IMG/VR virus record: IMGVR_UViG_3300012931_000759 | Span: 62,001 to 126,000 of that record | Length of the DNA: 64,000 nucleotides | Direction: 5' to 3' (one strand) | In this document: positions 1 through 64,000 of the stretch, piece by piece | Layout of the letters: each line of letters begins with the position of its first letter | How positions within the stretch are numbered: position 1 is the stretch's first letter | The notes under the pieces: generated by a model | Told to the model about the DNA's origin: nothing | The model's input: only the letters and a program-made list of their open reading frames with translations | Databases searched by the model: none | Position numbers and translations under genes: made by a program

Positions 1-175
1 GAAAAACATACCTATGGAGAATCAACTGAAGAGCGCGAACGAATTGATAGAGTGAACAGAGAAGCAGAAAAGATTAACGAAGAACGCGAAAACCTGAATC
101 GCGAAGATCGTTTCAATAATGGCTACCATTGGCCAGACTTAGATTAAAAATGTAAGAAGCAGAAAACAAAACGGT

Positions 176-246
176 CGCGCGATAGCTCAATTGGTAGAGC
201 AAGCCCTTGACCGGGCGGGATCCGGGTTTCGAGGCTCGGTCGCGCA
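176..246 (+). pseudogene. degenerate tRNA-like element upstream of the Ubl operon
   Basis: GCGCGA/TCGCGC acceptor-like stem, canonical D arm TAGCTCAATTGGTAGAGC, GCCC/GGGC stem with 6-nt loop TTGACC, T-arm-like CCGGG-TTTCGAGG-CTCGG; loop sizes non-canonical. Confidence 0.55.
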
Positions 247-260
247 CTAGGAGAAAGACA

Positions 261-1241
261 ATGGGTTGGCAGGACCTGCTCGCATCGGACGACGACAAGA
301 AGACGCTTCCGTGGACGGGCGGCAGGCAGATCCACGATAGGGAGCGCACCTGGACGATCGAGGGGAGGCTCCCGGACGAGCACGGCTGGTACTCGTTCCG
401 CGTGTCTGGCGGTCGCAAGGCCGAGCTGGAGGGTCCTATGGACCCCGATTCCGATTTCGAGAACGGCCACAAGCTCGCCAAGGGGTACCTGGTGGGAGAC
501 CGGCTGATCCAGGACGACGCGAGGGTCGATCCCGACCCGGTCAGGCTGGTCGACCAGACGACGCCCGTGTTTCTGGTGGAGCCGGGTCTAGATCGGTTCG
601 TGAGGGCGGTGGTAGCTAGGACAAGAGGCGGTCTAGTGTATATCAGACAGGAGTTCCCGCAGGGTTCCGAGGCGGCCGTTCAGATGGCCTACCAGGACCG
701 CAAGGACTCGGTGGTACACGTGGCCGGGGTCACCCCGGCGCTCGACTTGGCGTTCCGCTGGCTCTCCGGCCAGAGGCTGGCGGCCGAGGAGCGCGAACGC
801 GAGATGGCGCGTATCAGGGCCGAGGAGGAGCGCAAGTGGGCGGAAGCTGAGCGATTTAAGCAGGCGATGAAGGATTCTGGAACCGGAGCAGGCAGAAGGG
901 CGCTGGCACAGCGCGATTTCAACACAGCTGCCAAGGCGGCTTTGAAACTCACTGGAGCGGAATTACTGGATGCTAGACCGTCATACAACCGACGTGAAAT
1001 GGTAGTTCAGTATCGGTTTCAGAACAGGCGACTTGAGTGTGTGGTTGATAAAGACACACTACGCGTGGTTGACTCTGGTATCTGTTTGACCGACCACCAC
1101 ACTGGCGTGAAAGGTGATATGCGTTTTACGCTTGAATCGCTTCCCACCGTTGTTGGTCAGGCGATACGGGAAAACAAACTTGTGGTGTACCGGCATGTTG
1201 ACGGAGATCGGGATTATGCCGACGACAATTGGGACGATTGA
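261..1241 (+). CDS. putative E2-like/conjugation-associated protein (central coiled coil, C-terminal DSGICL Cys motif)
   Basis: AGGAG RBS before ATG 261; VVDSGICLTD resembles the E2 G-x-ICL catalytic Cys context; first gene of the JAB-Ubl-E1 cluster; function inferred. Confidence 0.45.
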   Translation: MGWQDLLASDDDKKTLPWTGGRQIHDRERTWTIEGRLPDEHGWYSFRVSGGRKAELEGPMDPDSDFENGHKLAKGYLVGDRLIQDDARVDPDPVRLVDQTTPVFLVEPGLDRFVRAVVARTRGGLVYIRQEFPQGSEAAVQMAYQDRKDSVVHVAGVTPALDLAFRWLSGQRLAAEEREREMARIRAEEERKWAEAERFKQAMKDSGTGAGRRALAQRDFNTAAKAALKLTGAELLDARPSYNRREMVVQYRFQNRRLECVVDKDTLRVVDSGICLTDHHTGVKGDMRFTLESLPTVVGQAIRENKLVVYRHVDGDRDYADDNWDD

Positions 1242-2050
1242 TGTCATTTGTGCGAAAAACTGCCGCCAGAAACAGGCGCACCAATCATATGGTGACGGCG
1301 TTTGGGCGGACTCAATGTATTGCCGCCTGGGTCGAAGAGAGCGGTTTGCCTTATCATACTGTCCGTGTTCGTTTGAAACTAGGCTGGAATACGGAAGATG
1401 CGGTATCATTGCCCGTTGGTGCCAACAGGTTTGGACGCACTGTAATTTTGCCTCTTACTTTTGCGGATCTGGTGTCGGATCCAACAGTATTGAAACAATT
1501 TAGGGCCAGAGAACGAGTACCGCTGTTATGTTCAACTTGTGGGATACCTTTCGATAAGTTGAGAGAAGCGCTGACACCCAGTGATCTGAAGAGAAGCGGC
1601 GTTTTCTGTTCCCGTAGTTGTGCAGGTAAGTTCGGTCGGCAGTCACAACTAGAAACAGTGGACTCGGTCGTTGGTCGACATTGTATTAATTGTGGCATTT
1701 GGAAACCTCTTATTAAATTTGGTGAGAGCCGAGTATGCTATACATGTCGCAACAGCATGCCGAAGGTTCGATATCACGAATATATAAGGCACGATAAACA
1801 TGGTTTTGGTTTAACATTTGATGAATTTATGAAATTCTGGCAACAGCCTTGTTGGTATTGTGGTTGTTCGATTACAACCATTGGCATCGATCGTATAGAT
1901 AATGCCCAAGGCCATGTGATGGGAAACTGTGTTTCCTGCTGTGCTCGATGTAACCGTATGAAAAGTAAATTCTCTCAGGAGGATTTTTTAGATCAATGTC
2001 GTCGCATTGTGGCGCAACATTCAAACACGGAGAATATACGTGATGCTTGA
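1241..2050 (+). CDS. HNH homing endonuclease with Zn-finger motifs
   Basis: CWYCG..IGIDRIDN..GH..GNCVSCCARCNRMK HNH signature; several CxxC; visibly lower GC than neighbours. Confidence 0.85.
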   Translation: MSFVRKTAARNRRTNHMVTAFGRTQCIAAWVEESGLPYHTVRVRLKLGWNTEDAVSLPVGANRFGRTVILPLTFADLVSDPTVLKQFRARERVPLLCSTCGIPFDKLREALTPSDLKRSGVFCSRSCAGKFGRQSQLETVDSVVGRHCINCGIWKPLIKFGESRVCYTCRNSMPKVRYHEYIRHDKHGFGLTFDEFMKFWQQPCWYCGCSITTIGIDRIDNAQGHVMGNCVSCCARCNRMKSKFSQEDFLDQCRRIVAQHSNTENIRDA

Positions 2051-2417
2051 AACGGCATTTGTTTTTACATGTGACGGATCGGTGTTGTATTGGCATTGTC
2101 CAATCGGACGCACTGGCGGTGCTTTGCCAGATTCCCGCAATCTTTGGGACATCCTTTGGGAGAACAGGGAACGGTTGGGTGGTATTGCTCACACACATCC
2201 TTGGTTTGGCGAACCTGTTCCCTCTGGAACAGATGTGACGACATTTGCCGCTGTTGAAGCGGGGCTGGGAAAACGGCTGGTGTGGCCAATCGTGACCATG
2301 AACCAGGTGAAAACATTTATGTGGGTGGGACCCGGCAAGCACGATTATCGGGCGGTTCCTTTCCTCAAAAGCGATGACATCTTTGACCTTCGAAGACTGT
2401 CGGAAAAAGGAGAATGA
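2043..2417 (+). CDS. JAB/MPN+ (Mov34) metalloisopeptidase
   Basis: N-terminal Glu (MLE) and JAMM motif AHTHP..PSGTD (HxH-x7-S-x2-D). Confidence 0.85.
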   Translation: MLETAFVFTCDGSVLYWHCPIGRTGGALPDSRNLWDILWENRERLGGIAHTHPWFGEPVPSGTDVTTFAAVEAGLGKRLVWPIVTMNQVKTFMWVGPGKHDYRAVPFLKSDDIFDLRRLSEKGE

Positions 2418-2683
2418 CAATGGACGAGATCCAGGCTGGAATGGCGAGACTGAACATCACATGGCAAGGTAGCAATGGCGATCTACAAGACCCTGTGGCC
2501 TACGACTCTACCGATGTCGCTATCAAGCAGATGGCTGTCGAGGCGGTTCGCACTGGGTATGTTGCTGGTATTCAGGCTGATCCGAATGTCGATTTCACGG
2601 ACTTTGTGGTGGATCGGTTTGCGGCTACTGCCGAATTGCCCAACCGATTGTTTTTGAGAAGTAAGACGCCATTCGGGGCGTAG
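2414..2683 (+). CDS. small ubiquitin-like protein, C-terminus KTPFG-A
   Basis: 89 aa between JAB and ThiF; last strand (LFLR) followed by a tail with a penultimate Gly; RBS AAGGAG; fold inferred. Confidence 0.65.
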   Translation: MTMDEIQAGMARLNITWQGSNGDLQDPVAYDSTDVAIKQMAVEAVRTGYVAGIQADPNVDFTDFVVDRFAATAELPNRLFLRSKTPFGA

Positions 2684-2694
2684 GACGAAGCGGA

Positions 2695-2722
2695 ACCCGA
2701 GGGGCAAATAAGTCCCTCGGGT
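2695..2722 (+). promoter_or_regulatory. 10-bp intergenic hairpin without U-tract
   Basis: ACCCGAGGGG-caaataag-TCCCTCGGGT between Ubl and E1. Confidence 0.6.
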
Positions 2723-2739
2723 CGCTGAAAGGCTGAACG

Positions 2740-3321
2740 ATGGAAAAGACAGTCGTGATCGTTGGCGTTGGCGCGCTCGGCTCCCATGTGGTGCTTCTGG
2801 CGCGCAACTGGAAAAACCCCTTGCGTATTGCGGATTTCGACAGAATCGAGACCAAAAATATCCAGTCTCAGTTCCATAGCAAGATGGGACTCGGCAAAAA
2901 CAAAGCGCAGGCGCTCCAGCAAGCCCTACAAGGGCTGTTTGGAGTCAAGGTTGAGGCGATCTCGCACAAGTTGGCGGACGATAACGCCGAGAATTTACTC
3001 AAGTCGGCAACTCTTGTGATCGACTGTACGGATAACATTGCCGCTAGGCGCGTTATTCAGAAGTATGTCAGGAAGCACGACATCCCATGTCTCCACGGGG
3101 CGCTTTCGGCCGATGGGGCTTTCGGGCGCGTCGTCTGGGACGAGCACTTCACCGCCGACGAGGAGGGCAAGGAGGGGCAGGCGACCTGCGAGGACGGCGA
3201 GCAGCTCCCGATGTTTGCGCTCGCGGCGGCCCAGGTGGCGGTCGTCGCCCAGCGGTTCCTGAAGGATGGCACCAGGCAGAGTTTCCAAGTGATGCCTGTG
3301 GGCATAGTGAGGCTGGCATGA
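2740..3321 (+). CDS. ThiF/MoeB/E1-family adenylyltransferase
   Basis: VIVGVGALGS, DFDRIETKN, GKNKA, DCTDN..AR motifs; candidate catalytic Cys in ATCED; no CxxC Zn site. Confidence 0.92.
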   Translation: MEKTVVIVGVGALGSHVVLLARNWKNPLRIADFDRIETKNIQSQFHSKMGLGKNKAQALQQALQGLFGVKVEAISHKLADDNAENLLKSATLVIDCTDNIAARRVIQKYVRKHDIPCLHGALSADGAFGRVVWDEHFTADEEGKEGQATCEDGEQLPMFALAAAQVAVVAQRFLKDGTRQSFQVMPVGIVRLA

Positions 3322-3539
3322 AGATCTTCTACGAGACCCTGCGTGAGTGCCTCGATTCATACCATTGGCCGCAGGAACTGTACGACGAGTTGTGCGATTG
3401 GCTGGAGCGGCACCACTACGCGTCGGACAGGGCCGAACTGGTTCTGAGGCTGGTGCGCGGCATCAAGGACGAGGATGGGAAGGCCTTCGGCGCATTGGCC
3501 AAGGAACTCGAGCAGCTTCTCCATGCCCCCGTGGCATGA
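3318..3539 (+). CDS. hypothetical protein
   Basis: ATG overlaps E1 stop (ATGA); 73 aa. Confidence 0.55.
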   Translation: MKIFYETLRECLDSYHWPQELYDELCDWLERHHYASDRAELVLRLVRGIKDEDGKAFGALAKELEQLLHAPVA

Positions 3540-3640
3540 GGCCTCGCCGCCGGGCTGAAAGGGGCGGACAGAACGAAGGCGGTCCCCGCCAGCCGCCGGA
3601 ACCATGTCCGCCGCGCGCATGGGAAAACAAGCGCGGCTTC

Positions 3641-3714
3641 GCTCCCATCGTCCAGGGGCAGGACGCCGGTCTTTCAAGCCGGAAACGCGGGTTCAATTCC
3701 CGCTGGGAGCACCA
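3641..3714 (+). tRNA. tRNA-Glu(TTC)
   Basis: complete cloverleaf, loop CT-TTC-AA, encoded CCA. Confidence 0.95.
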
Positions 3715-4315
3715 ACAAACCATGGTCGAGTTCCCAATGGTGGTTGCGGCAGAGTCCGATTAGGTTGTCGGGACTGTTTACTGTAACTACGAGGGTGCTC
3801 ATCGGGAAACTCGTGATCGGTTTGATGTGGCAGCATTCTACATGTGTGGAGTAACCGCAGGTAGCGCATCGTTTGAGTTTCCCAAGACTCTTGGCCACAT
3901 TGCGGGCATGTTCCCCCACAATGGATTTGTAGGAGTTGCGCGAACCGCTTGCTGTTGCGACATCCGCCAAGGTGGCATGACCGATCTTTATGAATCGGTC
4001 TTTGCGGCAGTTGTCACAGAATTTCCTTCTCAACGGAATCGATGTTCCGCAGACGGTACAGGCGTTGGTCCGTTCTTTCTTGGGTTTCTCTGCGTTGATG
4101 TACGAGGATGAACAGGATCGACTACAGAATCTGTCGTTTTTCGTGTCTCGTCCACAATTTAGGCACTTGATGGTTGGTTTGTCGCGTGCTGCTCGGAAAC
4201 ACGCCACCGAACAAAAGAGACGCTTGATGCCGCGTTTCATGTTTTTTGCGTACCAGCATTGGGGTCGCGTGAATTCATGGTGGCAATGGTCGCAGATCAA
4301 GGTAACATCGCTCAC
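3674..4315 (-). CDS. HNH endonuclease with Zn fingers
   Basis: AAGGAG RBS with GTG start; CATCG..ECCHIKPI..NLIGLCRNHH. Confidence 0.85.
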   Translation of the reverse strand: MSDVTLICDHCHHEFTRPQCWYAKNMKRGIKRLFCSVACFRAARDKPTIKCLNCGRDTKNDRFCSRSCSSSYINAEKPKKERTNACTVCGTSIPLRRKFCDNCRKDRFIKIGHATLADVATASGSRNSYKSIVGEHARNVAKSLGKLKRCATCGYSTHVECCHIKPITSFPMSTLVVTVNSPDNLIGLCRNHHWELDHGLLVLPAGIEPAFPA

Positions 4316-4329
4316 GGATTATCTCCTTT

Positions 4330-4405
4330 AGGCCCATAGCTCATCAGGAAGAGCGCCTGTCTTACAAGCAGGAGGTGGTCGGTTCGAGTCCGACTGGGCC
4401 TACCA
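4330..4405 (+). tRNA. tRNA-Val(TAC)
   Basis: complete cloverleaf, CT-TAC-AA loop, encoded CCA. Confidence 0.95.
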
Positions 4406-4467
4406 CTAATGGAAAAAGATTGATAGAAGGGCGGATTCCATTTCCGCTTCGCCCATGGAGGAACAAG

Positions 4468-4659
4468 ATGTTCGGAGAACCGGAGGATGTCGAGGGCGAA
4501 TGCAACGCCCGCCTGTACATAGCCGACAATTTCGGGGACAACCACGCCACGATGCGGTGCCAGCTTTCCAAGGGCCATGATGGATCGCACCAGGAGGTGT
4601 TCCATCGCGACGGCGGCGAGGTGCGCGTGACCTGGGAAGGCGACGAACGCGAAGACTAG
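4468..4659 (+). CDS. hypothetical protein
   Basis: GGAGG RBS, 63 aa, fills the gap between tRNAs. Confidence 0.6.
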   Translation: MFGEPEDVEGECNARLYIADNFGDNHATMRCQLSKGHDGSHQEVFHRDGGEVRVTWEGDERED

Positions 4660-4748
4660 CCCCCGTAGCTCAATGGTGGAGCGACAGCCTTATAAGCTGG
4701 GAGCGTCTGATAAACGCAAGGTTGCAGGTTCGACTCCTGCCGGGGGCA
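4659..4748 (+). tRNA. tRNA with TAT (Ile) anticodon and long variable arm
   Basis: GCCCCCG/CGGGGGC acceptor, CT-TAT-AA loop, V-arm GCGT-CTGATAA-ACGC, T arm GCAGG-TTCGACT-CCTGC. Confidence 0.88.
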
Positions 4749-4764
4749 CGAGAGGCGGAAAAAA

Positions 4765-5487
4765 ATGGGAAGCACCATCTTCAGCCTGTGGATAGGCAGG
4801 AGGCTGTCGCTCCTCGAGCGGCTCTGCGCCAAGTCGTTCCTGGCCAATGGACACGACCTGGAGGTCTACGCGTATGGCCCGATCGAGGGAATGCCGGACG
4901 GCGTCAGCATTCTCCCGGCGGCAGACATCCTGCCGGAGAGCCTGATTGGGAGCTACACCTTGCGCGACGGCGAGTTCATGGGCATGGTGTCGCCGTTCTC
5001 CGATCTGTTCCGGCTCAAGGCTCTCCTGGAGCGCGGCGGCACATGGGTGGACCTGGACATCGTCTGCCTTGCCCCGTTCGACTTCCCCGGAACGCACACG
5101 CTCTCGTCCGAGCGCCAGAAGGACGGCCGCACCAAGGTCACCAACTCGGTGATGAGGACTCCCGCCGGGGACGCCTTCGTGGCGAAGTTCCTGGAACGGG
5201 CGATGCGGATCGATCCGCAAACCATCTGGCACCAGGAGCTTGGTTCGAACCTGATCCCGCCGCTTCTGGAGGCCTTCGCTTTGGAGGGGAGCGTCGAGTC
5301 GCCGAACAGGTTCTGCCCGATTGACTGGTGGGAATGGTCGAGGCCGCTCACCGAGCGGTTCGAGTTGCCGTCCGCGGCGCGCGGCCTTCACCTGTGGAAC
5401 TCCTTCTGGGTCGCCAACGGGGCCGACAAGGATCAGCTGTATCCCGAGACGACCCTGTACGGCACACTCCAGAGGAGGTACCTGTGA
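4765..5487 (+). CDS. GT32-like (DXD) glycosyltransferase
   Basis: SLWIG..LS.LE.LC.KSF, FSDLFRL..L..GGTWVDLD, HLWNS. Confidence 0.85.
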   Translation: MGSTIFSLWIGRRLSLLERLCAKSFLANGHDLEVYAYGPIEGMPDGVSILPAADILPESLIGSYTLRDGEFMGMVSPFSDLFRLKALLERGGTWVDLDIVCLAPFDFPGTHTLSSERQKDGRTKVTNSVMRTPAGDAFVAKFLERAMRIDPQTIWHQELGSNLIPPLLEAFALEGSVESPNRFCPIDWWEWSRPLTERFELPSAARGLHLWNSFWVANGADKDQLYPETTLYGTLQRRYL

Positions 5488-6251
5488 GGCGCATCGTCCT
5501 GTTCCGGTTCCATGAGAGGTTCGATGTCTGCCGTGATCGGATCGCGCTGATCAGGAGGCTGAATCCTGGCGTGCCGGTGTACGGGCTCTACGGCGGCAAG
5601 GAAGGCTTCGAGAACGAGTTGACCGACCTGATCCCGGTGTACGCGCCGTCCCTCTCCAACCAGTTCACCCCTAGCCGGACGAGCTGGATGTGGAAGCACA
5701 ACGATCTCGGGATCAGGGCCTGGTTCGCGATGTTCGGGCGCGACCTGGAGTTCGACATGCTCCATGTGATCGAATGGGACCTGCTGATCCTGGAGCCTCT
5801 GGAGAAGGCCTTCGCGGCCGTGCGCGGGGACGAAGTCGGGTTGACAGGCCTGAGGCCGCTTTCGGCCGCTCCTCCGAGCTGGCCGTGGATGAGGACCGAG
5901 CCCCCTGTCAGCGAATGGAAAGGCCTGCTGGCCGCCGTGAGGGCCGAGTTCGGGTACAGCCAGACCCCGCTCGCCTGCCAAGGGCCGGGGATGTGCTTTC
6001 CGAAGGCGTTCCTGGAGCGGTATACGGACGCTCATGTGCTCCAGCTCTGCCACGAGGAGTTGCGACTCCCGCTGTACGCGCAATGTTTCGGATTCAGAGT
6101 GGTGGACACCGGGATCACCAGGGATTGGGTGACTCCGTTCTTCAACTGCCAGAAGCGCGGAGTCCATCGCCGGACGGTGGACGGGGAACTGGCCAAGCCG
6201 GATGGGTGCCGCGTGTTCCATCCGTTTTTCGAGGTGTTTGGGGGACCATGA
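5484..6251 (+). CDS. putative glycosyltransferase-like protein
   Basis: GTG overlapping upstream stop; IEWDLL (ExD-like) and C-terminal FHP; adjacent to GT32. Confidence 0.5.
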   Translation: MRRIVLFRFHERFDVCRDRIALIRRLNPGVPVYGLYGGKEGFENELTDLIPVYAPSLSNQFTPSRTSWMWKHNDLGIRAWFAMFGRDLEFDMLHVIEWDLLILEPLEKAFAAVRGDEVGLTGLRPLSAAPPSWPWMRTEPPVSEWKGLLAAVRAEFGYSQTPLACQGPGMCFPKAFLERYTDAHVLQLCHEELRLPLYAQCFGFRVVDTGITRDWVTPFFNCQKRGVHRRTVDGELAKPDGCRVFHPFFEVFGGP

Positions 6252-6769
6252 ACATCTTCGCTGTCGATCCCGATCCCATTGTCTCGGCAAAGTCGCTGGT
6301 CGACAGGCACGTCGTCAAGATGATCCTGGAGTCGGTCCAGCTGATGTGCGTCGCGCACGCGGTCCATGGGCCGGTTCCCGAAGGCGTTTGGGACAGCCTC
6401 GGATGGCGGCACCACCCGTGCGCCAAGTGGACTGCGGCTTCTCTGTCCAACTACCGATGGCTGCTCGCGCACGCGGAAGGCCTGTGCGCCGAGTACCGGC
6501 ACCGGTACGGCAGGACGCACAAGCTGGAATCGGACGGGATGCTGGAAAGGCTGGCCGCAGCACCGCCGATATCGGATATCGGCCCGACGCCGTTCGCCGA
6601 GGCCACCGGAGACATCCACGATGGCGAGCCGGTGGCGACCTACAGGCGGTACTACATCGAGCACAAGAGTCACCTGATGGTCTGGACGCGGCGAGAGCCC
6701 CCGGACTGGATCAGGGCGGCCATGGCCGTCTCCAGGCAGGGGGACAGGTGGCTGGCCAAGCGGAGATGA
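6248..6769 (+). CDS. pyrimidine-dimer DNA glycosylase/endonuclease V-like family protein
   Basis: MNIF..D.DP..A..HVVKMILES.Q, HHPC.KW..S.NYRWL, EY..RYG..HK. Confidence 0.75.
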   Translation: MNIFAVDPDPIVSAKSLVDRHVVKMILESVQLMCVAHAVHGPVPEGVWDSLGWRHHPCAKWTAASLSNYRWLLAHAEGLCAEYRHRYGRTHKLESDGMLERLAAAPPISDIGPTPFAEATGDIHDGEPVATYRRYYIEHKSHLMVWTRREPPDWIRAAMAVSRQGDRWLAKRR

Positions 6770-6770
6770 C

Positions 6771-7172
6771 ATGGACAAGGAACTCGACAAGCAGCTGTGC
6801 CTGGAATGCCCGAACCTGTACGCCGACCGGAACCTCTCCATCATGCAGACGTGTATGGCGTGGGGGTTCGACTGCATGGACGGGTGGTTCCCCATCATCC
6901 GCGACCTGTCGCTGAAGCTGGAGGCGATCATCGCCGCGATGCCGGAAGGTGAGCGCGGGGGATACAAAGCCGCCCAGGTCAAGGAGAAGTTCGGCACGCT
7001 GCGGTTCTACATGACCGCCGAGACCGACGAGATGGAGCGGCTCATCGGCGAGGCCGAGAGCGCTAGCGCCAGGACCTGCGAGTACTGCGGGCAGCCGGGA
7101 AAGCTGCGGACCAAGGGCTGGTTGTTCACCCTGTGCGACAAGTGTGACGAGGAGCGGCCATGGCGGAAGTGA
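6771..7172 (+). CDS. conserved phage protein (QVKEKFGTLRFY family)
   Basis: GWF..I, QVKEKFGTLRFY, TCEYCG..TLCDKC. Confidence 0.7.
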   Translation: MDKELDKQLCLECPNLYADRNLSIMQTCMAWGFDCMDGWFPIIRDLSLKLEAIIAAMPEGERGGYKAAQVKEKFGTLRFYMTAETDEMERLIGEAESASARTCEYCGQPGKLRTKGWLFTLCDKCDEERPWRK

Positions 7173-8041
7173 TGGACATCGTCCTCGACATGGAGACCGG
7201 CGATCCCGACGACTTCATGACCCTGCTGCTCCTGTTGGGGCACCCGAGGTCGAACCTGAAGGCCGTCACGGTGACGCCCGGCACGAGGGAGCAGATCGGC
7301 CTGGTCAGGTGGGCATGCGCCCAACTCGCGCCGGGCCGGTACATCCCGGTCGGCGCGTTCGACCCCACGCGGGACAAAAAGTGCGTCTCCTCCTGGCACT
7401 ACGAGGTCTACGGGCAGATCCCACCCAAGGATCCGGACGACCGGGGCGGTTTCGTCCTCAAGCGGTGCTGCGACGAGAACACGACGCTCGTCACCGGCGC
7501 GCCTCTGCGGAACATCGGCGTGGCGATGGACCTGGACTTCAGGGTCGGCCGATGGGTAGCGCAGGGCGGATTCGCGGGCGAGGGCGTGGTGCCGCCGGAG
7601 CGGCAGCTGGAGAAGTTCCGGGGCATGGTCGTCTGTCCGACCTACAACCTGAACGGCGACCCGAAGGCGGTCCTGCGAGCCCTGGAGTATGGTGGGATAG
7701 GACACAGGCGGTTCGTCTCCAAGAACGTCTGCCACGGAGTGGTGGCCGACCGCGCGCTGGTCGACAGGGTCGGGGCGGCGAAGACTCCGCATCTGGAACT
7801 GATCCACAGGGGCATGGAGGCCTACCTGTCCAAGGGACCGGTCGGCAAGAAGGCCGGAAAGAAGCTCCACGATCCGCTGGCGGCCTGCTGCGCGCTGACA
7901 CCGGAGATAGGGGAATGGGCCGAGGTCAAGCTGTTCCGGGAGAAGGGCCAGTGGGGCAGCGCTTTGAAGCCAGGCACGAACACCTGGATTATCACAGGTT
8001 TTGACAAAGAACGGTTCGTTTCAGTCCTAACTGAAGTTTGA
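7160..8041 (+). CDS. inosine-uridine nucleoside hydrolase family protein
   Basis: DMETGDPDD, TGAPLRN, YNLNGD, LHDPLA. Confidence 0.85.
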   Translation: MAEVMDIVLDMETGDPDDFMTLLLLLGHPRSNLKAVTVTPGTREQIGLVRWACAQLAPGRYIPVGAFDPTRDKKCVSSWHYEVYGQIPPKDPDDRGGFVLKRCCDENTTLVTGAPLRNIGVAMDLDFRVGRWVAQGGFAGEGVVPPERQLEKFRGMVVCPTYNLNGDPKAVLRALEYGGIGHRRFVSKNVCHGVVADRALVDRVGAAKTPHLELIHRGMEAYLSKGPVGKKAGKKLHDPLAACCALTPEIGEWAEVKLFREKGQWGSALKPGTNTWIITGFDKERFVSVLTEV

Positions 8042-8116
8042 GGTTTCAACACTTGGGAATCTATCATTATTCTGACATTAGTACTAGGAACATCTTAATA
8101 GTATTAGGAGGAATGT

Positions 8117-8803
8117 ATGAGACGGTTCACAGACAAGGAACTCAGCCAAGCGGTTAAGGACAGCCTATTCCTATTCCAGGTGATCCATAAGTTGGATCTG
8201 AACCCGAGCAAAACAACCTACTCGCGCATCAGGCACCTGATTCTCAAACTCGGTCTGGACACTTCGCATTGGACAGACGCCAGGACGATTCGGATCCTGC
8301 CTGACGAGCAAATTTTCGTCAAAGGATGCCGTGTTCCGCCTTCAACCGTGCGAAGGCGTTATGCGCAATTGGGACAGCCGTACCAATGTGCCGAATGCGG
8401 AATTTTCGAATGGCGCGGAGTTCAGTTGATTCTGGAATTGGATCACAAGAATGGAGATCGCAAGGACAACAGACTAGACAATCTGCGATGGCTGTGTCCA
8501 AATTGCCATAGCCTGACTTCGACATATTGCGGCAAAAATAAACCCCTACTGAAAAAGATCACTCATTGTGTCGAATGTGGAACGGCGGTTTCTAGGTATG
8601 CGACCAGGTGTCGACGATGCGCTGGCAATCTGATCGGCGCCACACGGATGAAGATCGAATGGCCTTCTGTTGACGATCTGATTCTGATGCTACAGAGAGA
8701 TTCATTGGCTACTGTGGCCGCACAGTTGGGCGTTTCATCTGCCGCTGTGAGAAAACATTTACTACATCGTCGCGGAGGGAAGAAAAATCCCAATGTGGCG
8801 TAA
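8117..8803 (+). CDS. HNH endonuclease with C-terminal HTH
   Basis: CAECG..LELDHKNGD..DNRLDNLRWLCPNCH. Confidence 0.9.
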   Translation: MRRFTDKELSQAVKDSLFLFQVIHKLDLNPSKTTYSRIRHLILKLGLDTSHWTDARTIRILPDEQIFVKGCRVPPSTVRRRYAQLGQPYQCAECGIFEWRGVQLILELDHKNGDRKDNRLDNLRWLCPNCHSLTSTYCGKNKPLLKKITHCVECGTAVSRYATRCRRCAGNLIGATRMKIEWPSVDDLILMLQRDSLATVAAQLGVSSAAVRKHLLHRRGGKKNPNVA

Positions 8804-8807
8804 GCAT

Positions 8808-8880
8808 GCCCCCGTAGTCTACTGGATGAGGCGCTCGGCTACGGACCGAGTTTAAGCAGGTTCGATTCCTGCCGGGGGTA
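8808..8880 (+). tRNA. tRNA-Arg(ACG)
   Basis: cloverleaf, CTCGG-CT-ACG-GA-CCGAG. Confidence 0.9.
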
Positions 8881-8884
8881 CAAT

Positions 8885-9007
8885 TCAGGGATAGTTCAAG
8901 GGTAGAACGGACGGCTGTGGGCGTTCCTGCGGCCAGGGTTGTGGTGGGTCGGCACCGCCGATGCCCCTAACCGTCAAATGGGGGTTCGAATCCCTCTCCC
9001 TGAGCCA
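8885..9007 (+). tRNA. tRNA-Asn(GTT) interrupted by a 49-nt insert (8919-8967)
   Basis: TCAGGGA/TCCCTGA acceptor, G73, CCA; removing 8919-8967 restores GACGG-CTGTTAA-CCGTC. Confidence 0.85.
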
Positions 9008-9020
9008 GAAAGGAGTCGGC

Positions 9021-9404
9021 ATGACACCAGGATCCGTTGTCGAACTCGAGCTGGACCAGCCTCGGAACCAATGGCTTGCCAGGCCGGGCGCCCGCGCCGT
9101 GATCGTCGATGGCAGGAAGCGGTTTCCGGATCTCTACGACCGGCTGGAGGAGTACCTTCGCAATTTCGGGCAGCCCGATGAGGACATCAAAGAGTTCATC
9201 TGGGTGGTGTGGGAACGGGCGGACAAGCGGTGGAACGGCCAGGCCGACGGGGCGTACACGAGGTACAGGTTCAGGGAGGTCCCGAAGGGACCTGAACCCA
9301 AGAACAACGATGGACGGACGGTCTGCTTCTGGTGCAAGGGATCGACGGAGACCAAGCAGGGCTTCACCTCGTCCTACAACATCTGCCCGAAGTGCGGGAA
9401 GTGA
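9021..9404 (+). CDS. hypothetical protein with C-terminal Zn ribbon
   Basis: AAGGAG RBS; CFWC..CPKC. Confidence 0.65.
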   Translation: MTPGSVVELELDQPRNQWLARPGARAVIVDGRKRFPDLYDRLEEYLRNFGQPDEDIKEFIWVVWERADKRWNGQADGAYTRYRFREVPKGPEPKNNDGRTVCFWCKGSTETKQGFTSSYNICPKCGK

Positions 9405-9407
9405 CGG

Positions 9408-9683
9408 ATGAGGAAGGTTGAGGACTCCAGATTCTACGAGATGTTCCAGGAGATCGACCGGTTCGTCGCCGAGCTCCGCAAAAGGTATGGCGGCGGGCAG
9501 GACTCGATCGCCGACTCGTTGATGGCCCTGTGCCTGATGGTCGCGAAGGTGCTCTCGCACGAGGGGCTTCCGGCCAGCGTGGCCGAGGAGTACATTGCGA
9601 GCTTCACGCGGTTCATCGACTCGGTTTCCGGCAAGGAGGGCGCGAGTCCGCTGGACAAGCTGATCGGGAAGGGAAGCAACTGA
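9408..9683 (+). CDS. hypothetical protein
   Basis: packed + strand ORF. Confidence 0.55.
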   Translation: MRKVEDSRFYEMFQEIDRFVAELRKRYGGGQDSIADSLMALCLMVAKVLSHEGLPASVAEEYIASFTRFIDSVSGKEGASPLDKLIGKGSN

Positions 9684-9684
9684 C

Positions 9685-9763
9685 GCGAGGGTGGTGTAAT
9701 GGCAGCCACGCCACGCCAGGTCGAGAGCCTGGACAGGTGCCGATTCGAATCCGGCCGGGAGCA
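9685..9763 (+). pseudogene. chimeric tRNA pseudogene (GAG anticodon arm)
   Basis: D arm, anticodon arm and T arm present, but acceptor strands GCGAGGG and CGGGAGC do not pair; tandem ACGCC at the junction. Confidence 0.6.
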
Positions 9764-9777
9764 CAAGGAGAAGTCGC

Positions 9778-10110
9778 ATGGCCGAGCAGGAGAGGCATTT
9801 CGTCCAGCTGATGGAGCTGTTCGCGAAGCAAGGCATTCCCGCCATCCCCATGGATCAGGTCAGGCAGACTGGGGACAGTTGGAACTTCGAGGTTTTCGGC
9901 GAGCGCGGATCAATCATCACCTACCGGCTGTGGGGTCTTGGGATCGTGAATGTCTGGATGGGCAAGGCCGATTTGGACTCCGGCGGCCTGGCGATGCAGG
10001 GCCAGGTCCCGAACGGGGTCGAGCACATCCTCAGGCTCCACAAGCGTTTTGCGACCTCCGGCCGCCGCAAAGTGCTTCGCAGGGCTGAGCGCGCTCCGTA
10101 CGGATTGTAG
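9778..10110 (+). CDS. hypothetical protein
   Basis: AAGGAG RBS. Confidence 0.6.
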   Translation: MAEQERHFVQLMELFAKQGIPAIPMDQVRQTGDSWNFEVFGERGSIITYRLWGLGIVNVWMGKADLDSGGLAMQGQVPNGVEHILRLHKRFATSGRRKVLRRAERAPYGL

Positions 10111-10115
10111 TTTGC

Positions 10116-10190
10116 GCCCCCGTAGCGCAAATGGCAGGAGGCACCGGTTTTAAAAACCGGACAGTGCCGGTTCAAATCCGGCCGGGGGCA
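10116..10190 (+). tRNA. tRNA-Leu(TAA) with short variable region
   Basis: GCCCCCG/CGGGGGC acceptor, CCGGT-TT-TAA-AA-ACCGG, V region ACAGT only. Confidence 0.85.
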
Positions 10191-10203
10191 TGAGGAGACG
10201 GCG

Positions 10204-10674
10204 ATGATCAGCGCGAACTGGAAAAACGGGCAGGGCCACGAGCTGGTCCTATGTTACGAGGAGAAGACGACGGGCGGCGGAATCTGCAAAGGCCAAGAGC
10301 ACCAGCTCTGGCCGGACTATGAGCCGCTCTACTACGAGGTGGCGCTCTTGTCCCTTCACAGGCCGGATTTGAAGCAGCTTTCGTGGAACTGTGAAACGGT
10401 CTACGCCCAGTTCAATCCGACCAAGGCCAAGCGCGCACATCTAGTGGTTGTCAAATATCAAGACGGCGACACCTTCGGGACATCCCATGGGAATGTCTAT
10501 ATCGAGGGAGCATATCGGACAAAAAAGGAAGCCGATAGGATTGCCAAGAGCATCGAGGACGATATCTACAAGGGAGGCTACAAGGCCTGGAGTAGATATT
10601 TCAAGAGCCTAGAAGAGTGTCGAGGTTGTCTCCTTCGACATAGAAAAGTGAGGTTGTCGGCTGTAGAGGAATAG
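10204..10674 (+). CDS. hypothetical protein
   Basis: AGGAG RBS; 3' end possibly frameshifted. Confidence 0.6.
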   Translation: MISANWKNGQGHELVLCYEEKTTGGGICKGQEHQLWPDYEPLYYEVALLSLHRPDLKQLSWNCETVYAQFNPTKAKRAHLVVVKYQDGDTFGTSHGNVYIEGAYRTKKEADRIAKSIEDDIYKGGYKAWSRYFKSLEECRGCLLRHRKVRLSAVEE

Positions 10675-10727
10675 CTCCCTAGCGCCCTAGTACAGCGTCC
10701 ACAGCGGTTTGATTCCGCCAGCCGACT
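10656..10727 (+). ncRNA. tRNA-like RNA with 8-bp acceptor and 4-bp T stem, aberrant anticodon arm
   Basis: GTCGGCTG/CAGCCGAC; GCGG-TTTGATT-CCGC; GAG-GAATAG-CTC D-like arm. Confidence 0.5.
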
Positions 10728-10739
10728 CAGGAGGTCAAG

Positions 10740-11057
10740 ATGAACGATTGGTTCGCGGAGGCGCTCGAGGCATGCGCATTAGGCAACCAGGACAAGGCGC
10801 TTGACATCGTCTACGACATCGTGGATAATATGTTGTTGTCGGCAAGATTTGACGACGCCGACCAGGCATTGCGAGAGATTGACGTGCCCAACACGCCAAT
10901 AGTGATCCTGGTTGGATTGCTGACGATCACCTTGTTGGCCAATGATCGCCTGCCGTCGCGCTCAGCGTTTTTCGAGGCTGTCCGGGCCGAATGTATTGCG
11001 CGCGGACGGACGGGTACCGACCAGTTGCTTAAAGGGCTTGACATGGAAATGCGATGA
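10740..11057 (+). CDS. hypothetical protein
   Basis: GGAGG RBS. Confidence 0.6.
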   Translation: MNDWFAEALEACALGNQDKALDIVYDIVDNMLLSARFDDADQALREIDVPNTPIVILVGLLTITLLANDRLPSRSAFFEAVRAECIARGRTGTDQLLKGLDMEMR

Positions 11058-11665
11058 TCGAGGCTCTTTCGATACCTGGATGGATGAGTTGCGACGAGTG
11101 CCAGGAGTTGTACGGCCTGGCTATGTCCGCCAACGGACCAATCCTGGAGATCGGGCATTTTCTAGGCCGATCCACTGCCTGTATCTGCGCGGGCATCCGG
11201 GACTCTGGGCGCGGAAACTCTTTTCGGTCGTACGATCTCGGATTCCGTACGGACGCAGAGTTTCGGGAGTTTTACGACAGGATCCACCAGCGGCCAACGC
11301 CGGTGCCCGACCTTCACCAGCAGGTGTTCCAGAGCGGCCGCATCTCAACAGACATCGCAAGGGAGAACTTGGAACGATATGGTCTGGTAGGGTTCGTAGA
11401 ACTTGTTAGCGGGAATTTCATCGAATTGGACAGGGACCGGTACGCCTTCGTGTTCTGTGATGCCGTCCATGAGACAAACGAGATCCGGCACAACCTGCCA
11501 CATATCATGGAGCGTAGCGCGTCGTCAGCTGTCTGGGCATTCCATGACATGTACGGCATAAATGCGACGCTAGTCGAAGAGTTGTCGGGGGCGCGGCTGG
11601 TTGAGCGGGTGGGAAGTTTAGGCATTTTTAACTACATTGGACAGCACTCTGACGAGGCCTTTTGA
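11054..11665 (+). CDS. class I SAM-dependent methyltransferase (Methyltransf_24-like)
   Basis: IPGWMS..E, ILEIGHFLGRST, FVFCDAVH, AFHD. Confidence 0.85.
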   Translation: MIEALSIPGWMSCDECQELYGLAMSANGPILEIGHFLGRSTACICAGIRDSGRGNSFRSYDLGFRTDAEFREFYDRIHQRPTPVPDLHQQVFQSGRISTDIARENLERYGLVGFVELVSGNFIELDRDRYAFVFCDAVHETNEIRHNLPHIMERSASSAVWAFHDMYGINATLVEELSGARLVERVGSLGIFNYIGQHSDEAF

Positions 11666-11709
11666 CTGTTAATCTGGTGAGGTGGTTCGATTCCCGTTGG
11701 GTTACACGT

Positions 11710-11774
11710 GGTTCCATCGTTCAGCCTGGCCTAGGATATCGGCTTGTTACGCCGAAGACAGGTCCATGGGACCG
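11710..11774 (+). pseudogene. tRNA-Asp-like remnant (GTT anticodon, T arm deleted)
   Basis: GGTTCCA/TGGGACC acceptor, Asp-type D arm, TCGGC-TTGTTAC-GCCGA, no TTCGA loop. Confidence 0.6.
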
Positions 11775-11955
11775 CAAGAAATGTACAATGGGGATTGTTG
11801 TCCAATACCACAAGGAGGATAATGATGCTGGAGTTTTTCGCCAATCTATGGCAAAGTAATACTGGCAACAAGGTCATGCTGATTGTCGGCGCCCTGATTT
11901 TCCTAGTGGCCATTGTCGGGGTTGTCTACGGCATCTGTTCTTGAACAATGATCGT

Positions 11956-11998
11956 TGCGGGATAACCAATAGGTAAGGCAACGGACTTCATAATCCGG
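11956..11998 (+). pseudogene. 5' part of a tRNA-Met(CAT)-like gene
   Basis: TGCGGGA..D-like arm..CGGA-CTTCATAA-TCCG; no T arm or 3' acceptor strand. Confidence 0.45.
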
Positions 11999-12016
11999 AA
12001 ACAATGGTTTTATAAT

Positions 12017-12106
12017 GGAAGGCCCGTCAGGCATTGGTGCCCTGTGCGCGCCCGCTAAGCGCGTGGGGATTAACCTCCCCTAGCAGTTCGATTCTGCTGC
12101 CTTCCG
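12017..12106 (+). tRNA. tRNA-Ser(GCT), non-canonical C8/C33
   Basis: GGAAGGC/GCCTTCC with G73, CC-GCT-AA loop, V-arm GGGGA/TCCCC, T arm. Confidence 0.8.
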
Positions 12107-12221
12107 ATGGATTTTGGTGGGTACATTTTGTGTTGGTTTTAGGTGTGCGGCTCGAATTTGCGTGGGTCTGAAATATGGTTCCGTCTATTCAACTTATACA
12201 CCCACCACCAAGGAGAAAAAC

Positions 12222-12407
12222 ATGAGTGGCGTATTCATCCACAAGAAGACCGGCAACAAGTATGTGGTCATTGGCGAGTGTCTGAATTGTACGAACGCCC
12301 AGGATGGCCAGGAGATGGTGGTCTATTCTAGGGGCGGAAAAGTGTTCGTCCGGGAGAAATCGGAATTCCTGAAGAAGTTTGTCCCGGAGAAGGTCGATGG
12401 GGAATAG
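12222..12407 (+). CDS. DUF1653-like small protein
   Basis: H.K.GNKY.V..NCTN..MVVY..VFVR..EF..KF. Confidence 0.7.
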   Translation: MSGVFIHKKTGNKYVVIGECLNCTNAQDGQEMVVYSRGGKVFVREKSEFLKKFVPEKVDGE

Positions 12408-12410
12408 TCG

Positions 12411-12623
12411 ATGTGGATCAACAGGAAGGAATTCAGGGAGCTGGCCGCAAGGGTCGACGAGCTTGTCGCCACGGCGACTGAAACAGGCAGTTGGGCTCTT
12501 GTAAACCCCGGCCAGGACAACGAGGCCAATAGGTTCTACAAGCTTTTGTGGGCCCACATGGATCTACGGATAGCGTTGTCGGCTCTGGCCGGCAAGCTGG
12601 AAGCTATAGCTACGAGGTGGTAG
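12411..12623 (+). CDS. hypothetical protein
   Basis: packed + strand ORF. Confidence 0.5.
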   Translation: MWINRKEFRELAARVDELVATATETGSWALVNPGQDNEANRFYKLLWAHMDLRIALSALAGKLEAIATRW

Positions 12624-12962
12624 ATGACCGAAGAACAGAGGGAACTCAAGATTTCGGAACTCGACAGCACGCTGTTCAAGCCGTACTGGGGGATCATCAT
12701 CGCTATTTCGAAAACGGTGATTCGCAGGGTACAGGCCCTGCTCGGGATGCCCGAGATGGAGGCAGTTTTATTTGTAGCTAGGCGGTACGCGGAGGTGGAT
12801 CTGCCGGAATCCATCGACGGCATGACGGATGACCTGTATGTGTCCAGAAGCATTGATTTCGAGTCCCAGATGGTGCTGCTCAGCATTACCTCGATAACGG
12901 AGAGGAAGGGCATGTATGCCATCACGCCGGGCTTTAAATATCCGCAGAAACAAGTGTATTGA
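12624..12962 (+). CDS. hypothetical protein
   Basis: GAGGT RBS, packed. Confidence 0.55.
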   Translation: MTEEQRELKISELDSTLFKPYWGIIIAISKTVIRRVQALLGMPEMEAVLFVARRYAEVDLPESIDGMTDDLYVSRSIDFESQMVLLSITSITERKGMYAITPGFKYPQKQVY

Positions 12963-13037
12963 CATGGACGCCTTTGCCATCGCATGGGCGATGGCTAAAG
13001 AGGATCTCAAGATCCTGCTGAGGGTGATGGCCGAAAG

Positions 13038-13445
13038 ATGCCGAGAAAGACCAGCGAGGAAATCAGGAAAAACTACCGGAAAAGGTTGAACTTGCCGGAG
13101 TTTCCGCCGGATGGCGAGCTGGTCAGGTTCATGACGAAATCCGGCACCCTCATTGCCGTCGGCTACGAGCGCGTCGTTATTGGCGACCGTGGGCCGTACA
13201 TCGAGTTCGCGCCTGGCCGCATCATGAAGGTTGGCTGGAACATTCCGGCCCACCAAAAGTGGCGCATCAAAGGCCAATGCTACTATGTCGAAGGGCGCAC
13301 TTTGGACGAGGCCAACGTCAAGATGTACTACCAGAAGGCGACGGTTGGATACGCTGACTACAGGGTTGGGATGTGGTACATCTCGCCGTTCGACCTGACG
13401 ACCGACCAATGGCCGATGCTGGTCGCCCCGCTGGAGGGGCGGTAA
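13038..13445 (+). CDS. conserved hypothetical protein
   Basis: GYERVVIGDRGPYIEF..YYQKATVGYADY..GMWYISP looks like a conserved family. Confidence 0.65.
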   Translation: MPRKTSEEIRKNYRKRLNLPEFPPDGELVRFMTKSGTLIAVGYERVVIGDRGPYIEFAPGRIMKVGWNIPAHQKWRIKGQCYYVEGRTLDEANVKMYYQKATVGYADYRVGMWYISPFDLTTDQWPMLVAPLEGR

Positions 13446-13563
13446 TGTCATGTATTTCGACGACGACTGCCCCAGCCACGACTACAATGAGTGCGACGAC
13501 AACGGGAAATGCGCCCTACAGGCGAAGGCGGCCAGGTTCGTCAAGTAGCTTGACCTGCTCTGG

Positions 13564-13742
13564 GCGGATGCTGAACTCGAGGACATTCCGCTGTTTGAGT
13601 CGCTGGTGCTTAGGGAAATCCTATGGACGTTCGCGAAGCGGTGTCCGCATTTCAAGGGGAAAGACTAAGGGTATGGCCGTCCTACATTGGCGCCAGCGTG
13701 TGGAATAACGTCCCTGGGGATTCGAGTCCCTCCATCCGTACC
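13564..13742 (+). ncRNA. 179-nt tRNA-Leu-like RNA with expanded D and anticodon arms
   Basis: GCGGATG/CATCCGT then ACC; T loop TTCGAGT; 8-bp GCTGGTGC/GCGCCAGC stem enclosing TTAG and several hairpins. Confidence 0.6.
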
Positions 13743-13752
13743 GAGGTGAACT

Positions 13753-14058
13753 ATGGGCTGGGCAAACAACGCCATCAAGGAGCTCTTGGCTGGCAACACC
13801 GTCCAGATCCGCCCCAAGGGCAATTCTATGAGGGGGCGGATCGAGAGCGGCCAGCTAGTGACCATCGCGCCATGCGTTCCCGGCGACATCGAGATTGGCG
13901 ATGTAGTGCTTGCCAAGGTCAAGGGGCGCGTGTTTCTACATCTGGTCGGGGCTGTCGCGGACGCCAAGCGGAAACGCATGTTCTTGATCAAGAACAACCG
14001 GGGCCGGACCAATGGATGGACCGGCACGGTCTACGGCAAAGTCGTTAAGGTTGAGTAG
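13753..14058 (+). CDS. S24/S26 peptidase-like protein
   Basis: KGNSM..I.SG..V..GDVVL..LHLV. Confidence 0.75.
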   Translation: MGWANNAIKELLAGNTVQIRPKGNSMRGRIESGQLVTIAPCVPGDIEIGDVVLAKVKGRVFLHLVGAVADAKRKRMFLIKNNRGRTNGWTGTVYGKVVKVE

Positions 14059-14070
14059 AAAGGGAAAGCT

Positions 14071-14662
14071 ATGGACTCCGCTATTTACGGGAAAAGCAAG
14101 GCCAAGACCGGTATCACGCCAGCGATCATCCTAGTCAACCCTAAATTTCCCCACAATGTAGGCGCGGCCCTCCGGGCAGCATCCTGTTTCGGGGTCGGCC
14201 AAGTGTGGTACACGGGTGATCGGGTGGCAATGGAGTTGGAGAAGAAACGTCGGTTGCCGCGAGAAGAACGTATGCGTGGTTACAAAGATGTGGCTTTGCG
14301 CCAGTTCGACTATCCTTTCGAAGTTTTCGAAAACGATGTCACGCCTGTGGCCGTAGAATTGCGACCGAATTCGGAATTGCTTCCACAGTTTGTCCATCCT
14401 GAAAAAGCCGTGTATGTGTTCGGGTAGCATCCCGCAGGTTTGCCTGCGCCATTGCCACCGCTTTATCGTTATCCCGACGCACCACTGTGTCAACCTGTCG
14501 GCGGCCGTGTACCTGATCTTATACGACAGACTGGTGAAGCGCCAGGCTGCCGGGTTGGAGCCGGTCCTGCCGATGGACGATGTCCTGAGGGAGCAGCGCG
14601 GACCAGTCGTCGGCGGAGGCAAGTTGTACGGCCACGGCGGCGAGTCCGACGTGGAGATCTGA
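14071..14662 (+). pseudogene. SPOUT (TrmH/TrmL-like) RNA methyltransferase, frameshifted
   Basis: NPKFPHNVGAALRA; VYVFG* then GSIP..CVNLSAAVYLILYDR in another frame; the GPE motif is deleted. Confidence 0.85.
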
Positions 14663-14673
14663 AAGGGAAAACG

Positions 14674-15086
14674 ATGCGACTCACAGCCATCCTGTTCGTC
14701 ATGCTGCTGGCGTCCTGCGCGGCGCCATCGCCAACACGCCGCCTCCGGCGGCTGCCGAGCAGCCCAAGCCGAAGCCGTCGTGCGTGGAGCAGGTGCGCGA
14801 CATCCTGAAGCACGAGGCGGACATCCGGTTCGGGGACAGCATCGCCGACACGGTGGCGGAGCAGAACGATCTTGGGAACTGGCGCATCGTGGTGACGGAC
14901 GATTGTCTGGCCCTTCGTTCCACGGATGGGCATATCCTGATGAAGGACGGCATTTTGTACGATGCTTTTGGAGGATCGCCCGTGTTGACCAGCCGCAGGG
15001 CCAAGGAGCGGCTTGCCAGGGTTTTCGCCTGCCGCGTGGCGCATCTGCAGAGCATGGCGGCCGGAACCCCGGATTGCTCGAAATGA
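14674..15086 (+). pseudogene. probable frameshifted lipoprotein
   Basis: signal peptide with lipobox LLASC from ATG 14674; globular part continues in another frame (14784-15086). Confidence 0.45.
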
Positions 15087-15202
15087 GGTCGCGATGAGGA
15101 TTTTGCTGGTTCTGTTCGCCCTGCTGGCCGGTTGTGTCGGACAGGGCGTGAAGTCGGTTCCGAAAGATGCCCGGCCTGCGGCCGGATGCCCGAGATAGGG
15201 GC

Positions 15203-15231
15203 TTGACAAGCGGTTGCGCCTCGGGTAGATT
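15203..15231 (+). promoter_or_regulatory. sigma70-type promoter
   Basis: TTGACA-17 nt-TAGATT upstream of the 15283 gene. Confidence 0.65.
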
Positions 15232-15282
15232 GTTACTGGATCGGCAACGGTCCGCCCAAAACGGCAACCGCCGGAGGAGAAC

Positions 15283-16071
15283 ATGGACAACGACTCGATC
15301 TCGAAGCAGTTCGCCCGCATGGGCGCCCGGGCCAAGGTCCGGGAGATCACACGCGACGGCGGGCCAGACTACGTGCTGGACGTCAGGCGCGACAAGCAGG
15401 GGGAGTTCTACGACATCGGCCTTCGGGACGGCGAGTGCGACCTACAGGTCATCAACGTCGACCTCGACGACAGGCATATGGTGGTGCTGTTCAAGGACGA
15501 CAGTGGCAACAAGGACCGGTACCTCTGCGGGCACGACGAGCGCAGCTGGTTCGTGGCGGCAGTGCCCAACGGGGCCAACACGGTCTTTGAGGCCAAGGAG
15601 GCGCTCAAGCCCGCCCAGGCCCGCGAGAGCCAGGAGAGGAAGCGTGTCCGGAAGAACAAGCGGAATAAGCGCCACAATGCCGGTTATCTACGCCAAGGAG
15701 AGTGGTTTCTGATTCCCGCACCTGATCTGGTGGTGGATGAGAAGCTGATCATCCGGAACGAACCAATCCGGCGTGGCCGGGGTAAGGCGCACATGGTGGA
15801 GGAGGTTTTCCGGCGCAACGGCAAGACGGTGTACGTCAACCGTGAGCATCCCAACGGGATTGGAGAGAAGGCATACCGTAAACTGCTTGCTGATGATCCC
15901 AGCCAGGCCTCCAAGGGCTGGCGGCAGATGGTGCGGAATGCCGAGGTCTACGGACGCGGAAAGATGAGCCATCCGGACCATGCCACTATCGAACTGCCTG
16001 GTTGGCACAGAATCGTGCCCAATACCGAGAGCAGCGCAAGCTGGTCGACCAGCATGACTTTCCTGGATTGA
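15283..16071 (+). CDS. conserved hypothetical protein (RQGEWF..HPDH..LPGWH family)
   Basis: GGAGGAG RBS, own promoter, 262 aa. Confidence 0.7.
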   Translation: MDNDSISKQFARMGARAKVREITRDGGPDYVLDVRRDKQGEFYDIGLRDGECDLQVINVDLDDRHMVVLFKDDSGNKDRYLCGHDERSWFVAAVPNGANTVFEAKEALKPAQARESQERKRVRKNKRNKRHNAGYLRQGEWFLIPAPDLVVDEKLIIRNEPIRRGRGKAHMVEEVFRRNGKTVYVNREHPNGIGEKAYRKLLADDPSQASKGWRQMVRNAEVYGRGKMSHPDHATIELPGWHRIVPNTESSASWSTSMTFLD

Positions 16072-16141
16072 CAGACGTTCCCGCCGTGTTTTTTCATCCC
16101 ATTGTTTTGCGTCCCGTATTCGGGACGCCGGGACGGGGTTT

Positions 16142-16215
16142 CGGGCAGAGGGCTTGATGGAAAGCCGCTGGTCCTGGGCATCAGAGTTGTGCGGGTTCGA
16201 CTCCCGCCTGCCCGA
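16142..16215 (+). tRNA. tRNA-Pro(TGG), non-canonical A8/C33
   Basis: CGGGCAG/CTGCCCG with A73, CTGGT-CC-TGG-GC-ATCAG, perfect T arm. Confidence 0.8.
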
Positions 16216-16291
16216 CCGATTTTCTTGGCATTTTTGTGGGCGTGTCCGACAACGTGGTACGTAAACACCTGCGAGTAAAGGAATCACAGCA

Positions 16292-16537
16292 ATGAAATCT
16301 CGCTGTTGGCAAATGTGGGAACGAGTCGCATATTCCATTCCAAACCTAAACTATGGTGAAGCTTTTTCGTGTGAGGAGGCTGAGACCATGGTGCGCACCG
16401 GAACTCACAGATGGAAATTCGGGCAAGGCGGCGTGCTGGCATGTGTCCCGGCGGATTCAAAATTATTGATGTGGGAATCGTGGCTACAAGAAACCTCGCC
16501 AGGCCGGTTTGAGGTTGTCGAAACGAGGCTGTCATGA
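16292..16537 (+). CDS. hypothetical protein
   Basis: packed ORF coupled to the next gene. Confidence 0.5.
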   Translation: MKSRCWQMWERVAYSIPNLNYGEAFSCEEAETMVRTGTHRWKFGQGGVLACVPADSKLLMWESWLQETSPGRFEVVETRLS

Positions 16538-16881
16538 CCTACGCCTGCGCGCACCGCCTGCGGCGGGGCAACGACATCATTGGGGCCTCCGGCGGCCAGG
16601 AATGGGCGCTCAAGGAGCCAGAGTCCGGTGTCCCACTTCCGCCTTTGGAGTGTTTCTTCCCGGCACGGAACGAGGGCCAACTCAACGGGACGCTCGATGT
16701 GTGGTTGTTCCGCACCAAAGAGATCCAGGAGCTGCCGCGCGAGGAGTGGATCGGGACGATCACATTCTCGTCGGACATGCCGCGCCATCGCGACTGCTGG
16801 ATCGACGGGCAGGAGCACATCATGATGCGCATCTGCCTGGATGGGCACGAACCGGGCGAAGAGGAGCTGCGCCGTGAGTAA
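16534..16881 (+). CDS. hypothetical protein
   Basis: GAGG RBS, ATGA overlap. Confidence 0.55.
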   Translation: MTYACAHRLRRGNDIIGASGGQEWALKEPESGVPLPPLECFFPARNEGQLNGTLDVWLFRTKEIQELPREEWIGTITFSSDMPRHRDCWIDGQEHIMMRICLDGHEPGEEELRRE

Positions 16882-16946
16882 ATGTCCTCTCTTGTAAAGA
16901 AATTGAATATGGTGCGAATCCGTACGGTGGCTTCATGAGGTGATCC

Positions 16947-17198
16947 ATGGTCAAGAAAAAGGAAAAGTTCTACTGCCAATGCGAGCTTGCCCGTCCCACT
17001 GAACTGGGTCGTCAGCTTATGACTTCCTGGATTCCTGAGGAGATTGCCAAGGTCGGACTTACAGTTAGACTCAAGGGCGAGGATGAGGAGTGGACGGATG
17101 GTTGGCTCGTGCTGGCTGTGTATAATAGGCTGCCATTTTCGTATCTGAAGAAGCGCGACCGGGACCACATCAACCAGAGGAAAGTAAGCGATGTCTAG
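16947..17198 (+). CDS. hypothetical protein
   Basis: GAGGTG RBS. Confidence 0.6.
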   Translation: MVKKKEKFYCQCELARPTELGRQLMTSWIPEEIAKVGLTVRLKGEDEEWTDGWLVLAVYNRLPFSYLKKRDRDHINQRKVSDV

Positions 17199-17558
17199 GA
17201 CTCTTCGCGAGGAACTGGTGGACCTCGTCAGTCTATGGAGGATGCCGAGGTAACCGGAACCTATTACTTTTGATTCGATACGCGACGACATCGAGCGGGA
17301 GCTGCGGCTGAGGGCGGATGCTCGACATGGTCGTTTCATCTCTCGACCGATTCGCTCGGCGGGGGAATCGGATGCCTCGGCACAACGGGTGATCCGGACA
17401 CGGACGAGGCGATTGTGCGCCGGGTCGCCGCATGGCTGGAAAACCAAGGGTTGATCGTGGAAGTGTCGAGGCACGACGAGCCCGCATGCGTCAACTGGTA
17501 CGGCGACGAGGAGCCGGGCTATTCGTCGACCCACATCGAAATGCGCTGGAGATGAGCG

Positions 17559-18125
17559 ATGTCAGAACTCCTGGACCGATACGACATGCTGAAGCGGGAA
17601 CTGATCCGCGTGCGCGACGAGTACCGCCTACACGGGCACGCGGCGCAGAACCACGAATGCCGCGAGGAGGATGCGGTCCTCGACGAGATGGACGCCGTGT
17701 GGCATAAAATGTCGGATGAGGAGCACAAGGAACTCGACGGTGGCTGGGATTGTTGTTGCGGCTCGTTGAACTACATGGCGCGCCAGATTGCCAAGTGGAG
17801 TGCGTCCAAAGGCTGGGAGACTAATTGGCACAATGTGCCTGAGAAGCTGATGTTAGTAGTTACCGAACTCGCTGAGGCGATGGAGTGGTACCGTAACCTT
17901 TCCCAGGAGGACATTCAGGTCTTGGATGCCAGCAAGGGGAAGGTTGATTTCCCGACTGATAGACCGACTGATTCATTCCATGGTTTTCGTGTCGAGATCG
18001 CCGACGCTGTCATTCGGCTCCTGAACATGTCGGCTTCGCTGGGAATCGACATCGAGGCGGAGATCGTCCGCAAAATGGAGATCAACGAGAAGCGTCCGTT
18101 CAAGCATGGCGGGAAGAACTGTTGA
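17559..18125 (+). CDS. MazG-like nucleotide pyrophosphohydrolase
   Basis: EKLMLVVTELAEAME, EIADAVIRLL, KMEINEKRPFKHG. Confidence 0.85.
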   Translation: MSELLDRYDMLKRELIRVRDEYRLHGHAAQNHECREEDAVLDEMDAVWHKMSDEEHKELDGGWDCCCGSLNYMARQIAKWSASKGWETNWHNVPEKLMLVVTELAEAMEWYRNLSQEDIQVLDASKGKVDFPTDRPTDSFHGFRVEIADAVIRLLNMSASLGIDIEAEIVRKMEINEKRPFKHGGKNC

Positions 18126-18532
18126 ACGACCAGAAATGGGCAAGCATAAAGGTGTTGTACGCCGACCTACAGACCTGGAAGGACGCCTGTAGGGTCAACC
18201 GATACGACGGAGCGAATCCGGTCGAGATGGCGCATGTCGTAAGAACGCTGCCGTTTGCCGTGAGGCTGCGCTGTCGCATGATCCTTGCCGACATCGACAC
18301 ACAGCTCAAGTCAGGCGGGCTTGTCATCCTGAACATCATCACGTCGTTCATGGACGACTACCTGCGCTGGTCCCTGATCATCGGCAAAGTGGGGCAGAAA
18401 GGCGAGCCCAGCTTTCGGGTGGTGAATTTCGATCGCCGGGCCCACAATTTGCCTGGTCTCGTCGAGGATGATCAGGAAAGGCGTGCGAAAGATGGAAGGG
18501 TACAGTACGCCTTGTTCCCGAGGAAGAGGTAG
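18122..18532 (+). CDS. hypothetical protein
   Basis: overlaps upstream stop. Confidence 0.5.
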   Translation: MNDQKWASIKVLYADLQTWKDACRVNRYDGANPVEMAHVVRTLPFAVRLRCRMILADIDTQLKSGGLVILNIITSFMDDYLRWSLIIGKVGQKGEPSFRVVNFDRRAHNLPGLVEDDQERRAKDGRVQYALFPRKR

Positions 18533-18538
18533 TGGACC

Positions 18539-18925
18539 ATGCTTGATGGTAAGCATACAATAGAATGTAAAATGCGGTGTTCAGAAAAAGGAATCCATTT
18601 TATCAATAAAGTTGCATTGATGTTGAAACAAATGATCCTCAAGGCTTGCTTTGTGTGTATATTCGTTGTAGGAATGTTTTTTATGTCTTTTAGATTTTCA
18701 TATGCTGAACAACCTATTGTCACAAATATTGTAGTAAATAATACATTTAATATAGGTACAGAACTGGAAATCAAATGTGACTACAACTACAGAACAAATA
18801 CATACGCATATTTTAAGAGGATTATTATACCAAAAAAAACAAATCGAACTTTAACTGTGCCGGGTGGGCGCAAGCAATGTGAAATTTGGGTGATTCGAAT
18901 ATTTCTTTTTGGAGGAAAAGTGTAA
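18539..18925 (+). CDS. AT-rich putative secreted protein
   Basis: hydrophobic segment followed by SYA-E; start uncertain. Confidence 0.45.
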   Translation: MLDGKHTIECKMRCSEKGIHFINKVALMLKQMILKACFVCIFVVGMFFMSFRFSYAEQPIVTNIVVNNTFNIGTELEIKCDYNYRTNTYAYFKRIIIPKKTNRTLTVPGGRKQCEIWVIRIFLFGGKV

Positions 18926-19081
18926 TGGTTGTAGGAGTTTTACTACATTAAGAACACAACTGGTAAGATCTATATAGGTAGTAGTCTTGATGTAGAAAAA
19001 CGTTTTGGAGAACATAAACGCCTGTTGCGTTCTGATAAACATCATTCAGTTCGACTTCAGCGCGCATGGAATAAATGCTGA
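18925..19081 (+). pseudogene. GIY-YIG endonuclease fragment
   Basis: translates as GKIYIGSSLDVEKRFGEHKRLLRSDKHHSVRLQRAWNK; frameshifted 5' end and truncated. Confidence 0.75.
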
Positions 19082-19202
19082 GCCCTCGATGGCGCGTCGC
19101 AATGCGACGAGGATAAGCCGCATGGAAAGTGCCTATTCATCAGGGGCGGTGGACTGGTTAAGAAACTATAGGGATACAATTCGAAATGAAAGGAAAAAGA
19201 TT

Positions 19203-19613
19203 ATGACACAGACCACGAACACATCTACTGCCCGCGAAGTTGCGGAGGCCATTGGCTGTTCGATCCAGACCGTGATGAACAAGGTCAAGGATCTGGGTAT
19301 CAAGTTCAAGGGGCGCTCGGCGGCGGAACACGACATTCTTCTTGGTGGGTTGGGCGCGGTGCGCCCTAGACCGCGCCGCGTGACAGCCAAGAAATATTCC
19401 GGCGCCTTGCTGCGCGACAGGATCGTTAAACATCTGAATGCTGGCAAGCGGTTGATTGATGAGACGGCAGCTGCGATCAGGAATCTCAACAGTGAGATTA
19501 AAAATCTCGAAGGCAAACGTGCTGGTTTAGTGGCATATTCTTCTCTTTTGGATGGGGAACAACGGGTTCTTGCGCCGGAGGATGAGGCTACATGCCGCGA
19601 CAGATCCGAGTGA
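19203..19613 (+). CDS. HTH DNA-binding protein with coiled coil
   Basis: TAREVAEAIGCSIQTVMNKVKDLG. Confidence 0.65.
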   Translation: MTQTTNTSTAREVAEAIGCSIQTVMNKVKDLGIKFKGRSAAEHDILLGGLGAVRPRPRRVTAKKYSGALLRDRIVKHLNAGKRLIDETAAAIRNLNSEIKNLEGKRAGLVAYSSLLDGEQRVLAPEDEATCRDRSE

Positions 19614-19860
19614 CGAAGGGTGACATTCCCCTGATCTAGGAGATTTTTGACGCCTTGGCAAAGGCCTTGGAGAACCTGCCCGAGAAACTCATGAAGAATG
19701 AGAAATTCGGCCTCCTGGCGATGACGGCTATCTTCAATATCGCCTGCCGCGTTGCCCAGAAATCCGGAGTTCCAAGGGAGGAGTTCATGGCGAGCATCGG
19801 GAAGATCTGGGACGATAAGGTCGCAGCGGCCCAGAAGGTCTGGAACTGAAAGGAGTAGCT

Positions 19861-20115
19861 ATGAAGGTGGATTTTCCGGGCAAACTACAGATGATGATCG
19901 TACACGACACGCGTCCGAATATGCGGACGGCCGTTTTTGTGAATGGCACGCTCATGTGTCCCGACCAGCCCGGAGATCCGGGCGACTACCACATGGACCG
20001 ATCAGGGATCGAGTTTCACAGCGAAAGCATAGGTCTGGGGGACTTGGTGACTGTGACTGATTTTGGCACATTCCGGTGGGTCTACCAGCATAGGCGCTGG
20101 CACGACGTGAAGTAA
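19861..20115 (+). CDS. hypothetical protein
   Basis: AAGGAG RBS. Confidence 0.55.
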   Translation: MKVDFPGKLQMMIVHDTRPNMRTAVFVNGTLMCPDQPGDPGDYHMDRSGIEFHSESIGLGDLVTVTDFGTFRWVYQHRRWHDVK

Positions 20116-20120
20116 CATGT

Positions 20121-20525
20121 ATGGCATACAAGGGAATAAAAATTATGGACAAGTCCAAACCGCAACTCGACCCATATGAGATTGCGCGGCGGCTTGGAGG
20201 TAAGCTCTGTAATCCACCGCCGCAGTTCGCGCAGTTGGCGGCACCTTACTTGGATCCAGTACCTTGCGAATATGTTAATGAGAATCCGGGGATGTGTAAG
20301 TGTACTACAAACTGTGCCTGCTGTAAATGCGGCTTGTGGTCCTTTGACGAAGTTGAGTTTAGACAATGGTGCCTCAAGCATATGATGGAACTGGAATGGC
20401 TAGATCGTAGGCATTTACAGGCTTTATATCTGCTGTGGTTGCTGACCAGGAGGGCGACCACTTTCGATTATCTGGCCATGTCTGTCGGCAAAGCTTATGT
20501 GTGGTTGAAAGGAATGTGGAAATGA
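20121..20525 (+). CDS. Cys-rich hypothetical protein
   Basis: packed + strand ORF. Confidence 0.45.
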   Translation: MAYKGIKIMDKSKPQLDPYEIARRLGGKLCNPPPQFAQLAAPYLDPVPCEYVNENPGMCKCTTNCACCKCGLWSFDEVEFRQWCLKHMMELEWLDRRHLQALYLLWLLTRRATTFDYLAMSVGKAYVWLKGMWK

Positions 20526-20844
20526 AGGGAAGAATGATCTGGAGAATCCTATTGGCGCTGTTTGCCATCCTGTCCGTCGTCTGCTGTGTCTATATGGCGA
20601 GCACAGGCTTCCAGGGGAAGCTGTCCGCTTTCATGGCCGGTTTTGGGTGTGCTTAGCTTTCGGTATTTTATGTTCTGCGATCGTGGATGTTTTGAAGGCG
20701 CTCGGGGCAATTGTAGAGGCAATGGATGCACAATAGTGGGCAAGATATCAGCAACTACATGCTAGATTCTTATTACAGATGGTGGGTTTCCCGCCTTGTG
20801 CGGCGAGTTCGAGCTTTAGGCGGGGAATTCTGTAAGGATTTCGA

Positions 20845-21135
20845 ATGCCAAGAGGGTTTTTCGACGGAGATGACAAGCAGTATCCGTTGTTCGATCTGGT
20901 GATGGATTGTATAAGACACCGGTTGACCTTGAGATGGATCGACAGGGTACCAGAAGTACTCAATATATTTATTGAGCCGATTTTGGAGAGCAGGTTTTGC
21001 GAACTGATGACGGAGAATGTCCAGTTGTTGTCGATACGCGAAGAGATCATTAGGGATCTGTTCCGCATGTGCGCCAAGAACGAATTTGTGTGGAACAAGT
21101 ATTGTAGTCGCTGGGAACTCCATTTCACTGAGTAG
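20845..21135 (+). CDS. hypothetical protein
   Basis: AAGGA RBS. Confidence 0.5.
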   Translation: MPRGFFDGDDKQYPLFDLVMDCIRHRLTLRWIDRVPEVLNIFIEPILESRFCELMTENVQLLSIREEIIRDLFRMCAKNEFVWNKYCSRWELHFTE

Positions 21136-21142
21136 GGGAAAA

Positions 21143-21442
21143 ATGGATAACAGAAGCAAGAAAATCATCGAATTGCTTAATAAACTCCAGGAGGCGATCG
21201 GTCAGGGCGACACCTGCGGATCCTACCCGGTGTCACCCGGAACGGAACCGAACGTGGAACTGACGATCGAAGCGAAAGCTACTGGACAAATTGTCAGGTT
21301 TAACCTGTGGCGGGCCGAGATTGAACAGTGGCGGGACATAGATCCTCTGACCAAGACGCCGGTGGCCGGTCCGGCGCACTTGAAAATCGTCGGCGATATT
21401 GCCAGGTCGGAGCAGCTGTCCCCGCCCCAAGAAGAAAAGTAG
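21143..21442 (+). CDS. hypothetical protein
   Basis: AGGGG RBS. Confidence 0.55.
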   Translation: MDNRSKKIIELLNKLQEAIGQGDTCGSYPVSPGTEPNVELTIEAKATGQIVRFNLWRAEIEQWRDIDPLTKTPVAGPAHLKIVGDIARSEQLSPPQEEK

Positions 21443-21450
21443 TAGTGAAC

Positions 21451-22509
21451 ATGGCCAAGAAGAAGATTGAGCTCGTTCCGCGCGCCCCATCCGATTTCCT
21501 CCGAGAGCTGGCGCTCGCCCCCGGCCCCTCCGGGTTCGAGGACTCGGCGGCCGCCTGTTGGCGGCGGGAGCTGGAGGCGGCCGGTATCCAGCCGGTGGTC
21601 GACACCTACGGCAACTCCATCGCCACGATTAACCCCGCCGCCGCGACCAGCATCATGCTCCTGGCCCACATCGACACGGTCGGCCTGATGGCCAAGCGCA
21701 TCGACGAGAGCGCACTCATCTGCCTCTCGGAGATAGGCGGCCTGGATCCCCTGGCCATGGTTGGCCAGCATGTCACCGTGCTGTCGGATCCGCCCATCCA
21801 TGGAGTCATCGGCCGAAGGCCGGTTCACCTGGAGGACGACGACGACAAGGCCCCGCGACTCCACGAGTTGCGCGTCGACGTGGGCGCATCCGATCCGGAG
21901 GCGCTGGAGCGCATCGTCCCGATCGGGACGCCCATCGTCTGCCAGCCAAGGCTGGAAACCCTCATGGACAACAGGGTCTGCGGAACGGGCCTGGATGACC
22001 GCATCGGCGCGTGGTGCGTGGCCGAGGCCATGAAGCGCCTGGCAAAGTCCGACAGGCTGAGAGTCAGGGTCCACGCCGTGGCCAGCGTCCAGGAGGAGAC
22101 CGGGCTCCATGGGGCGCACATGGCGGCGGAGCAGCTACGCCCCAATTTGGCGATCGGGGTCGATGTGACCTTTTCGATCGACACGCCGGATCTCGACAAG
22201 GACCGGTACGGTGGTATGGCGCTTGGGAAAGGCCCGGTCGTGGCCATCGGCGGTGCCTCGCATCCGACGGTCGTGCGCGGGCTGATCCATGCGGCCGCCG
22301 ACGCTAAGATTCAGATCCAGCGCGAGGCCGTGCCGAATTCGGATGGATGTATCGAGATCGACGCCATTTTCCGCACCTGCGGCGGCGTTTTGGCCGGATC
22401 CCTTGGGATCCCGGTCCGCTACATGCACACTCCCGTGGAGGTGATTCAGCTGGACGACGCTGAGGCGGCTGTCGACCTAATGGTTGCTTGGTGCGAAGGG
22501 GTGGTCTGA
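21451..22509 (+). CDS. M42 family aminopeptidase
   Basis: GPSGFE, AHIDTVG, GLDDRIG, SVQEETG..GA, GVDVT, IPVRYMHTPVE. Confidence 0.92.
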   Translation: MAKKKIELVPRAPSDFLRELALAPGPSGFEDSAAACWRRELEAAGIQPVVDTYGNSIATINPAAATSIMLLAHIDTVGLMAKRIDESALICLSEIGGLDPLAMVGQHVTVLSDPPIHGVIGRRPVHLEDDDDKAPRLHELRVDVGASDPEALERIVPIGTPIVCQPRLETLMDNRVCGTGLDDRIGAWCVAEAMKRLAKSDRLRVRVHAVASVQEETGLHGAHMAAEQLRPNLAIGVDVTFSIDTPDLDKDRYGGMALGKGPVVAIGGASHPTVVRGLIHAAADAKIQIQREAVPNSDGCIEIDAIFRTCGGVLAGSLGIPVRYMHTPVEVIQLDDAEAAVDLMVAWCEGVV

Positions 22510-22603
22510 CGATTTTCCGTTGACAAACCTGTTGCTGGTGGTTGCCACTATAGGTTCAAGAGCAATTCCAATATGTTAGAATAGATGTCTTGGCGGTGTG
22601 GTT

Positions 22604-23275
22604 ATGCCCAGACCAAAACTCAACATCTCCAAAAAGTTCTTGTTCGACGCATATGTTGTACGGAGGAAATCTGGAGTGGAGATTGCCGAGGAACTTGGAT
22701 GTGATCACAAGGTTGTGTATAGGTATTTGCGGAAATACGGTTTTTCTACTCGGAGTTTGAGTGAAGCTCATACGGTTTATTCTCCGGCGAAAGCATTTCT
22801 CATCCAGGAGTATGTAACGAGCGGCAAGACCATCTATCAGATGGCGGACGAAATGGGATGTTCAGCCAGTTCAATGTATCGACTTCTGATGGATGTGGAC
22901 ATAGAAATCAGGGTTACGGATCGAAGCGGCGGCAATAATCCAATGTACGGTAAAAAAGGACAGTTGGCTCCAGCATATAAGAACCCCAAAGACCGCATCG
23001 GAACATTACATAGGCTCGTGAGGGACTGTCTTGAATACAAGAATTGGAGAAAGGCCGTTTTCGAAAGGGATAGATACATTTGTACCAATTGTGGTTTTGA
23101 CAGAGGTGGCATCCTACAGGCGCACCATCTCATGCCCTTCGCTAAAATAATCAAAAACAATAATATTAAGTCCTTGGAAGAGGCGTTACAGTGCGTAGAA
23201 TTGTGGAATGTCGCCAATGGCGTGACACTATGCGAACCGTGTCACAAGCAGAAAAGTGAACGGAAGAAACAATGA
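22604..23275 (+). CDS. HNH endonuclease with N-terminal HTH repeats
   Basis: WRKAVFERDRYICTNCG..LQAHH..NGVTLCEPCH; NNPMYGK. Confidence 0.9.
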   Translation: MPRPKLNISKKFLFDAYVVRRKSGVEIAEELGCDHKVVYRYLRKYGFSTRSLSEAHTVYSPAKAFLIQEYVTSGKTIYQMADEMGCSASSMYRLLMDVDIEIRVTDRSGGNNPMYGKKGQLAPAYKNPKDRIGTLHRLVRDCLEYKNWRKAVFERDRYICTNCGFDRGGILQAHHLMPFAKIIKNNNIKSLEEALQCVELWNVANGVTLCEPCHKQKSERKKQ

Positions 23276-23880
23276 GGATAGTGGTTTTCTCCGATACCGA
23301 AGGCAAACACGATCAGGTTGTAGTTCCGGATGGGGATGTGCTGATATTTGCCGGTGATATGAGTCGCACCGGTAGTGCGGTTGCCATAGAAGTATTTGAT
23401 CGTTGGTTGGGAACTTTACCACATGCGACAAAGTTGGCTATAGTCGACAATCACGACACGCTGCCTGAGCGCAATCCTGGCGTGGGTCGCCTACTGCTGA
23501 AGAATTGTCACTACCTACAGGATGAAGCCATCGAGGTGGGCGTATTGAAGTTCTGGGGAAGTCCATATTCCCCCCCGTTTTTTCAACTGGGCTTTCAACC
23601 TGCCTAGGGGCGCGAAACTGACTGAGAAATGGGCAAAGATCCCCGAGGATACCGAGATCCTGATTACACACGGGCCGCCGTTCGGGATCGGGGACGATGT
23701 AGGCGGCGGCGGTCATGTCGGCTGCGACGACCTACTCAAGCAGGTGCTCCAACTTCCCAAGTTGAAGCTCTACATTTTCGGGCACATACACGAATCGCCC
23801 GGCGTGTTCCGAGAGGGTGGTGTCGTGTTCGCGAATGTCTCCTGGCGGCCGGGACGCCAGGTGCTGGAGCTGGAGATCTG
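23272..23880 (+). pseudogene. metallophosphoesterase, frameshifted at a homopolymer
   Basis: SDTEG, AGD, NHD; after C7-G-T6 (~23570-23583) continues in another frame as NWAFNLPRG..LITHGPP..VGC..HIFGHIHE. Confidence 0.8.
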
Positions 23881-23896
23881 AAAGGCGGAGGGTAAG

Positions 23897-24658
23897 ATGA
23901 GAATCGCCTTGTGTTTTTTGACATTAGCTGTGTTTTCCTCGTCGCACGCTTGGGCTGGCGACATCCTGACTGGCAGGGATCTCAAATTAGACGAGCTTGG
24001 GAAATGCCGGAGGGACTTTTCTGTGCGGCTGTGCCGCGAGCGTCCAGACTTGTACAAGTGCGTCATGTTCCACAAGGGGAATAAGCCCTACCTGACATGG
24101 GAGGAGCTTTTCGGCAACGGCTCGGCAAAGACCGAGCTACAGAGACTCAACCGGCGCAATACCATCGTCTGGCGGAACCACTGTCTTGCGATGCCATTCA
24201 GATTCGATAGGGCGGTTCCACCTTTCCTGTTCACCGATTCCCGCTACCAGGAACGCACGGTCGTCGTCGACCTGAAGGGGCTCGCCTGGGCAGCCTACGA
24301 GCGTGGCTCGCTTGTGAGATGGGGGGCAGCCAACGGCGGTTCCAAGATCTGCCACGAGACCGGAAGGCCGGAGTGTAAGACGCCAGTTGGAACTTGGCGG
24401 GTGTACGAAATCAAAAAAGGCTTTGCCCGCTCCTCATTGTATCCTGTCGACTGTTCTGATAAAAAGAAATGTGGGCATCCGTACTACAATGTGATGAAGT
24501 TCGGGCCGCACTTCGAGGCTCTCCACGGCGAACGGGTCGGGCATGTGCCTGGAGCGAATGTCTCGCACGGCTGTGTGAGGATGTTCCGAGAGGACTCGGA
24601 CTTCCTGGTAAACCGTTTCGTGGGAATCGGGACGACGGTGGTTGTGCTGGAATACTAG
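23897..24658 (+). CDS. L,D-transpeptidase (YkuD family), secreted
   Basis: signal peptide; TPVGTW, ALHG..SHGCVRM, VGIGTTVVV. Confidence 0.9.
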   Translation: MRIALCFLTLAVFSSSHAWAGDILTGRDLKLDELGKCRRDFSVRLCRERPDLYKCVMFHKGNKPYLTWEELFGNGSAKTELQRLNRRNTIVWRNHCLAMPFRFDRAVPPFLFTDSRYQERTVVVDLKGLAWAAYERGSLVRWGAANGGSKICHETGRPECKTPVGTWRVYEIKKGFARSSLYPVDCSDKKKCGHPYYNVMKFGPHFEALHGERVGHVPGANVSHGCVRMFREDSDFLVNRFVGIGTTVVVLEY

Positions 24659-24845
24659 GCGATGTTCCTCCAGGCTGAGAACGATTGGCGCGCGGCCTGG
24701 AATTCCGTGCGCCGCACTGCTACAGAGCCCCTGATCGGGCCTTTGAGTCCGTTCGTGCCGGGCGGCGATGTGGAGCAGGTAATGATGGAGTTTGTTCGTC
24801 TCTGGAAGAGATTTCAGTTCTGATGGGCAGATAACGATTTCGATA

Positions 24846-25424
24846 TCAATGTCTTGAAGGGTTCCACAACTGGTTCAATCTGTTGACCATCTTGGACAGG
24901 CGTAGTGCCGTCCCCTCAAGTTCAGTGATTGACTTGCTGCCTTTGGCTTTGTTGCATTCCCAGCAGCAAGGGACGCAGTTGCCCATCGTGTAGCCAAACT
25001 CGTTATTCACCCGGTCAATGCCTCCTAACGCCGGATCGTCGCAGTAGAAACACGGTTTGTCCCAGAACAGTTCCCTGAACTGTTCCAAGGACAGTTCGAA
25101 CGCCTGGTGCTTCTTCTTCGCCGATGTCCTGACCTGGTGATACTTGTATCTGTCCGGGTTTTCCAGTTGCCATTGCCTGAGTCGTGCGTCTCTCTTCTCC
25201 TTCATCGAGGCATTGGATGCGAATCTCTCTCTGGTTCGTTGACTGATCTTTTCCTTGTGCGAGGCTCTGTATGCCGCCCCTTGTAGCCCGGCGCATTCCT
25301 TACATAGGTTGACTCTTCCATCTCTGCTTTTCTTGTTCTTGTGGAACTGTGTGAGGGGCAGGTCGTGTCTACACACGCGGCAAATTTTCGTTGGTTCCAT
25401 ATTCTCCTCCTTGCGAACAGGCAT
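24846..25424 (-). CDS. HNH endonuclease
   Basis: KICRVC..CKEC; PCFYC..GIDRVNN..GYT.GNCVPCCWECNKAK. Confidence 0.85.
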   Translation of the reverse strand: MPVRKEENMEPTKICRVCRHDLPLTQFHKNKKSRDGRVNLCKECAGLQGAAYRASHKEKISQRTRERFASNASMKEKRDARLRQWQLENPDRYKYHQVRTSAKKKHQAFELSLEQFRELFWDKPCFYCDDPALGGIDRVNNEFGYTMGNCVPCCWECNKAKGSKSITELEGTALRLSKMVNRLNQLWNPSRH

Positions 25425-25473
25425 TTCTTCACCATCCCTATGCCTGTTTATTGATAGAAGTCGGAGGTTTCGC

Positions 25474-26058
25474 GTGATTTTGGGTATTTTTCCATATGGA
25501 TCACAGGTCTATGGCACGACTGACGAAAACAGCGACACAGATTTGATTCAAGTGGTGGATAAGGCTCCTCGGTCGGAAACCCAGTTCCATCTGCCCGGAA
25601 TCGACATCACGGTCTGGACAGCCGATGAGTTTCAGCGGTTGCTGCAGGAACACGACCCGAGTGCTCTCGAATGTTGGTTTCTACCAAACGACAAGGTGAT
25701 CCGGACAGATGAATTCGAGTTCCAGTTTGATCTTGATCTGGGCAGACTCCGCCGGTCATTTTCAGCCAAGGCAAGCAATTCCTGGGTCAAGGCCAAGAAG
25801 AAAATGGAAATTCACGGCAAATTCCGCATTGGCATAAAGTCCCTTTTCCATTCGCTGCGCTTGCTGAGGTTCGGCATCCAGATCGCCAAGTTCGGTAAGC
25901 TCCTTCACTACAACGAGGAGAACTTGGTCTGGAAGACAATCGTGGAGCAGGGCTTCACCTCATGGCAGCCGTACAAGGACCACTGGCAGGAGTACTACAA
26001 CCGCCTACACAGCGAATTCAAGGCTGTCGCGCCCTTGGCAAAGGGAGAACAGGAATGA
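25474..26058 (+). CDS. Pol-beta-like nucleotidyltransferase
   Basis: GGAGG RBS with GTG; YGSQVYGT..SDTD; C-terminal KSLFHSLR helix. Confidence 0.8.
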   Translation: MILGIFPYGSQVYGTTDENSDTDLIQVVDKAPRSETQFHLPGIDITVWTADEFQRLLQEHDPSALECWFLPNDKVIRTDEFEFQFDLDLGRLRRSFSAKASNSWVKAKKKMEIHGKFRIGIKSLFHSLRLLRFGIQIAKFGKLLHYNEENLVWKTIVEQGFTSWQPYKDHWQEYYNRLHSEFKAVAPLAKGEQE

Positions 26059-26417
26059 GCGCGAACGGACAGACGAGTTGCCGAAAATGCGGCAGCGGAA
26101 GGATTGCGGGCATCGGCGCGAAATGCAGTGATCTCTGCTCCTATTCCCTTGTGAACAATGGGGAAAAGTGCGGCAACGGATACGTCCCAGGCGACATGGG
26201 CATTGGTGGCGGCGACTATGTGGAGTTCTCCTTCTGCCTCGATTGCGGGCAGATACAGGCGGAATTCCCGGTGCCGGAAACCGAGCTGGAGCGGTTTGTT
26301 CCCGTCGAAATACCCAGTTGCCCGGAATGCGGAAGCGATGAGGTTTTCGAATACGCGCGCGGCAAACAGCTTTGCCACCGCTGTGGCAGAGTCTCCAACG
26401 GGAAGGGACAATCATGA
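26055..26417 (+). CDS. Zn-ribbon hypothetical protein
   Basis: four CxxC pairs. Confidence 0.65.
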   Translation: MSANGQTSCRKCGSGRIAGIGAKCSDLCSYSLVNNGEKCGNGYVPGDMGIGGGDYVEFSFCLDCGQIQAEFPVPETELERFVPVEIPSCPECGSDEVFEYARGKQLCHRCGRVSNGKGQS

Positions 26418-26893
26418 GCACCAGAGGCTGTGTCGCGGTCGGCGTCCCGCTGAAATGGAAGGGCGTCTACAACCATTGCGACTCGTACCCAACCGGCTTG
26501 GGCAAGGAGGTCTGGGACATCGCCTCCGACGAGGCGAACCTGAATCTCCTCTGCGAGTCGATCCTGCTCGCCGGGCGCTGGGAGGCTTTCCTCGGGCAAA
26601 GGGACCCGGTGGAGGATCATGTCACCAGCGGGAGCCCCGACCCGCTTTTCATCGAGTGGGTGTACATCATCGATCCCGACCGGAACATGCTCCATGTCAT
26701 GAGGCACGAGGGCGTTGGCGGCCTTGACTTCTCCAGGAAGCGCCCCGTCAGGCCGGCCATGCTTCCCGGCAGGGTCGTCGACTACGGCCATTGCGCCTAC
26801 AAGCATGTGCTCGTGGCATCGCTTGACCTGGACGGCTCCGAGCTGGACTGGGCCAAGCTGGAGATGGACGGCCGGGAGGACAAGGAGGACTGA
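26414..26893 (+). CDS. conserved phage protein (MSTR..YxHxDxYP family)
   Basis: MSTRG..VYNHCDSYPTGLG..EWVYIID. Confidence 0.7.
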   Translation: MSTRGCVAVGVPLKWKGVYNHCDSYPTGLGKEVWDIASDEANLNLLCESILLAGRWEAFLGQRDPVEDHVTSGSPDPLFIEWVYIIDPDRNMLHVMRHEGVGGLDFSRKRPVRPAMLPGRVVDYGHCAYKHVLVASLDLDGSELDWAKLEMDGREDKED

Positions 26894-27232
26894 ATGGAGC
26901 GCGACACGGAGTATCTGGAGTGCAGCTGTACATCGGCCGAGCATCTCCTGCGGTTCACTTTCGACCACGGATGGAAGGGCGAGTGCCCCGAGATTTTCGT
27001 CGATGTCCAGCTCAACCATTTCCATGGCTTCTGGAAACGGCTATGGCAGGGCCTCAAGTACATTTTCGGCTACAAGTGCCGCTACGGGCATTGGGATGAG
27101 AGCCTCCTGCTGGGCGACCAGGTCAGGCAACTCCGAGCCATGTGCGACAAGCATCTGGCTATGTGGGACGAATGGGAAAAGGTCAATGGACCCTTGAGGA
27201 ACGCCAAGAAACCAACCTATCGGAAGACCTGA
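26894..27232 (+). CDS. hypothetical phage protein
   Basis: CSC.S.EH..FWKRLWQGLKYIFGYKCRYGHWD. Confidence 0.65.
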   Translation: MERDTEYLECSCTSAEHLLRFTFDHGWKGECPEIFVDVQLNHFHGFWKRLWQGLKYIFGYKCRYGHWDESLLLGDQVRQLRAMCDKHLAMWDEWEKVNGPLRNAKKPTYRKT

Positions 27233-27243
27233 AGGCGCCTAAA

Positions 27244-27362
27244 AGGCGATCGTTGTAGCCTCGGCCATCGGTGTCGCCAACGTGGCCATTGAAAGCATTA
27301 TGGATATGGTGGTAATCAGAAAGGCGGCTCCGTTGGCGCCGATGAGTATGTGATTGACGCCT
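27244..27362 (+). ncRNA. putative rod-shaped structured RNA
   Basis: CATCGG-tgt-CGCCAACG pairs with CGTTGGCG-CCGATG; closed by AGGCG/CGCCT; intergenic. Confidence 0.45.
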
Positions 27363-27399
27363 GGTAGATGCCGGGATAAGTTCGATGAGGAGTAAACGC

Positions 27400-28050
27400 A
27401 TGGGCAACAAGATAGCTACGGATATGGTGAAAGATCTTCGTGGCAGGACCGGCGCGGGCGTCATGGATTGCTATGCCGCCCTCGTAAGCTGCGGAGGTGA
27501 CCGTGTGGCCGCTGAGGAGCTAATCCGGAAGTGTCGAGGGGCTAATCCGGTCGAGTATCCAATCGACGGGAGTCCCAAGGCAGGAGCCCTCCATTCGTAC
27601 ATCCACATTGGTGACCGCATCGGTGTCCTCGTCGAGGTGGAGTGTGGGACGGACTTCGCGGCTAGGACCGTGGAGTTTAAGACCTTCGTCCATGATCTGG
27701 CGATACATATCGCTGCGCTGAAACCCTCGTTGGTCTCGCCGGAGAATGTCCCGTGGGAGGGTCAGGACAAAGCGCGCTATCTGCTCCTACAGTCGTTCGT
27801 CAAGGACGCTAGTCGCACCGTCGGGGACCTCCTGGCCGAGCTGTCGGACAGGATCGGAGAGCCGGTTGTCATCAAGCGTTTCGTGCGCTGGGAGGTCGGT
27901 GAGGATGTCCAGGCCGAGTCTCAGCCGCAGCTAGAGAAGGTCAGGCTGGCCGACTTCGTGATCGACAACTCCGGCACACCAGAGGAGACCAGGACGCAGG
28001 TCGCCAAGGTCTGGGAGAAACTCGATGCTGAAATGGAAAAGAGTCAGTAG
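27400..28050 (+). CDS. tsf: elongation factor Ts-like protein with a CoaE-like C-terminal tail
   Basis: VKDLRGRTGAGVMDC, SYIH..RIGVLVEV.CGTDF, DLAIHIAA, IGE.VVIKRFVRWEVGE; tail EKVRLADFVIDNSG. Confidence 0.88.
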   Translation: MGNKIATDMVKDLRGRTGAGVMDCYAALVSCGGDRVAAEELIRKCRGANPVEYPIDGSPKAGALHSYIHIGDRIGVLVEVECGTDFAARTVEFKTFVHDLAIHIAALKPSLVSPENVPWEGQDKARYLLLQSFVKDASRTVGDLLAELSDRIGEPVVIKRFVRWEVGEDVQAESQPQLEKVRLADFVIDNSGTPEETRTQVAKVWEKLDAEMEKSQ

Positions 28051-28280
28051 GGAAGTCGACGAGGTCGAGGACGCGGTCTGTAACAGGTGCGGAGGCACAT
28101 GTTTGTCCAAGTGCGGCGACCAGTATGGCTTGTCAGCAGCGGCGGATACGACTCCACACACTTGTCCGACATGGTGATCTACCGTTTCGACCTGTGCGAA
28201 AAGTGCCTCTCGGAACTGTTTACTGAGTTCAAGATCCCGCCAGTCAAGGAGGGTCTATACTTGCTCGCCGAGGAAGACAA

Positions 28281-28511
28281 ATGAATGAGATTACCATCAC
28301 CGTGTGCGGAATCTCCGGCAGCGGCAAGACGACGCTGGCCCACCTGGTCCACACGATGCTCCGCGAGCACGGTTTCGAGAGCGAGCTGGAGGATATCGAC
28401 CAGCCAATCAGCCCCGAGCGGCTCCTATTGTGTCTTGAGGCCTTGCCGCAACGCACGCGCGTAAAGGTGGTTGCGCGCATGGCGTCCAGGGCATCAAAGC
28501 GTGACAAGTGA
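28281..28511 (+). CDS. short P-loop protein (possibly a fragment)
   Basis: GISGSGKTT Walker A in 76 aa. Confidence 0.55.
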   Translation: MNEITITVCGISGSGKTTLAHLVHTMLREHGFESELEDIDQPISPERLLLCLEALPQRTRVKVVARMASRASKRDK

Positions 28512-29578
28512 CAGTCGCCCTGAAGCGCGGCCAGATCGGCAAGGTGAGGGGTGATCGCCTCCTTGACGTGACGGTGAAGTCTGCCACCGGTTGGGCAGCG
28601 GCGTTCGCGCCGACATGGGAGATGGTGTCCGGACACAAGGACGGTACAATGGGGGATGCCGAATACAGGGAACGTTACGAGGCTATCCTCGACGCGTCCG
28701 GCGATGCGTTTGACAGGCTCCGGCAGCTCGGGGCTGAGGGCCCCGTCAAGCTCCTGTGCTACTGCCCCGATGGGCGCTTTTGTCACACGCACCTCATGAT
28801 CGATTACGCGATCAAGAAGCATCCGCAGTGGTTTTCGGATGGCAGGGTGCGCCAGACAACATCCAAGAAGAGGATTGGAGGACGGATGAAATACCTGCTT
28901 GCTGTCGATCTGGAGACGACTGGGTTGAAGCCCGGTTATCATGAGATTACCCAAATTGCGGGCATTATGCTGAACAAGAGTTTGGATGAACTAGGATCAT
29001 TCGAGACTTTTGTCCGAATTGATTGTCCTGAACGTGGATTAGAGAATGATTTCAATGTGTTCGAGTACACCGGTATCAAGGTTGAGGATCTCAAGAAGGC
29101 CCCGCTGCTGCGTGATGCCCTGCGGTCGCTCGAGACTTTCGTGCGGTCGAAGATCGGCAGCACCGACCTGAGACAGGTTATAGTGTTCGGCCAGAATCCG
29201 GCGTTTGACAAGGGGTTCTTGGAGGAAGGATTTGAGCGCCAGGGGTGGAAGTTTCCATTCGACTTCCATGTGCTTGCCTTGGAGAGTATGTTCATCCACC
29301 ACCACCTGCTCAGGACGGGCGAGCTGCCAGCCGACATCGGGCTGAAGGACATCTGTAAGGTTGCCGGCGTCGAGAACAGGCAGAAGCACAACGCGATGTC
29401 GGACATCAGGGCAACCGTGGACTCGCTCCACAAGCTGTGCCCAGCAAAGCAGCCGAAAGCGGCCAAGCTGGCGGCCGGACTGACAGACGATCTTCGCGAC
29501 GCCCTCGATTTCGATGCGGGTGAACCGCCAGCCAAGCCGGTTCCAAGGAGGCGCAATGTCAGAGGCAAACAAGGTTGA
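28508..29578 (+). CDS. DUF488/DUF4326-like domain fused in frame to a DEDDh 3'-5' exonuclease
   Basis: FAPTWEMV..LLCYC..CH; internal RBS and ATG at 28886; VDLETTGL, GQNPAFD, HNAMSD. Confidence 0.85.
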   Translation: MTVALKRGQIGKVRGDRLLDVTVKSATGWAAAFAPTWEMVSGHKDGTMGDAEYRERYEAILDASGDAFDRLRQLGAEGPVKLLCYCPDGRFCHTHLMIDYAIKKHPQWFSDGRVRQTTSKKRIGGRMKYLLAVDLETTGLKPGYHEITQIAGIMLNKSLDELGSFETFVRIDCPERGLENDFNVFEYTGIKVEDLKKAPLLRDALRSLETFVRSKIGSTDLRQVIVFGQNPAFDKGFLEEGFERQGWKFPFDFHVLALESMFIHHHLLRTGELPADIGLKDICKVAGVENRQKHNAMSDIRATVDSLHKLCPAKQPKAAKLAAGLTDDLRDALDFDAGEPPAKPVPRRRNVRGKQG

Positions 29579-29777
29579 AGGATGGGTTGCTCCTATTGGC
29601 AAGGAGGCCCAGGCCTCCGTGTCCGAAGCTGCCGCAAGGCTAGATGAGGTGGCCACGCTGTTGGCCAAATGGGGTCGGCAGCCAGAGATGCTGAACGAGG
29701 TTCAGATTCTAAAGGGTAGGCTTGATAGGCTTCTGGCTACGATGAGGGACTATAGGCAGGAGGACAATGATGGCTGA
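29556..29777 (+). CDS. hypothetical protein
   Basis: AAGGAGG RBS. Confidence 0.55.
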   Translation: MSEANKVEGWVAPIGKEAQASVSEAAARLDEVATLLAKWGRQPEMLNEVQILKGRLDRLLATMRDYRQEDNDG

Positions 29778-30381
29778 CAACTCTTATTGCGCACGGTGCC
29801 AGCTCGCGATCCGCGACAATCAACCGTGTATCGAGTTTTTTCGGGGTAAGGAGCGCGTCAGGGTGCTTTGCGGACCGTGTGATGTGGACGAACTCCTCGA
29901 GAAGTACGACCGATCCGGGCGCATTTGTAACAGACTTGCCACCGAGGTTCAGTGGGCAAATATCTGCGGGACGGGGCTTCGTCCAGATTTTGCCCCAATC
30001 CAGCGCGACCTGGAGCGCGTGTATGCGGCGGTCATGGATTTCTCGCCTCTTTGGCCGCAGGTGGTTGCTGCCTCCGATGCCGAACCGAAACTGCGCGGCC
30101 TGTCGCTTGAACTGGAGCCTGGAACAAAGGTGATGACTTGGACCATGTGCGGACGCATCATGCTAACGATCAATTCGCCGGGGCATTCCATCACGGTGAT
30201 GGGAAATGATCATCTCAGCAACAGCGAACTTGAGCTTAGCCACAACGGCTGTGGTTTTCGCGGCATCGATGCCACAGCGGACGAGGCTGTTCGACTGCTT
30301 GGGCTCACCGTCAAAGCTGGTCTGGAAGAACACCTCAAGGATCTCAAGGCCGACAAGGGCGTTAGCTACTGCGGTCTATGA
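29767..30381 (+). CDS. hypothetical protein
   Basis: GGAGG RBS; N-terminal CxxC pairs. Confidence 0.6.
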   Translation: MMADNSYCARCQLAIRDNQPCIEFFRGKERVRVLCGPCDVDELLEKYDRSGRICNRLATEVQWANICGTGLRPDFAPIQRDLERVYAAVMDFSPLWPQVVAASDAEPKLRGLSLELEPGTKVMTWTMCGRIMLTINSPGHSITVMGNDHLSNSELELSHNGCGFRGIDATADEAVRLLGLTVKAGLEEHLKDLKADKGVSYCGL

Positions 30382-30397
30382 CATTTGGAGGAAACGC

Positions 30398-30610
30398 ATG
30401 ATCTTTGAGGTCGAAGTGTACATGATTGTCGGAAACGGCAACTGTGAGACGATCGTCGTGGACATGGAAGGCAAGGATGAGGTTGACATCAAGGCGCGGA
30501 TACTTGCGGAATTGAACTCCAAGGAAAACTATGTCGCGATAGGGACTGGCGTGTTCCAGAGGGAAAATGTGCGCGGAACCTGCGTCAACCGGGAGAAAGG
30601 GGGAAAATGA
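30398..30610 (+). CDS. hypothetical protein
   Basis: GGAGG RBS. Confidence 0.55.
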   Translation: MIFEVEVYMIVGNGNCETIVVDMEGKDEVDIKARILAELNSKENYVAIGTGVFQRENVRGTCVNREKGGK

Positions 30611-30803
30611 TGTCTTACTACGACCAGCAGGCCAAGGCGGAGCAGCTGGAGGCCATGCGCGAGAGAGTCAAGAAGGAAATCGACGCCATGGCGCAATGCA
30701 GCGCATGCGTCGACACTGCGGTGGCAAAGGCGAAGGCGTCCCTCGAGGTGTTGAGGACGACCCTCGCAAAGGTGAGGGCCCCGGCCTTTTCATGGTAATC
30801 CGG

Positions 30804-31754
30804 ATGGTAAAACGGACTGATTTTACGGTGTTCGAAATCTGCGCAGGCGCCGGGGGGCAGGCAATCGGTCTGGAGCAAGCTGGTTTTCTACACATGGGCG
30901 CGCTGGATAATGATCCGAACGCCTGTGCCACATTGCGCGCCAATCGCGAAAAAGAATGGCCGGTACTTGAGACCGACGTGCGGCTTTTTGACGGTAAGCC
31001 GCTTTGTGGCACAATTGATCTTTTGGCTGGCGGTGTACCATGTCCTCCTTTCTCGGTTGCTGGACGTCAGTTGGGACGTGACGACGAACGGGATCTGTTT
31101 CCGCAAGCGCTTCGTTTGGTGGAGGAGATCAAACCAAAAGCCGTCATGTTGGAGAATGTACGCGGCTTCAAGAGCGCCAAGTTTGACAGCTATCGGACTG
31201 AATTGTGGGTTCAACTCCACGCTCTCGGATATAATGTGGTGGCGGACATTTTCGATGCGGCTGAGTTCGGTGTGCCGCAATATCGAAAACGTTTTGTACT
31301 GGTGGCGTTGCGACCGCAATACGCCTGCCATTTCGAATGGCCGAAACCATGCGGAACGTTTAGAACCGTCGGGGAAACGCTTGGTGCCGAAATGCAATCA
31401 CGTGGTTGGAGGGGCGCCGATCCGTGGCGCGTGCGGGCCAGTCGTCCTGGGCCTACCATCGTCGGCGGATCCAAGAAACATGGAGGAGCAGATCTCGGAC
31501 CAACACGCGCGAAAGAAGCATGGGCCAAACTTGGTATTGATGGAATGGCCATTGCGCTACAACCGCCGGATGACATGTTTCCTATGGATGGCTTGCCGCA
31601 GCTCACGAACGGCATGGTGGCAATTATTCAGGGATTTCCCCGTGCTTGGCGATTTTCCGGAAAGAAAACCGCTGTCTACAGGCAGATCGGAAATGCTTTC
31701 CCACCTCCGATGGCCAAGGCAATCGGTCTTTCGATCATCAAGGCGCTCAGGTAG
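30804..31754 (+). CDS. DNA cytosine-C5 methyltransferase, M.NaeI-like
   Basis: ICAGAGG, GGVPCPPFS, ENV, QYRKR, TRD segment GGSKKHGGADLGPTRA, QIGNA. Confidence 0.92.
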   Translation: MVKRTDFTVFEICAGAGGQAIGLEQAGFLHMGALDNDPNACATLRANREKEWPVLETDVRLFDGKPLCGTIDLLAGGVPCPPFSVAGRQLGRDDERDLFPQALRLVEEIKPKAVMLENVRGFKSAKFDSYRTELWVQLHALGYNVVADIFDAAEFGVPQYRKRFVLVALRPQYACHFEWPKPCGTFRTVGETLGAEMQSRGWRGADPWRVRASRPGPTIVGGSKKHGGADLGPTRAKEAWAKLGIDGMAIALQPPDDMFPMDGLPQLTNGMVAIIQGFPRAWRFSGKKTAVYRQIGNAFPPPMAKAIGLSIIKALR

Positions 31755-31759
31755 GGTCA

Positions 31760-32734
31760 ATGATATCAACATTCGATGCTGAACTGGACGAATTATATAC
31801 CGCCATCACACGGTGGCCCAAGATGAGAAAACGTTTCGGCCAAGCTATCCGGAGAGGAATGTGTGTCGTGATCGGACTAGAGCGCACACTCGCCGAACTG
31901 TGCCCGCCTGAAAAGACCTCCATAGGTATTCAAGTGGAGCTTGCCATCAAGAAGGAATTTAGTCTGGAAGAAGGGCTAGTGCTAGATTGCCTCATTTGTG
32001 CGCACGAGGTAGACATCAAGTTCAGTATTAGTGGCAAGTGGATGGTGCCACAAGAGGCGATTGGCAAACCCTGCTTGGGTGTGTGGGCACCTGATGTCGA
32101 TGCGCCATTCCATCTTGGTCTGTTCAGGGCTGATCCCCAGCATCTTGGTGCGGTGAATCGCGACAAAAAGCGGGGAGTGCTCAAAAGTATGCCGATACGC
32201 TGGCTGATTGAGAATGGCGCACTCATCGAAGACAAAAATGCTTGGCTTAATAAAATTATTACCCCTCGTGTCGGGGCTGTTGCGGTCGTGGAATCGCCTG
32301 ACAGGCGGCAACTCCTACTCATCAGGCGCAAGTTTCCACCCTTGGGCTTGGCATTTCCCGGAGGTTTTGTGAAGGTCGGCGAGACGGTGGCCCAGGCCGC
32401 CGCACGCGAGGCGTTGGAGGAGACCGGAGTAGCTGCTGAAGAGGTCGGTCTGCTTGCAGTCAGGTCGGATCCACGCATGGATGCGCGGGCACATTTTGTA
32501 GTGATAGCGTCCGTCTTCAAGGCTGTCGACGACCGCCAACCGGTGGCTGGGGACGACGCCAGTGAGGCATTCTGGATCAAATGGGAGACTTTGGAGGCCA
32601 TGCTTCGGAACGGATTCCCAGCTGGACAGGAGATGATCGAGCAATCCCGTGTAGAACTGTGTGAATATATCCGGTGGCGGCGCATTGGGAATGGTCGGCA
32701 TGGTGTCCTGTGGACACTGCCGAAACTGGCGTAG
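31760..32734 (+). CDS. NaeI-like restriction endonuclease domain fused to a NUDIX hydrolase
   Basis: EKTSIG..VE, LD..I..HEVDIKFS..WMVPQEA, NRDKKR, IRWL; then FPGGFVKVGETVAQAAAREALEETG..AGDDA. Confidence 0.8.
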   Translation: MISTFDAELDELYTAITRWPKMRKRFGQAIRRGMCVVIGLERTLAELCPPEKTSIGIQVELAIKKEFSLEEGLVLDCLICAHEVDIKFSISGKWMVPQEAIGKPCLGVWAPDVDAPFHLGLFRADPQHLGAVNRDKKRGVLKSMPIRWLIENGALIEDKNAWLNKIITPRVGAVAVVESPDRRQLLLIRRKFPPLGLAFPGGFVKVGETVAQAAAREALEETGVAAEEVGLLAVRSDPRMDARAHFVVIASVFKAVDDRQPVAGDDASEAFWIKWETLEAMLRNGFPAGQEMIEQSRVELCEYIRWRRIGNGRHGVLWTLPKLA

Positions 32735-32740
32735 ATATCA

Positions 32741-33439
32741 ATGGAAACAACAGCTCTAATAGAAATTCGCGCAGCCGAAGGCGGAATGGACTCTAAGCTT
32801 CTCGTTGGGGAACTATTTCAGATCTATTGCCGGTGGTGTCAGCGTAAAGGATTTGAAATCGAAATTCTGGATTCAGCGCCAGTCAGTAACGGATTCTCCA
32901 GATTGGGGTTTTTAGCCAAAGGAGAAAACGCATATGAGATGTTCTTGTTTGAAGCCGGGGGACACCGAGTACAGAGAGTCCCTCCAACCGAGAAGCGGGG
33001 GCGCAGACAAACGTCAACTGTGACGGTTGCCGTCCTGCCGATGGTTGGCGAGGAGGAACTTGCGATTCTCGAGAGCGATCTGGACTGGGAGACCACAAAG
33101 GGTAGCGGGGCAGGTGGACAGAACAGGCAGAAGAACGAGACGGCTGTGCGCGTGCGCCATATTCCGACCGGAACCGTAGCATATTGTTGTGATGAGAGGT
33201 CGCAACATAGGAACAAGGCAAAAGCGCTCGAAGTGTTGCGTGCGCGGCTATATGCCAAGATGATGCGAGAATCGCAAGATATCGAAAACGCCGCAAGGAA
33301 GACGCAGGTGGGTTCCGGGCAGCGCGGTGACAAAGTGCGGACCTACCGGTTCCAGGATGACCGGGTGGTAGATCACAGGATCGGAAAGAAGATCAGGCTG
33401 GCCGATGTTCTTGATGGGGATTTGGACGCTCTGCGTTAA
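32741..33439 (+). CDS. peptide chain release factor 1-like protein lacking the N-terminal domain
   Basis: EIRAAEGG, EAGGHRVQRVPPTE (PxT), GAGGQ, ERSQHRNK, KVRTY..DHR. Confidence 0.9.
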   Translation: METTALIEIRAAEGGMDSKLLVGELFQIYCRWCQRKGFEIEILDSAPVSNGFSRLGFLAKGENAYEMFLFEAGGHRVQRVPPTEKRGRRQTSTVTVAVLPMVGEEELAILESDLDWETTKGSGAGGQNRQKNETAVRVRHIPTGTVAYCCDERSQHRNKAKALEVLRARLYAKMMRESQDIENAARKTQVGSGQRGDKVRTYRFQDDRVVDHRIGKKIRLADVLDGDLDALR

Positions 33440-34515
33440 CTTAGGGCTAGAATCCTGGCAAGGCGCATGTCGGAGGAGGTTTTCTTTTCCATTTCTGCCG
33501 TCTCGCGTTCGGCGACCAGTTTCTGTAGACGTTCCATGTCCGATTCGAGGGCTTGCTTTCTTTCGGCAATAAGGGCTCGGATAGCGATAAGTTCCTTGTC
33601 CTTTTCGCGCAGTTTCTGCATGGCTGGCCATTTCACTGGGGGCTGGTTTAGCATTTCAATGGCGCGCATGAGGCGTTGTTCGGTCTCCTCAAGGCGCTCA
33701 AGCTCCTTCCTGAGTCGCCAAGGCCCCTGTAGAACCTCGACGTCCTCGGCTCGCCAAGCTATCTGCTCCGGCCTGTCTCCGAATGCCTTGACCGGTTTGA
33801 TGCCTGCGGACGCGGCGAAGTCCATGAAATTCTTGACGCCAGCTGTGCCGAGGGCTACCGACGCCTCGAGTGAACTGAGTATTTTACCTGGCTCGGCCTC
33901 GGTGAGACTCCGTGCCGCGTGCTCGGCCGTGAATTCATGGAACAGTTTGAGCACATCTTTCGCATCCCAGGCCGCGAAGAGGTTTTCCCAGTCGGCCGAC
34001 ATCAAAGGTTTTACGCCGTGGTCGATGGCGAAGGTGACAAACTCCCTCTTGCTGATCGGCTTCGTGCCGCCGAATTCGGTGAAGAACAAAGTTGCGGCTT
34101 TCGTGCTGTGGACCTTGCGCCCGGCCTCCTGCATGCGATCCATGAAAAATTGGAGGCGATTCTCGAAGCTTGGGCGGGCCACAATTAGCTGCTCGGGCAA
34201 TGGGAACGGTGCTTTCTCCAGGAACTCCAGATCCTTGGGTGTGATGGGCCGCTCAAGTAGTTTCTGGTTGTGCTCGAGAAAATCCTGCTCGTTCTTGGGG
34301 ATTTCCTCCCCGGATTTCTGACGTTTGGAGATTTCGTGCGCCTTTACGATTCGTTCGATGAACCGCGCCTTTCTGGCACAATATCGGCACTGGACATCGT
34401 ATCTTGAGCTGGCGCCCTGGCAGATCGGACATACTTTGAGAAGGATGTTGGATTCCCCTTGCGGCTTCTGGACGGGCTTAGGGCTGCCTACGGGTTTCCC
34501 GGGCCATTCTGGCAT
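33436..34515 (-). CDS. hypothetical protein (Zn ribbon, C-terminal coiled coil)
   Basis: GGAGG RBS on the - strand; CPIC..CRYC. Confidence 0.7.
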   Translation of the reverse strand: MPEWPGKPVGSPKPVQKPQGESNILLKVCPICQGASSRYDVQCRYCARKARFIERIVKAHEISKRQKSGEEIPKNEQDFLEHNQKLLERPITPKDLEFLEKAPFPLPEQLIVARPSFENRLQFFMDRMQEAGRKVHSTKAATLFFTEFGGTKPISKREFVTFAIDHGVKPLMSADWENLFAAWDAKDVLKLFHEFTAEHAARSLTEAEPGKILSSLEASVALGTAGVKNFMDFAASAGIKPVKAFGDRPEQIAWRAEDVEVLQGPWRLRKELERLEETEQRLMRAIEMLNQPPVKWPAMQKLREKDKELIAIRALIAERKQALESDMERLQKLVAERETAEMEKKTSSDMRLARILALS

Positions 34516-34595
34516 ATTTTTCCTCCACGGTTGGCAATACTGTCATATTTATTCTGGATTATTGATAGACTGATACAAGCAAGGAGGCTTGAAAC

Positions 34596-35126
34596 GTGGC
34601 TGTTCATTGGATTGTTCTCCTCGTGGCCATTTTCCCGTTCTGGCTCCTACAAAATGTCATCCACGAGTTGGCGCACGGCCTCGCTCTGCGTGTCGGATGG
34701 GGTTGGTGGTTTAGCATATGGCCGTTCCCCTCGACGAAGTTGGGCCGTTTCACGTTCGCGCACGTGGTTTACGAGCCCACGCCGACATCGTCTGTGCCTG
34801 ATAACCGGGGCTGGGCCTTGGTGTCTATCATGCCACGTTTAGTGAACGGCGCCCTCATCCTGGTTGCCGCGCTGCTTTCGGTCCTCCTGACTTCCTGGTC
34901 CATGGATGTGGCTGTCCTGCTAACATTGCTTGCTTTCTACAACCTGATCGATTTCATAGTAGGTATGGTCGGCATTTTCCGTAGTGAGCCCAACCAGGCT
35001 GACATTTGGCGGTATCAATCTTACATGAACGCTGATGTGGGTAAGATGCGCTGGGTTGCGGCCGCGACTATCTTGCTGGCCGTTGCCTGCGTGGCTGTGC
35101 CCATTCTGCGTCTTCTTGGGGTGTGA
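34596..35126 (+). CDS. membrane HExxH metalloprotease-like protein
   Basis: IHELAH within a multi-TM protein. Confidence 0.7.
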   Translation: MAVHWIVLLVAIFPFWLLQNVIHELAHGLALRVGWGWWFSIWPFPSTKLGRFTFAHVVYEPTPTSSVPDNRGWALVSIMPRLVNGALILVAALLSVLLTSWSMDVAVLLTLLAFYNLIDFIVGMVGIFRSEPNQADIWRYQSYMNADVGKMRWVAAATILLAVACVAVPILRLLGV

Positions 35127-36223
35127 TTATGGTTGATGTAAAGACGAGATCAAAGGCGCGTGGCGCCATTGTGGGTACGGCAATCGGGGACGCATTTGGT
35201 ATGCCGCTGGAGGGGTTGAGCCCAGCAACCATAGCCGGGAAGTTCGGCGCACCGCGTTCCATGGTTGCGCCGATAGAAGGGACCTGGGCACACAAGACCC
35301 ACAAGCTGCGCCGTGGACAGTGGACCGACGACACCCAACTCATGTTGGCGATTGGCGAGTCCGTGGTGGCCAAGGGCTTCCTGGATTTCGACGACATCGC
35401 CAGACGCCACGTGCTGTGCCTGGACGATCCCCGTGGATGGGGTAGATCCACCCTGACTGGCATCGGTAGGATCAAGACCGGCGTCGACTGGTGGAACTCG
35501 GCCGCGCCGGATGGCGCAGGTAACGGTACTCCGATGAAGATCGCGCCTATTGGAATCCTGCTGGCGCTCGGAAGGATCAAGCGGTTCGAGGCCGTGACAG
35601 CCATCGTCAACATTTCGCGCATGACGCATGGTGATCCGCGTCCGGCGGTCGCCGGAGTCATTCAGGCGGACGCGATCGCCAAGGCGATCATTCACGGGAC
35701 GGACGGCCTCTACTCAGCCATCATGGCCGCCCAGGCCCTCGCTGAAATCATGGAGTTGTCGATGGACGAGCCACACGACGCTTTCCACATCTCGCTATCC
35801 TGGGCTATTAGTAAAGCTGTCGGCATGGTTAAGGAAGGTAGGACGTTGTCGGAGATCAGGGCTGATGTTGGTGCCCAGAGTTTTGTGGTACAATCTTTCC
35901 CCTTTATGTTGGCGGCTGTTCTGAAGTATAGAGACGACCCCGAGGCTTGCCTGATCGAGTTGGCTGCGCAGGGCGGGGACGCCGACACAACCTGCGCCAT
36001 GGCAGGAGCGTTGCTTGGTGCGGCCCACGGGCTGTCCTCGTTTCCGGAGCGCTGGCGCAGGCCACTGGAGGGCTACGGCAGGCTTCTCGCCATGGCCGAT
36101 GGCCTCTGCGAGCTCCTGAAGAGCCCTTCCCTGAATGATGCTACACAGACCGGATCCCATCAGCGTCCCCGCATCATGTTCAAACGGACATCGACCGCCA
36201 CTTCTCCTGGAGTGCCGAAATGA
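35123..36223 (+). CDS. ADP-ribosylglycohydrolase (DraG/ARH family)
   Basis: GTAIGDAFG, WTDDTQ, GNGTPMK, THG, GGDADT. Confidence 0.92.
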   Translation: MIMVDVKTRSKARGAIVGTAIGDAFGMPLEGLSPATIAGKFGAPRSMVAPIEGTWAHKTHKLRRGQWTDDTQLMLAIGESVVAKGFLDFDDIARRHVLCLDDPRGWGRSTLTGIGRIKTGVDWWNSAAPDGAGNGTPMKIAPIGILLALGRIKRFEAVTAIVNISRMTHGDPRPAVAGVIQADAIAKAIIHGTDGLYSAIMAAQALAEIMELSMDEPHDAFHISLSWAISKAVGMVKEGRTLSEIRADVGAQSFVVQSFPFMLAAVLKYRDDPEACLIELAAQGGDADTTCAMAGALLGAAHGLSSFPERWRRPLEGYGRLLAMADGLCELLKSPSLNDATQTGSHQRPRIMFKRTSTATSPGVPK

Positions 36224-36993
36224 TCCTACACCACACACTACAGCTCCGGTCTAAAGGGGAACTTGTTCGCATGGGATTGGACCAGGCCCTCGGGCGCCAT
36301 GTTGAACGTGTTGTCGCCGACGACGAACTTGTCGATTTCTTACACGACTCGATTTGTTTCGCTGAGGGTACGACCCTGCGGGATCTGATGTTGTTGATCC
36401 TCAGGAATAAGAATCTGTTCGAGATTATCACTGCGTGCGATTGCCTAGGCGATTTGGCCTATGAGCTTGGCAAGAAGCCCGAGCTGGTAGATGAGATTGC
36501 GGCGTTGGAAATGTCGTGGAGTGCGACGGTTTCTGCCCTAGGCCAGGTGACTGTCATAGATGACTCGGTGGAGTTCTGCGGGCGCGGCGACGAAGGGCCG
36601 GTAGCGATTGAATTTATAGCCGTGAACTGCCTTGCTGACCTGCCGATTCTGCTAAATGAGGTGTTTAACGTCCGTAATGTTGAGGGGAAGGAGCTGTTTA
36701 CCGCTACCAAGCGGTTCTCGCTGCTAGCGGTAGTACGTGGGGTGCTCAATGAATTGACGTTCCTTGGAACGCCGACCGAACGGGATGAGGTGATGTCGGA
36801 GTTACGTTCGCGGGTCGAGAATTCCGACGCGGAGTGGTGTCTTACGCTTGAGGAGGTGATGGAGGAGTTGGAGCGCCGCTCGGAGTGGCGTATATTTCCT
36901 TGTCGTGTGTGTGGAGCTGATAGCCGGTGTGCCTGCTTTGGAAAGCCCTCCGATCTCTGCCATGACTGCTTTAACCAAATGAGGGAAAACTAA
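36220..36993 (+). CDS. hypothetical protein
   Basis: ATGA-coupled, 257 aa, C-terminal Cys cluster. Confidence 0.65.
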   Translation: MILHHTLQLRSKGELVRMGLDQALGRHVERVVADDELVDFLHDSICFAEGTTLRDLMLLILRNKNLFEIITACDCLGDLAYELGKKPELVDEIAALEMSWSATVSALGQVTVIDDSVEFCGRGDEGPVAIEFIAVNCLADLPILLNEVFNVRNVEGKELFTATKRFSLLAVVRGVLNELTFLGTPTERDEVMSELRSRVENSDAEWCLTLEEVMEELERRSEWRIFPCRVCGADSRCACFGKPSDLCHDCFNQMREN

Positions 36994-36994
36994 C

Positions 36995-37459
36995 ATGTCT
37001 ATACGTAGCCAACTGTCCAACATGCTGAAAGAGGCAATTAGGGCGAACGACGTTCCACGCAAGAACGTAGTCCGCTGTATCCGAGCAAAGGCCGAGGAGT
37101 ATTTATGCGCCAAGAACATTCCGCGCGACACAGACGACGACGCGATCTACACAAAGGTGGTCGAGACGTACAGGAAGGCCATCGCGAATGCGCTGACCGT
37201 CATGGAGAAGAACATCAAGGCGAGAGAGTCAGAACTGGCGGACTCGTATCGATACGAGATCGCGTTTTGCGACGGCCTGTTGCCGAAAGGCAAGGACGAA
37301 TCCGAAGTCCTTCCAATTGTTCAGGCAAAGATCGCGGAGCTGTCGGCCGGCTCGGGGCAGATCGGCAAGGTTGTCGGAGCTGTGATGAAGGAGGGGCACC
37401 AGGGTGTGTCTGCCTCCATGGTGAAGCGCCTTGCGACACAGCTCCTTGCGAAGAAATGA
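36995..37459 (+). CDS. GatB/YqeY domain protein
   Basis: LKEAIRAND..R.I..YEI..LLPK..IGKVVGAVMK. Confidence 0.75.
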   Translation: MSIRSQLSNMLKEAIRANDVPRKNVVRCIRAKAEEYLCAKNIPRDTDDDAIYTKVVETYRKAIANALTVMEKNIKARESELADSYRYEIAFCDGLLPKGKDESEVLPIVQAKIAELSAGSGQIGKVVGAVMKEGHQGVSASMVKRLATQLLAKK

Positions 37460-37860
37460 AACTAACATCTGAAGAGAGAAGGGCCAAGAAGGTCTTCGAT
37501 AAGGCGGTGCGGCACTGGTACCGCACACTTTTGATCGATCCAGTCTGGACCGTCGGCGTAGTGGTTGATGAGGACGCCGAGATGGAGATGGGAGATGCCT
37601 ATGTGGACATTGGCACGTCGGAATACTACATTGCCGACATTCATGTCGCACGCTCCCTTCTGTCCCTGTCCGGAAAGGAGCTGGAGAAGATCGCTTCGAA
37701 CGTCGCCTGCCACGAGCTCCTACATATTGCCACGGCTGACTTCCAGAGGTCGGCGTTGGTTGCGACCGTCGATAACGAGAAGATGCAAGAGGATATGAGG
37801 TACCGATACGAGCAGGTTGTGTCGAAGCTTACAATGGTCCTCGTGGACCTGACCGAGTAG
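37456..37860 (+). CDS. HExxH metallopeptidase-like protein
   Basis: ACHELLH followed by a downstream Glu helix. Confidence 0.6.
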   Translation: MKLTSEERRAKKVFDKAVRHWYRTLLIDPVWTVGVVVDEDAEMEMGDAYVDIGTSEYYIADIHVARSLLSLSGKELEKIASNVACHELLHIATADFQRSALVATVDNEKMQEDMRYRYEQVVSKLTMVLVDLTE

Positions 37861-37871
37861 GGGAAAAGACC

Positions 37872-38489
37872 ATGGGCGATCTGAGGGAAAGGATCCTGGA
37901 TCTACAGAGGAAATGCTACGAGTGCCGGAAGTGCCAGCTGGGGACGAGGATGGTCGAAGGTCTTGATCCGCACGTGTTCGCATCCGGAAAACCCGATGCG
38001 GACGTGATGTTTGTCGGAGAATCGCCCGGCAAGACTGAAACCGAGCGGCACGCGCCGCTAGTCGGGGCGGCAGGGCAGTTTTTCGAGGCGAACATATTGG
38101 TTCCAGCCGGACTGTCCAGGCAGAGCGTATACATTACCAACTCGGTGCTGTGTCGTCCCAATGAGAAGAATAGGACGCCTTTCTTCGGGGAGATTGAGGA
38201 GTGTCGCGAGCATCTGGACGCGCAGGTCCTGCTGGTGTCGCCCAAGCTCATCGTGGTTCTTGGGAACGCCCCGTTGTTCGGAGTGTGCGACGAGCAGGGG
38301 ATTACAAAGAAACGCGGGGAGCTGCGCTGGTCTCGTACATGGTCCGACGGGCGAAAGTTTCCCGTGCTGCCGATGTTCCATCCGGCCTATTGCCTGCGCG
38401 GATCCGGCCTTGCCGAAATGAGGCAGGATGTACAATTGCTTGCTGATCTGGCTGCGGATATCGCGGCAGGGAAAGAGATCATGGCATGA
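37872..38489 (+). CDS. uracil-DNA glycosylase family 4 (Fe-S)
   Basis: CRKCQL, VGESPG, VGAAG, YITNSVLCRP, FHPAY. Confidence 0.92.
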   Translation: MGDLRERILDLQRKCYECRKCQLGTRMVEGLDPHVFASGKPDADVMFVGESPGKTETERHAPLVGAAGQFFEANILVPAGLSRQSVYITNSVLCRPNEKNRTPFFGEIEECREHLDAQVLLVSPKLIVVLGNAPLFGVCDEQGITKKRGELRWSRTWSDGRKFPVLPMFHPAYCLRGSGLAEMRQDVQLLADLAADIAAGKEIMA

Positions 38490-39196
38490 CGAGAGTATTG
38501 GCCGTAGGTGACCTCCATGGACGTCTTGGGATGCTGGAGACCTTGATCCTGGAGCATCAGGATGTCGATTTTGTGCTCCAGGTGGGGGATTTTGGGGCAT
38601 ACCGGGACGATGGTGTATGTTGCGGCATTCCTCCTGGGCGGAGGTATCGCAGCGAGTTTCCGGCCTACGCGGATGGGGTGCTCGGCTTTGCGAGACCCGT
38701 CTTTTTCGTAAAGGGAAATCACGAGCATTTTGGGTTGCTCGATGATGCGACTGCCAAGGCGGCTGACAGGACCGGTCCCGTGCCAATCGCTGACAACCTG
38801 TATTATGTTCCTAATGGACGCGTGGTAATGATATACGGCGTGACGGTAGCTGGGCTTGGAGGGAACTACTCGGCGGTGTGCCACAGGAAGCCGCGTGGCG
38901 GCCTGCGGCGCAGACATTTCAGCGAGGCCGAGATTCAAGCCATCCTTCGCCATCCGGGCAAGGTCGATATCCTACTCACGCACGATGTGGGCGAGGGTAT
39001 GATTCCGGGTTTTAGGAGTTTGAGCCAAGAACTACTTGACCTCGGCAGGAGACTACGTCCAACATGGTGGATCCATGGGCATTTCCATTGCCACCACGAG
39101 GCCGATCTGGGGTTCACAAGGGTTGTCGGCCTGGACGCGGTCCATGGACAGGAAATTTCTTCAAAAATCATTGACATTGAGCCTTCCGGAAGATAA
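38486..39196 (+). CDS. metallophosphoesterase
   Basis: GDLHG, VGDFG, GNHE, LLTHD, HGHFH. Confidence 0.9.
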   Translation: MTRVLAVGDLHGRLGMLETLILEHQDVDFVLQVGDFGAYRDDGVCCGIPPGRRYRSEFPAYADGVLGFARPVFFVKGNHEHFGLLDDATAKAADRTGPVPIADNLYYVPNGRVVMIYGVTVAGLGGNYSAVCHRKPRGGLRRRHFSEAEIQAILRHPGKVDILLTHDVGEGMIPGFRSLSQELLDLGRRLRPTWWIHGHFHCHHEADLGFTRVVGLDAVHGQEISSKIIDIEPSGR

Positions 39197-39221
39197 GTGG
39201 AAACTAGGGGAGGTGCCGCTT

Positions 39222-40076
39222 ATGGTTCGAACCACAATGTGTGGACATGTACCACACTATTCCGGAGGCATGTGCCGCAATTGTTACGAACGTGATCTGC
39301 GGCGGCGTAACCCCGAGTTCGCTGAACGGCAAAGAGAGAACTGCCGAGGCTGGTCCGAAGAGAATCGCGAAAGGAAACGGCGTGTCGACAACGAGTATCA
39401 CAAGAATATACCATATGAGCAGAGGCGCGCATACGCCTTGATGTCTCGTTTCGGGATCACTTTGGATGATTACAGCGCGATGCTGACCAAACAGGGTGAA
39501 CGATGCGCTATCTGCGGAGTGCCTCAAAGCGAACTGAAACATCCCCTGTATGTGGATCATTGCCATCTCACGGGCCGAATCAGGGGTTTGCTTTGTAGAG
39601 CATGTAATCTGGGAGTTGGTTTCTGGGATAAAGTTTATCCGGTTACAATTAACAGAGCAGAAACCTATCTGGCTGATCAGGATGGATACGGTCTGCTGGA
39701 ACCTCACTATCAGAAAGGTTGTGCGACCGGCTGTAAAAAAGGTTCTTACGCAAACCGCCGCGTTCGGAATCTTCGGTACTGTTTCGGCATTGATGCCCAA
39801 GATTATGATCTGATGGCAACAAAACAAAATAACTGTTGCGCTATTTGTGGCAAATCACAAACTGACGAAGGCCGTCCTTTGTGTGTTGATCATGATCATC
39901 TAACGGGCGCAATTAGGGGTCTATTATGCCAGAAATGTAATATTGGCATAGTTTTTTTGGAACGAGAGCCGAATTGCCTAGCGAAGGTAGTTGCCTATCT
40001 GGGTGATCAATGTGGTTTTGGAATGCCAGTGATTGTGTATAAGAACCGAAAAGAATTCTTTCGCTGGGGAAAATAG
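39222..40076 (+). CDS. endonuclease VII-type homing endonuclease with a duplicated domain
   Basis: two copies of Q..CAICG..VDH.HLTG.IRGLLC..CN.G. Confidence 0.88.
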   Translation: MVRTTMCGHVPHYSGGMCRNCYERDLRRRNPEFAERQRENCRGWSEENRERKRRVDNEYHKNIPYEQRRAYALMSRFGITLDDYSAMLTKQGERCAICGVPQSELKHPLYVDHCHLTGRIRGLLCRACNLGVGFWDKVYPVTINRAETYLADQDGYGLLEPHYQKGCATGCKKGSYANRRVRNLRYCFGIDAQDYDLMATKQNNCCAICGKSQTDEGRPLCVDHDHLTGAIRGLLCQKCNIGIVFLEREPNCLAKVVAYLGDQCGFGMPVIVYKNRKEFFRWGK

Positions 40077-40087
40077 GAAAGGCGATT

Positions 40088-40474
40088 GTGATGGACTATG
40101 AGACCAAAGAAACTGTCGAAAAAGAGAAGTTTGCGACCGGAGCGCAAAGAAATGACCCTAACGGAAAAGGCAGATATGTGCTTGTGAGCCCAATGGCGCT
40201 GAGAAGACTCGCTGGCGTGTACGAGCGCGGAAGTTTGACACATGGGATCCGGAATTGGGAACGCGGACTTCCCATCAGCCGCTGTCTTGACAGCGCAATC
40301 AGGCATATCTACCAGTATATCGAGGGCATGCGCGACGAGGACCACCTAGCCCAAGCAGCCTGGAATCTGTGTGCCGCCATCCACATGGAGGAGATGGTCG
40401 AACGGGGTCGGCTGCCGCAGGAACTCAACGACATGCCGAACTATCTGCCAGAAGAGTCGGAGAAGCACGAATGA
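40088..40474 (+). CDS. dATP/dGTP diphosphohydrolase-like protein (DUF5664)
   Basis: FATGAQR..GKGRY, RNWERG, DSAIRH, DEDHLAQAAWN. Confidence 0.85.
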   Translation: MMDYETKETVEKEKFATGAQRNDPNGKGRYVLVSPMALRRLAGVYERGSLTHGIRNWERGLPISRCLDSAIRHIYQYIEGMRDEDHLAQAAWNLCAAIHMEEMVERGRLPQELNDMPNYLPEESEKHE

Positions 40475-40713
40475 TCCACTCGTCTTCCCTCAACATCCAG
40501 GCACTCAAAAAGAAACTGGCGGCAGGCAGCTCCGTTTTTCATGTGCCACGGCAACGGGCCGCCACCATCGTCTCCATAGCCCAAATGGGCACTGGTTTTC
40601 AGATGGTTACTTTCGCCATCGGCGGCGAGCAATCGCAAGTGCTGCTTGATCCGGGGGGCCGAGCCACCGATGGTGGCGACTTCCCGTTCTGGGAAGTGGA
40701 CAACGGATTGTAG
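40471..40713 (+). CDS. hypothetical protein
   Basis: ATGA-coupled. Confidence 0.5.
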   Translation: MIHSSSLNIQALKKKLAAGSSVFHVPRQRAATIVSIAQMGTGFQMVTFAIGGEQSQVLLDPGGRATDGGDFPFWEVDNGL

Positions 40714-40720
40714 GTGCCAC

Positions 40721-41122
40721 ATGAAGTATGTCCAGTACATCATTGTCCGGAAGGACTTGGTGCCCATCATGGGTGTCGGCAAGACGGCCGCGCAGGTGGC
40801 GCACGCGTCCCTTGGGGCCGTCCTGGACAGGGGCCAGCTGCTCGACACGCCCGAGGTCAGGGGCTGGCTGGCCGGGCCCTTCACCAAGCTCGTGGTGTAC
40901 GTGAAAACTAAGCAAAAACTTCTCAACCTGGTCGATAAGTTGACCGAGTTGGGCATACGCACCAAGCCGATCTACGACGCGTGTCGGACCAAACTGGATC
41001 CGGAGGAGCTGGATGGATCGACCTTGACATGCGTGGGCGTTGCGCCCATACTTGCCGATGAGACGCCGAAGTGCCTCAGGACGCTTCGGCTGTTGGAGGG
41101 TGACGATGGCGGAGACGACTAG
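40721..41122 (+). CDS. peptidyl-tRNA hydrolase Pth2 family
   Basis: YIIVRKDL..MGVGKTAAQVAHA, KLVV, DACRT, TCVGVAP. Confidence 0.9.
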   Translation: MKYVQYIIVRKDLVPIMGVGKTAAQVAHASLGAVLDRGQLLDTPEVRGWLAGPFTKLVVYVKTKQKLLNLVDKLTELGIRTKPIYDACRTKLDPEELDGSTLTCVGVAPILADETPKCLRTLRLLEGDDGGDD

Positions 41123-41765
41123 ACCTACATGGGATCAGACTTTCTTGACTTTGGCGAAGGAGACGGCCAAGAGATCCAAGGATCCGTCGACAAAGGTGGG
41201 CGCCGTGATCGTCGGCCCCGACAATGAAGTGAGGTCGTTGGGATACAACTGCTTCCCGCGCGGCGTGGATGACGACGCGCCTGGAAGGCTCGATAGACCT
41301 CTCAAGTATAAGTGGTTGGAGCACGCCGAGCGTAATGCCGTCTACAACGCGGCTCGCGTCGGCATCCCTCTCAAGGGATGTTCGATATATGTGTCGTGGC
41401 TGCCGTGCTCGGACTGCTCTAGGGCCATCATTCAGTCGGGCCTAACGGAGTTGGTGGTGGAGGATCTGTCAGTTCCAGAACGTTGGCGCGCCGATTTCCT
41501 GGTGTCGATGACCATGCTGCGCGAAGCTAAGATACATCTCCGCCAGCCGGATTCGAAAACTGAGATAGCGCCGTTCGATGTGTTGTGGAAGGGGAGGTTT
41601 GTACGACTACCGGACGGGATGGTTTCGGTGGTCGAGTGGGTGAATTTCTACGACGCGCGCCATCTAAACGTCGCAGTGAAGGATAGCGGGGAGAAGTATG
41701 GTTTGCGCACCTATTCAATGACCATCGAGGAGATGGAAACCTCGTTGGTGAAAAGCGATGGATAG
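41106..41765 (+). CDS. dCMP deaminase family protein
   Basis: RSKDPSTKVGAVI, GYN, HAERNA, PCSDC. Confidence 0.92.
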   Translation: MAETTRPTWDQTFLTLAKETAKRSKDPSTKVGAVIVGPDNEVRSLGYNCFPRGVDDDAPGRLDRPLKYKWLEHAERNAVYNAARVGIPLKGCSIYVSWLPCSDCSRAIIQSGLTELVVEDLSVPERWRADFLVSMTMLREAKIHLRQPDSKTEIAPFDVLWKGRFVRLPDGMVSVVEWVNFYDARHLNVAVKDSGEKYGLRTYSMTIEEMETSLVKSDG

Positions 41766-41770
41766 GATCT

Positions 41771-42097
41771 ATGAGGGTAATCCTTGTTCTCGGATGCTGG
41801 GGGCGGAAACACGGAGAGTTCCAGATGTGCCGCAGTGTTGAGAACGAAATCCTCGACCTGACCGATGGAGGCGAGATGCGGGTCGCCGTTGTGAACCATC
41901 TGGATAGTGTATACCATCTGTTCGACAAACCACTGTACAGTAATGTCCACACGGCGCTTTACAGTCTTCAGGATAAGCTGGCTAAGGACGGAAGAACGGT
42001 TTTCCAGGCGGACCAATACCGGCTTCTGGAGGCCTTCTGTATCATACATGCGAAGTGCGGACTATTCCTGCGCCTGAAACTCGAGGAGGGAAAATGA
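41771..42097 (+). CDS. hypothetical protein
   Basis: AGGA RBS, packed. Confidence 0.55.
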   Translation: MRVILVLGCWGRKHGEFQMCRSVENEILDLTDGGEMRVAVVNHLDSVYHLFDKPLYSNVHTALYSLQDKLAKDGRTVFQADQYRLLEAFCIIHAKCGLFLRLKLEEGK

Positions 42098-42585
42098 CGC
42101 GCCGAAAAAAGAGAATAGCCTATCTGGCCGGCGCTATAGACCGGGTTGCTGATCGAGGAATCGTATGGCGCAAAGCCTATGCCGTAGCCTTGGCTAAGAT
42201 CGGCGTGGACACGGTCATCCCGAACGATTTTGAGGAACAGAGGCTGACGCCCATGCGGATCAATGAGCTGAAGGCCCAGGAGGACCTCGGCGAGTTCAAG
42301 CGGGTGTTCAGGAAATACATTATCATGCCGGACCTCGTGGCCGTAGAGGCCTGCGACATGATTGTGGTAAGGTGGGACGGGGAGTCGATCGCCGGCACGG
42401 CGCATGAGTGCGGGGATGCTTTCCTACGTGGCCAGCAGGTCCTGCTCGTGACGCCACGGCCGTTTATTGAGGTTCCGCACTGGATCTTGGCGTGCGTCAA
42501 CAAGGAATTCCACACCCTGGAGGAGTTGGTCGAATACCTGTCTAAGGCCCGATGCCCCAGGAGATCGAGAAAGGTGAAGGAATGA
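42094..42585 (+). CDS. nucleoside 2-deoxyribosyltransferase-like protein
   Basis: YLAGAID, WR, DL..V..CD, GTAHE. Confidence 0.8.
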   Translation: MTRRKKRIAYLAGAIDRVADRGIVWRKAYAVALAKIGVDTVIPNDFEEQRLTPMRINELKAQEDLGEFKRVFRKYIIMPDLVAVEACDMIVVRWDGESIAGTAHECGDAFLRGQQVLLVTPRPFIEVPHWILACVNKEFHTLEELVEYLSKARCPRRSRKVKE

Positions 42586-43103
42586 AACCTCTTTTCATCG
42601 TGGATATCGACGGGACAGTGTGCGATAGCGTTGGTTTCGTCGGGAGGTTGAGTATCAGGTTCCGCACGCACGTCGATTATTGGGACGACCGCCAGGTCAG
42701 GATCTTCATGGAAGAGGTGTCCAAGCGGCGCGTGCTTCCTGGGGCAGAAGTGTTGAGGGTACTGATGATACAGGGGATTTGCGACGTGATCTTTCTGACC
42801 GGCCGGTCCGAGAGGATTGGCAAGGCGCAGAAGCTGGGTCGCAGGCTTACGACGTCGTGGCTTCACAGCAAATTTGGCATGCCGAGGGACATCCCGCTCA
42901 TCATGCGTCCTCCCGGCGACATGAGGGCTCCAAGCGTCATCAAGTGTGACGTATTCGAGCACCAGGTGCTACCATACCACAGAGATAGATCGTTTGTCTT
43001 CCTGGATGACGACACGAAGGCTCTGGCCTTGTATTCGAAGCATGGGCTGACACTGAAATCCCCGGAATGCTGGGCAGCCCTGTCGCATTTCCTTCCAGAA
43101 TGA
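42582..43103 (+). CDS. HAD phosphatase (PNKP 3'-phosphatase-like)
   Basis: VDIDGT, LTGRSE, LIMRP.GD.R..K, FLDD. Confidence 0.85.
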   Translation: MKPLFIVDIDGTVCDSVGFVGRLSIRFRTHVDYWDDRQVRIFMEEVSKRRVLPGAEVLRVLMIQGICDVIFLTGRSERIGKAQKLGRRLTTSWLHSKFGMPRDIPLIMRPPGDMRAPSVIKCDVFEHQVLPYHRDRSFVFLDDDTKALALYSKHGLTLKSPECWAALSHFLPE

Positions 43104-43143
43104 TACCAATATTCTGGCATATGGGAAGGCCCGGAGGTGCGCG

Positions 43144-43374
43144 ATGCGGAAACATGCCGAATTTCTGGTTGCTCTCGCCGACCAGTTGGACCTGGAGGAC
43201 AAGCGCGAGCTTGCCGATGTCGTTGACAAGGATTTCGAGGAATTCCTGGAGCTTCTTGAGAATGGCGAACTGGATTTCGATCCGTTCCTATCAGGCGGTC
43301 AGCGCGACCCGCGCTTGCCATACAACGGCCGTGGAACCGAGGTGTTTACCTTCGGGGTGCCGGGTCCACAGTAA
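43144..43374 (+). CDS. small acidic hypothetical protein
   Basis: GGAGG RBS. Confidence 0.55.
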   Translation: MRKHAEFLVALADQLDLEDKRELADVVDKDFEEFLELLENGELDFDPFLSGGQRDPRLPYNGRGTEVFTFGVPGPQ

Positions 43375-43389
43375 GTTCCGAAAGAACCC

Positions 43390-44130
43390 ATGAAAATATG
43401 CGGAGTTGACGAAGTTGGCTGTTCGGCTATCGCCGGACCGGTCGTGGCGTGCGCAGCCCTGATCGACACGTCCGTTTCCTACATTGATGGTGTGGACGAC
43501 TCGAAGAAGTTGGATCGCCCTGAGCGCGAGAGGCTGGCCCCACTGATCGGCGAGAGGGCCGCCTTCGCCTTCGGGGCTGCCGGTCCGCGGCGGATCGAGA
43601 CGGCCAACATCTACTGGTCGCGCTACATGGCAATGTCGATCGCGGTCCGGAAGCTTCTGCGGCGCGGACTGCGCATCGACTTAGTCCTGGTCGACGGCCT
43701 GCGTGTTGTTCCTGATCTGCCGGACGGCATCAGGCAGGAAGCCAAACCGAAAGCCGACGCCAACTTCTGGGAGGTTGCTTGCGCCTCAATCCTGGCCAAG
43801 GTGTTGCGCGACAACCTGATGTCCTCACTTGCCGACAGACATCCGCATTACGGCTGGTCAACGAACGCCGGATATTACACCCCGGAACACAGGTGGGGAA
43901 TAGCCCTCCATGGTCCGACGCCGCACCATCGGAGGACCTTCAAGCTGTTCCAGTACAGCGAAGCCTCCCACAAACGGTACAGGGGATTCATCGCGAACGG
44001 CGGCACGCCAGAGGAGTTCATTCCGTGGGAGAAGGCGCGGTTGCCGCTCGCAACGGACACGGAGTGCGCCGAGATGCGCCGCGAACTGATCCGCGCTGGC
44101 AGGATCATGCCTGCCAAGGAGCACAAATGA
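43390..44130 (+). CDS. rnhB: ribonuclease HII
   Basis: GVDEVG..AGPVVA, DSKKL, LVDG, KAD..ASILAKV.RD, HRRTF. Confidence 0.92.
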   Translation: MKICGVDEVGCSAIAGPVVACAALIDTSVSYIDGVDDSKKLDRPERERLAPLIGERAAFAFGAAGPRRIETANIYWSRYMAMSIAVRKLLRRGLRIDLVLVDGLRVVPDLPDGIRQEAKPKADANFWEVACASILAKVLRDNLMSSLADRHPHYGWSTNAGYYTPEHRWGIALHGPTPHHRRTFKLFQYSEASHKRYRGFIANGGTPEEFIPWEKARLPLATDTECAEMRRELIRAGRIMPAKEHK

Positions 44131-44312
44131 GCGAAGGCGGATGTCCAATATGCGGAGGGAAGCGCGGTCCGCTTGGCGAGAACAAGTTCTTCCCCTTCTG
44201 CTGTGACCGCTGTAAACTGGTCGACCTCGGCCGCTGGCTCGGCGAGGAGTATTTCATCCCGGAGGACGAGACTCCTTCGGTTCCCGACGACGAAAAGGTA
44301 GCGGACGCATGA
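44127..44312 (+). CDS. yacG: DNA gyrase inhibitor YacG
   Basis: CPICG..FPFCCDRCKLVDLGRWLGEEYFIP with acidic tail; AAGGAG RBS. Confidence 0.88.
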   Translation: MSEGGCPICGGKRGPLGENKFFPFCCDRCKLVDLGRWLGEEYFIPEDETPSVPDDEKVADA

Positions 44313-45496
44313 AGAAGCTTTTTGTCAGCCTGTTTTCCGGAGCTGGGGGACTGGATCAGGGGTTTGTCGACGCTGGGTGGGAGCACGCCTTTATGGTGGA
44401 CAACTGGCAGCCAGCCATCGACACCCTGTCGGCCAACTGGCACGACGCGCCAGTGTATGGATGGGATCTGTCGGATCCTGCGGATTCGTTCCTCGGTTTC
44501 GCACTGGACAATGTGCACCGGATCCACAGGGACGCAGAGATCATGTGCGTCGTCGGCGGTCCGCCCTGCCAGCCGCTATCGCGCCTCAACAACAACCAGC
44601 TGTTCGATGGAAACCGCGAGACCGAACGCAATATGAATGATCCGCGCCGCAGCCTTTTTATGTCGTTTCTGCGCATCGTGCGCAGGATCTCGCCGCCGCT
44701 GGTGGTGATGGAGAATGTGGCTGATCTGAAAACCAGGAAACTTGGTGGGACAGGACCGGACCGGAACCGCCTGATTCTCGACGTCATCCTGGAGGAGTTC
44801 GACAAGACCGGATACGCCGTTATAGCAGATGTGCTGCGGGCGCAGAAATACAATGTGCCACAGATGCGTAGGCGTATCATCTTTGTCGGTGTGCGCAAGG
44901 ACATAGGCATCGCGCCATCACTGCCTATACCAACCGGATTGGCCACCTCGGTGGCCGCTGAGTTCGCCAGAATACGCCCCGAACATCCGAATCAGGACAT
45001 GAAGGCGCACACGGCGGTCTGGGTGGATAAGATCAGACACATCCCGCCTGGTGGGTACTACAATGACCTACCACTTGAGTACAAGGTGTTGAAGTCGGTC
45101 GATAAGGTTATGCTGTCACGCGCCGATCCCGTTGGCAAGACTGTATGGGTTTCCAATGGCTACTGTCTACGGACTACGGGTGGGAAACTCATGGACGGCG
45201 AAGTCTGCGCGAAGGCGATAGTTTCCGGGGCCACGTTCTACAAGGTCATGCCGCGTATGGGTACGTACCTAAGGCGCATCCGCGAGACCGTGTCGCACAC
45301 GGTCACGCGCAATCCGCTCATCCACCCGATCGAGAATAGGGAGATAACCGTCCGCGAGAAAGCGGCGGTTCAGACGTTTCCTCCGGAGTACTGTTTTGTC
45401 GGCACTATCCAAGATCAGCATATCTTGGTCGGGAACGCCGTTCCCTGTAATCTTGGTCGCGCAGTCGCGGAACACCTACAGAGGATGATGATGTAG
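44309..45496 (+). CDS. DNA cytosine-C5 methyltransferase
   Basis: LFSGAGG, GGPPCQ, ENV, QMRRR, VGNAVP. Confidence 0.92.
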   Translation: MKKLFVSLFSGAGGLDQGFVDAGWEHAFMVDNWQPAIDTLSANWHDAPVYGWDLSDPADSFLGFALDNVHRIHRDAEIMCVVGGPPCQPLSRLNNNQLFDGNRETERNMNDPRRSLFMSFLRIVRRISPPLVVMENVADLKTRKLGGTGPDRNRLILDVILEEFDKTGYAVIADVLRAQKYNVPQMRRRIIFVGVRKDIGIAPSLPIPTGLATSVAAEFARIRPEHPNQDMKAHTAVWVDKIRHIPPGGYYNDLPLEYKVLKSVDKVMLSRADPVGKTVWVSNGYCLRTTGGKLMDGEVCAKAIVSGATFYKVMPRMGTYLRRIRETVSHTVTRNPLIHPIENREITVREKAAVQTFPPEYCFVGTIQDQHILVGNAVPCNLGRAVAEHLQRMMM

Positions 45497-45639
45497 GTCA
45501 TCCAGAAAGGTGTCTTGAATGTATGAATCTTCAAATCTTCTGGTGCCATTGAGCAACATTGTTGATGATCTTATTGGTGGGCGATGCTACCACTCGTGCC
45601 CACACATTGGTGGCCTTCGAATTTCCGGAGCCACGAAAA

Positions 45640-46080
45640 CTGTGAAGACCTTGTACAATGCGATTTGGGACCTCTGGTATCCCAAGAACCTGGCAGTTCT
45701 GGCGCTGCCCAGCAACAAGATGAATCCGAACCTTGTGGTCCCCAATCACGAGTATTTCGAAAGCACATACTCGCCTCACTACATGTTACGAAACATAGTA
45801 CGTGGATGGTTTGAGTCTTCGTTCACCATCCAGGTTGGGACAAGGTATGCGCCAATCCATCTGTAGGCTAACAAGATTGTCTGGACTGCCGAGGATAAGT
45901 TCGAGTTCGATGCGGCAAGCGAAAAGCCGTACAGGCGGCTTTCGGTCCGAGAGTGCGCCCGGATCCAGACTTTCCCCCGATGAGTTTTGGTTCATCTACG
46001 CGAATGTCGGCAACGGCAACGCCGTCCTCGTCAAGTTCGCCGAAGCCCTAGCAAGGAAGATTAACGTTGATTTTGAGTAG
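45640..46080 (+). pseudogene. C-terminal remnant of an M.HaeIII-like C5 methyltransferase
   Basis: AIWDL..PNHEYF..YMLRN.VR.W.E.SFTIQ..APIHL* then YRRLSVRECARIQTFP (frameshift) DEF..GNAV. Confidence 0.8.
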
Positions 46081-46083
46081 GAC

Positions 46084-47142
46084 ATGAGTAGAAAAGCAAC
46101 CATCAGCGAGTTCGTACATAGAGCTGCTGCCATACACGGTTCGACATACGATTATAATTTGGTTGAATATGTAAACAATAAGATCAAGGTGACAATTATC
46201 TGTCCACAGCATGGAAAATTTGCCCAGACGCCGAACGACCATCTAAATGGTCACGGATGCCCTGCCTGTAAGGATCGTAGCCAAAAACGATTAGGGATTG
46301 TTCTGTCTAACACTTGTTCAAAATGTGGCGGTTCCCCTCTAGTAGTGCGCGAACCGCCCATTTGTGGGAAGTGCTATGTACGCCCAACTGGCATCTGCTT
46401 GATTTGTGGGGAGACCGGGCGCGTCGAAAAACGCCTAGAAGATAGCACAATCATATGTAGTAAATGCTATAAAGTTCCGTCGGAACTATGCTCTGGTTGC
46501 GGCAAAATCGTACCAGTTTTTAAACGCGAAACGGATGGACGGGCAGTTTGTGTTCTATGCTATCAAAAAAACTATTCTATACCTGAAACTGTGTGCGCTT
46601 TGTGCGGTGAAACAAAACCAGCATACCAGCGAAGGTCTGACGGATCCGCAATCTGTCGGCTGTGTTACAATAGGAATTATCAGTTGCCTGTAGAGGAATG
46701 CTCTAGGTGCCATAAACAGAAAAAGGTGTTCAAAAGGCTCGTATCGGAGTTGCCGCTTTGTAAAATGTGTGTATATGTAGTAAGATGCCAAAACGACGAG
46801 GGCTTCCGTGTTCGTGAGTTGATACGAAAACGTATTTCCAGCGCGTTCCGCAAATATTCAACAATAGGTAAGATTCAACCTTCTAGGAAATACGGTATAG
46901 ATTATCAGGCGATTTTTACACATATCGGTCCTTGTCCAGGAGATAGGGGCGCATTTCATATTGATCATATCATACCTTTGGTGCTTTTTGATTTTGATGA
47001 TCCTAGACAAGTGGCAGCAGCTTTCGCTCCAGAGAACCACCAATGGTTGCTAGTCGATGACAATTTGTCCAAGAACGCCAAATGCGACCCGCAAAAAGCA
47101 TCGGACTATTTTGAATCGCACGGCATCCACAGAAAAAGGTGA
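46084..47142 (+). CDS. multi-Zn-finger HNH endonuclease
   Basis: IICPQHG..HLNGHGCP, tandem CxxCG..CxxCY repeats, HIDHIIP..ENHQWL..NLSK. Confidence 0.85.
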   Translation: MSRKATISEFVHRAAAIHGSTYDYNLVEYVNNKIKVTIICPQHGKFAQTPNDHLNGHGCPACKDRSQKRLGIVLSNTCSKCGGSPLVVREPPICGKCYVRPTGICLICGETGRVEKRLEDSTIICSKCYKVPSELCSGCGKIVPVFKRETDGRAVCVLCYQKNYSIPETVCALCGETKPAYQRRSDGSAICRLCYNRNYQLPVEECSRCHKQKKVFKRLVSELPLCKMCVYVVRCQNDEGFRVRELIRKRISSAFRKYSTIGKIQPSRKYGIDYQAIFTHIGPCPGDRGAFHIDHIIPLVLFDFDDPRQVAAAFAPENHQWLLVDDNLSKNAKCDPQKASDYFESHGIHRKR

Positions 47143-51243
<4,101 letters not shown>

Positions 51244-51252
51244 GGAGGAGTC

Positions 51253-52935
51253 ATGGCCTCGGCCGCCATAGTCATCAGCCAATCAGGGAAGCCGCAGGCC
51301 ATTCCCGGTATGAGTAGGAGTGATCTGTCTGCCAACACTGTAGTGATGTTGACCAACCATGACAACACCGATGTCGGGTCGTGGACTTGGGAGCTCAAGT
51401 CGCCCAAGGGATCGAAAACGATTCTTCAAGGTGCCATCAATCCCGTCGCTACGTTCAAACCGGACATTCCGGGATCGTATATGGTCAAGCTATCCGTGGG
51501 GACGCCTGATGGTGCGCTCACGGACACTAGGATTGCGGCAGTAGGCACACCGGCCCTAGGGCTCAGAAAACCAGCCGCCGGGGAGAAGGGCGAGTTCGAC
51601 AATGCTCTAGGACCGTGGTCTGCGGTTCACGAGGCCTTCGACCGTATTGACGCGGTCTTGGGCTGCGGTTTGCGGAACGATGGTTCGAACGCTCCGGTTG
51701 CGGATATTCCTTGGGGCGGGCACAGGATCACGGATCTCGGCGGTATCGAAGTCGAGGGTGCTCTGCGGCTTGGTCGGACGGAGGATCCTGAGCCCATCGA
51801 TGGCAAGGCTTTCCTGTACCTTAAGGAAGTGCGCGGCAGCCTGGATCTATTCTACTGCTCTCCGGACGGTTCCACCGTCAGGATCACGAGGGATGGGCGA
51901 CTGAATGTTCCGGCCTCGTTCGACGATAGGATTAAGCTCTATCCGGACGACAGCAAACCGGGCTACTTGCTGTCCAAGGTCTCTGTTGGGATCGGTTTGA
52001 AGACTACGGAGATCAACGGGGCACTGTGGGTCGAGCCCGTCTGTGGCTCGGAACATGGCACTTTGTGTGCTGGAGACGACCCGCGTCTGGACAGAGAGAT
52101 CGTTGTTCCTGTCGCCCCAGCTCCGGTGGGAGTTGCCCAACCGGCTCCAAACTCCCTTCCGCTGTCCGACGTCTCCGGGACGTTGGATTCGTGGGTATCC
52201 AAGGCTGCGGACCGTAAGCCGGGTTTGATTGCGCTTGCCGGTGATCTATCGGGTTCGGCCGACGCCCCAAAGGTTGTCGGACTACATGGGAAACCAGTCC
52301 CACAGGCCGATGGTTTCTTACGATGGGGGGAGAGTGGTTCTAGGATCGAGATTGTGCCGTACGGAGCATCAGGCCAGTCGGTGTGCCGTGGCGACGACCC
52401 GCGCTTGTCGGACAGTCGGCCGCCGTGCGGAGAGGCTGGCGGGCAGGTGTCTGGTCCATTCTCAGAACTCCGCGTGTCTGGCGTCACGGAGGGCGGTGGC
52501 GTTTCCCTATCCATGGGGGAGATTCCCGATGGATGTGCGCTCGTGCGCCGTGGCGATGCCATTGTTGGCGTCGATCCCTCAGAGCGTCGGGCGATCGCCA
52601 TGGCTATCAATGAGGTGGCCGAATCCGAAAACAGCGAGACGGTTGGGTGTTTTATGCTGGATGGCAGCCAGGACGCCTCGCCGATGGTATTCCAGGGGAT
52701 TTGCCGCGTGACCCGGTCTGGACTTGTTGGGTTTGTGTCTCTGTACAATGCGACCAACGACAAGCCGGTGGTCGAGATCAGAGTTGGTGAGACTGCGTTT
52801 GCGGTGAAAAAGACTAACGCTTTCAAACCGTTGCCGGGAAAACGGCTCTACGAGGTGCGGATTAGGCTGGATGGAAAGTCGCTTCAGGTCGGCGACAAGC
52901 TGGTGTGTATGTGGGCGGGGCTGCTGACGGACTAG
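51253..52935 (+). CDS. putative virion/tail-fibre-like structural protein
   Basis: PKD-like N-terminus (W.WE..ATFKPD.PGSY.V.L.V), GDDPRLSD repeats, ends VCMWAGL; paralog of the 54694 gene. Confidence 0.65.
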   Translation: MASAAIVISQSGKPQAIPGMSRSDLSANTVVMLTNHDNTDVGSWTWELKSPKGSKTILQGAINPVATFKPDIPGSYMVKLSVGTPDGALTDTRIAAVGTPALGLRKPAAGEKGEFDNALGPWSAVHEAFDRIDAVLGCGLRNDGSNAPVADIPWGGHRITDLGGIEVEGALRLGRTEDPEPIDGKAFLYLKEVRGSLDLFYCSPDGSTVRITRDGRLNVPASFDDRIKLYPDDSKPGYLLSKVSVGIGLKTTEINGALWVEPVCGSEHGTLCAGDDPRLDREIVVPVAPAPVGVAQPAPNSLPLSDVSGTLDSWVSKAADRKPGLIALAGDLSGSADAPKVVGLHGKPVPQADGFLRWGESGSRIEIVPYGASGQSVCRGDDPRLSDSRPPCGEAGGQVSGPFSELRVSGVTEGGGVSLSMGEIPDGCALVRRGDAIVGVDPSERRAIAMAINEVAESENSETVGCFMLDGSQDASPMVFQGICRVTRSGLVGFVSLYNATNDKPVVEIRVGETAFAVKKTNAFKPLPGKRLYEVRIRLDGKSLQVGDKLVCMWAGLLTD

Positions 52936-52957
52936 AACTTGTAGTCCGTTGTGGTTT
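52927..52957 (+). terminator. possible intrinsic terminator
   Basis: ACGGACTA-gaacttg-TAGTCCGT followed by TGTGGTTT at the gene end. Confidence 0.4.
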
Positions 52958-53059
52958 GGAAGCCGATTCTATCAATAATATGGCACAAATATATGGAGAA
53001 TCAGTTGATCTATCCAGCCTGTAGGCAGGTCTGGGACGGCGATAGTAAGTATCAAATCT

Positions 53060-53388
53060 CAAAGATATCCAAGGAAATCGGAAGCGGTCTGAACGACAGC
53101 AGACCGAAGCTGGAAACGCTTCTCCTCGATGCCGAGATTGGAACGATCGTCGTCGAGCACAAGGACAGGCTAGCCCGCTTCGGCTTCAACTACATCCAGA
53201 AGATGCTCGAACGAAACGGAAGATCGATCGAAGTCGTGAACGAGGCGGAGAACGAGGAAGTCGACCTCATGTCCGATTTCGTCGCCATCATAACGAGTTT
53301 CACTGTAAGGCTCTACGGTCAGCGGAGAAGTCGGCGGAAGACCGAGAAGATCATCGAGGAACTGAAGCGGGAAGACAAGGACAACTGA
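53060..53388 (+). pseudogene. tnpA: IS607 TnpA serine recombinase, 5'-truncated
   Basis: EIGSGLND.R.KL, VEHKDRLARFGF, LYGQRRS; MerR HTH and catalytic YARVS absent. Confidence 0.85.
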
Positions 53389-54608
53389 TGTTCCGCTCCA
53401 CAAGGACGACGCTGAAATTCGCGAATGTGGGAAAGCGGGAAGCCATCAAAGGCTTCATCGCAGAGTACCGCTCCGTCGTCTCGAAGTTCATCAAGATCCT
53501 CTGGGGACAGGACAAGATTCCTTCGCTTCTCCCAAAGGACACCACATCGCAAATCAAAACTTGGCTCTCGGCGAGAGCCGTCCAATGCGCAGGCAAGCAG
53601 GCTTCGGGAATCGTCAGGGGAACGAGACGCAAGCAGGAGAAGCGTCTTTTCATCCTAGACAGATTGAAAACGCAAGGAAACCGCAAGCAGGCAAGGAGAC
53701 TTCAAGCCATAATCGACAGGTTGGAAGCCTCCAAGCCAAACATCTCCCGCATCGAACCAGAACTCGACGAGAGGTTCGTCAAGCAGGACTGGGACAATCT
53801 GACATTCTTCGACGGAGTCGTGACTTTATCTTCGCTAGGCAACAGGTTGAATATCTCGATTCCCGTGAAGAGGACGAAGCATTTCAACAGGATGTTGGAA
53901 CGGGGAACGCTTGGCAAAGGAATCAGACTGTCTGAAGATTCGATCTCCTTTAACTTCAAAATCGAAGGAAACCCCAAGAAAGAAACCGGGGAGACCATTG
54001 GTCTCGACATTGGCGTCACGAATGTCTTCACGATGTCGAACGGAGTCACTTCGCAGAAGAACAAACATGGTCACGACCTCGCTTCGATCAACTTCATCCT
54101 GTCCAGGAAGACAAAAGGCTCCAAGGCGTTCAAAAGAACGCAGGAGCACAGGAAGAACTACATCAACTGGTCGCTGAACCAAGTGAACCTCGACGGGATC
54201 AAGACCCTTCGGGTCGAGGGCATCAAGCATCTTCGGTTTGGCAAGAGATCGTCGAGATACTTGAGCCACTTCACATACACCGAGATCTTCGGGAAAATAG
54301 GGTCGTTGGCTTTCGACAACGGTGTCCGCTTGGAAAAAGTCAATCCGACCTACACATCCCAAAGGTGTAGCAGGTGTGGCTGGGTGCGCAGCACGAATCG
54401 GAAGGGAAAGCAGTTCAGGTGTGTCAAGTGCGGTTTCGCATTGGATGCCGACTTGAATGCTTCCCTAAACATTTGTGCCGATCTTCGTCCCATTGGAACG
54501 AAAGAACGGCTGTTTCACAAGAACAGGAAAGGTTTCTGTTGGAGCGAAGCAGGGAAGGAACCTATAGTTCCTTCTGCCCAAAAACCTGATGGCAATAAAC
54601 TGCCATAA
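53388..54608 (+). CDS. tnpB: TnpB RNA-guided endonuclease
   Basis: RuvC GLDIG / VEG / DADLNA and TSQRCSRCG..CVKCG Zn finger. Confidence 0.92.
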   Translation: MFRSTRTTLKFANVGKREAIKGFIAEYRSVVSKFIKILWGQDKIPSLLPKDTTSQIKTWLSARAVQCAGKQASGIVRGTRRKQEKRLFILDRLKTQGNRKQARRLQAIIDRLEASKPNISRIEPELDERFVKQDWDNLTFFDGVVTLSSLGNRLNISIPVKRTKHFNRMLERGTLGKGIRLSEDSISFNFKIEGNPKKETGETIGLDIGVTNVFTMSNGVTSQKNKHGHDLASINFILSRKTKGSKAFKRTQEHRKNYINWSLNQVNLDGIKTLRVEGIKHLRFGKRSSRYLSHFTYTEIFGKIGSLAFDNGVRLEKVNPTYTSQRCSRCGWVRSTNRKGKQFRCVKCGFALDADLNASLNICADLRPIGTKERLFHKNRKGFCWSEAGKEPIVPSAQKPDGNKLP

Positions 54609-54693
54609 AAAACAGGAACTATATTGGCCGCATGTCTTGGGATTCCACATAGATAGAATGTAAGGCAGACTAGACTTGGAGGTCCGCCGTCAC

Positions 54694-57600
54694 ATGGTCC
54701 TGGCCGCCATCGTTATCAATCAAGCTGGCAAGCCCCCAGGCCTGCCCAGCCAAAGCAGGGATGATCTGAACCTGGGGACATCCGTGTCCCTGACGAACAA
54801 TGACAATACGGGCATTGTCTCCTGGCTCTGGGAGTTTGTGTCTGTGCCGGTTGGATCGTCGGCCGTGATATCTGGGTTGGCGCTGCCCTCTGCGTCATTT
54901 GTGCCGGACGTGCGCGGATCCTATTTGATCCGGCTGACCGTGGACGGATCGCCGAGCAATCCGGCGATGGACACTAGGATCGCAGCTGTCAGGACCGCTT
55001 TCCTCGGTATACGTAAACCAGCAACATCCGAGCAGTTACAGTTTGACCCGGTGGACGGCTGGTCGGCCGCGCAGCAGGCGATGATCGACGCAATAGATAC
55101 CGACGCCGCGCTCAGCCTGAAGAGGACGGGGGCCAACTCCCCGACGGCAGACATCAACTGGGGCGGATACAGGATCACCGCTCTTGGAGGTTTACAGGAC
55201 GAGGGCTCCCTGAGGCTGGGTGAGACGGTCGACCCATCAACCATATCCGACAAGGGTTTTGTCTACGCCAAGGATGACAGCGGGGACACCGAGCTCTTCT
55301 ACATGGATGACGGCGGAGCAGTCGTTCAGATCACAAAGGACGGGCAGCTCGACGTCCTTAGTTTACAGGGCGACACCCTTCCTACCAAGGCGGCCGACGG
55401 GTTTCTGAAACGAAATGCGGCGAATTCCGCGTGGGAGGAGGTACCGTACGGTACTACATCCAACACAGTATGCCAAGGCGATGACAGTCGCCTGTCGGAT
55501 TCCAGACCGCCAACAGGAACTGCTAGCGGACAACTGGGTGGTACTTATCCTGGGCCAGACGTTCGTGGTTTGAGGGAAATTTCAGGGCCTACGCTACTAA
55601 CACTAGGGGCCATCTCGGATGGGCAGGCACTCGTTCGGAATGGTTCGACGATTGTCGGAGCTCCGCTGAGCACGGGCGGAATGGTCAAGATCCGCGTGGA
55701 CGATGTGGCTGACGGCTACCTACATGACAAGCTGCTTACCGGCCAAGGACTCAGTTTTGCCATCGGGAATCCCGGTGGGAATGAGACGTTAACTATTGAT
55801 GCATACGGTGAGACTAAGGTCAGCTCGGCCGATACGACTTTAGGATACCTGTTCGACAAGCTTCAGCCAGGTGTGGGCATCAACTTGTCGAAGCAGAATC
55901 CAGGTGGTAATGAGACTATCCTTGTCTCGAGTACTGCCAGCGGCACTGGCGGCTTGGTTAAAGTTCGGGTTGACGATGCGACCGACGGATATTTGTATGA
56001 GAAGTTGCTTACCGGTCCCGGCCTGAAATTTGCCATCGGGAACCCTGGCGGTAGCGAGACGCTGACTATCGATGCCTATGGTGAGGCCAAGGTTAGTTCG
56101 GATGACACGACATTCGGGTACCTGTCCGACAAAATTGTAGCCGGGGCAAACATAACACTGAATGTGTTGAGTCCCGGTAGCAACGAGACCATACAAATTG
56201 TGGGATCGCCAAGCAACACGCTAGGCCAATCCTACAACCAAGGCGGCCCAGGCGCCGGAAGGGTTATTTTGGTCGACGCTGGCCAGGTCGAGATGAACGC
56301 AGCTGGCGGCAGCGCTTTGAAGCTGGATGGTTATCTTGGGTTTACCGAGATTGCGATTCCCACTTCAGTGGCCAACCGAGGCTTCGTATATGTCGTGGAT
56401 GACTTGGGTACGGCCGAGCTGTGCTACCGGGACGACCAGAATCGCACGATCCAAATCACGAAGTCGGGTATGATCGACGCCTCCTTTGTGAACGCCGACA
56501 GCTATCAGGCCAAGGTCAGTTCGGTCGACACAACTTTTGGATACTTGTTCAACAAACTACAGCCAGGGGCGGGGATCTCATTGGCGAAGCAGAGTCCCGG
56601 CGGTAACGAGACTATCCTGATTTCGTCCACGGCCAGTGGTACTGGCGGAAAAGTCAAAGTTAGAGTGGACGACTTGTCGGATGGCTACTTACACGGGAAG
56701 CTCCTGACCGGTCCTGGCCTGAAGTTTGCCATCGGGAACCCCGGAGGCAACGAAACGCTCACCATCGACGCTTACGGCGAAACAAAGGTGAGTTCGGACG
56801 ACACAACGTTCGGGTACCTGTCTGACAAGATTGTAGCCGGGGCAAACATAACGCTAAATGTGCTGAGTTCCGGTAGCAACGAGACCCTCCAGGTCGTGGG
56901 CTTGCCAAGCAACACACTCGGCCAATCCTACAATCAGGGCGGCCCAGGTGCTGGGCGCGTAATCATGGTTGATGCCGGAGCAGTCGAGATGGATGCCGCT
57001 GGTGGCGATGCCCTGAATTTGGATGGCTATCTCAGTTTCGCAGAGATCCCGACACCGGTGTCGGTAGCAAGCCATGGTTTTGTGTATGTTACGAACGCCG
57101 AGGGCGTGGCCGAGTTGTGCTATCGGGACGATGACAGCCGCACGGTTCAGATTACGAAATCTGGGATGATCAACTCCTCCTTCGTGAATGCTGACAGTTA
57201 CCAGGCAAAAGTCAGTGCGACTGACACAACCCCAGGCTACCTACAGACAAAGATCTCGGCGGGTGCGCATCTCCTGGCCACCAAGTTAAACTCAGGCAGC
57301 AACGAGTTGCTCAACCTAGCGGTTGATGTAACGAATATCGACGGGTACAAGACTAAAGTAAGCGCGACTGACACCACGACGGACTATCTGTTCAATAAAC
57401 TTCAAGCCGGAAGCGGCATAGGACTTGTGAAACAGAATGGCGGCGGTAACGAGAATATTCTTATCTCGTCGACAGCTACAGGTACCGGTGGCAAGGTTAA
57501 GGTCCGAGTGGATGACGTGGCTGATGGATATCTCCACGCTAAGTTATTGACTGGCCTAGGATTGACGTTCGCCATCGGAAACCCAGGTGGCAACGAAACG

Positions 57601-58830
57601 CTCACCATCGACGCTTACGGCGAAGCAAAGGTGAGTTCTGGCGACACGACGTTCGGATACCTACAGGACAAGGTTTCTGCCGGGTCACACATTACGGCCA
57701 CCAAATTGAACTCTGGTGGGAATGAATTGCTTCAATTGGCTGTCAATGTAGCGGGTTTTGACGGCTATAATATGAAGGTAAGTGGAACTGATACTACACC
57801 TGCCTTCTTACAAAATAAGATCTCGGCAGGTGCGCACATTGTCGCCACAAAGTTAAACTCTGGCAGCAACGAGTTGCTCAGCCTGGCGGTCGATGTTACG
57901 AACATTGATGGGTACAAGACCAAGATCAGCGCCACTGACACGACGACTGACTATCTACAGGCGAAATTGGCTGCTGGTAACAACATTGTCCTGACCAAAA
58001 ATAACCCTGGTGGGAACGAGACACTTACGATCGCCACTGCCCAGATCCTGAAGCTTGACGAGCAGGTCGCCGATCCCGTACAGTTCCCGAACGATGGCTA
58101 TTTGTACACCAAGGATGACACCGGAAACACTGAACTATTCTATAGGGATAGCTACGGTAACATCATACAGATCTCCAAGGTTGGCAGGCTAGACCTTCCG
58201 GATGGCTATATTAGCTTCAGGTACGACGAGATGCCGCCTTCCTCGACGACGGGGAGTGAGACCGCCATGACGCTGGCGGCCGTACCGGTCGAGGTACACG
58301 CACTTCATGTTTTCCGGAATGGCGCCCTGATGCGTCCGGTTAATGTACTTGGTCCGAGCAGGCAGGAGTATACTCTGTCTGGGGACCAGGTGTTGTTCCA
58401 GTCGACAGGCAGTCCAGGAGACTGGTACTCTGCCATGTACATCGACGGATACATGCTAGTCGGGGCCGGAGGTAGCGTCAGACAGAACGTCGCCATGGCG
58501 AACAACCAGAGCACGGACTCGTCCTCCGATATCGTAGTTGGCACGTTTCCGATCGCCGCCGGAGACTACCCATCCAGGACCACCAAGTTCCTGGCCACGG
58601 CCTTCGTGACCGGCGCTGGCTTGACCGGATACGTGAAGCTGTACAATCTTACCGACAACGTGCTGGTGAGTTCGTTCACGTTTACCGGGGTGGCGACAGC
58701 CAAGCAGATCTCGTCAGCTCTGAACCTGCCGGTTGCGGAGAAGATATATGAGATCAGGATCAGCGTGACTGGGGGCACGGGTCCCAGCGATCGCGTTGTG
58801 TGTATGTGGGCCGGACTACAGATCGGCTGA
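54694..58830 (+). CDS. large repeat-rich tail-fibre-like structural protein
   Basis: GGAGG RBS; PKD-like N-terminus; many KV..DGYL..KL..G..NPGGNETLTI repeats; ends VCMWAGL. Confidence 0.75.
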   Translation: MVLAAIVINQAGKPPGLPSQSRDDLNLGTSVSLTNNDNTGIVSWLWEFVSVPVGSSAVISGLALPSASFVPDVRGSYLIRLTVDGSPSNPAMDTRIAAVRTAFLGIRKPATSEQLQFDPVDGWSAAQQAMIDAIDTDAALSLKRTGANSPTADINWGGYRITALGGLQDEGSLRLGETVDPSTISDKGFVYAKDDSGDTELFYMDDGGAVVQITKDGQLDVLSLQGDTLPTKAADGFLKRNAANSAWEEVPYGTTSNTVCQGDDSRLSDSRPPTGTASGQLGGTYPGPDVRGLREISGPTLLTLGAISDGQALVRNGSTIVGAPLSTGGMVKIRVDDVADGYLHDKLLTGQGLSFAIGNPGGNETLTIDAYGETKVSSADTTLGYLFDKLQPGVGINLSKQNPGGNETILVSSTASGTGGLVKVRVDDATDGYLYEKLLTGPGLKFAIGNPGGSETLTIDAYGEAKVSSDDTTFGYLSDKIVAGANITLNVLSPGSNETIQIVGSPSNTLGQSYNQGGPGAGRVILVDAGQVEMNAAGGSALKLDGYLGFTEIAIPTSVANRGFVYVVDDLGTAELCYRDDQNRTIQITKSGMIDASFVNADSYQAKVSSVDTTFGYLFNKLQPGAGISLAKQSPGGNETILISSTASGTGGKVKVRVDDLSDGYLHGKLLTGPGLKFAIGNPGGNETLTIDAYGETKVSSDDTTFGYLSDKIVAGANITLNVLSSGSNETLQVVGLPSNTLGQSYNQGGPGAGRVIMVDAGAVEMDAAGGDALNLDGYLSFAEIPTPVSVASHGFVYVTNAEGVAELCYRDDDSRTVQITKSGMINSSFVNADSYQAKVSATDTTPGYLQTKISAGAHLLATKLNSGSNELLNLAVDVTNIDGYKTKVSATDTTTDYLFNKLQAGSGIGLVKQNGGGNENILISSTATGTGGKVKVRVDDVADGYLHAKLLTGLGLTFAIGNPGGNETLTIDAYGEAKVSSGDTTFGYLQDKVSAGSHITATKLNSGGNELLQLAVNVAGFDGYNMKVSGTDTTPAFLQNKISAGAHIVATKLNSGSNELLSLAVDVTNIDGYKTKISATDTTTDYLQAKLAAGNNIVLTKNNPGGNETLTIATAQILKLDEQVADPVQFPNDGYLYTKDDTGNTELFYRDSYGNIIQISKVGRLDLPDGYISFRYDEMPPSSTTGSETAMTLAAVPVEVHALHVFRNGALMRPVNVLGPSRQEYTLSGDQVLFQSTGSPGDWYSAMYIDGYMLVGAGGSVRQNVAMANNQSTDSSSDIVVGTFPIAAGDYPSRTTKFLATAFVTGAGLTGYVKLYNLTDNVLVSSFTFTGVATAKQISSALNLPVAEKIYEIRISVTGGTGPSDRVVCMWAGLQIG
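55681..58040 (+). repeat. intragenic tandem repeats of ~40-45 aa
   Basis: alternating KVRVDDxxDGYLxxKLLTG and KVSxxDTTxGYLxxK units; near-identical long blocks at ~55950-56500 and ~56640-57200. Confidence 0.85.
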
Positions 58831-58883
58831 TTCGTTAGAGTGGGTCCGCAAGCGGAAGATATCCCATTTGGAGGTTCCACAAG

Positions 58884-59498
58884 ATGACACTCAAATACGA
58901 CCAGTTGGCCGACGCATTGGCCAAACTTAAGTTCCCGGAGCAGGGGAGCGATCCTACGCCGTATGCGAACGACGGGTACATGTACTCGAAGGATGTGGCC
59001 GGGGTCACCGAGCTCCATTATATGGACGACAGCGGGGATATCACTAGGCTGACCGACGACGGCTATGTGGGTCCGCACCATAGGCTACTGTCGGTCCGGA
59101 CAAGGGTTGGTGATCCGGCGGCCGATCCCCCGAAAGGGTTCCTGTACACCAAGCTCAGCGGCGTAGGCCAGGTCGAATTGTTCTATATGAACGGTTCCGG
59201 CGGCGTGTCGCAGCTCACGGCGGATGGATATCTCGATGTGGGTAAAGCGCACGACGACAGCTTAGATGCAGTCGGAGGTGAGACCTATCTTGCTCTGACT
59301 GCTGCGCCGCAGTTTGCCTCTGGGAAAGCCTCGGGTCGTAAACTGGATGTGTACCGCAATGGCTTACTGCTGAAGTGGGCGGCCGCGCCTGTCGGCAACA
59401 GTCAATGGAAATACAACGCTGGAGCGCAGCAGGTTGAGTTTGGAGGATCGCTGGAAGCCACAGATTGGATCCGGGCGGTATACAAATCGTACTCCTAA
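58884..59498 (+). CDS. putative structural protein sharing modules with the fibre genes
   Basis: two GYxYxKD..ELxYMD modules and a VYRNG domain. Confidence 0.65.
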   Translation: MTLKYDQLADALAKLKFPEQGSDPTPYANDGYMYSKDVAGVTELHYMDDSGDITRLTDDGYVGPHHRLLSVRTRVGDPAADPPKGFLYTKLSGVGQVELFYMNGSGGVSQLTADGYLDVGKAHDDSLDAVGGETYLALTAAPQFASGKASGRKLDVYRNGLLLKWAAAPVGNSQWKYNAGAQQVEFGGSLEATDWIRAVYKSYS

Positions 59499-59568
59499 CT
59501 AGAGATGACAGCTTGGAAAGACCTGGAGGCGCCCTTGTTCAGAGTGCGCCATTGGAGGCCTTTGCCAA

Positions 59569-59865
59569 ATGACCCTGAAGTGCAACCAGTTGGCCGACGC
59601 TCTGGCCAAGTTGAAATTCCCAGAACAGGGAAGCGATCCTACGTCCTATCCGAACGATGGGTACCTGTATGCGAAGGATGTGGCTGGCAGAACCGAACTT
59701 CACTACATGGACGATTCTGGCGCCGTAACCCAGGTTACCACCGGCGGTCACCTAGATTTGGCAAGCGCGCCAGCCGGGGGCGATCTTTCGGGCACTTTCC
59801 CGTCTCCGACTGTCGGCAAGGTACAGGGCAAGGCGAATCTGCCGAGGTTGTGCCTGCACGCATGA
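59569..59865 (+). pseudogene. truncated paralog of the 58884 gene
   Basis: near-identical N-terminus MTLK..QLADALAKLKFPEQGSDPT, then GGDLSGTFPSP and an abrupt end. Confidence 0.6.
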
Positions 59866-60060
59866 TGTAAATCAACAAGAATGACGATTCCTTGGCAGTG
59901 GACGGAGGCGTGACTGAACCAAAATCGACATACCACCAACAAGACCGGGGGTACTACACAGGCCAACTTTGGCCTAATAAGCTTCGACATACACTACAGG
60001 GTGAACAAGATAGGCAGTCTCCCACAGATTCCATCATAGCGGAATTTCTGAAAGGCACAT

Positions 60061-61182
60061 ATGTTTCCAATATATTTAGACAACCACGCGACCACTAGGC
60101 CGGATCCGCGCGTCCTGGAGGCGATGGATCCTTGGTTGCGGACCGAGTACGGCAATCCTGCCAGCCGGTCTCATCAACATGGCTGGAGAGCCGAGGAGGC
60201 CGTCGAATTGGCCCGCGCGCAGGTCGCGGCCCTCGTGGGAGCGAAGTCCTCGGAGATTTTCTTTACAGCCGGAGCCACCGAATCCAACAACATTGTGCTG
60301 AAGGGCCTTGTCGGAGGGATTGTAGCCACAGCTGTAGAGCACAAGTCCGTCCTAGCTCCATGCACATGGATAGGGGTCCGGTTCCCTAGGCGCATTGTGT
60401 TCGTGGGTGTAGACCACACCGGTACAGTTGATCCGGAGGATATGGTCGACAAGGTAGATCCGCATATCGGCCTGGTGTCGACCATGCTCGCGAACAATGA
60501 GGTTGGGGCGATACAGCCGGTCGGTGAGGTGGTGCATCTCGTAGCTGGCTGCGGTACGCTTGTACATTCGGACATGGCGCAGGCCGTCGGAAGGATTCCG
60601 GTTGATCTTGAGGCCCTAGGCGTTCACTTTGCCTCTTTCTCGGCACACAAGATGTACGGCCCGAAGGGGATCGGCGCTCTGTATATCCGCGAGGAGGTGG
60701 AGCATCTGCTGACGCCGCTCGTCCATGGTGGCGGTCAGGAACGCGGCATGAGGAGCGGTACGCTGAATGTTCCTGCGATCGTGGGTTTCGGAAAGGCCTG
60801 CGAGATCGCGACGGCGGAGATGGCTGCGGAATCGATCCGGATCAGCAGGCTTCGCGATACTCTACAGGAGTCGATCATAGATGCTGTTCCTGGCGTGGTT
60901 ATCCATGGCGGTCACAATCGCTTGCCAGGCAACCTCAGTGTCTCGCTGCCCTGCCGCGACATGGATGCTTTCATGGCGTTCGTGGCCGACGAGGTGTCGC
61001 TATCGTTCGGAAGCGCCTGTATGTCGAATTCCGGGAAGTCGCACGTGTTGGAGGCGATGGGTGTAAGCGACGACGAGGCACGTCGCACTGTGAGGATCGG
61101 CCTCGGGCGCTTTAATACCGAGGATGAAATATCCAAGGCTGTGGATGCTATTGTCCGAGCCCTTGACACGGCTAACAGGTAA
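60061..61182 (+). CDS. iscS: cysteine desulfurase (IscS/NifS class I)
   Basis: YLDNHATT, GNPASRSH, SAHKMYGPKG, RSGT, SFGSAC. Confidence 0.9.
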   Translation: MFPIYLDNHATTRPDPRVLEAMDPWLRTEYGNPASRSHQHGWRAEEAVELARAQVAALVGAKSSEIFFTAGATESNNIVLKGLVGGIVATAVEHKSVLAPCTWIGVRFPRRIVFVGVDHTGTVDPEDMVDKVDPHIGLVSTMLANNEVGAIQPVGEVVHLVAGCGTLVHSDMAQAVGRIPVDLEALGVHFASFSAHKMYGPKGIGALYIREEVEHLLTPLVHGGGQERGMRSGTLNVPAIVGFGKACEIATAEMAAESIRISRLRDTLQESIIDAVPGVVIHGGHNRLPGNLSVSLPCRDMDAFMAFVADEVSLSFGSACMSNSGKSHVLEAMGVSDDEARRTVRIGLGRFNTEDEISKAVDAIVRALDTANR

Positions 61183-61270
61183 GGATAAGATGTTGGAGCA
61201 ATCTGCTGTTGGCCAAAAAGATTCCTAACCATAACTATTAATACCTTTGTATTACTACATGGAGAAACTA

Positions 61271-61620
61271 GTGACGACCCGAGAAGCGTGCGAAACATTG
61301 GGTGTTCATCCGAACACGCTTTGGCGATGGGAAACCAAAGGGAACCAAGATTATCTACGCCCGAGTGAGCACCAATGACCAACGCCCCGACCTTGAAAAT
61401 CAAATCCGATTTCTCAAGAGTCATTGACGTTTCTGAGGCATATACGAGTAAGACTTGTTCCTATTGTGGAAAAATATACAACATAGGAAGCAAGAAAGTC
61501 TTACGGTGCGGTTGCGGAGCAACCGTGGATCGAGATTTAAATGGCGCACGGGGAATTTATCTCCGTGCCTTGATGGCTATATCCGTTCCTGCGGATAGCG
61601 GGAATGTAACCGTCTGTTAG
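61271..61620 (+). mobile_element. internally deleted IS607 relic
   Basis: MerR HTH EACETLGVHPNTLWRW, then IIYARVST.DQ..DLENQ, joined to TnpB C-terminus EAYTSKTCS.CG..DRDLNGARGI. Confidence 0.85.
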
Positions 61621-61677
61621 GTTTGCCCAGCTATGGGTAAATCTAGATAGGCGGAAAGGTAGCAGGAGAATGGAACC

Positions 61678-62106
61678 ATGAGAAAGATTTTTCTGATCTT
61701 AGCAATCCTGGTCGCGTTTGCGGTCGGATCAGCGTGCTCGCGTAAAGTCACGCAAATCACTCCGACGAAACCCACTATACAGCAAAAGACCGAATTGTCG
61801 CAGGATGTCCCAGTTCTCAAGCCCCGATGGACAGTGTCTATCGTGGACCATTGGCTCGTTCGGCGCCCATCGGGCCAGGTCAAGGACCTGGTTGCTATCA
61901 CGTTCGTAGTCAAAAACACGGCTCCAAAGGACGTTAAGGTCCGGGTTATCTGTAATTTCGCCGATGACGGATCCCTGTTCGGCGAGAGTATTCCGCAGAG
62001 GATCGGCGCCAATTCCGATGCCAAGTTGATGGTGCGGGGATTTCGGCGTTGTCCGGATGAGCTCAGCCGGGAATCGTTCGACTGCCGCGTCGAGCCGGTG
62101 AGCTAA
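61678..62106 (+). CDS. putative lipoprotein
   Basis: signal peptide with GSAC lipobox-like motif. Confidence 0.65.
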   Translation: MRKIFLILAILVAFAVGSACSRKVTQITPTKPTIQQKTELSQDVPVLKPRWTVSIVDHWLVRRPSGQVKDLVAITFVVKNTAPKDVKVRVICNFADDGSLFGESIPQRIGANSDAKLMVRGFRRCPDELSRESFDCRVEPVS

Positions 62107-62108
62107 CC

Positions 62109-62555
62109 ATGTGCTGGAGTAGCAAACTGAAGACATCATTAGGGTTGAAGGTAAATGCCAACAAAGTGCCCGGCCTTCCCACACTTGCCTCCTACGAGCG
62201 TGCGCTGGCAATTTTGATCGAAGAGTGCGCAAAGAGGCTTGACCCGTCCGCCGTGTCGAAAGCCGTGTCGTCTGTCACGGTCGAATGGTGGGATAAGATA
62301 GCTCCACGGCCGTCTACAGGTGTACTTGATACCGTGGTGGTGGATGGCGATGCGATCTACAGCGGCCTGACAATCGGGACGGTGTGTAAGGTTGCCTGGC
62401 GCGGAAAGTTCTACAGGAGCGCGTTCTGCCACGAGATTTTACACGTTGTCGGGGCGGTAGCCCTGAATGACGCCGATCCTGGACATGTCAACAATCTCCT
62501 ATGGAAAGAGCTGGAATCAGCGGCAAACGGTCGACTGGCGGCCGAGCAGCTCTAA
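62109..62555 (+). CDS. HExxH-containing hypothetical protein
   Basis: FCHEILH..H. Confidence 0.55.
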   Translation: MCWSSKLKTSLGLKVNANKVPGLPTLASYERALAILIEECAKRLDPSAVSKAVSSVTVEWWDKIAPRPSTGVLDTVVVDGDAIYSGLTIGTVCKVAWRGKFYRSAFCHEILHVVGAVALNDADPGHVNNLLWKELESAANGRLAAEQL

Positions 62556-62572
62556 CTCTGCTAGGAGGGCCG

Positions 62573-63136
62573 ATGGCAGGCAAGAAAAGGAAGGCGTCTT
62601 GGACCAAGGCGCAGCTGGACACTCTTCACGAATGTTGGAAGGCCTCACAGACTCGCCAGAAGTACTTAGAACTTGTCGCGCAGAGGATGCCGGAGATCCC
62701 GCCACCCACGGCGCTGTTGCTTGCCCGAAAGCTTTCACGATCCGACCGCGACTGGCAGATGACGGCCAGGCGGAAGGAGCGCGAGTGCGAGGAGCGCCAG
62801 CTGGCCAAGGAGCGGAACCGGCAGGACAGGTTGCGTCGTCACGACGAGCGGCAGCGTGCCAAGGAGTGGAAAGGGCAGCGGGAGGCGATACGTGAGGCGC
62901 TGTCCAAGAAGCACGCCGAACAGGTTGAGGAGGTTGTGGGCAGTGAGTTCTTCTTTTGCCCGGATACACGCCAGCACGTGTGTCACCTCTCCTGCGTGTT
63001 TAGAGTGTTCTCGAAGGACGACAAGTACGGTTTTGTACATGGTGGACCGTGCGATAAGTGCGAGCGCATGGATGAGCATATCCCAGCCTTGGAACGGATA
63101 ATTGGAGGTTTAGGCGATGAAGGACAAAAATCTTGA
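62573..63136 (+). CDS. hypothetical protein (coiled coil, Cys cluster)
   Basis: AGGAGG RBS. Confidence 0.6.
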   Translation: MAGKKRKASWTKAQLDTLHECWKASQTRQKYLELVAQRMPEIPPPTALLLARKLSRSDRDWQMTARRKERECEERQLAKERNRQDRLRRHDERQRAKEWKGQREAIREALSKKHAEQVEEVVGSEFFFCPDTRQHVCHLSCVFRVFSKDDKYGFVHGGPCDKCERMDEHIPALERIIGGLGDEGQKS

Positions 63137-63614
63137 CGATATCAGACCGGCAAGGGGTGTGAAGCTGGGACACAAGGCTGCTCCTCAGCCGCAGCGGTCG
63201 GTAAGGGCGCAGGTAGTCAAGGATGTCCAGCAGCCCACCAGCGACATTTCTCCGCCTACCGAGGAGGCCGCCAAAATTGTCCTGGAGAACAATAGGGCCA
63301 AGGAGGTTCTGATCGAGGCGATCAAGGGCGTCAACCGCCTGATGAACAGGCGCATCCTACCCGAGAACCGGTCGGTCAGGGAAAACGACGAAGAGAAGGT
63401 GGCTATAACGGATCTGGTAAATGCTGCCATCGTCATGGAGGGCCTTAGCCCCGGCGAGGGACTGCTTGGAATGGCAACCTTGGCCGTACGGCAGGGACTG
63501 TCGCTGCGCGACGCTGGCAACCATCTGGCGTACGAACTGGAGCTGGCACGCCGCGAATTAGCCGAGCTGCGCAAGCGCCTGGATATCTGTGAGAAGACCA
63601 AGTCCGATGGCTGA
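63117..63614 (+). CDS. hypothetical protein
   Basis: GGAGG RBS. Confidence 0.6.
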   Translation: MKDKNLDDIRPARGVKLGHKAAPQPQRSVRAQVVKDVQQPTSDISPPTEEAAKIVLENNRAKEVLIEAIKGVNRLMNRRILPENRSVRENDEEKVAITDLVNAAIVMEGLSPGEGLLGMATLAVRQGLSLRDAGNHLAYELELARRELAELRKRLDICEKTKSDG

Positions 63615-63779
63615 TGCTCACGGCGTGATATCCTCCGTACTAGAGGAGCTGGACACTGAATATACAGAGTACCAGGAACTCCACTGTAGGTACCATATAC
63701 GCGAGGACGATGTCGCAAAGATCGTCCACAAGCGGCTTGTTGAGCTGTGTAAGCGGCTCTTGAGGGAGATACCCAGATA

Positions 63780-64000
63780 ATGACGGATCCGGGAATTGTC
63801 CTCGGCGACACGCTTCGCCAGTTTAAGATTAGGGCGAGGGTCAAGCAGTGCCGCCGTGAGGGGGCGTTCCTCGTCTGCGATATCATGCTGGAGCCAGGCG
63901 GCAAGGTCAGGCAGATAGAGCGGCACAGTATGGAGATTGCGCTTGCGATCCGTGCTACAGTCGAGCCGCTGGTGTATCCAGTGCCCTCCGAGGGTATTGT
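63780..64000 (+). CDS. FtsK-like DNA translocase, N-terminal part (runs off window)
   Basis: LRQFKIRARV..EG..DIMLEPGGKVRQIE..EIALAI resembles the FtsK alpha domain. Confidence 0.55.
   Translation, partial: MTDPGIVLGDTLRQFKIRARVKQCRREGAFLVCDIMLEPGGKVRQIERHSMEIALAIRATVEPLVYPVPSEGI

What the first reader, a model, noticed from the sequence alone, without database searches (positions are those of the whole stretch)
261..3321. Phage-encoded ubiquitin-like conjugation operon: E2-like, JAB, Ubl and E1
Seen: a co-oriented, mostly overlap-coupled run of a 326-aa protein with a DSGICL motif, a JAB peptidase with an intact JAMM motif, an 89-aa protein ending KTPFG-A, and a minimal ThiF/E1 with a candidate catalytic Cys (ATCED) and no Zn site. 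Known: E1-E2-Ubl-JAB sets in bacteria (Bil, CBASS Cap2/Cap3) conjugate proteins, often in antiphage defence. Inference: here the full activate/transfer/remove cycle is carried by a large phage, with no adjacent thiamine, molybdopterin or cysteine-synthesis genes. It may tag host or virion proteins, or decoy a host Ubl defence. This is the best candidate for an undescribed system in the window.
Basis: partly seen in the sequence, partly recalled or inferred. Interest (0 to 1): 0.9.

Follow-up and report, generated by a model that had tools for sequence, protein, structure and literature searches.

The report
Jumbo-phage ubiquitin-like tagging operon
A huge bacteriophage carries a conserved gene set (activating enzyme, small ubiquitin-like protein, trimming protease, a new cysteine protein and, just upstream, an adhesion-domain protein) that looks like a self-contained, so far undescribed protein-tagging system, found in over a hundred related phage and bacterial loci.

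Summary
They are a 326-aa protein with an invariant Cys (261-1241), a JAB/JAMM peptidase (true start 2043, to 2417), an 89-aa ubiquitin-like protein ending KTPFG-A (2414-2683), and a 193-aa minimal ThiF-type E1 (2740-3321).

An HNH homing-endonuclease gene (1241-2050) is inserted between the first two genes. A fifth conserved gene, a ~630-aa protein with a complete VWA/MIDAS domain, lies just upstream of the window.

- **Synteny:** the order VWA, Cys protein, JAB, Ubl, E1 recurs in 78 viral loci (contigs up to 618 kb) and 38 genome or MAG loci. These include chromosomes of two actinomycete isolates.
- **Ubl end:** it always reaches an invariant Gly, followed by unrelated tails of 0-61 aa.
- **JAB role:** all 12 loci without JAB encode a tail-less Ubl (Fisher p = 8e-8). 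JAB therefore looks like the precursor-trimming peptidase.
- **E2 claim:** homology of the 326-aa protein to E2 enzymes was tested four ways and not found. Only its invariant Cys supports a carrier role.

Best reading: a Ubl activation and conjugation module of a new architecture. It is carried by the phage but is not exclusive to phages, and I found no description of it. Its target and biological role are unknown.

The parts
176..247 (+). Degenerate tRNA-like element between the upstream VWA gene and p326. It is probably not part of the mechanism.
   Evidence: Rfam tRNA 28.8 bits against a gathering score of 29, with a shortened anticodon loop. ARAGORN does not call it.
261..1241 (+). p326, a two-domain protein of a new family. 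It has an N-terminal beta-rich domain, a long helix, and a C-terminal alpha/beta domain carrying invariant Cys275 in the motif D-[AS]-G-[IV]-C-L. It is the candidate Ubl carrier or ligase (E2-like in role only).
   Evidence: 1407 homologues, none with a Pfam domain. AF2 model pLDDT 93. G273, C275, L276, D286, L291 and P295 are invariant in 104-105 sequences, including the bacterial copies. No match to known folds or families.
1241..2050 (+). HNH/endonuclease VII-type homing endonuclease gene inserted into the operon. It is not part of the system.
   Evidence: PHROG endonuclease VII E 6.7e-20 and HNH families. It is absent at this position in L003, L005-L007 and most loci. GC is 39-48% against 65% in the flanks.
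2043..2417 (+). JAB/JAMM metallopeptidase (124 aa), predicted to trim the Ubl precursor at its C-terminus and possibly to act as a deconjugase.
   Evidence: Prok-JAB matches in 6 of 7 orthologues. E, HxH, S and D are invariant. The 12 loci lacking JAB all encode a tail-less Ubl.
2414..2683 (+). Ubiquitin-like protein precursor (89 aa). Invariant Gly88 (codon 2675-2677) is followed by one removable Ala.
   Evidence: AF2 pLDDT 87.7 with beta-beta-alpha-beta-beta order. The best Foldseek matches are predominantly beta-grasp domains, but E is 0.16 or worse. The K-T-P-F-G end is conserved, then tails of 0-61 aa.
2689..2726 (+). GC-rich hairpin between Ubl and E1 with no T-run. It may set the Ubl:E1 expression ratio.
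   Evidence: -28.5 kcal/mol, z = -4.5 against shuffles. It is not called as a terminator. It is not conserved: L003 has a 9-nt gap at this position.
2740..3321 (+). Minimal E1 (ThiF/MoeB-type adenylyltransferase, 193 aa) with a conserved Cys150 in the region after the Rossmann core. It has no Zn site and no rhodanese domain.
   Evidence: Pfam ThiF 5.6e-27. MoeB 5e-9 and ThiF 3e-8 in PDB. GxGxxG, R22, D95/D98, R103 and C150 are conserved in 97-98 sequences, and no sequence has paired CxxC motifs.

Best explanation
This is a self-contained ubiquitin-like protein activation and conjugation module with five conserved genes: VWA/MIDAS protein, p326, JAB, Ubl and E1.

Proposed cycle:
1. The Ubl is made as a precursor with a variable C-terminal tail (here one Ala). 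The JAB metallopeptidase removes the tail and exposes the invariant Gly.
2. The minimal ThiF-type E1 adenylates that Gly, and probably takes it as a thioester on Cys150.
3. The Ubl passes to the invariant Cys275 of p326, which acts as carrier or ligase (the E2 role, without shown E2 ancestry).
4. The Ubl is then attached to a protein amine.
5. The VWA protein, whose metal-ion adhesion site is complete, recruits the target, binds the Ubl, or is itself the target.
6. JAB may also reverse the tag.

Supported by comparative evidence: gene content, conservation, catalytic residues, the processed C-terminus, and the JAB-tail link. Inferred: adenylation, both thioesters, protein conjugation, and the role of the VWA protein. 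The biological purpose in the phage is unknown.
For: - Strict five-gene synteny: VWA 76/78, p326 78/78, JAB 78/78, Ubl 75/78 and E1 74/78 in viral loci. The same order holds in 38 genome or MAG loci, including isolates.
- In compact loci the genes abut or overlap.
- E1 is a bona fide ThiF domain with all nucleotide-site residues and a conserved Cys.
- The Ubl model has beta-grasp strand order, and its Foldseek matches are mostly beta-grasp domains.
- Its end K-T-P-F-G is conserved, followed by unrelated tails of 0-61 aa.
- JAB catalytic residues are invariant.
- JAB-less loci have a tail-less Ubl in 12/12 cases, against 17/84 in JAB-containing loci (Fisher p = 8e-8).
- p326 Cys275 and its motif survive to 25-30% identity, whereas Cys260 and His279 do not.
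- A p326-like gene directly precedes a minimal ThiF on a Dolichospermum plasmid.
- The MIDAS residues DxSxS..T..D are invariant in 64 VWA proteins.
- No sulfur-transfer or cofactor genes are among the conserved neighbours.
Against: - p326 shows no detectable homology to E2/UBC or any other known fold. Its role rests on one invariant Cys and on synteny.
- The E1 is closest in sequence to the sulfur-carrier activators ThiF and MoeB.
- The Ubl fold match is not statistically significant (E 0.16 or worse).
- No target is identified and no biochemical data exist.
- Archaeal SAMP and Thermus TtuB conjugate without any E2 (established knowledge), so a carrier is not strictly required.
- Loss of JAB in 12 loci shows that deconjugation is not essential.
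Confidence: 0.55

Rival explanations
1. Sulfur-carrier pathway. The Ubl is trimmed by JAB, adenylated by E1 and converted to a C-terminal thiocarboxylate. That thiocarboxylate donates sulfur to a small molecule or to tRNA (as with ThiS, MoaD, CysO/Mec+, QbsE/QbsD or TtuB). p326 Cys275 would act as a persulfide relay or sulfur-insertion enzyme.
For: The E1 is closest to ThiF and MoeB. JAB trimming of sulfur carriers is known (QbsD, Mec+; established knowledge). In about 34 of 48 phage loci the module lies inside the tRNA gene array.
Against: The conserved set has no rhodanese domain, cysteine desulfurase, PP-loop ATPase or radical-SAM partner. The E1 lacks both the Zn site and a rhodanese domain. 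The Ubl ends in a single F-G, not G-G. The conserved VWA/MIDAS protein is left unexplained. The chromosomal copies are mostly not next to tRNA arrays.
Confidence: 0.15
2. E2-independent tagging. The E1 alone conjugates the Ubl, as in the archaeal SAMP/UbaA and Thermus TtuB/TtuC systems. p326 and the VWA protein would then be the substrates, or a regulated complex, rather than enzymes of the cascade.
For: E2 homology of p326 could not be shown. E1-only conjugation has precedent (established knowledge). p326 and VWA are always encoded together and are often translationally coupled.
Against: A single Cys in a conserved loop is invariant in 105/105 p326 sequences over very deep divergence, while neighbouring residues drift. 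This is typical of a catalytic residue and not of a substrate. The p326-like/ThiF pair persists on a cyanobacterial plasmid where my models found no JAB and no Ubl; a VWA-like fragment matches only at the locus edge.
Confidence: 0.15
3. Counter-defence. The phage set mainly strips or decoys host Ubl-based immunity (Bil, or CBASS Cap2/Cap3), with JAB as the active deubiquitinase.
For: Host Ubl defence systems exist and conjugate Ubl to phage tail proteins (10.1101/2023.09.04.556158, seen). The module is carried by many jumbo phages.
Against: JAB is the one component that is lost in 12 loci. The same operon occurs in bacterial chromosomes without any phage context. A decoy would not need an E1, a Cys protein and a VWA protein conserved together. 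The window's proteins give only generic ThiF-domain and weak JAB matches in PADLOC, and p326 and the Ubl give none.
Confidence: 0.08

Closest known systems
Bil system (BilABCD; operon type 6d of Iyer et al. 2006, PMC1779556; PMC10557695)
   Same: It has separate genes for a Ubl, a Cys-containing transfer protein, a JAB peptidase and an E1. Its E2 also lacks the classical His.
   Different: p326 has no detectable similarity to the Bil E2 or to any Prok-E2 Pfam family. The phage module has an extra N-terminal domain on p326, a conserved VWA/MIDAS gene, a much smaller E1, and a single-domain Ubl ending in F-G. It is encoded by phages rather than serving as an anti-phage island.
CBASS type II Cap2/Cap3
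   Same: It has E1 chemistry and a JAB peptidase. The window's E1 matches the E1 part of the PADLOC E1-E2 models (best E 1.7e-16).
   Different: Cap2 is an E1-E2 fusion that conjugates the CD-NTase itself. Here there is no CD-NTase, no fusion and a free Ubl.
Sulfur-carrier pairs with JAB trimming (CysO/MoeZ/Mec+, QbsE/QbsC/QbsD, TtuB/TtuC)
   Same: The E1s are the nearest in sequence (ThiF, MoeB). A small beta-grasp protein has a C-terminal Gly that JAB exposes.
   Different: The phage module has no rhodanese domain or desulfurase and no biosynthetic enzyme. The Ubl ends F-G rather than G-G. An invariant-Cys protein and a VWA protein are present instead.
vWA-MoxR 'FtsH ternary' conflict systems with a Ubl tri-ligase set (Kaur et al. 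2020, PMC7159879)
   Same: A vWA protein is genomically coupled to JAB, E1 and Ubl. The hosts are bacteria with complex lifestyles (actinomycetes, Myxococcota).
   Different: Those systems need MoxR and FtsH ATPases, a RING E3, an E2-Ubl fusion and effector domains. None of these is among the five conserved genes here.
Lambda and T1 [12 protein letters not shown] TAPI/TAPK (Iyer et al. 2006)
   Same: A phage-encoded Ubl-like domain with a C-terminal Gly is paired with a JAB peptidase.
   Different: TAPI/TAPK has no E1 and no Cys protein, lies in the tail gene cluster, and has its JAB fused to NlpC/P60.

Membership tests
E1 / ThiF-MoeB adenylyltransferase superfamily | ThiF Rossmann domain above the curated threshold, with GxGxxG, an Arg finger and a DxxD/N Mg site | tested here: met
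   Pfam ThiF 94.9 bits against a cut-off of 28.1. G9, G11, G14, R22, D95, D98 and R103 are conserved in 97-98 sequences.
E1 / ThiF-MoeB adenylyltransferase superfamily | Zn-binding paired CxxC motifs of true ThiF/MoeB, or a rhodanese domain as in MoeZ/Uba4 | tested here: not met
   0 of 98 E1s have two CxxC motifs. The protein is 193 aa with no further domain. All NCBIfam equivalogs score far below their cut-offs.
JAMM/MPN+ (JAB) metallopeptidases | E ... HxH ... S..D catalytic constellation and a Prok-JAB profile match | tested here: met
   E3, H50, H52, S61 and D64 are invariant in 85-92 sequences. Prok-JAB matches 6 of 7 orthologues, and the Spirillospora copy passes at 28.6 bits against 25. 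The window copy itself is sub-threshold (21.3 bits), and the spacer is x8 rather than x7.
Ubiquitin-like beta-grasp modifiers | Beta-grasp fold | tested here: inconclusive
   The AF2 model has pLDDT 87.7 with beta-beta-alpha-beta-beta order. The best Foldseek PDB matches are predominantly beta-grasp domains (PI3K RBD, PB1, ubiquilin, NLE1 UBL, SUMO), but E is 0.16 or worse and TM is about 0.5. There is no sequence-profile hit.
Ubiquitin-like beta-grasp modifiers | C-terminal Gly that is terminal or exposed by processing, encoded next to an E1 | tested here: met
   The Gly is conserved 99/99 and tails are 0-61 aa. The Ubl gene lies upstream of the E1 gene in every locus where both were found, often directly adjacent.
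Ubiquitin-like beta-grasp modifiers | Adenylation and covalent transfer by the E1 | not testable with these tools
   This needs biochemistry.
E2 / UBC superfamily | Sequence-profile match to UQ_con or any Prok-E2 family | tested here: not met
   0 of 117 family members hit any E2 family at E up to 1. There is no PADLOC or NCBIfam hit. A profile of the C-terminal domain against PDB sequences gives only chance-level, non-E2 matches.
E2 / UBC superfamily | UBC fold (helix, four-strand meander, Cys loop, helices) | tested here: inconclusive
   The C-terminal domain of the model reads helix, four strands, Cys275 loop, helix. No E2 is among the Foldseek matches shown (the best 50) in PDB or BFVD.
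E2 / UBC superfamily | HPN motif and the active-site signature G-x-[LIV]-C-[LIV] (PROSITE UBC pattern, recalled from memory) | tested here: not met
   There is no H-P-N. The motif is D-[AS]-G-[IV]-C-L, with the Gly one position closer to the Cys, and His279 is not conserved (61/117).
E2 / UBC superfamily | Invariant catalytic Cys | tested here: met
   Cys275 is conserved 105/105, including the chromosomal copies at 25-30% identity.
Sulfur-carrier biosynthetic systems (ThiS/ThiF, MoaD/MoeB, CysO, QbsE, TtuB) | Linked sulfurtransferase and sulfur-using biosynthetic enzyme, and a G-G terminus | tested here: not met
   The conserved neighbours are only VWA, p326, JAB, Ubl and E1. The terminus is F-G.
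VWA domain with MIDAS (the upstream gene) | DxSxS, T and D metal-site residues and a VWA profile match | tested here: met
   VWA_2 scores 28 bits against 27 in the phage copy, and higher in L001 and L115. D461, S463, S465, T524 and D551 are invariant in 64 sequences. PDB VWA domains match at 1e-5.
vWA-MoxR/FtsH ternary Ubl systems | MoxR AAA+, FtsH, RING E3 and an E2-Ubl fusion in the operon | tested here: not met
   None of these is among the genes conserved across loci. The flanks of the chromosomal copies hold unrelated genes.

The most novel reading that the evidence does not exclude
This would be the first complete ubiquitin-like conjugation machinery encoded by viruses of bacteria. It is built around a previously unknown class of Cys-dependent Ubl carrier or ligase (p326) and a MIDAS-domain receptor. 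A large clade of jumbo phages, probably of Myxococcota, would use it to tag host or phage proteins during infection. It shares ancestry with an uncharacterised chromosomal operon of actinomycetes and myxobacteria.
Probability: 0.4. Interest if true: 0.85.

Novelty: new variant of a known kind. Interest (0 to 1): 0.72.

Why it matters
Ubl conjugation in bacteria has so far been described as host immunity (CBASS, Bil, Bub) or as sulfur metabolism. Here the full activate, trim and transfer set is carried by the virus and conserved in more than a hundred loci and over 1,400 homologues. That implies a strong, unexplored function in jumbo-phage infection.

Two of its proteins (p326 and the N-terminal 420 aa of the VWA protein) match no known family. 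p326 may therefore represent an independent solution to the E2 step.

The JAB-less, tail-less natural variants give a clean evolutionary readout of what JAB does. Chromosomal copies in culturable strains (Virgisporangium ochraceum NBRC 16418, Spirillospora sp. NPDC047279) make the system experimentally reachable even though no cultured phage carries it.

Tried and rejected
1. **p326 as a recognisable E2.** I tried Pfam on 117 members, PADLOC, NCBIfam, a PDB profile of the C-terminal domain, and Foldseek against PDB and BFVD. None gave an E2 or any significant match.
2. **p326 as a Cys-His peptidase.** Rejected, because His279 is present in only 61 of 117 sequences and no other His is conserved.
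3. **PRTRC system membership.** The E1 hits PRTRC_ThiF only at 1e-9, far below its cut-off, and the other PRTRC proteins are absent.
4. **The VWA protein as Ro60/Rsr (TROVE+VWA) paired with the tRNA-like element as a Y RNA.** There is no TROVE Pfam hit and no Ro60 chain in the PDB profile search. The RNA element scores only as a borderline tRNA.
5. **TtuA-type tRNA thiolation.** No PP-loop protein is in the conserved set.
6. **hhalign against real E2 families.** Not done, because no E2 sequences could be obtained through the tools without typing them.
7. **Scans of genome contigs with the broad alignments A2 and A5.** The narrower A7 worked.
8. **JAB against PDB.** Neither the single sequence nor the profile gave a hit.


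Full report
**1. What is in the window**

ORF listing and the raw sequence show a co-oriented + strand run:
- p326 at 261-1241, with an RBS-like AGGAGA upstream.
- An ORF at 1229/1241-2050.
- JAB at 2007/2043-2417.
- An 89-aa ORF at 2414-2683.
- A 193-aa ORF at 2740-3321.

The junctions are TGATG, ATGCTTGA and ATGA overlaps. A 56-nt gap before the last gene holds a strong hairpin (-28.5 kcal/mol, z = -4.5).

Family scans gave the following.
- The last protein is a ThiF domain (Pfam 5.6e-27), nearest to ThiF and MoeB in NCBIfam and PDB.
- The JAB has a sub-threshold Prok-JAB match.
- The extra ORF is an HNH/endonuclease VII-type homing endonuclease (PHROG 6.7e-20).
- p326 and the 89-aa protein match nothing in Pfam, NCBIfam, PHROGs or PADLOC.

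The window is bases 62001-126000 of the 340-kb IMG/VR contig UViG_3300012931_000759. It also carries seven tRNA genes, DNA methyltransferases, a topoisomerase II, HNH genes and a transposase.

**2. The set is conserved and has five members**

tblastn against GenBank phages found p326 only in the metagenomic Caudoviricetes record Rctr197k. There p326, JAB, Ubl and E1 homologues lie in the same order but spread over 7.5 kb.

Scans of IMG/VR gave 77 loci on contigs up to 618 kb. I searched all ORFs of the 78 loci with profile HMMs of each protein. This showed one invariant order, VWA protein, p326, JAB, Ubl, E1, always co-oriented:
- VWA 76/78
- p326 78/78
- JAB 78/78
- Ubl 75/78
- E1 74/78

Some misses lie at contig ends. 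In L077 the diverged Ubl escaped the HMM and was found by eye, ending AAFG.

Inserts of 0-7 kb separate the genes in some phages. In L003, L023, L033, L036 and others the genes abut. The HNH gene of the window is one such insert and is absent from the closest relative, L003.

The fifth gene encodes a protein of about 630 aa. It ends about 520 nt before window position 1 (L002 7236-9221). Its features are:
- A C-terminal VWA domain (Pfam VWA_2; PDB VWA domains at 1e-5).
- All five MIDAS residues invariant in 64 sequences.
- An N-terminal 420 aa that match nothing.
- A family of 1613 proteins, one of which carries an intein.

**3. It is not phage-exclusive**

A scan of one genome per prokaryotic species found 38 further loci. 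Most are MAG contigs, and about 24 of 38 come from bins labelled Myxococcota, 'Deltaproteobacteria' or MYXO. This hints at the host, or it is a binning artefact.

Six loci are very diverged (25-41% identity). They include isolates Spirillospora sp. NPDC047279 and Virgisporangium ochraceum NBRC 16418, and a 1.19-Mb Polyangiaceae MAG contig. All have the same compact five-gene operon. Its flanks hold ordinary chromosomal genes: Ser/Thr kinases, LysR, MFS, RNase E, radical SAM and NosZ.

A p326-like gene followed by a 212-aa ThiF also sits on Dolichospermum plasmid pAfl69.

**4. The individual proteins**

- **E1.** GxGxxG, R22, D95/D98, R103 and Cys150 (T-C-x-x-G) are conserved in 97-98 sequences. 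No sequence has the paired CxxC Zn site of ThiF/MoeB, and there is no rhodanese domain.
- **JAB.** E3, H50, H52, S61 and D64 are invariant. Six of seven orthologues match Prok-JAB, and the Spirillospora copy passes the Pfam threshold.
- **Ubl fold.** The AF2 model has pLDDT 87.7 with beta-beta-alpha-beta-beta order. The best Foldseek matches are predominantly beta-grasp domains (PI3K Ras-binding domain, PB1, ubiquilin, NLE1 UBL, SUMO, EccD1), but none is significant (E 0.16 or worse).
- **Ubl C-terminus.** The protein always runs to ...P-K-T-P-F-G. It then continues with unrelated tails of 0-61 aa, some with CxxC pairs, some acidic. This is the hallmark of a modifier matured by C-terminal trimming.
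- **p326.** The AF2 model has pLDDT 93. It shows an N-terminal beta-rich domain (12-130), a 50-residue helix, and a C-terminal domain of helix, four strands, a loop with Cys275, and a helix. G273, C275, L276, D286, L291 and P295 are invariant in 104-105 sequences, and the motif survives in the chromosomal copies. C260 and H279 do not survive.

**5. A natural experiment on JAB**

Twelve loci lack JAB, with p326, Ubl and E1 directly adjacent. In all twelve the Ubl gene stops immediately after the Gly. Among JAB-containing loci, 67 have a tail and 17 do not (Fisher p = 8e-8). The simplest reading is that JAB's indispensable job is to remove the tail. Any deconjugase activity is optional.

**6. 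Is p326 an E2?**

I could not show it.
- None of 117 members hits UQ_con or a Prok-E2 family even at E = 1.
- PADLOC and NCBIfam are silent.
- A profile of the C-terminal domain finds only chance-level, non-E2 chains in PDB.
- Foldseek of the full model finds nothing significant in PDB or BFVD, and no E2 among the matches shown.

The order of secondary-structure elements and the motif [AS]-G-[IV]-C-L recall the E2 active site G-x-[IV]-C-L. That comparison is from memory, the Gly is offset by one, and HPN is absent. I therefore file p326 as E2-like in predicted role, not as a member of the E2 family.

**7. Mechanism and rivals**

The best-supported model runs in four steps:
1. JAB trims the pro-Ubl.
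2. The E1 adenylates Gly88 and probably forms a thioester on C150.
3. The Ubl is transferred to p326 C275.
4. The Ubl is conjugated to a protein.

The MIDAS protein would act as receptor, adaptor or target. Eukaryotic MDN1 MIDAS binds UBL domains, and that complex (8ql1) is among the Ubl's fold matches; this is a lead, not a test.

Rivals are a sulfur-carrier pathway, E1-only conjugation with p326 and VWA as substrates, and a counter-defence decoy. These are set out with their evidence in the rival explanations. The sulfur reading lacks every sulfur-handling partner. The decoy reading is hard to square with loss of JAB and with the chromosomal copies.

**8. Known or new**

Text searches found the Bil, CBASS, Bub, lambda TAPI/TAPK and vWA-MoxR/FtsH Ubl systems, but no description of this gene set or of p326. 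The search library lacks most subscription journals, so an earlier mention in comparative-genomics papers cannot be excluded.

I rate it a new variant of a known kind: Ubl, E1 and JAB chemistry in a new five-gene architecture, with two unclassified proteins and a viral carrier.

Noticed in passing
window 176-247: A tRNA-like element lies directly upstream of p326. It scores 28.8 bits for Rfam tRNA against a gathering score of 29, has an anticodon loop one base short, and is not called by ARAGORN. It may be a decayed tRNA of the phage array.
   Followed up: partly
window 1000-3000: A ~2-kb tract of about 50% GC (39-48% in the HNH gene) is embedded in sequence of 60-68% GC. It spans the 3' end of p326, HNH, JAB, Ubl and the 5' half of E1. 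This may be a co-conversion or recombination tract linked to the homing endonuclease.
   Followed up: partly
window 3674-4315 (- strand): A second HNH endonuclease gene (Pfam HNH_2, E 9.8e-8) on the opposite strand lies between tRNA-Glu and tRNA-Val. Its 3' end overlaps the tRNA-Glu call at 3641-3714.
   Followed up: no
window 4659-4749 and 12016-12107: The tRNA-Ile(tat) call is 91 nt long, which is unusual for a class I tRNA. It may hold an intron or an insertion, or ARAGORN may have over-extended it. The tRNA-Ser(gct) call is 92 nt.
   Followed up: no
window 47146-51243 and 53388-54608: A 1365-aa topoisomerase II large-subunit gene matches its PHROG profile in separated stretches (1-433 and 1224-1357), which suggests an intein or a fusion. 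A transposase-family ORF lies nearby.
   Followed up: no
L003-L076: In about 34 of 48 related phage loci the five-gene module lies inside the phage tRNA array. tRNAs sit on the same strand on both sides, with up to 45 in +/-10 kb. tmRNA genes occur in L005, L006, L036 and L063. This could be conserved synteny or a link to translation.
   Followed up: partly
L114 7737-12232: On a 1.19-Mb Polyangiaceae MAG contig the five genes are bracketed by tRNA-Arg and tRNA-Trp genes 4.4 kb apart. It looks like a transferred cassette.
   Followed up: no
L117 2659-4352 (Dolichospermum plasmid pAfl69): A p326-like protein (motif SSGICLSG) is followed by a 212-aa ThiF, and my models found no JAB or Ubl. A VWA-like fragment lies at the locus edge and an IS1634 element lies downstream. 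This is either a reduced or a decayed variant.
   Followed up: partly
P0310: One homologue of the upstream VWA protein is 1043 aa and carries an intein with a homing endonuclease. This suggests the host protein matters to the phage.
   Followed up: no
L079-L116: About 24 of 38 genome-collection hits come from bins labelled Myxococcota, 'Deltaproteobacteria' or MYXO. This points to Myxococcota as possible hosts of this jumbo-phage clade, or to systematic mis-binning.
   Followed up: no
window 1217-1238; L077 10249-10270: p326 ends in an acidic tail containing a Trp (DDNWDD here, GWDDDDD in L077). The tail is present in only a minority of homologues. It is a possible ligand for the MIDAS site.
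   Followed up: no

What the first reader, a model, noticed from the sequence alone, without database searches (positions are those of the whole stretch)
261..1241. Candidate divergent E2 with a coiled-coil stalk
Seen: three parts, namely a beta-rich N-terminal region, a charged coiled coil (AAEEREREMARIRAEEERK) and a C-terminal domain holding the only two Cys (LECVV, DSGICL). Inference: DSGICL mimics the G-x-ICL catalytic context of UBC enzymes without the upstream HPN, so this may be a new E2 class whose N-terminal domain supplies E3-like substrate selection.
Basis: inference. Interest (0 to 1): 0.65.

Follow-up and report, generated by a model that had tools for sequence, protein, structure and literature searches.

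The report
Cysteine protein in phage ubiquitin-like operon
This gene encodes a widespread, unnamed protein with one invariant cysteine that huge phages always place beside their own ubiquitin-like protein, its activating enzyme and a processing protease; it probably carries or transfers that tag, but it is not recognisably a classical E2 enzyme.

Summary

Cys275, in G-[IV]-C-L, is invariant in every homolog examined: huge phages, a very divergent phage branch and cyanobacteria. Cys260 is replaceable.

In 76 huge-phage loci the order is VWA protein, this gene, JAB/JAMM peptidase, 89-aa beta-grasp protein, 193-aa ThiF-type E1.
- The beta-grasp protein ends in an invariant ...PKTPFG plus a variable tail.
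- The E1 has an invariant crossover-loop Cys.

Homologs of the VWA protein, this gene and the E1 also form an operon in Nostocales cyanobacteria, without the JAB or Ubl. The pairing with the E1 is therefore not just phage colinearity.

Best reading (about 0.4): a non-UBC, cysteine-dependent partner of the E1, functionally E2-like. Rivals are a sulfur relay, or an adaptor or substrate in an E2-independent system. The coiled coil is a lineage-specific linker.

The parts
261..1241 (+). Protein X (326 aa), the finding: an unnamed family with an invariant Cys275
   Evidence: Translation; more than 1400 homologs; no hit in Pfam, PHROGs, PADLOC, NCBIfam or PDB sequences.
261..734 (+). N-terminal beta-rich domain (residues 1-158), modelled as two small beta-barrels
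735..881 (+). Long charged helix (residues 159-207), the 'coiled-coil stalk'; a lineage-specific linker
   Evidence: A single helix in both models. Absent or replaced in the cyanobacterial homologs and in L081.
873..1214 (+). C-terminal alpha/beta domain (residues 205-318): helix, helix, four-strand meander, extended loop with Cys275, helix
   Evidence: AF2 of the domain alone, pLDDT 84, pTM 0.75. No significant structural neighbour.
1083..1085 (+). Cys275 codon (TGT) in the G-[IV]-C-L motif; the candidate active-site nucleophile
   Evidence: Invariant in A1, A2, A9 and the cyanobacterial sequences. Codon checked.
1038..1040 (+). Cys260 codon (TGT); dispensable
   Evidence: Replaced by Ser or Ala in P0130, P0140, P0203, P0254, L081 and all cyanobacterial members.
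1229..2050 (+). HNH / endonuclease VII-like gene, inserted between X and the JAB gene in this genome; not part of the module
   Evidence: PHROG endonuclease VII and HNH hits. Absent at this position in most related loci, where JAB follows X directly.
2043..2417 (+). JAB/JAMM metallopeptidase (124 aa from Met13 of the 136-aa ORF)
   Evidence: Prok-JAB and PADLOC JAB hits. Invariant E...HxH...S..D motif in 29 homologs. Present in 76/76 related loci. Its stop codon overlaps the Ubl start (ATGA).
2414..2683 (+). Ubiquitin-like beta-grasp protein (89 aa), made as a precursor with a C-terminal tail
   Evidence: Invariant ...PKTPFG followed by 0-19 variable residues in 36 homologs, and by about 50 in L079. 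The Atlas model (pLDDT 0.82) resembles FERM_N/RA, DUF348, PI3K_rbd and PB1 beta-grasp domains, TM 0.50-0.56. Present in 73/76 loci.
2740..3321 (+). Minimal E1-like adenylyltransferase (ThiF family, 193 aa)
   Evidence: Pfam ThiF 5.6e-27; NCBIfam ThiF/MoeB/UbaA. Invariant GxGxxG, DxxDN and 'ATC150EDG' crossover-loop Cys in 31 homologs. Present in 72/76 loci.

Best explanation
Protein X is the cysteine-bearing partner of a minimal ubiquitin-like modification system carried by a large lineage of huge phages.

Shown:
- X is a conserved two-domain protein whose only invariant functional-looking residues are G273, C275 and D286, in the loop after a four-strand meander.
- Its gene is packed in the fixed order VWA protein, X, JAB peptidase, Ubl precursor, E1-like adenylyltransferase.
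- Homologs of VWA, X and E1 also form an operon in cyanobacteria, often with overlapping genes.

Inferred mechanism:
- The JAB peptidase trims the Ubl tail to expose Gly88.
- The 193-aa E1 adenylates that Gly, possibly passing it to its own Cys150.
- Cys275 of X attacks the activated carboxylate to form a thioester and hands the Ubl to a lysine of a target.
- The N-terminal beta domain of X and/or the MIDAS-containing VWA protein choose the target.

On this reading X does the job of an E2 without being a recognisable UBC-fold protein. The charged helix is only a spacer between the two domains.
For: - Invariance of C275, G273 and D286 across phage, divergent-phage and bacterial branches, while C260 and the nearby His vary.
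- The Cys lies in an extended, lower-confidence loop between strand 4 and the next helix.
- Synteny in 76 phage loci: JAB 76, VWA 74, Ubl 73 and E1 72, all in the same order and strand. In compact loci the genes abut or overlap.
- JAB and Ubl genes overlap by ATGA.
- The Ubl has an invariant terminal-type Gly plus a variable pro-tail and a beta-grasp-like model.
- The JAB has a full JAMM motif.
- The E1 has an intact nucleotide site and an invariant crossover Cys.
- There is independent context in Nostocales: X-E1 adjacent in 79/80 loci, and overlapping in L167 and L198. The homologous VWA lies upstream in 70/80 loci, while the outer flanks vary.
- The gene order X then E1 mirrors the E2-E1 domain order of known fusions (Iyer et al. 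2006, PMC1779556).
- No UQ_con, Prok-E2_A or Prok-E2_B was found elsewhere in the 340-kb genome.
Against: - There is no sequence or significant structural similarity to any E2, UEV or RWD domain. The alpha-beta4 core superposes better on DsbC/DsbG/PepSY-like units (rmsd 1.8-2.4 A over about 50 residues) than on UBCs (rmsd 4.6-4.8 A).
- E1 + Ubl + JAB triads can conjugate without any E2 (SAMP/UbaA, Urm1/Uba4, TtuB/C/D; established knowledge), so an E2 is not required.
- The cyanobacterial operons lack the Ubl and the JAB, and no homolog of either was found in three whole Nostoc genomes. The conserved core therefore works without this Ubl.
- All phage loci belong to one colinear lineage, which limits what their synteny can show.
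- No thioester chemistry can be shown in silico.
Confidence: 0.4

Rival explanations
1. E2-independent system. The E1, Ubl and JAB work on their own, as in archaeal SAMP/UbaA/HvJAMM1 or Thermus TtuB/TtuC/TtuD. X is a non-catalytic partner: a scaffold, adaptor, oligomerisation module or principal substrate, perhaps together with the VWA protein. Cys275 is then structural or regulatory.
For: - The short E1 keeps its own invariant crossover-loop Cys, as E2-independent E1-like enzymes do.
- There is no E2 homology.
- The cyanobacterial VWA-X-E1 operons lack the Ubl and JAB.
Against: A purely structural Cys is rarely the single invariant residue over this range of divergence (33% identity, plus a bacterial branch matched at hhalign 95.8%). 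The neighbouring Cys260 is freely replaced, so C275 is not part of a disulfide or a Cys pair.
Confidence: 0.25
2. Sulfur relay. Cys275 carries a persulfide and converts the E1-bound Ubl adenylate into a thiocarboxylate. X would then do in trans what the rhodanese domain of MoeZ/Uba4 or ThiI does, feeding sulfur into a tRNA, DNA or cofactor modification.
For: - The ThiF/MoeB-like minimal E1 gives its best NCBIfam hits to ThiF and MoeB.
- A Ubl with a terminal Gly plus a JAB is also the CysO/Mec and TtuB/TtuD pattern.
- The module lies inside a tRNA gene array.
- A class-V aminotransferase, possibly a cysteine desulfurase, lies at 60061-61182.
Against: - No PP-loop thiolase (PF01171) is present in the genome.
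- The aminotransferase gene is present in only 1 of 5 other large relatives, and 57 kb from the module.
- The X domain shows no rhodanese or TusA similarity.
- The Ubl ends in FG, not the GG usual for sulfur carriers.
- The role of the VWA protein is unexplained.
Confidence: 0.15
3. True but extremely diverged UBC-fold E2. This is the first reader's literal reading: X's C-terminal domain descends from the E2 superfamily and has lost the HPN motif and the C-terminal helices.
For: - The secondary-structure order helix, four strands, Cys loop, helix matches the UBC core.
- Several bacterial E2-like families also lack the classical His (PMC1779556).
Confidence: 0.1
4. RNA-directed function. The N-terminal tandem barrels bind RNA, and the VWA-X-E1 trio acts on tRNA or another RNA, for example as a TcdA-like adenylating enzyme, with the Ubl and JAB as phage add-ons.
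For: - The Foldseek top rows for the full model are tandem cold-shock/OB modules of RNase II, RNase R, Dis3L2 and Unr, E 0.02-0.1.
- The module is flanked by tRNA genes here and in Rctr197k.
- The E1 gives a weak TcdA hit, 1.3e-7.
Against: The structural matches are not significant. The cyanobacterial operons are not next to tRNA arrays in the loci inspected. This reading offers no explanation for the invariant Cys.
Confidence: 0.07

Closest known systems
Bil operons (BilA Ubl, BilB E2, BilC JAB, BilD E1), which are operon type 6d of Iyer, Burroughs and Aravind 2006
   Same: Gene content: a standalone Ubl with a C-terminal Gly, a JAB peptidase, an E1-like enzyme and a separate cysteine protein (literature).
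   Different: BilB is a recognisable UBC-fold E2, whereas X is not. [quoted passage not shown] This module adds a 650-aa VWA/MIDAS protein. It is encoded by phages rather than by bacterial defence islands, and PADLOC has no model for X or the VWA protein.
Type II CBASS Cap2 (E2-E1 fusion) with Cap3 (JAB)
   Same: The E1 domains of both the phage and the cyanobacterial enzymes hit the PADLOC Cap2 'E1-E2' models at 1e-16 to 1e-18. The order of Cys-domain protein then E1 matches the E2-E1 fusion order. The Ubl-less cyanobacterial version recalls CBASS, which conjugates an enzyme's own C-terminus.
E2-independent Ubl and sulfur-carrier systems: SAMP/UbaA/HvJAMM1, TtuB/TtuC/TtuD, ThiS/ThiF, MoaD/MoeB
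   Same: A single-domain E1 with a crossover-loop Cys, a small beta-grasp protein with a C-terminal Gly, and a JAB for processing or deconjugation.
   Different: Those systems have no obligatory extra Cys protein and no VWA partner. Their Ubls end in GG, whereas here the end is FG plus a pro-tail. No sulfur-consuming PP-loop enzyme was found in the phage genome.
Bub (6E / DUF6527) operons
   Same: A diverged bacterial ubiquitination-like pathway with non-canonical components and a Ubl that needs processing (PMC11601596).
   Different: Membership was not tested here: I did not specifically search the DUF6527 family, and no sequence comparison with Bub proteins was possible.

Membership tests
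E2/UBC superfamily (UQ_con, Prok-E2_A-E, UEV, RWD) | Significant sequence match to an E2-family profile | tested here: not met
   Pfam-A scan of X, and of 63 family members at E<=1, gave no E2-type family. hhalign of the C-terminal profile against a Prok-E2_B domain from a cyanobacterium gave probability 0.3%. The profile against PDB sequences gave nothing.
E2/UBC superfamily (UQ_con, Prok-E2_A-E, UEV, RWD) | UBC fold: N-terminal helix, four-strand antiparallel meander, extended Cys segment, crossover helix | tested here: inconclusive
E2/UBC superfamily (UQ_con, Prok-E2_A-E, UEV, RWD) | Invariant catalytic Cys between strand 4 and the following helix | tested here: met
   C275 is invariant in A1, A2, A9, L081 and the cyanobacterial members. 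It lies 4 residues after strand 4 and 19 residues before the helix.
E2/UBC superfamily (UQ_con, Prok-E2_A-E, UEV, RWD) | HPN motif upstream of the Cys | tested here: not met
   No conserved His or Asn lies upstream of C275, and H278/H279 downstream vary. Some bacterial E2-like families also lack the classical His (PMC1779556), so this alone does not exclude membership.
E2/UBC superfamily (UQ_con, Prok-E2_A-E, UEV, RWD) | Forms a thioester with a Ubl delivered by an E1 | not testable with these tools
   This needs biochemistry. The complex prediction gave no verdict.
Bil-type Ubl-E2-JAB-E1 operon (Iyer 2006, type 6d) | Operon with a standalone Ubl (C-terminal Gly), a JAB and an E1-like gene | tested here: met
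   76 loci with a fixed order. Ubl terminus, JAMM motif, E1.
Bil-type Ubl-E2-JAB-E1 operon (Iyer 2006, type 6d) | E1 with tandem adenylation domains plus a mobile Cys domain, and a UBC-type E2 | tested here: not met
   The E1 is a single 193-aa adenylation domain, and X is not UBC-like. The Bil architecture is taken from PMC11601596.
ThiS/MoaD-type sulfur-carrier systems | A partner enzyme that consumes the thiocarboxylate (for example a PP-loop thiolase) in the same genome | tested here: not met
   PF01171 is absent from the 340-kb genome, while all 14 control genomes matched. ThiG, MoaE and others were not searched. The class-V aminotransferase at 60061-61182 is not conserved with the module.
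DsbC/DsbG N-terminal dimerisation domain | Structural match well above background, and a fused thioredoxin domain | tested here: not met

The most novel reading that the evidence does not exclude
X defines a structurally new, non-UBC class of ubiquitin-like-protein conjugating enzyme. A whole lineage of huge phages would then encode a complete tagging system of its own (Ubl, E1, Cys-carrier, JAB, VWA specificity factor) to modify host or phage proteins during infection. A Ubl-less ancestor or offshoot of the same VWA-X-E1 core operates in cyanobacteria.
Probability: 0.3. Interest if true: 0.85.

Novelty: new variant of a known kind. Interest (0 to 1): 0.62.

Why it matters
Ubiquitin-like conjugation in the prokaryotic world has so far been described as a bacterial weapon against phages (CBASS Cap2, Bil) or as sulfur chemistry. 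Here a large, environmentally widespread lineage of huge phages carries its own Ubl, E1 and JAB, with more than 1400 homologs of X on contigs of 130-620 kb. At the position where an E2 is expected sits a protein that no profile or fold library recognises.

If Cys275 really carries the Ubl, this would be a convergent solution to the E2 step and a phage-side use of protein tagging. Both are directly testable with four small soluble proteins.

The conserved VWA-X-E1 core in cyanobacteria gives a second, genetically tractable entry point. It also shows that the E1-X partnership is older than the phage module.

Tried and rejected
- Complex prediction of E1 + Ubl(1-88) + X C-terminal domain: no verdict (scores 0.01, 0.70, 0.02). 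Not used as evidence either way.
- Fold searches of the full model and the C-terminal model against PDB (Foldseek, VIA wide, VIA second look), BFVD and the ESM Atlas: nothing significant.
- Atlas look-alike search of the C-terminal part: no usable hit by features; structural rows were DsbC-like at TM<=0.51.
- A C260/C275/H279/H312 zinc site: rejected. C260, H279 and H312 all vary.
- The acidic C-terminal tail of X as a MIDAS ligand for the VWA protein: rejected as a family feature. Most divergent members end at ...LVVxRH with no acidic tail.
- The VWA protein as a Ro60/TROVE homolog: no TROVE hit in Pfam, and the profile against PDB found only VWA domains.
- A phage cysteine desulfurase as a module partner: found in only 1 of 5 other large relatives.
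- Ubl or JAB encoded elsewhere in Nostoc genomes: not found in three genomes. The tool warns that an empty answer is weak evidence.
- 'p241', the extra cyanobacterial operon gene, as a JAB: hhalign probability 0.2%. It was not detected in this window.
- The search for related loci with the mixed alignment A9 failed for lack of a conserved stretch. 'Relatives' cannot be drawn for a virus record.
- Burroughs et al. 2008 (PMC2701696) is not held, so the E2-fold features are cited from Iyer et al. 2006 and from general knowledge.
- No reads tools and no alternative genetic code were used.

Full report
**1. What is there**

The ORF at window:261-1241(+) encodes a 326-aa protein, here called X. The ATG at 261 is preceded by a GGAG Shine-Dalgarno sequence. 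The upstream TTG at 207 would overlap a tRNA-like element at 176-247 (Rfam tRNA 28.8 bits, gathering score 29), so 261 is the start.

C260 and C275 are the only cysteines.

AlphaFold2 on a 34-sequence alignment (pLDDT 84) gives three parts:
- a beta-rich N-terminal part, residues 13-130, modelled as two small barrels;
- one long helix, residues 159-207, 45% charged;
- a C-terminal domain built as helix, helix, four-strand meander, loop, helix.

The C-terminal domain modelled alone from 63 sequences gives the same picture (pLDDT 84, pTM 0.75).

**2. The family**

X has no hit in Pfam, PHROGs, PADLOC, NCBIfam or PDB sequences. The family scans left it open, so I used the word search and the one large profile search.
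- The word search found at least 1408 homologs, all unnamed, many on contigs of 130-540 kb.
- The profile search found 481 clusters at 50% identity with E<=0.001, nearly all 290-335 aa with the same architecture.

The window itself is bases 62001-126000 of a 340,392-bp IMG/VR virus record. The only GenBank phage with a homolog is Virus Rctr197k. There the gene is not annotated, and an opposite-strand ORF is annotated instead.

In 63 members down to 33% identity, G273 and C275 are invariant. C260 is Ser or Ala in four members. The His residues after the Cys vary. A 'TLESLP' stretch after a variable loop is nearly invariant.

**3.

Downstream on the same strand lie, in order:
- an HNH/endonuclease VII-like gene (1229-2050; a local insertion);
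- a JAB/JAMM peptidase (2043-2417);
- an 89-aa protein (2414-2683, its start overlapping the JAB stop as ATGA);
- a 193-aa ThiF-family E1-like adenylyltransferase (2740-3321).

Upstream, just outside the window, is a 661-aa protein with a C-terminal VWA domain at L005:1411-3396.

In 76 IMG/VR loci carrying an X homolog, the order VWA, X, JAB, small protein, E1 is kept on one strand. JAB is present in 76 loci, VWA in 74, the small protein in 73 and E1 in 72. In the compact loci the genes abut or overlap. A search started from the small protein returns the same contigs.

The small protein is a ubiquitin-like precursor.
- 36 homologs share an invariant C-terminal ...PKTPFG followed by 0-19 unconserved residues, and two end exactly at the Gly.
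- One divergent phage has a tail of about 50 acidic residues.
- The Atlas model (pLDDT 0.82) resembles FERM_N/RA, DUF348, PI3K_rbd and PB1 beta-grasp domains, TM 0.50-0.56.

The JAB keeps the complete E...HxH...S..D JAMM motif in 29 homologs. The E1 keeps GxGxxG, DxxDN and an invariant 'ATCEDG' Cys150. From my knowledge of MoeB and ThiF, that is the crossover-loop cysteine position. The VWA protein keeps an intact MIDAS motif, DxSxS...T...D.

The module is therefore a complete minimal Ubl system plus two extra proteins, X and VWA.

**4. Independent context in bacteria**

All the phage loci belong to one colinear lineage, so their synteny alone is weak proof of functional linkage. Searching plasmids with the E1 led to Dolichospermum plasmid pAfl69. 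There the 'hypothetical protein' directly upstream of a 212-aa ThiF protein is an X homolog: hhalign probability 95.8%, E 6.9e-9, 236 aligned columns, with the motif VVSSGICL...DRDFDLQSL retained.

The genome collection holds at least 104 Nostocales loci, of which 80 were kept.
- X and E1 are adjacent in 79/80, and overlap in L167 and L198.
- A 515-aa VWA protein lies upstream on the same strand in 70/80. It is homologous to the phage VWA over 422 columns, including the N-terminal helical part (probability 99.1%).
- An unknown basic 241-aa protein lies upstream in 60/80.
- The outer flanks differ between loci.

X occurs in 31 of 301 sampled cyanobacterial genomes, and E1 follows it in four of the six loci fetched for the best matches.

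These bacterial operons have neither the Ubl nor the JAB, and neither was found anywhere in three whole Nostoc genomes.

Across phage, divergent-phage (L081) and bacterial sequences, the only invariant residues are W43, G273, C275, D286 and L291. All cyanobacterial members have Ser or Ala at the C260 position. The charged helix is missing in the bacterial proteins, which have variable basic linkers, and is replaced by PVV repeats in L081. The 'stalk' is a linker, not a defining feature.

**5. Is it an E2?**

Sequence evidence is negative. No E2-type Pfam family matched any of 63 members at E<=1. The profile found nothing among PDB sequences. hhalign against a Prok-E2_B domain recovered from a cyanobacterium gave probability 0.3%.

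- Foldseek against PDB and BFVD, and the shape search of the ESM Atlas, gave nothing.

The topological position of the Cys does match an E2: 4 residues after strand 4, in an extended loop of lower confidence, 19 residues before a helix. E2 membership is nevertheless not supported. The claim 'works like an E2' rests on the invariant Cys and on context, not on homology. The own genome has no UQ_con, Prok-E2_A or Prok-E2_B match.

**6. Mechanism and rivals**

My best reading (about 0.4) is that X is the Cys-dependent acceptor and transferase downstream of the E1.
- JAB exposes Gly88 of the Ubl.
- E1 adenylates it.
- Cys275 takes it as a thioester and passes it to a target.
- The N-terminal domain and/or the VWA protein choose that target.

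The gene order X then E1, with the Cys domain at X's C-terminus, mirrors the known E2-E1 fusions. Both E1s score best against the E1 part of Cap2 models.

The rivals are:
- (a) An E2-independent system of the SAMP/Urm1/TtuB type, in which X is a scaffold, adaptor or substrate (0.25).
- (b) A persulfide relay that makes a Ubl thiocarboxylate (0.15). It is weakened by the absence of a PP-loop thiolase and by the poor conservation of the only desulfurase-like gene.
- (c) A true but unrecognisably diverged UBC fold (0.1).
- (d) An RNA-directed role, suggested only by non-significant OB/cold-shock matches and the tRNA-rich surroundings.

The complex prediction gave no verdict and is not used.

**7. 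Novelty**

I found no paper describing this module. The closest described systems are the Ubl-JAB-E1-E2 operons of Iyer et al. 2006 (type 6d, now Bil) and CBASS Cap2/Cap3.

This module differs in four ways:
- a single-domain E1;
- a non-UBC Cys protein;
- an added VWA/MIDAS protein;
- carriage by phages, with a Ubl-less core in cyanobacteria.

I rate it a new variant of a known kind. A claim of a categorically new E2 class needs biochemistry and an experimental structure.

**8. Housekeeping**

No alternative genetic code was used. No reads tool was used. 

Noticed in passing
window:176-247 (+): A tRNA-like element immediately upstream of the X start codon. Rfam tRNA scores 28.8 bits, just under the gathering score of 29, and ARAGORN does not call it. 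The D-arm looks canonical, while the anticodon and T regions look degenerate.
   Followed up: partly
window:1229-2050 (+) and 3674-4315 (-): Two HNH/endonuclease VII-type genes. The first splits X from the JAB gene. The second sits between tRNA-Glu and tRNA-Val on the opposite strand. Related phages carry HNH genes at other positions inside the same module, so these look like homing-endonuclease insertions.
   Followed up: partly
window:3641-16217: A dispersed array of seven tRNA genes (Glu-TTC, Val-TAC, Ile-TAT, Arg-ACG, Leu-TAA, Ser-GCT, Pro-TGG) directly after the module. The tRNA-Ile(TAT) call is 91 nt long. A tRNA-His (ATG anticodon) lies upstream of the VWA gene at L005:60-134.
   Followed up: no
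window:3318-3539 (+): A 73-aa ORF whose ATG overlaps the E1 stop codon (ATGA). It has no family hit and is not found at this position in L003 or L004.
   Followed up: partly
L005:3397-3633 (G000, between the VWA gene and X): A 78-aa DUF167/YggU-family protein (Pfam 1.7e-20). It is present between VWA and X only in this genome and its closest relative (1 of 76 loci).
   Followed up: partly
window:47146-51243 (+): A DNA gyrase B gene of 1365 aa interrupted by an intein with a LAGLIDADG homing-endonuclease domain.
   Followed up: no
window:52951-54608 (+) and 61375-61620 (+): A resolvase-like gene followed by a TnpB/Cas12f-like protein (OrfB_IS605 plus TNB domain), and a second 81-aa TNB-domain fragment. 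This is an IS605/IS607-type element inside the phage genome.
   Followed up: no
window:54676-58830 (+) and 60061-61182 (+): A 1384-aa protein whose only hit is a TRAM domain, followed 1.2 kb later by a class-V aminotransferase (cysteine-desulfurase-like, 3.6e-71). The aminotransferase is present in only one of five other large relatives.
   Followed up: partly
window:30567-31754, 44309-45496, 35123-36223, 39036-40076, 5690-6769 (+): Two C5 cytosine DNA methylases, an ADP-ribosylglycohydrolase, an endonuclease VII and a pyrimidine-dimer glycosylase-like gene.
   Followed up: no
L006 (KX853510.1, Virus Rctr197k) 9001-9939: The X homolog (45% identity) is not annotated in the GenBank record. A 150-aa ORF on the opposite strand is annotated in its place, and the upstream VWA gene is only a misc_feature.
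   Followed up: yes
L079:9911-10795: In the most divergent phage locus the X reading frame stops right after ...DSGICLRAEYHSEE, although the similarity reported for that locus runs on to about 10894. This is probably a frameshift or an assembly error. The Ubl there carries a tail of about 50 acidic residues after ...PKVPFG.
   Followed up: partly
L167:3777-4502 and 4719-5099 (Nostoc linckia NIES-25): The cyanobacterial operon is preceded by an unknown basic 241-aa protein, conserved in 60/80 loci, with weak homologs 8-10 kb downstream of X in five phage loci. In some genomes a ribosomal protein L7/L12-like paralog also precedes it (19/80 loci).
   Followed up: partly
L081:4616-7105: The divergent phage lineage carries a second, 829-aa VWA-domain protein directly upstream of the module's own VWA gene.
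   Followed up: no

Follow-up and report, generated by a model that had tools for sequence, protein, structure and literature searches.

tRNAs with extra arms and the reading of AUA

AUA is the hardest sense codon for bacteria to read, and its decoding normally requires the essential enzyme TilS, which converts the CAU anticodon of a tRNA-Ile to one with lysidine (L) in position 34. A few bacteria do without lysidine. In Mycoplasma mobile, some lactic acid bacteria and Bacillus suppressor strains a tRNA-Ile with the anticodon UAU decodes AUA as isoleucine (PMC3575796; PMC3919564). These tRNAs are ordinary class I tRNAs with a short variable (V) loop, and they face two problems, the recognition of U34 by isoleucyl-tRNA synthetase (IleRS) and a possible misreading of AUG. 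IleRS from Escherichia coli does not efficiently charge tRNA-Ile(UAU), for which Trp905, a residue typical of tilS-bearing bacteria, is responsible; in M. mobile the charging problem is solved on the side of the enzyme, by Arg865 of its IleRS. On E. coli ribosomes UAU can misread AUG (PMC3575796). The identity of bacterial tRNA-Ile rests on A73 and on the anticodon loop with G34 or L34, A35, U36, t6A37 and A38, to which the minor determinants C4-G69, U12-A23 and C29-G41 are added (PMC9976931).

UAU anticodons are also found on tRNAs with a long extra arm outside the Leu, Ser and Tyr isotypes. For example, the nev-tRNA-Ile(UAU) of nematodes are eukaryotic tRNAs with Leu-type class II bodies, which are leucylated in vitro (PMC3333845; PMC4300185). 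The allo-tRNAs (PMC5389517; reviewed in PMC7609411) are defined by an 8/4 or 9/3 acceptor/T-stem geometry and by G73 or U73 (Ser identity), and have a long D stem with a tetraloop. UAU is their commonest anticodon, and they come from soil and Acidobacteria metagenomes and from phages. In the abundant allo-tRNA-UAU group odd five-stem junctions were noted, and because six variants converted to CUA failed in a Ser-specific reporter, a non-translational role was suggested for this group (PMC5389517). Finally, in archaea such as Haloferax and Pyrococcus, LeuRS, a class Ia synthetase and sister of IleRS, reads bases at the tip of the variable arm of tRNA-Leu as identity elements, although these bases do not copy an anticodon.

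The tRNA-Ile(UAU) gene of a jumbo phage

The gene considered here lies in a window of 64,000 nucleotides (positions 62,001 to 126,000 of IMG/VR record IMGVR_UViG_3300012931_000759), which is part of a 340,392-bp viral contig with 55.7% GC, rated about 84% complete. A sequence-only reading of the window had described an otherwise clean tRNA with anticodon TAT, G1-C72, C2-G71, A73 and a paired V-arm on a class II body, and had inferred either a TilS-independent AUA reader or a Leu-charged tRNA that mistranslates AUA and possibly AUG. The observation holds. ARAGORN calls tRNA-Ile(tat) at 4659-4749, the Rfam tRNA model RF00005 scores 4659-4748 over its full length at 61.0 bits (E 2.8e-11), and the minimum free energy (MFE) fold is a five-arm cloverleaf in which all the named features are present. 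The only blemish is an A27.G43 mismatch at the top of the anticodon stem. "Class II body", however, is a misdescription, and the key feature had been missed: the extra arm is a 4-bp stem with a 7-nt loop, CUGAUAA, which is letter for letter the anticodon loop of a tRNA-Ile(GAU), and it is followed by an ordinary 5-nt variable loop (Table 1).

Table 1. Features of the tRNA-Ile(UAU) gene and of one further tRNA gene in the window (window coordinates)
Position	Strand	Feature	Sequence and remarks	Evidence
4659-4748	+	Whole tRNA gene, position 1 to discriminator A73	CCA is not encoded; the next bases are CGA	ARAGORN; Rfam, 61 bits; family covariance model, 84.2 bits
4659-4665	+	Acceptor stem, 5' strand	GCCCCCG; pairs with 4741-4747; includes C4-G69	Sequence; MFE fold; ARAGORN
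4668-4682	+	D arm	GCUC-AAUGGUG-GAGC; 4-bp stem, 7-nt loop, class I in type; includes U12-A23	Rfam; MFE fold; ARAGORN
4684-4700	+	Anticodon arm	ACAGC-CUUAUAA-GCUGG; loop 4689-4695, anticodon UAU 4691-4693; A27.G43 mismatch; A29-U41 pair	Rfam; ARAGORN; aligns with the anticodon arm of the 72-nt tRNA-Ile(UAU) of relative G001
4701-4718	+	Inserted hairpin block (anticodon-mimic V-arm)	GA spacer; stem GCGU (4703-4706); loop CUGAUAA (4707-4713), G-A-U at 4709-4711; stem ACGC (4714-4717); then A	MFE fold; 18-nt gap relative to the G001 tRNA; aligned to the family V-arm by the covariance model; family stem co-varies and loop GAU is conserved
4719-4723	+	Variable loop	AGGUU; identical to that of Karamvirus tRNA-Ile2 and of the G001 tRNA-Ile(UAU)	Alignments with these tRNAs
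4724-4740	+	T arm	GCAGG-UUCGACU-CCUGC	Rfam; MFE fold; ARAGORN
4741-4748	+	Acceptor stem, 3' strand, and A73	CGGGGGC plus A	ARAGORN; A73 in 100/100 long-V UAU tRNAs from viral contigs
8885-9007		tRNA-His(GUG)	Insert of about 50 nt in the anticodon loop	Missed by ARAGORN in default mode

The gene starts on the last base of the stop codon of a small upstream ORF and ends 16 nt before the next ATG, in a same-strand run of genes and tRNAs. Since scans around the gene revealed no promoter or terminator signal above chance, it is probably co-transcribed and processed. Several other tRNAs of this phage carry inserts of about 50 nt, but these are located in the anticodon loop and are unrelated in sequence to the hairpin, and the reading of the latter as an intron-like insert of the same sort was rejected. 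GyrB, ribonucleotide reductase (RNR) and UDP-glucose dehydrogenase of the phage all carry LAGLIDADG inteins.

The tRNA has no Leu, Ser or Tyr anticodon, and its 4-bp D stem with a 7-nt loop differs from the 3-bp D stem and long D loop of Leu and Tyr class II tRNAs. From the allo-tRNAs as defined it differs in its 7/5 geometry, A73 and canonical D arm. Of the features of a bacterial IleRS substrate it has A73, but the decoding loop has U34 instead of G34 or L34 (A35, U36, A37 and A38 are present), and the full G-A-U-A-A set is found only in the hairpin loop. Of the minor determinants C4-G69 and U12-A23 are present, whereas the UAU arm has A29-U41 and the hairpin a C-G pair at the equivalent place; none of these is conserved across the family described below. 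When the hairpin was removed and the anticodon masked, the nearest neighbours of the tRNA were a mixture of Arg-UCU, Thr-UGU, Met/Ile2-CAU and Ile-GAU, and the comparison was thus not informative on the isotype.

A family of long-arm tRNA(UAU)

An exact 30-mer spanning both loops of the gene had no match in viral contigs, and a loose 14-base two-loop pattern gave 119 loci, none of which had both stems, so that these were chance matches. blastn against GenBank phages returned no full-length relative but only generic tRNA 3' halves: positions 45-91 matched ordinary tRNA-Ile2/Met genes of T4-like phages, in which the GAU arm lines up with their real anticodon arm. The 8-kb neighbourhood had no close phage relative, RNR gave no related viral locus, and DnaE gave only one, the contig G001 (see below). 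However, a pattern demanding both loops plus the T loop found three more genes in unrelated large viral contigs (L121, L122 and L123), the stems of which are completely different.

An unbiased pattern (UAU loop, 26-34 nt, T loop) found at least 120 loci in viral contigs, from which 100 unique well-formed genes were parsed, all with A73 and all with a 7/5 acceptor/T geometry. The same pattern in contigs of a one-genome-per-species set gave 22 well-formed genes, of which 15 have A73 and 13 of these the GAU arm; they come mostly from Acidobacteriota and Proteobacteria MAG contigs. Two subgroups of long UAU tRNAs in viral contigs with a different topology and without GAU (D regions TATCGGC and GTTCC...) were set aside, which left 91 unique members with a mini or canonical D arm, mostly in viral contigs and some in MAGs, all 7/5 and with A73; a mini D arm with a tetraloop occurs in one subgroup. 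In 82 of the 91 the extra arm is a stem of 3-5 bp (34 distinct stem sequences) closing a 7-nt loop composed of Y, A (68) or U (7), G, A, U, then U (55), A (15), C (9) or G (3), and then A (62), G (14) or U (6); nine members lack the motif. Taking one representative per distinct acceptor stem the count is 57 of 64, with a binomial tail of 1.8e-53 even when any loop offset is allowed. In all, at least about 160 members were seen. One is from a cultured phage, Sinorhizobium phage Phosso of S. meliloti, where it is annotated simply as tRNA-Ile(tat), and a paper on another Sinorhizobium jumbo phage lists tRNA-Ile(UAU) among its phage-only tRNAs (PMC11242549). For L228, a member with a canonical D arm, no match was found in GenBank phages.

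RNAalifold on a MAFFT alignment of 51 sequences, from which seven members without GAU had deliberately been left out, recovered the V stem with 13, 28 and 12 compensatory double changes at its three core pairs, while G-A-U stayed at least 90% conserved. It did not draw the anticodon stem, owing to gap placement on its 3' side, but parsing by segments showed at least 4 of 5 pairs in every retained member. A covariance model built from 47 members, excluding the present gene and the three other CUGAUAA-type genes, scores the gene end to end (model positions 1-89) at 84.2 bits (E 4.8e-18) with the hairpin aligned as the V arm, against 52 bits for the next tRNA in the window. The architecture is therefore a family trait and not a tandem duplication unique to this gene.

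The GAU arm is coupled to the UAU anticodon. In genuine class II tRNAs from the same viral loci (Leu 19, Ser 9, Tyr 4) the V-loops are almost all 3-5 nt long and 0 of 32 contain GAU. Conversely, when viral contigs were searched for the commonest V-loop, CAGAUUA, plus the T loop with the anticodon left free, 107 of 109 long tRNAs retrieved had the anticodon UAU, and so had 67 of 69 from loci not seen before. No description of a GAU-loop arm on tRNA-Ile(UAU) was found in the literature searched, although most subscription journals were not covered and a previous description is therefore not excluded. The main text of PMC5389517 does not mention a GAU motif in the arm; some sequences called allo-tRNA-UAU may overlap with the mini-D-arm subgroup, an overlap that we could not establish. 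The failure of their CUA-converted variants to insert Ser would be expected if such tRNAs are Ile-specific.

Which arm decodes, and what AUA means in this phage

The close relative G001 (442 kb, 43.9% GC, DnaE 80% identical) has an ordinary 72-nt tRNA-Ile(UAU). When the two are aligned, the D arm and the AAGGUUG junction coincide and the difference is one clean 18-nt block, the GAU hairpin, so that the tRNA is a class I body with a hairpin inserted ahead of a normal V-loop. Most family loops have A at the equivalent of U33 and U at that of A37, which excludes decoding by this loop in most members; the UAU arm thus decodes and the hairpin is an accessory. The CUGAUAA of the present gene is a minority form that is a complete anticodon-loop copy. 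At the position syntenic to the gene, after tRNA-Glu, tRNA-Val and the small ORF, G001 has only a tRNA remnant.

In 316 ORFs of the phage ATA amounts to 8.5 per 1000 codons and to 16% of the Ile codons, at a GC3 of 0.655. Whether ATA positions align to Leu or to Ile in homologs had been proposed as a check with the sequence-only reading, and this comparison was made. tblastn of all ORFs against G001 gave 218 proteins at a median identity of 59%. Excluding G001 positions that are themselves ATA, the residues opposite ATA (n = 369) were I 33.9%, V 21.4% and L 13.0%, those opposite ATC (n = 1734) I 53.6%, V 20.8% and L 9.4%, those opposite ATT (n = 656) I 50.6%, V 22.9% and L 9.0%, and those opposite the Leu codons (n = 185-2156 each) I 4-6%, V 3-4% and L 59-77%. 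A further 156 ATA codons align to ATA in G001, and GyrB relatives show the same trend. ATA is therefore an Ile codon here, and a tRNA(UAU) inserting Leu would damage the phage's own proteins. It should be kept in mind that this shows what the codon means and not what the tRNA carries, since aminoacylation was not assayed. The phage has no other tRNA-Ile, no TilS-type gene, no IleRS and no other class Ia synthetase; positive controls passed in all 14 reference genomes for each of those searches.

A possible role of the GAU hairpin

Of the two alternatives of the sequence-only reading, the TilS-independent AUA reader is supported and the Leu-charged mistranslator is not, so that its interpretation was right in part. 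That the tRNA is real and belongs to the family, that the GAU loop is conserved and coupled to UAU, that ATA is Ile in this phage and that the phage encodes no Ile-specific helper follows directly from the analysis, whereas the function of the hairpin is inferred. Membership in the family is almost certain and decoding of AUA as Ile is likely. In the explanation we favor, which as a whole is only somewhat more likely than not, the gene encodes a functional tRNA that reads AUA as isoleucine without the need for lysidine. Since ordinary bacterial IleRS recognizes G34 or L34 and charges UAU tRNAs poorly, the hairpin would present a surrogate GAU "anticodon" that gives the tRNA isoleucine identity with the host IleRS, while the true UAU arm decodes AUA on the ribosome. 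The phage, whose ATA usage is substantial, would in this way supply its own AUA decoder in a host in which AUA decoding is limiting.

That the hairpin acts through IleRS is tentative, and we consider it somewhat less likely than not. No charging, expression or modification data exist, and the geometry is awkward: IleRS is a class I synthetase that approaches from the D-arm side, and the tip of a 4-bp V-arm lies far from where the anticodon normally sits, so that direct reading by the usual anticodon-binding pocket would need an alternative docking mode or fold. An alternative fold or a flexible C-terminal domain remains possible. The common loop, CAGAUUA, lacks the t6A37 determinant that matters for bacterial IleRS and is only a partial mimic. 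The nine members without the motif, and the UAU subgroups of different topology that lack it entirely, also have to be considered, as does G001, which manages with its ordinary tRNA-Ile(UAU), indicating that the hairpin is not indispensable in every host. The host of the present phage, and hence its IleRS type, is not known. The archaeal LeuRS mentioned above is nevertheless a structural precedent for the proposed mechanism.

The conservation of GAU and its coupling to UAU show that a sequence-specific partner exists but do not identify it. The hairpin could instead be a handle for an enzyme modifying U34 or U36 of the UAU anticodon, as intron-dependent pseudouridylation does for eukaryotic tRNA-Ile(UAU), for a factor preventing the misreading of AUG, which would be useful considering that UAU can misread this codon (PMC3575796), or it could be a decoy or shield against a host tRNA-targeting nuclease; AUA would still be read as Ile. 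The A and U at the equivalents of U33 and A37 in most members weaken the loop as an IleRS mimic and thus speak for such a partner. However, that exactly the anticodon of the major tRNA-Ile sits at the anticodon positions of a 7-nt loop, usually with C in position 1 and A in position 7, would be an odd coincidence for an unrelated partner, and no candidate phage-encoded enzyme was identified. We regard this possibility as unlikely, though it is the most serious competitor.

The other explanations are very unlikely. For the CUGAUAA subtype only, the tRNA might be two-headed, with either arm stacking under the D stem and offering UAU (for AUA) or GAU (for AUU/AUC), or the GAU arm might be the real anticodon arm and the UAU arm the insertion. 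The layout is indeed one of two tandem units of one spacer base plus a 17-nt arm, the second arm is followed by a canonical V-loop and in its 3' part aligns with the true anticodon arm of Karamvirus tRNA-Ile2, the loop has the equivalents of U33, A37 and A38 and a C29-G41-like pair, and a separate tRNA-Ile(GAU) is lacking. Against this, the G001 alignment makes the GAU hairpin the inserted block, the covariance model aligns it as the V-arm, 68 of 82 family loops have A at the U33-equivalent, L122 and L123 of the same subtype also carry ordinary tRNA-Ile(GAU) genes, and the stem is only 4 bp. Charging by LeuRS (or SerRS or TyrRS), with mistranslation of AUA and perhaps AUG as proposed for nematode nev-tRNA-Ile(UAU), could be argued from A73, which is shared with tRNA-Leu, from the indifference of LeuRS to the anticodon and from the leucylation of the nematode tRNAs, but it is at odds with the Ile-like ATA positions, the class I D arm and the 7-nt loop with its conserved Ile anticodon triplet; nor did the CUA-converted long-arm tRNAs of PMC5389517 insert Ser, although those may not belong to this family. 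Least likely is a non-functional recombination or duplication product of two tRNA-Ile genes, which the tandem-arm look, the remnant in G001 and the absence of expression data might suggest. All stems are intact apart from one mismatch, the model scores are high, the architecture recurs in very divergent sequences with compensatory changes, and the gene is the only tRNA-Ile of a phage with substantial ATA usage.

Implications

UAU-anticodon AUA decoders of isoleucine are already known, and the exceptions to the requirement for TilS described so far needed a co-evolved IleRS. What distinguishes the present family is the conserved anticodon-mimic arm, which annotation pipelines that label these genes tRNA-Ile(tat) do not note. 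If the tentative IleRS reading is correct, a widespread phage tRNA family would solve the problem within the tRNA itself, with the aminoacylation signal and the decoding anticodon on two different arms of one molecule, which would be a new principle in tRNA identity and a natural way around anticodon-based recognition. It would also explain a large set of odd long-arm UAU tRNAs that earlier work suspected were non-translational, and if the hairpin really confers Ile identity regardless of the decoding anticodon, it could offer a portable identity tag for engineering tRNAs. Phages would use the hairpin to bring AUA decoding into hosts without depending on TilS or on the host's IleRS type, and the finding would thus bear on how jumbo phages become independent of host codon usage.

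Inserts and inteins in the phage genome

The tRNA-His(GUG) gene carries an insert of about 49–52 nt in the anticodon loop; it is scored by Rfam at 51.7 bits and is missed by ARAGORN in its default mode but found with the option -i. Similar insert-bearing tRNAs, among them those for Lys-UUU and Gly-UCC, lie outside the window on the phage contig (G000). The inserts are too short for group I introns, fold into hairpins and are unrelated to the GAU hairpin of the tRNA-Ile(UAU). Protein genes are interrupted as well: that for GyrB by an intein with a LAGLIDADG endonuclease domain, and those for ribonucleotide reductase and UDP-glucose dehydrogenase also by inteins.

Coordinates of further features (G000, phage contig; G001, relative; L392 and L397, loci of G001)
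Feature	Sequence	Position	Strand
Borderline tRNA-like match	window	176–247	+
Small Cys/His-rich ORF	window	4468–4659	+
tRNA-His(GUG) with insert	window	8885–9007	+
tRNA-Ser(GCU)	window	12016–12107	+
GyrB gene with intein	window	47146–51243	+
1384-aa protein with TRAM domain	window	54676–58830	+
tRNA Lys-UUU with insert	G000	57982–58117
tRNA Gly-UCC with insert	G000	58988–59126
UDP-glucose dehydrogenase with intein	G000	148971–151799
94-nt tRNA with AUG anticodon	G000	234178–234271
Ribonucleotide reductase with intein	G000	314577–318983
tRNA remnant of the relative	L392 (G001 near 67.4 kb)	about 1160–1236	-
72-nt tRNA-Ile(UAU) of the relative	L397 (G001 80337–80408)	337–408	-

Other tRNA-related features and neighboring genes

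A borderline tRNA-like match (28.8 bits against a gathering score of 29, and 25 bits to R1, the covariance model of the long-arm tRNA(UAU) family) is not called by ARAGORN. The tRNA-Ser(GCU) gives a match to the tRNA-Sec model that is below threshold (32 bits against 47), and outside the window ARAGORN calls a 94-nt tRNA with an AUG anticodon ("His atg"). The only Pfam match of a 1384-aa protein is a TRAM domain, an RNA-binding domain often found in tRNA- and rRNA-modifying enzymes.

The small ORF (about 63 aa from the ATG, with a GGAGGA ribosome-binding site upstream) has a stop codon that overlaps base 1 of the tRNA-Ile(UAU) and is conserved in the relative G001 (67% nucleotide identity); the longer GTG start at 4375 would overlap tRNA-Val. 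In G001 the position syntenic to the tRNA-Ile(UAU) holds only a tRNA remnant, with an intact T arm and 3' acceptor strand but no matching 5' half, and the upstream ORF there is longer. The ordinary 72-nt tRNA-Ile(UAU) of this relative has the anticodon loop CCUAUAA, with C rather than U at position 33.

Long tRNA(UAU) genes without the GAU loop

A separate group of long tRNA(UAU) genes was found in the viral loci L204, L170, L152, L139, L212, L172 and about 12 more. These genes have only about 7 nt (UAUCGGC) between the acceptor and anticodon stems and a V region such as AGAAACCGUAGCGGU; the D-arm-like pairing seems to enclose the anticodon arm. All have A73 and none has GAU. A second small group has a 10-nt D region starting GUUCC. 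In the loci L187, L194, L266, and L339 the tRNA(UAU) genes have a canonical D arm, but their V-loop is CUAACAA, CUAGCAA or CUCGCAA instead of NNGAUNN, which may be a second V-loop type.

Follow-up and report, generated by a model that had tools for sequence, protein, structure and literature searches.

Can a tRNA gene of a bacterial phage, interrupted within its own anticodon by an insert of only 49 nt, still encode a functional tRNA, and if so, what kind of element is the insert? This question is raised by a long tRNA gene in a 64,000-nt stretch of DNA (referred to here as the window) comprising bases 62001-126000 of the 340,392-bp IMG/VR virus record IMGVR_UViG_3300012931_000759, a jumbo phage estimated by CheckV to be 84% complete. 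The gene lies in a cluster of tRNA genes interspersed with small ORFs. A first-pass annotation made from the sequence alone had described it as a tRNA-Asn whose anticodon is split by a structured insert, and had proposed that the insert is a new protein-spliced mini-intron, a shield against anticodon nucleases, or a tRNA scaffold displaying an RNA domain. Textbook tRNA introns come in two kinds, i.e., the self-splicing group I introns of bacteria and organelles and the bulge-helix-bulge (BHB) introns of archaea and eukaryotes, which are cut by a dedicated endonuclease. As described below, the insert fits neither.

The insertion splits the anticodon of a tRNA-Asn gene

We first asked whether the interrupted gene is a genuine tRNA. 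The Rfam tRNA model (RF00005) matched 8885-9004 end to end, covering model positions 1-71 with a single large insertion in the anticodon loop, at 51.7 bits against a cut-off of 29 (E about 7e-9). In contrast, ARAGORN with default settings did not report the gene, and with introns allowed reported a tRNA-His(GUG) with a 49-nt intron, which is a wrong splice register. From this one sequence alone, the splice register and hence the anticodon are ambiguous.

To fix the insertion point, we used a conserved ORF that starts 14 nt downstream of the tRNA, has no Pfam family, and has ten metagenomic homologs, as an anchor for retrieving related loci (given L numbers here). Eight of these loci carry a long tRNA of the same kind just upstream of the ORF, and a ninth, L018, which is nearly identical to the window, was missed by ARAGORN. 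Locus L013 carries two ordinary tRNA-Asn(GUU) genes, one with exons identical to the insert-bearing gene of loci L005 and L006 and the other matching the exons of the insert-bearing gene of locus L009. The alignment of these intronless twins leaves no freedom: the insertion lies between CUGU and UAA, between anticodon nucleotides 35 and 36, and its removal restores the 7-nt loop CUGUUAA. The exons have U1:A72, discriminator G73, and an encoded CCA, the bacterial tRNA-Asn pattern, and the gene is therefore tRNA-Asn(GUU) and not tRNA-His.

The first-pass observation is thus confirmed, with its coordinates exact (Table 1). The closing stem and the first hairpin are as it gave them, and its statements that no BHB is present and that the site is not 37/38 are both correct. 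The second hairpin, however, is in a different register, with covariation supporting GGUGG/CCGCC around a 7-nt loop rather than GUGGUG/CACCGC.

Table 1. Features of the tRNA-Asn locus (coordinates are those of the window)
Coordinates	Strand	Feature	Support
8117..8803	+	Free-standing HNH homing-endonuclease gene just upstream; candidate helper for spread of the insert at the DNA level (inferred)	Pfam HNH_3 and HNH hits; homologs next to insert-bearing tRNA-Asn in L016, L017, L163, L196, L169, L192 and L180, with a remnant in L009
8808..8881	+	tRNA-Arg(ACG), 3 nt upstream in the same tRNA cluster	Conserved in relatives
8885..8918	+	Exon 1 of tRNA-Asn(GUU): acceptor 5' strand, D arm, anticodon stem 5' strand, loop nucleotides C32 U33 G34 U35	Rfam tRNA alignment; alignment with intronless twins
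8919..8967	+	49-nt insert (intron) between anticodon nucleotides 35 and 36	Intronless twins; family of about 38 distinct inserts at the same site
8919..8925	+	P1 5' strand (GGGCGUU), acceptor-like stem	Pairs with 8960-8966; covariation; G1 invariant across the family
8926..8937	+	P2 hairpin, CCUG-cggc-CAGG (8926-8929 with 8934-8937); optional in the family	Compensatory changes in L018 (CCCG/CGGG) and L180 (UCUG/CAGA)
8943..8959	+	P3, T-arm-like hairpin: GGUGG, 7-nt loop GUCGGCA, CCGCC (8943-8947 with 8955-8959); directly abuts the P1 3' strand	Helix 91-100% paired with compensatory changes
8960..8967	+	P1 3' strand (GAUGCCC, 8960-8966) and 1-nt tail (C, 8967) preceding the 3' junction	Covariation of P1
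8968..9007	+	Exon 2: U36 A37 A38, anticodon stem 3' strand, variable loop, T arm, acceptor 3' strand, G73 and encoded CCA	Rfam tRNA alignment; alignment with intronless twins
9021..9404	+	Conserved downstream ORF of 127 aa, unknown function	Anchor used to find related loci

The insertion belongs to a widespread phage-borne family

We next asked whether the insertion is unique to this genome, since uniqueness together with a lack of covariation had been set beforehand as grounds for rejecting it. A pattern built from the shared flanks found 30 viral contigs and 65 metagenome contigs, and gave 89 matches in a scan of one genome from each of about 185,000 prokaryote species. Only three of those 89 are true copies, and these sit on short or unplaced MAG contigs; the remaining matches, about 86 in the prokaryote genomes and 16 of the 65 in metagenomes, were chance matches or two adjacent tRNAs. 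Each insert was removed in silico and ARAGORN was asked for tRNA-Asn, which left about 85 copies in phage or metagenome contigs, representing 44 unique genes and 37 distinct inserts of 45-54 nt, all at CUGU^UAA. A relaxed scan that did not force the first two insert bases added one more type, for about 38 in total, and showed that the first base is always G. A covariance model of the insert found exactly one copy in each large insert-bearing phage genome tested, always in tRNA-Asn, and none in G001, a complete 441-kb genome that is the closest large relative of the window (80% identical nucleoside hydrolase) and that has the neighbouring tRNA-Arg but no copy of this tRNA or insert.

Carriers come from soil, river, and lake samples and range from GC-rich contigs like that of the window to AT-rich contigs found in freshwater and riverine samples, and include two complete genomes of 340 kb and 296 kb. 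Megablast and blastn searches of 50,697 isolate phage genomes with the window region, the tRNA, and an AT-rich family member found nothing, such that no cultured carrier was identified, and an exact-match scan of viral contigs for exon 2 of the window likewise found nothing. The recurrence of the same kind of insert at the same site in dozens of independent assemblies is nevertheless far more than chance.

Covariation supports a miniature tRNA fold

All members share one plan. An invariant G1 opens a 5' strand that pairs with a 3' strand near the end of the insert (P1), and directly before that 3' strand lies a hairpin with a 4-5 bp stem and a 7-nt loop (P3). Between the P1 5' strand and P3 there is either a small hairpin (P2) or a plain linker, and after P1 there is a tail of 1-4 nt. 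In the alignment of the 37 distinct inserts, P1 plus P3 are 83.9% paired, as compared to 58.4 +/- 1.6% in shuffles (0 of 500 reach the observed value) and 30-56% when the partner strand is slid, with 132 doubly changed cells against 43 expected. The GC-rich subset alone gives 92.3% paired, and P3 as well as P2 shows compensatory changes in L018 and L180. Few positions outside the T-loop and G1 are conserved.

The P3 loop is UUCGAUU, UUCAAGN, UGCAAAU, or similar in nearly all members, which is the T-loop consensus, and loops of the form [U/G][U/G]C[A/G][A/G]NN are general. Its closing pair is G:C in 36 of 37 inserts, like G53:C61 of tRNA. The window, L018, and L180 have GUCGGCA instead, which departs from the consensus. 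If 5 T-stem positions and then 7 more are counted after the loop, G1 falls opposite the twelfth position in every member, and positions 2-5 of P1 are paired in 35-36 of 37, although G1 itself faces A or G rather than C in 24 of 37. The insert is thus a D-armless miniature tRNA, i.e., a 7-position acceptor-like stem coaxial with a T arm, a feature that the first-pass annotation did not recognize and that is the main clue to how the insert may be excised. We would like to note that the thermodynamic minimum-energy fold of the window RNA is a different structure, which unfolds the anticodon stem and lies 5 kcal/mol lower (-54.5 against -49.5 kcal/mol for the proposed fold); the comparative data favour the proposed fold.

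The insertion fits neither textbook class of tRNA intron nor a known ribozyme

To assess whether the insertion could be a known type of intron, we compared it to each class in turn. Group I introns in tRNA anticodon loops, such as those of cyanobacterial tRNA-Leu(UAA) and Azoarcus tRNA-Ile, likewise occur in a bacterial-lineage context, interrupt the anticodon loop, and show presence/absence polymorphism and mobility, but they are self-splicing ribozymes of about 200-250 nt with a conserved P1-P9 core. At 45-54 nt, the present inserts have no room for such a core, no Rfam intron family matched in 3000-17000 at E up to 1, and the terminal G expected of a group I intron is lacking, as the last nucleotide is C in the window and varies among A, G, C, and U across the family. 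No Rfam match overlapped the insert at E up to 1, including the small self-cleaving ribozymes (hammerhead, twister, pistol, hatchet, HDV-like, and hairpin), and no CUGANGA...GAAA core is visible in the sequence.

BHB introns, which are cut by EndA/TSEN and rejoined by RtcB or Trl1, are also short, ORF-less, and located in or near the anticodon loop, and the present insert is presumably likewise cut by proteins and rejoined by a ligase. However, a BHB requires both junctions to lie in 3-nt bulges separated by a 4-bp helix, and none of the 37 inserts can form that central helix in any of eight registers, the maximum being 3 of 4 pairs. No splicing endonuclease (tRNA_int_endo, PF01974) was matched in four insert-bearing phage genomes. 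The bacterial-type tRNA and phage context, the 35|36 site, and the tRNA shape of the intron itself are further differences.

In the literature we were able to search, the only report of introns in phage tRNA genes concerns the Lak megaphages (Devoto et al. 2019, PMC6784885, Table S6), where they were called enigmatic, one was noted as possibly encoding a tRNA itself, and no mechanism, family definition, or RNA evidence was given; we found no later explanation of them. Like the present family, the Lak introns are inserts in the anticodon loops of phage tRNA genes, occur as alleles with and without the insert, and have no Rfam match. Our reading of the Table S6 sequences shows that the Tyr and Phe introns end in a 7-bp acceptor-like stem and a T arm with a canonical T-loop, followed by a tail of about 3 nt, with 15-16 nt separating the T-loop from the predicted 3' junction. 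In contrast, the Lak introns are 79-93 nt long, sit in Tyr, Phe, Gly, and Thr tRNAs, were predicted at about 37/38, and carry roughly 25 extra nucleotides 5' of the tRNA-like part. The family found here is therefore the same kind of object in its minimal form, specific to tRNA-Asn position 35|36, beginning exactly at the acceptor-like stem, and found across many unrelated phage contigs; it is defined here as a family with a fixed site, a supported fold, a broad distribution, and RNA-level support.

RNA evidence for removal in one family member

As no RNA run was listed for the window's own sequence, we turned to an AT-rich member, L143 (tRNA 5619-5744, insert 5653-5703), for which 24 RNA runs were listed, and aligned the contigs of four metatranscriptomes to L143:5300-6100. 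In one of these, run X3, a 301-nt contig of depth 470 matches 5393-5650 and 5702-5744 without a single mismatch and skips 51 nt; the 2-nt ambiguity at the joint includes 5652|5704, which is the exact insert. In the same run, the insert region has depth 2.4 and the neighbouring genes about 9.5, so the joined form is about 200 times as deep as the unjoined form and about 50 times as deep as neighbouring genes. The other three runs hold only the unjoined form, at about 10-12.

Intronless DNA alleles with this very junction do exist in four viral contigs. For two of them (L204 and L206), the flanks align to L143 at only 80-86% identity, and the other two gave no alignment longer than 150 nt, whereas all 17 DNA contigs with flanks at least 95% identical to L143 carry the insert. 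The simplest reading is RNA splicing of an insert-bearing genotype. This evidence is nevertheless a single assembled contig in one run, and an intronless strain with identical flanks cannot be strictly excluded. The insert is widespread and covaries, and the grounds set beforehand for rejecting it do not apply. We are fairly confident that the family is removed at the RNA level and highly confident that it is a conserved, site-specific, tRNA-shaped insert family.

Presence/absence alleles and neighbouring HNH endonucleases suggest mobility

Alleles with and without the insert, having identical exons, exist in two different tRNA-Asn backbones that sit side by side in related phages: the insert is in the first gene in L005 and L006, in the second gene in L009, L011, and L016, and in neither gene in L013. 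Identical inserts occur in exons that differ at 9 of 72-74 positions, and identical exons carry inserts that differ at 4-7 of 48 positions, a mosaic that fits lateral spread or recombination rather than purely vertical descent. At the DNA level the element behaves as a mobile or losable insert specific to this site. The adjacency of HNH genes to the insert-bearing tRNA, seen in at least seven loci besides the window (Table 1), is suggestive only, as these genes are multi-copy in these phages. It is a hypothesis that the insert may spread as the cleavage-resistant allele of such an endonuclease.

A proposed route of excision and its alternatives

The first-pass interpretation is partly supported: of its three options, a protein-spliced mini-intron fits the evidence, given the identical exons of alleles with and without the insert, the conservation of both halves of the anticodon loop in every copy, the absence of a ribozyme or group I signature, and the joined RNA. 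Our data neither support nor bear directly on an anticodon shield or a tRNA display scaffold, although the precise restoration of a normal CUGUUAA loop argues against a permanent display scaffold. A 12-position acceptor/T stack with a T-loop closed by G:C, G at +1, and U at -1 is the classic minimal substrate of RNase P, and the same stack positions RNase Z at the 3' side. The insert has these features, with U35 fixed by the anticodon, and the 5' junction of every insert lies exactly where RNase P would cut. Our best, though tentative, reading is that the element is an ORF-less, mobile, protein-spliced intron, that the precursor folds as a normal cloverleaf with the mini-tRNA sitting on the anticodon loop, that RNase P cuts between U35 and G1, and that an RNase Z-like or other tRNA 3'-end activity cuts just after the tail. 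Such cuts would leave a 3'-OH on exon 1 and a 5'-phosphate on exon 2, held together by the tRNA body and facing each other in the anticodon loop, where an ATP-dependent RNA ligase of the T4 Rnl1 type would seal them. The existence of the insert, its exact site, family, fold, and presence/absence alleles, and a joined RNA form in one relative rest on direct observation, whereas cleavage by these enzymes at the two junctions, the identity of the enzymes, the chemistry of the cut ends, and the route of mobility are inferences.

There are partial precedents for such a route. In mascRNA from MALAT1, mitochondrial tRNA punctuation, and tRNA-snoRNA precursors, a tRNA-like fold embedded in a longer transcript defines the cut sites and the acceptor/T minihelix is the recognised unit, but the flanks are not rejoined, whereas here they are the two halves of another tRNA's anticodon and must be ligated precisely. 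In phage T4, Pnkp and Rnl1 repair an anticodon-loop break made by PrrC, but that break is host-inflicted damage to a host tRNA, whereas here it would be a programmed step in maturing the phage's own tRNA. An Rnl1-family gene is present in both complete insert-bearing genomes examined and absent from the complete insert-free G001. Within the assembled part of the window's genome, in contrast, we found no Rnl1, RtcB, or RNase Z-like gene, and a weak RNA_ligase hit there proved to be an ATP-dependent DNA ligase domain in a large protein. RtcB and Lactamase_B_2 (RNase Z-like) were not found in the phage genomes examined, and an AAA_33 kinase, present in phages both with and without the insert, is uninformative.

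Further points weaken this model and keep alternatives open. The tail is 1 nt in 8 inserts (including that of the window), 2 nt in 10, 3 nt in 2, and 4 nt in 17, so that a single rule for the 3' cut is not evident and a simple RNase Z cut after the discriminator would explain only the 1-nt class; the constant 16-nt distance from the T-loop to the 3' junction in the AT-rich class may simply reflect shared ancestry and is not counted as independent evidence for a molecular ruler. The 5' leader of the Lak introns would be left attached to exon 1 by an RNase P cut. The imperfect pairing of G1, the divergent T-like loop of the window, and the lower-energy alternative fold also count against it. A serious rival, although we consider it less likely, is that a dedicated and still unrecognised phage- or host-encoded endonuclease reads the mature tRNA body or the loop junctions and leaves 2',3'-cyclic phosphate and 5'-OH ends, which host RtcB, or Pnkp plus Rnl1, would join, with the mini-tRNA shape serving stability, modification enzymes, mobility, or a function of the excised RNA. 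The variable tail alongside an always exact junction with U36, the Lak leader, the commonness of RtcB in bacteria (it matched 10 of 14 control genomes), and AAA_33 kinases that could be Pnk-like fit this view. However, no EndA-like or RtcB gene is present in four insert-bearing phage genomes, no candidate nuclease was identified, and the view does not explain why the 5' junction always coincides with position +1 of the stack or why G1 is invariant.

It is unlikely, in our view, that the insert is never spliced and is instead a small mobile or repeat element that has inactivated the tRNA gene or converted it into a tRNA-like decoy or scaffold with an extended anticodon arm. The existence of intronless alleles, the single RNA contig, which would then come from an intronless strain, and the lack of a ligase in the window's genome leave room for this, but the exons remain high-scoring tRNAs, and the CUGU and UAA halves are intact in every copy, including the 8 found through a neighbouring gene rather than through the sequence pattern. 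Moreover, the joined RNA has flanks 100% identical to insert-bearing DNA, and this is the only convincing tRNA-Asn in the window's genome, the only other ARAGORN Asn call there being a doubtful intron-allowed prediction. A new small ribozyme built around a T-loop module, or a degenerate group I intron, is very unlikely: the compact, conserved structure, the invariant G1, the conserved loop, and a 5' exon ending in U, as at group I splice sites, speak for it, but the size, the variable last nucleotide, the lack of Rfam matches, and the sparse conservation speak against it. An archaeal-type BHB intron at a non-canonical position, suggested by a size and position that resemble some archaeal tRNA introns, is refuted by the BHB test, and the lack of a splicing endonuclease gene in the phage genomes and the bacterial-type exons also count against it.

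If the proposed route is right, splicing can be built entirely from ubiquitous tRNA-processing enzymes plus a ligase, which bears on how introns arise and on what phage RNA ligases are for. It is possible, though doubtful on present evidence, that these inserts represent a third mechanistic class of tRNA intron, a mobile miniature tRNA that inserts into the anticodon of tRNA-Asn in phages of bacteria and is excised by the cell's own RNase P and RNase Z before an Rnl1-type ligase seals the loop. Phage RNA ligase 1 would then have a routine maturation role in addition to damage repair, and the Lak introns would be accounted for. The failure of default ARAGORN at this locus also bears on how tRNA gene finders miss phage tRNAs.

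Other long tRNA genes in the same genome

A second anticodon-loop insert occurs in this genome at 56024-56139, and scans for relatives of it found none. Four other long tRNA-like genes, at 53.5-59.1 kb, were considered as carriers of anticodon-loop inserts of the same kind, but on inspection their extra sequence lies in the variable region, making them a separate matter.

Additional atypical tRNA genes

A second tRNA of this phage's own genome, encoded upstream of the window and with its splice register and anticodon unresolved, was found to have a 44-47 nt insert in the anticodon loop. This insert is a 7-bp acceptor-like stem plus a T arm (GUUGG-UUCGAUU-CCAAC) identical to the T arm of the first of four tRNA-like genes described below, and its design is the same as that of the tRNA-Asn insert but in a different tRNA. 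No relatives were found in viral contigs.

These four tRNA-like genes (36-43 bits, one found by ARAGORN only) carry 40-60 nt of structured extra sequence in the variable region and share a motif, i.e., CUGCUUC, then CUCGG, then GAAGC followed by CACA-A/C-GC. A homolog of the third lies in the large relative G001, where a 7-nt loop AUUUGGA suggests anticodon UUG. The tRNA-Ile(UAU) has a 19-nt extra stem-loop (GCGU-cugauaa-ACGC) in the variable region, which is unusual for a class I tRNA, and a further high-scoring tRNA has the loop CUAUGGA, that is, anticodon AUG with an unmodified-looking A34, which would be an odd tRNA-His. tRNA-Ser(GCU) scores only against the tRNA-Sec model, and tRNA-Pro(UGG) is borderline. 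Several tRNAs of this phage are atypical.

Features of the window, the rest of the phage genome (sections L002 and L213) and relatives
Feature	Source	Coordinates	Bits
tRNA-Ile(UAU)	window	4659-4749	61
HNH endonuclease	window	8117-8803	
tRNA-Ser(GCU)	window	12016-12107	32 (tRNA-Sec model, below cut-off)
tRNA-Pro(UGG)	window	16142-16217	30.2
tRNA-like gene, first	own genome (L002)	53583-53699	
tRNA with second anticodon-loop insert	own genome	56024-56139 (L002 6024-6139)	50.8
tRNA-like gene, second	own genome (L002)	57872-57978	
tRNA-like gene, third	own genome (L002)	57983-58115	
tRNA, loop CUAUGGA	own genome	58145-58219 (L002 8145-8218)	61.6
tRNA-like gene, fourth	own genome (L002)	58988-59126	
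ORF with DNA ligase domain	own genome	about 170084 onward (L213 3084-6500)	110 (PF01068)
Homolog of third tRNA-like gene	G001	80438-80574	
Sigma-70 promoter, near-consensus	L143	5446-5475	
Second tRNA-like gene	L143	5530-5611	

Other genes and related loci

HNH endonucleases of one family, seen in the window and in loci L010, L139, and L003, are multi-copy in these phages (three copies within 8 kb in L010) and are often next to tRNA genes. Elsewhere in the phage's own genome, an ORF of more than 1139 aa begins with an ATP-dependent DNA ligase domain, while the remainder has no Pfam match.

The AT-rich relative L143 has a near-consensus sigma-70 promoter (TTGACA, an 18-nt spacer, TATAAT) ahead of the tRNA pair, and a second tRNA-like gene of L143, just upstream of the insert-bearing tRNA-Asn, has the loop UUGUUAC, again a GUU anticodon. 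Parts of L143 5381-5488 reach depths above 1000 in two metatranscriptomes.
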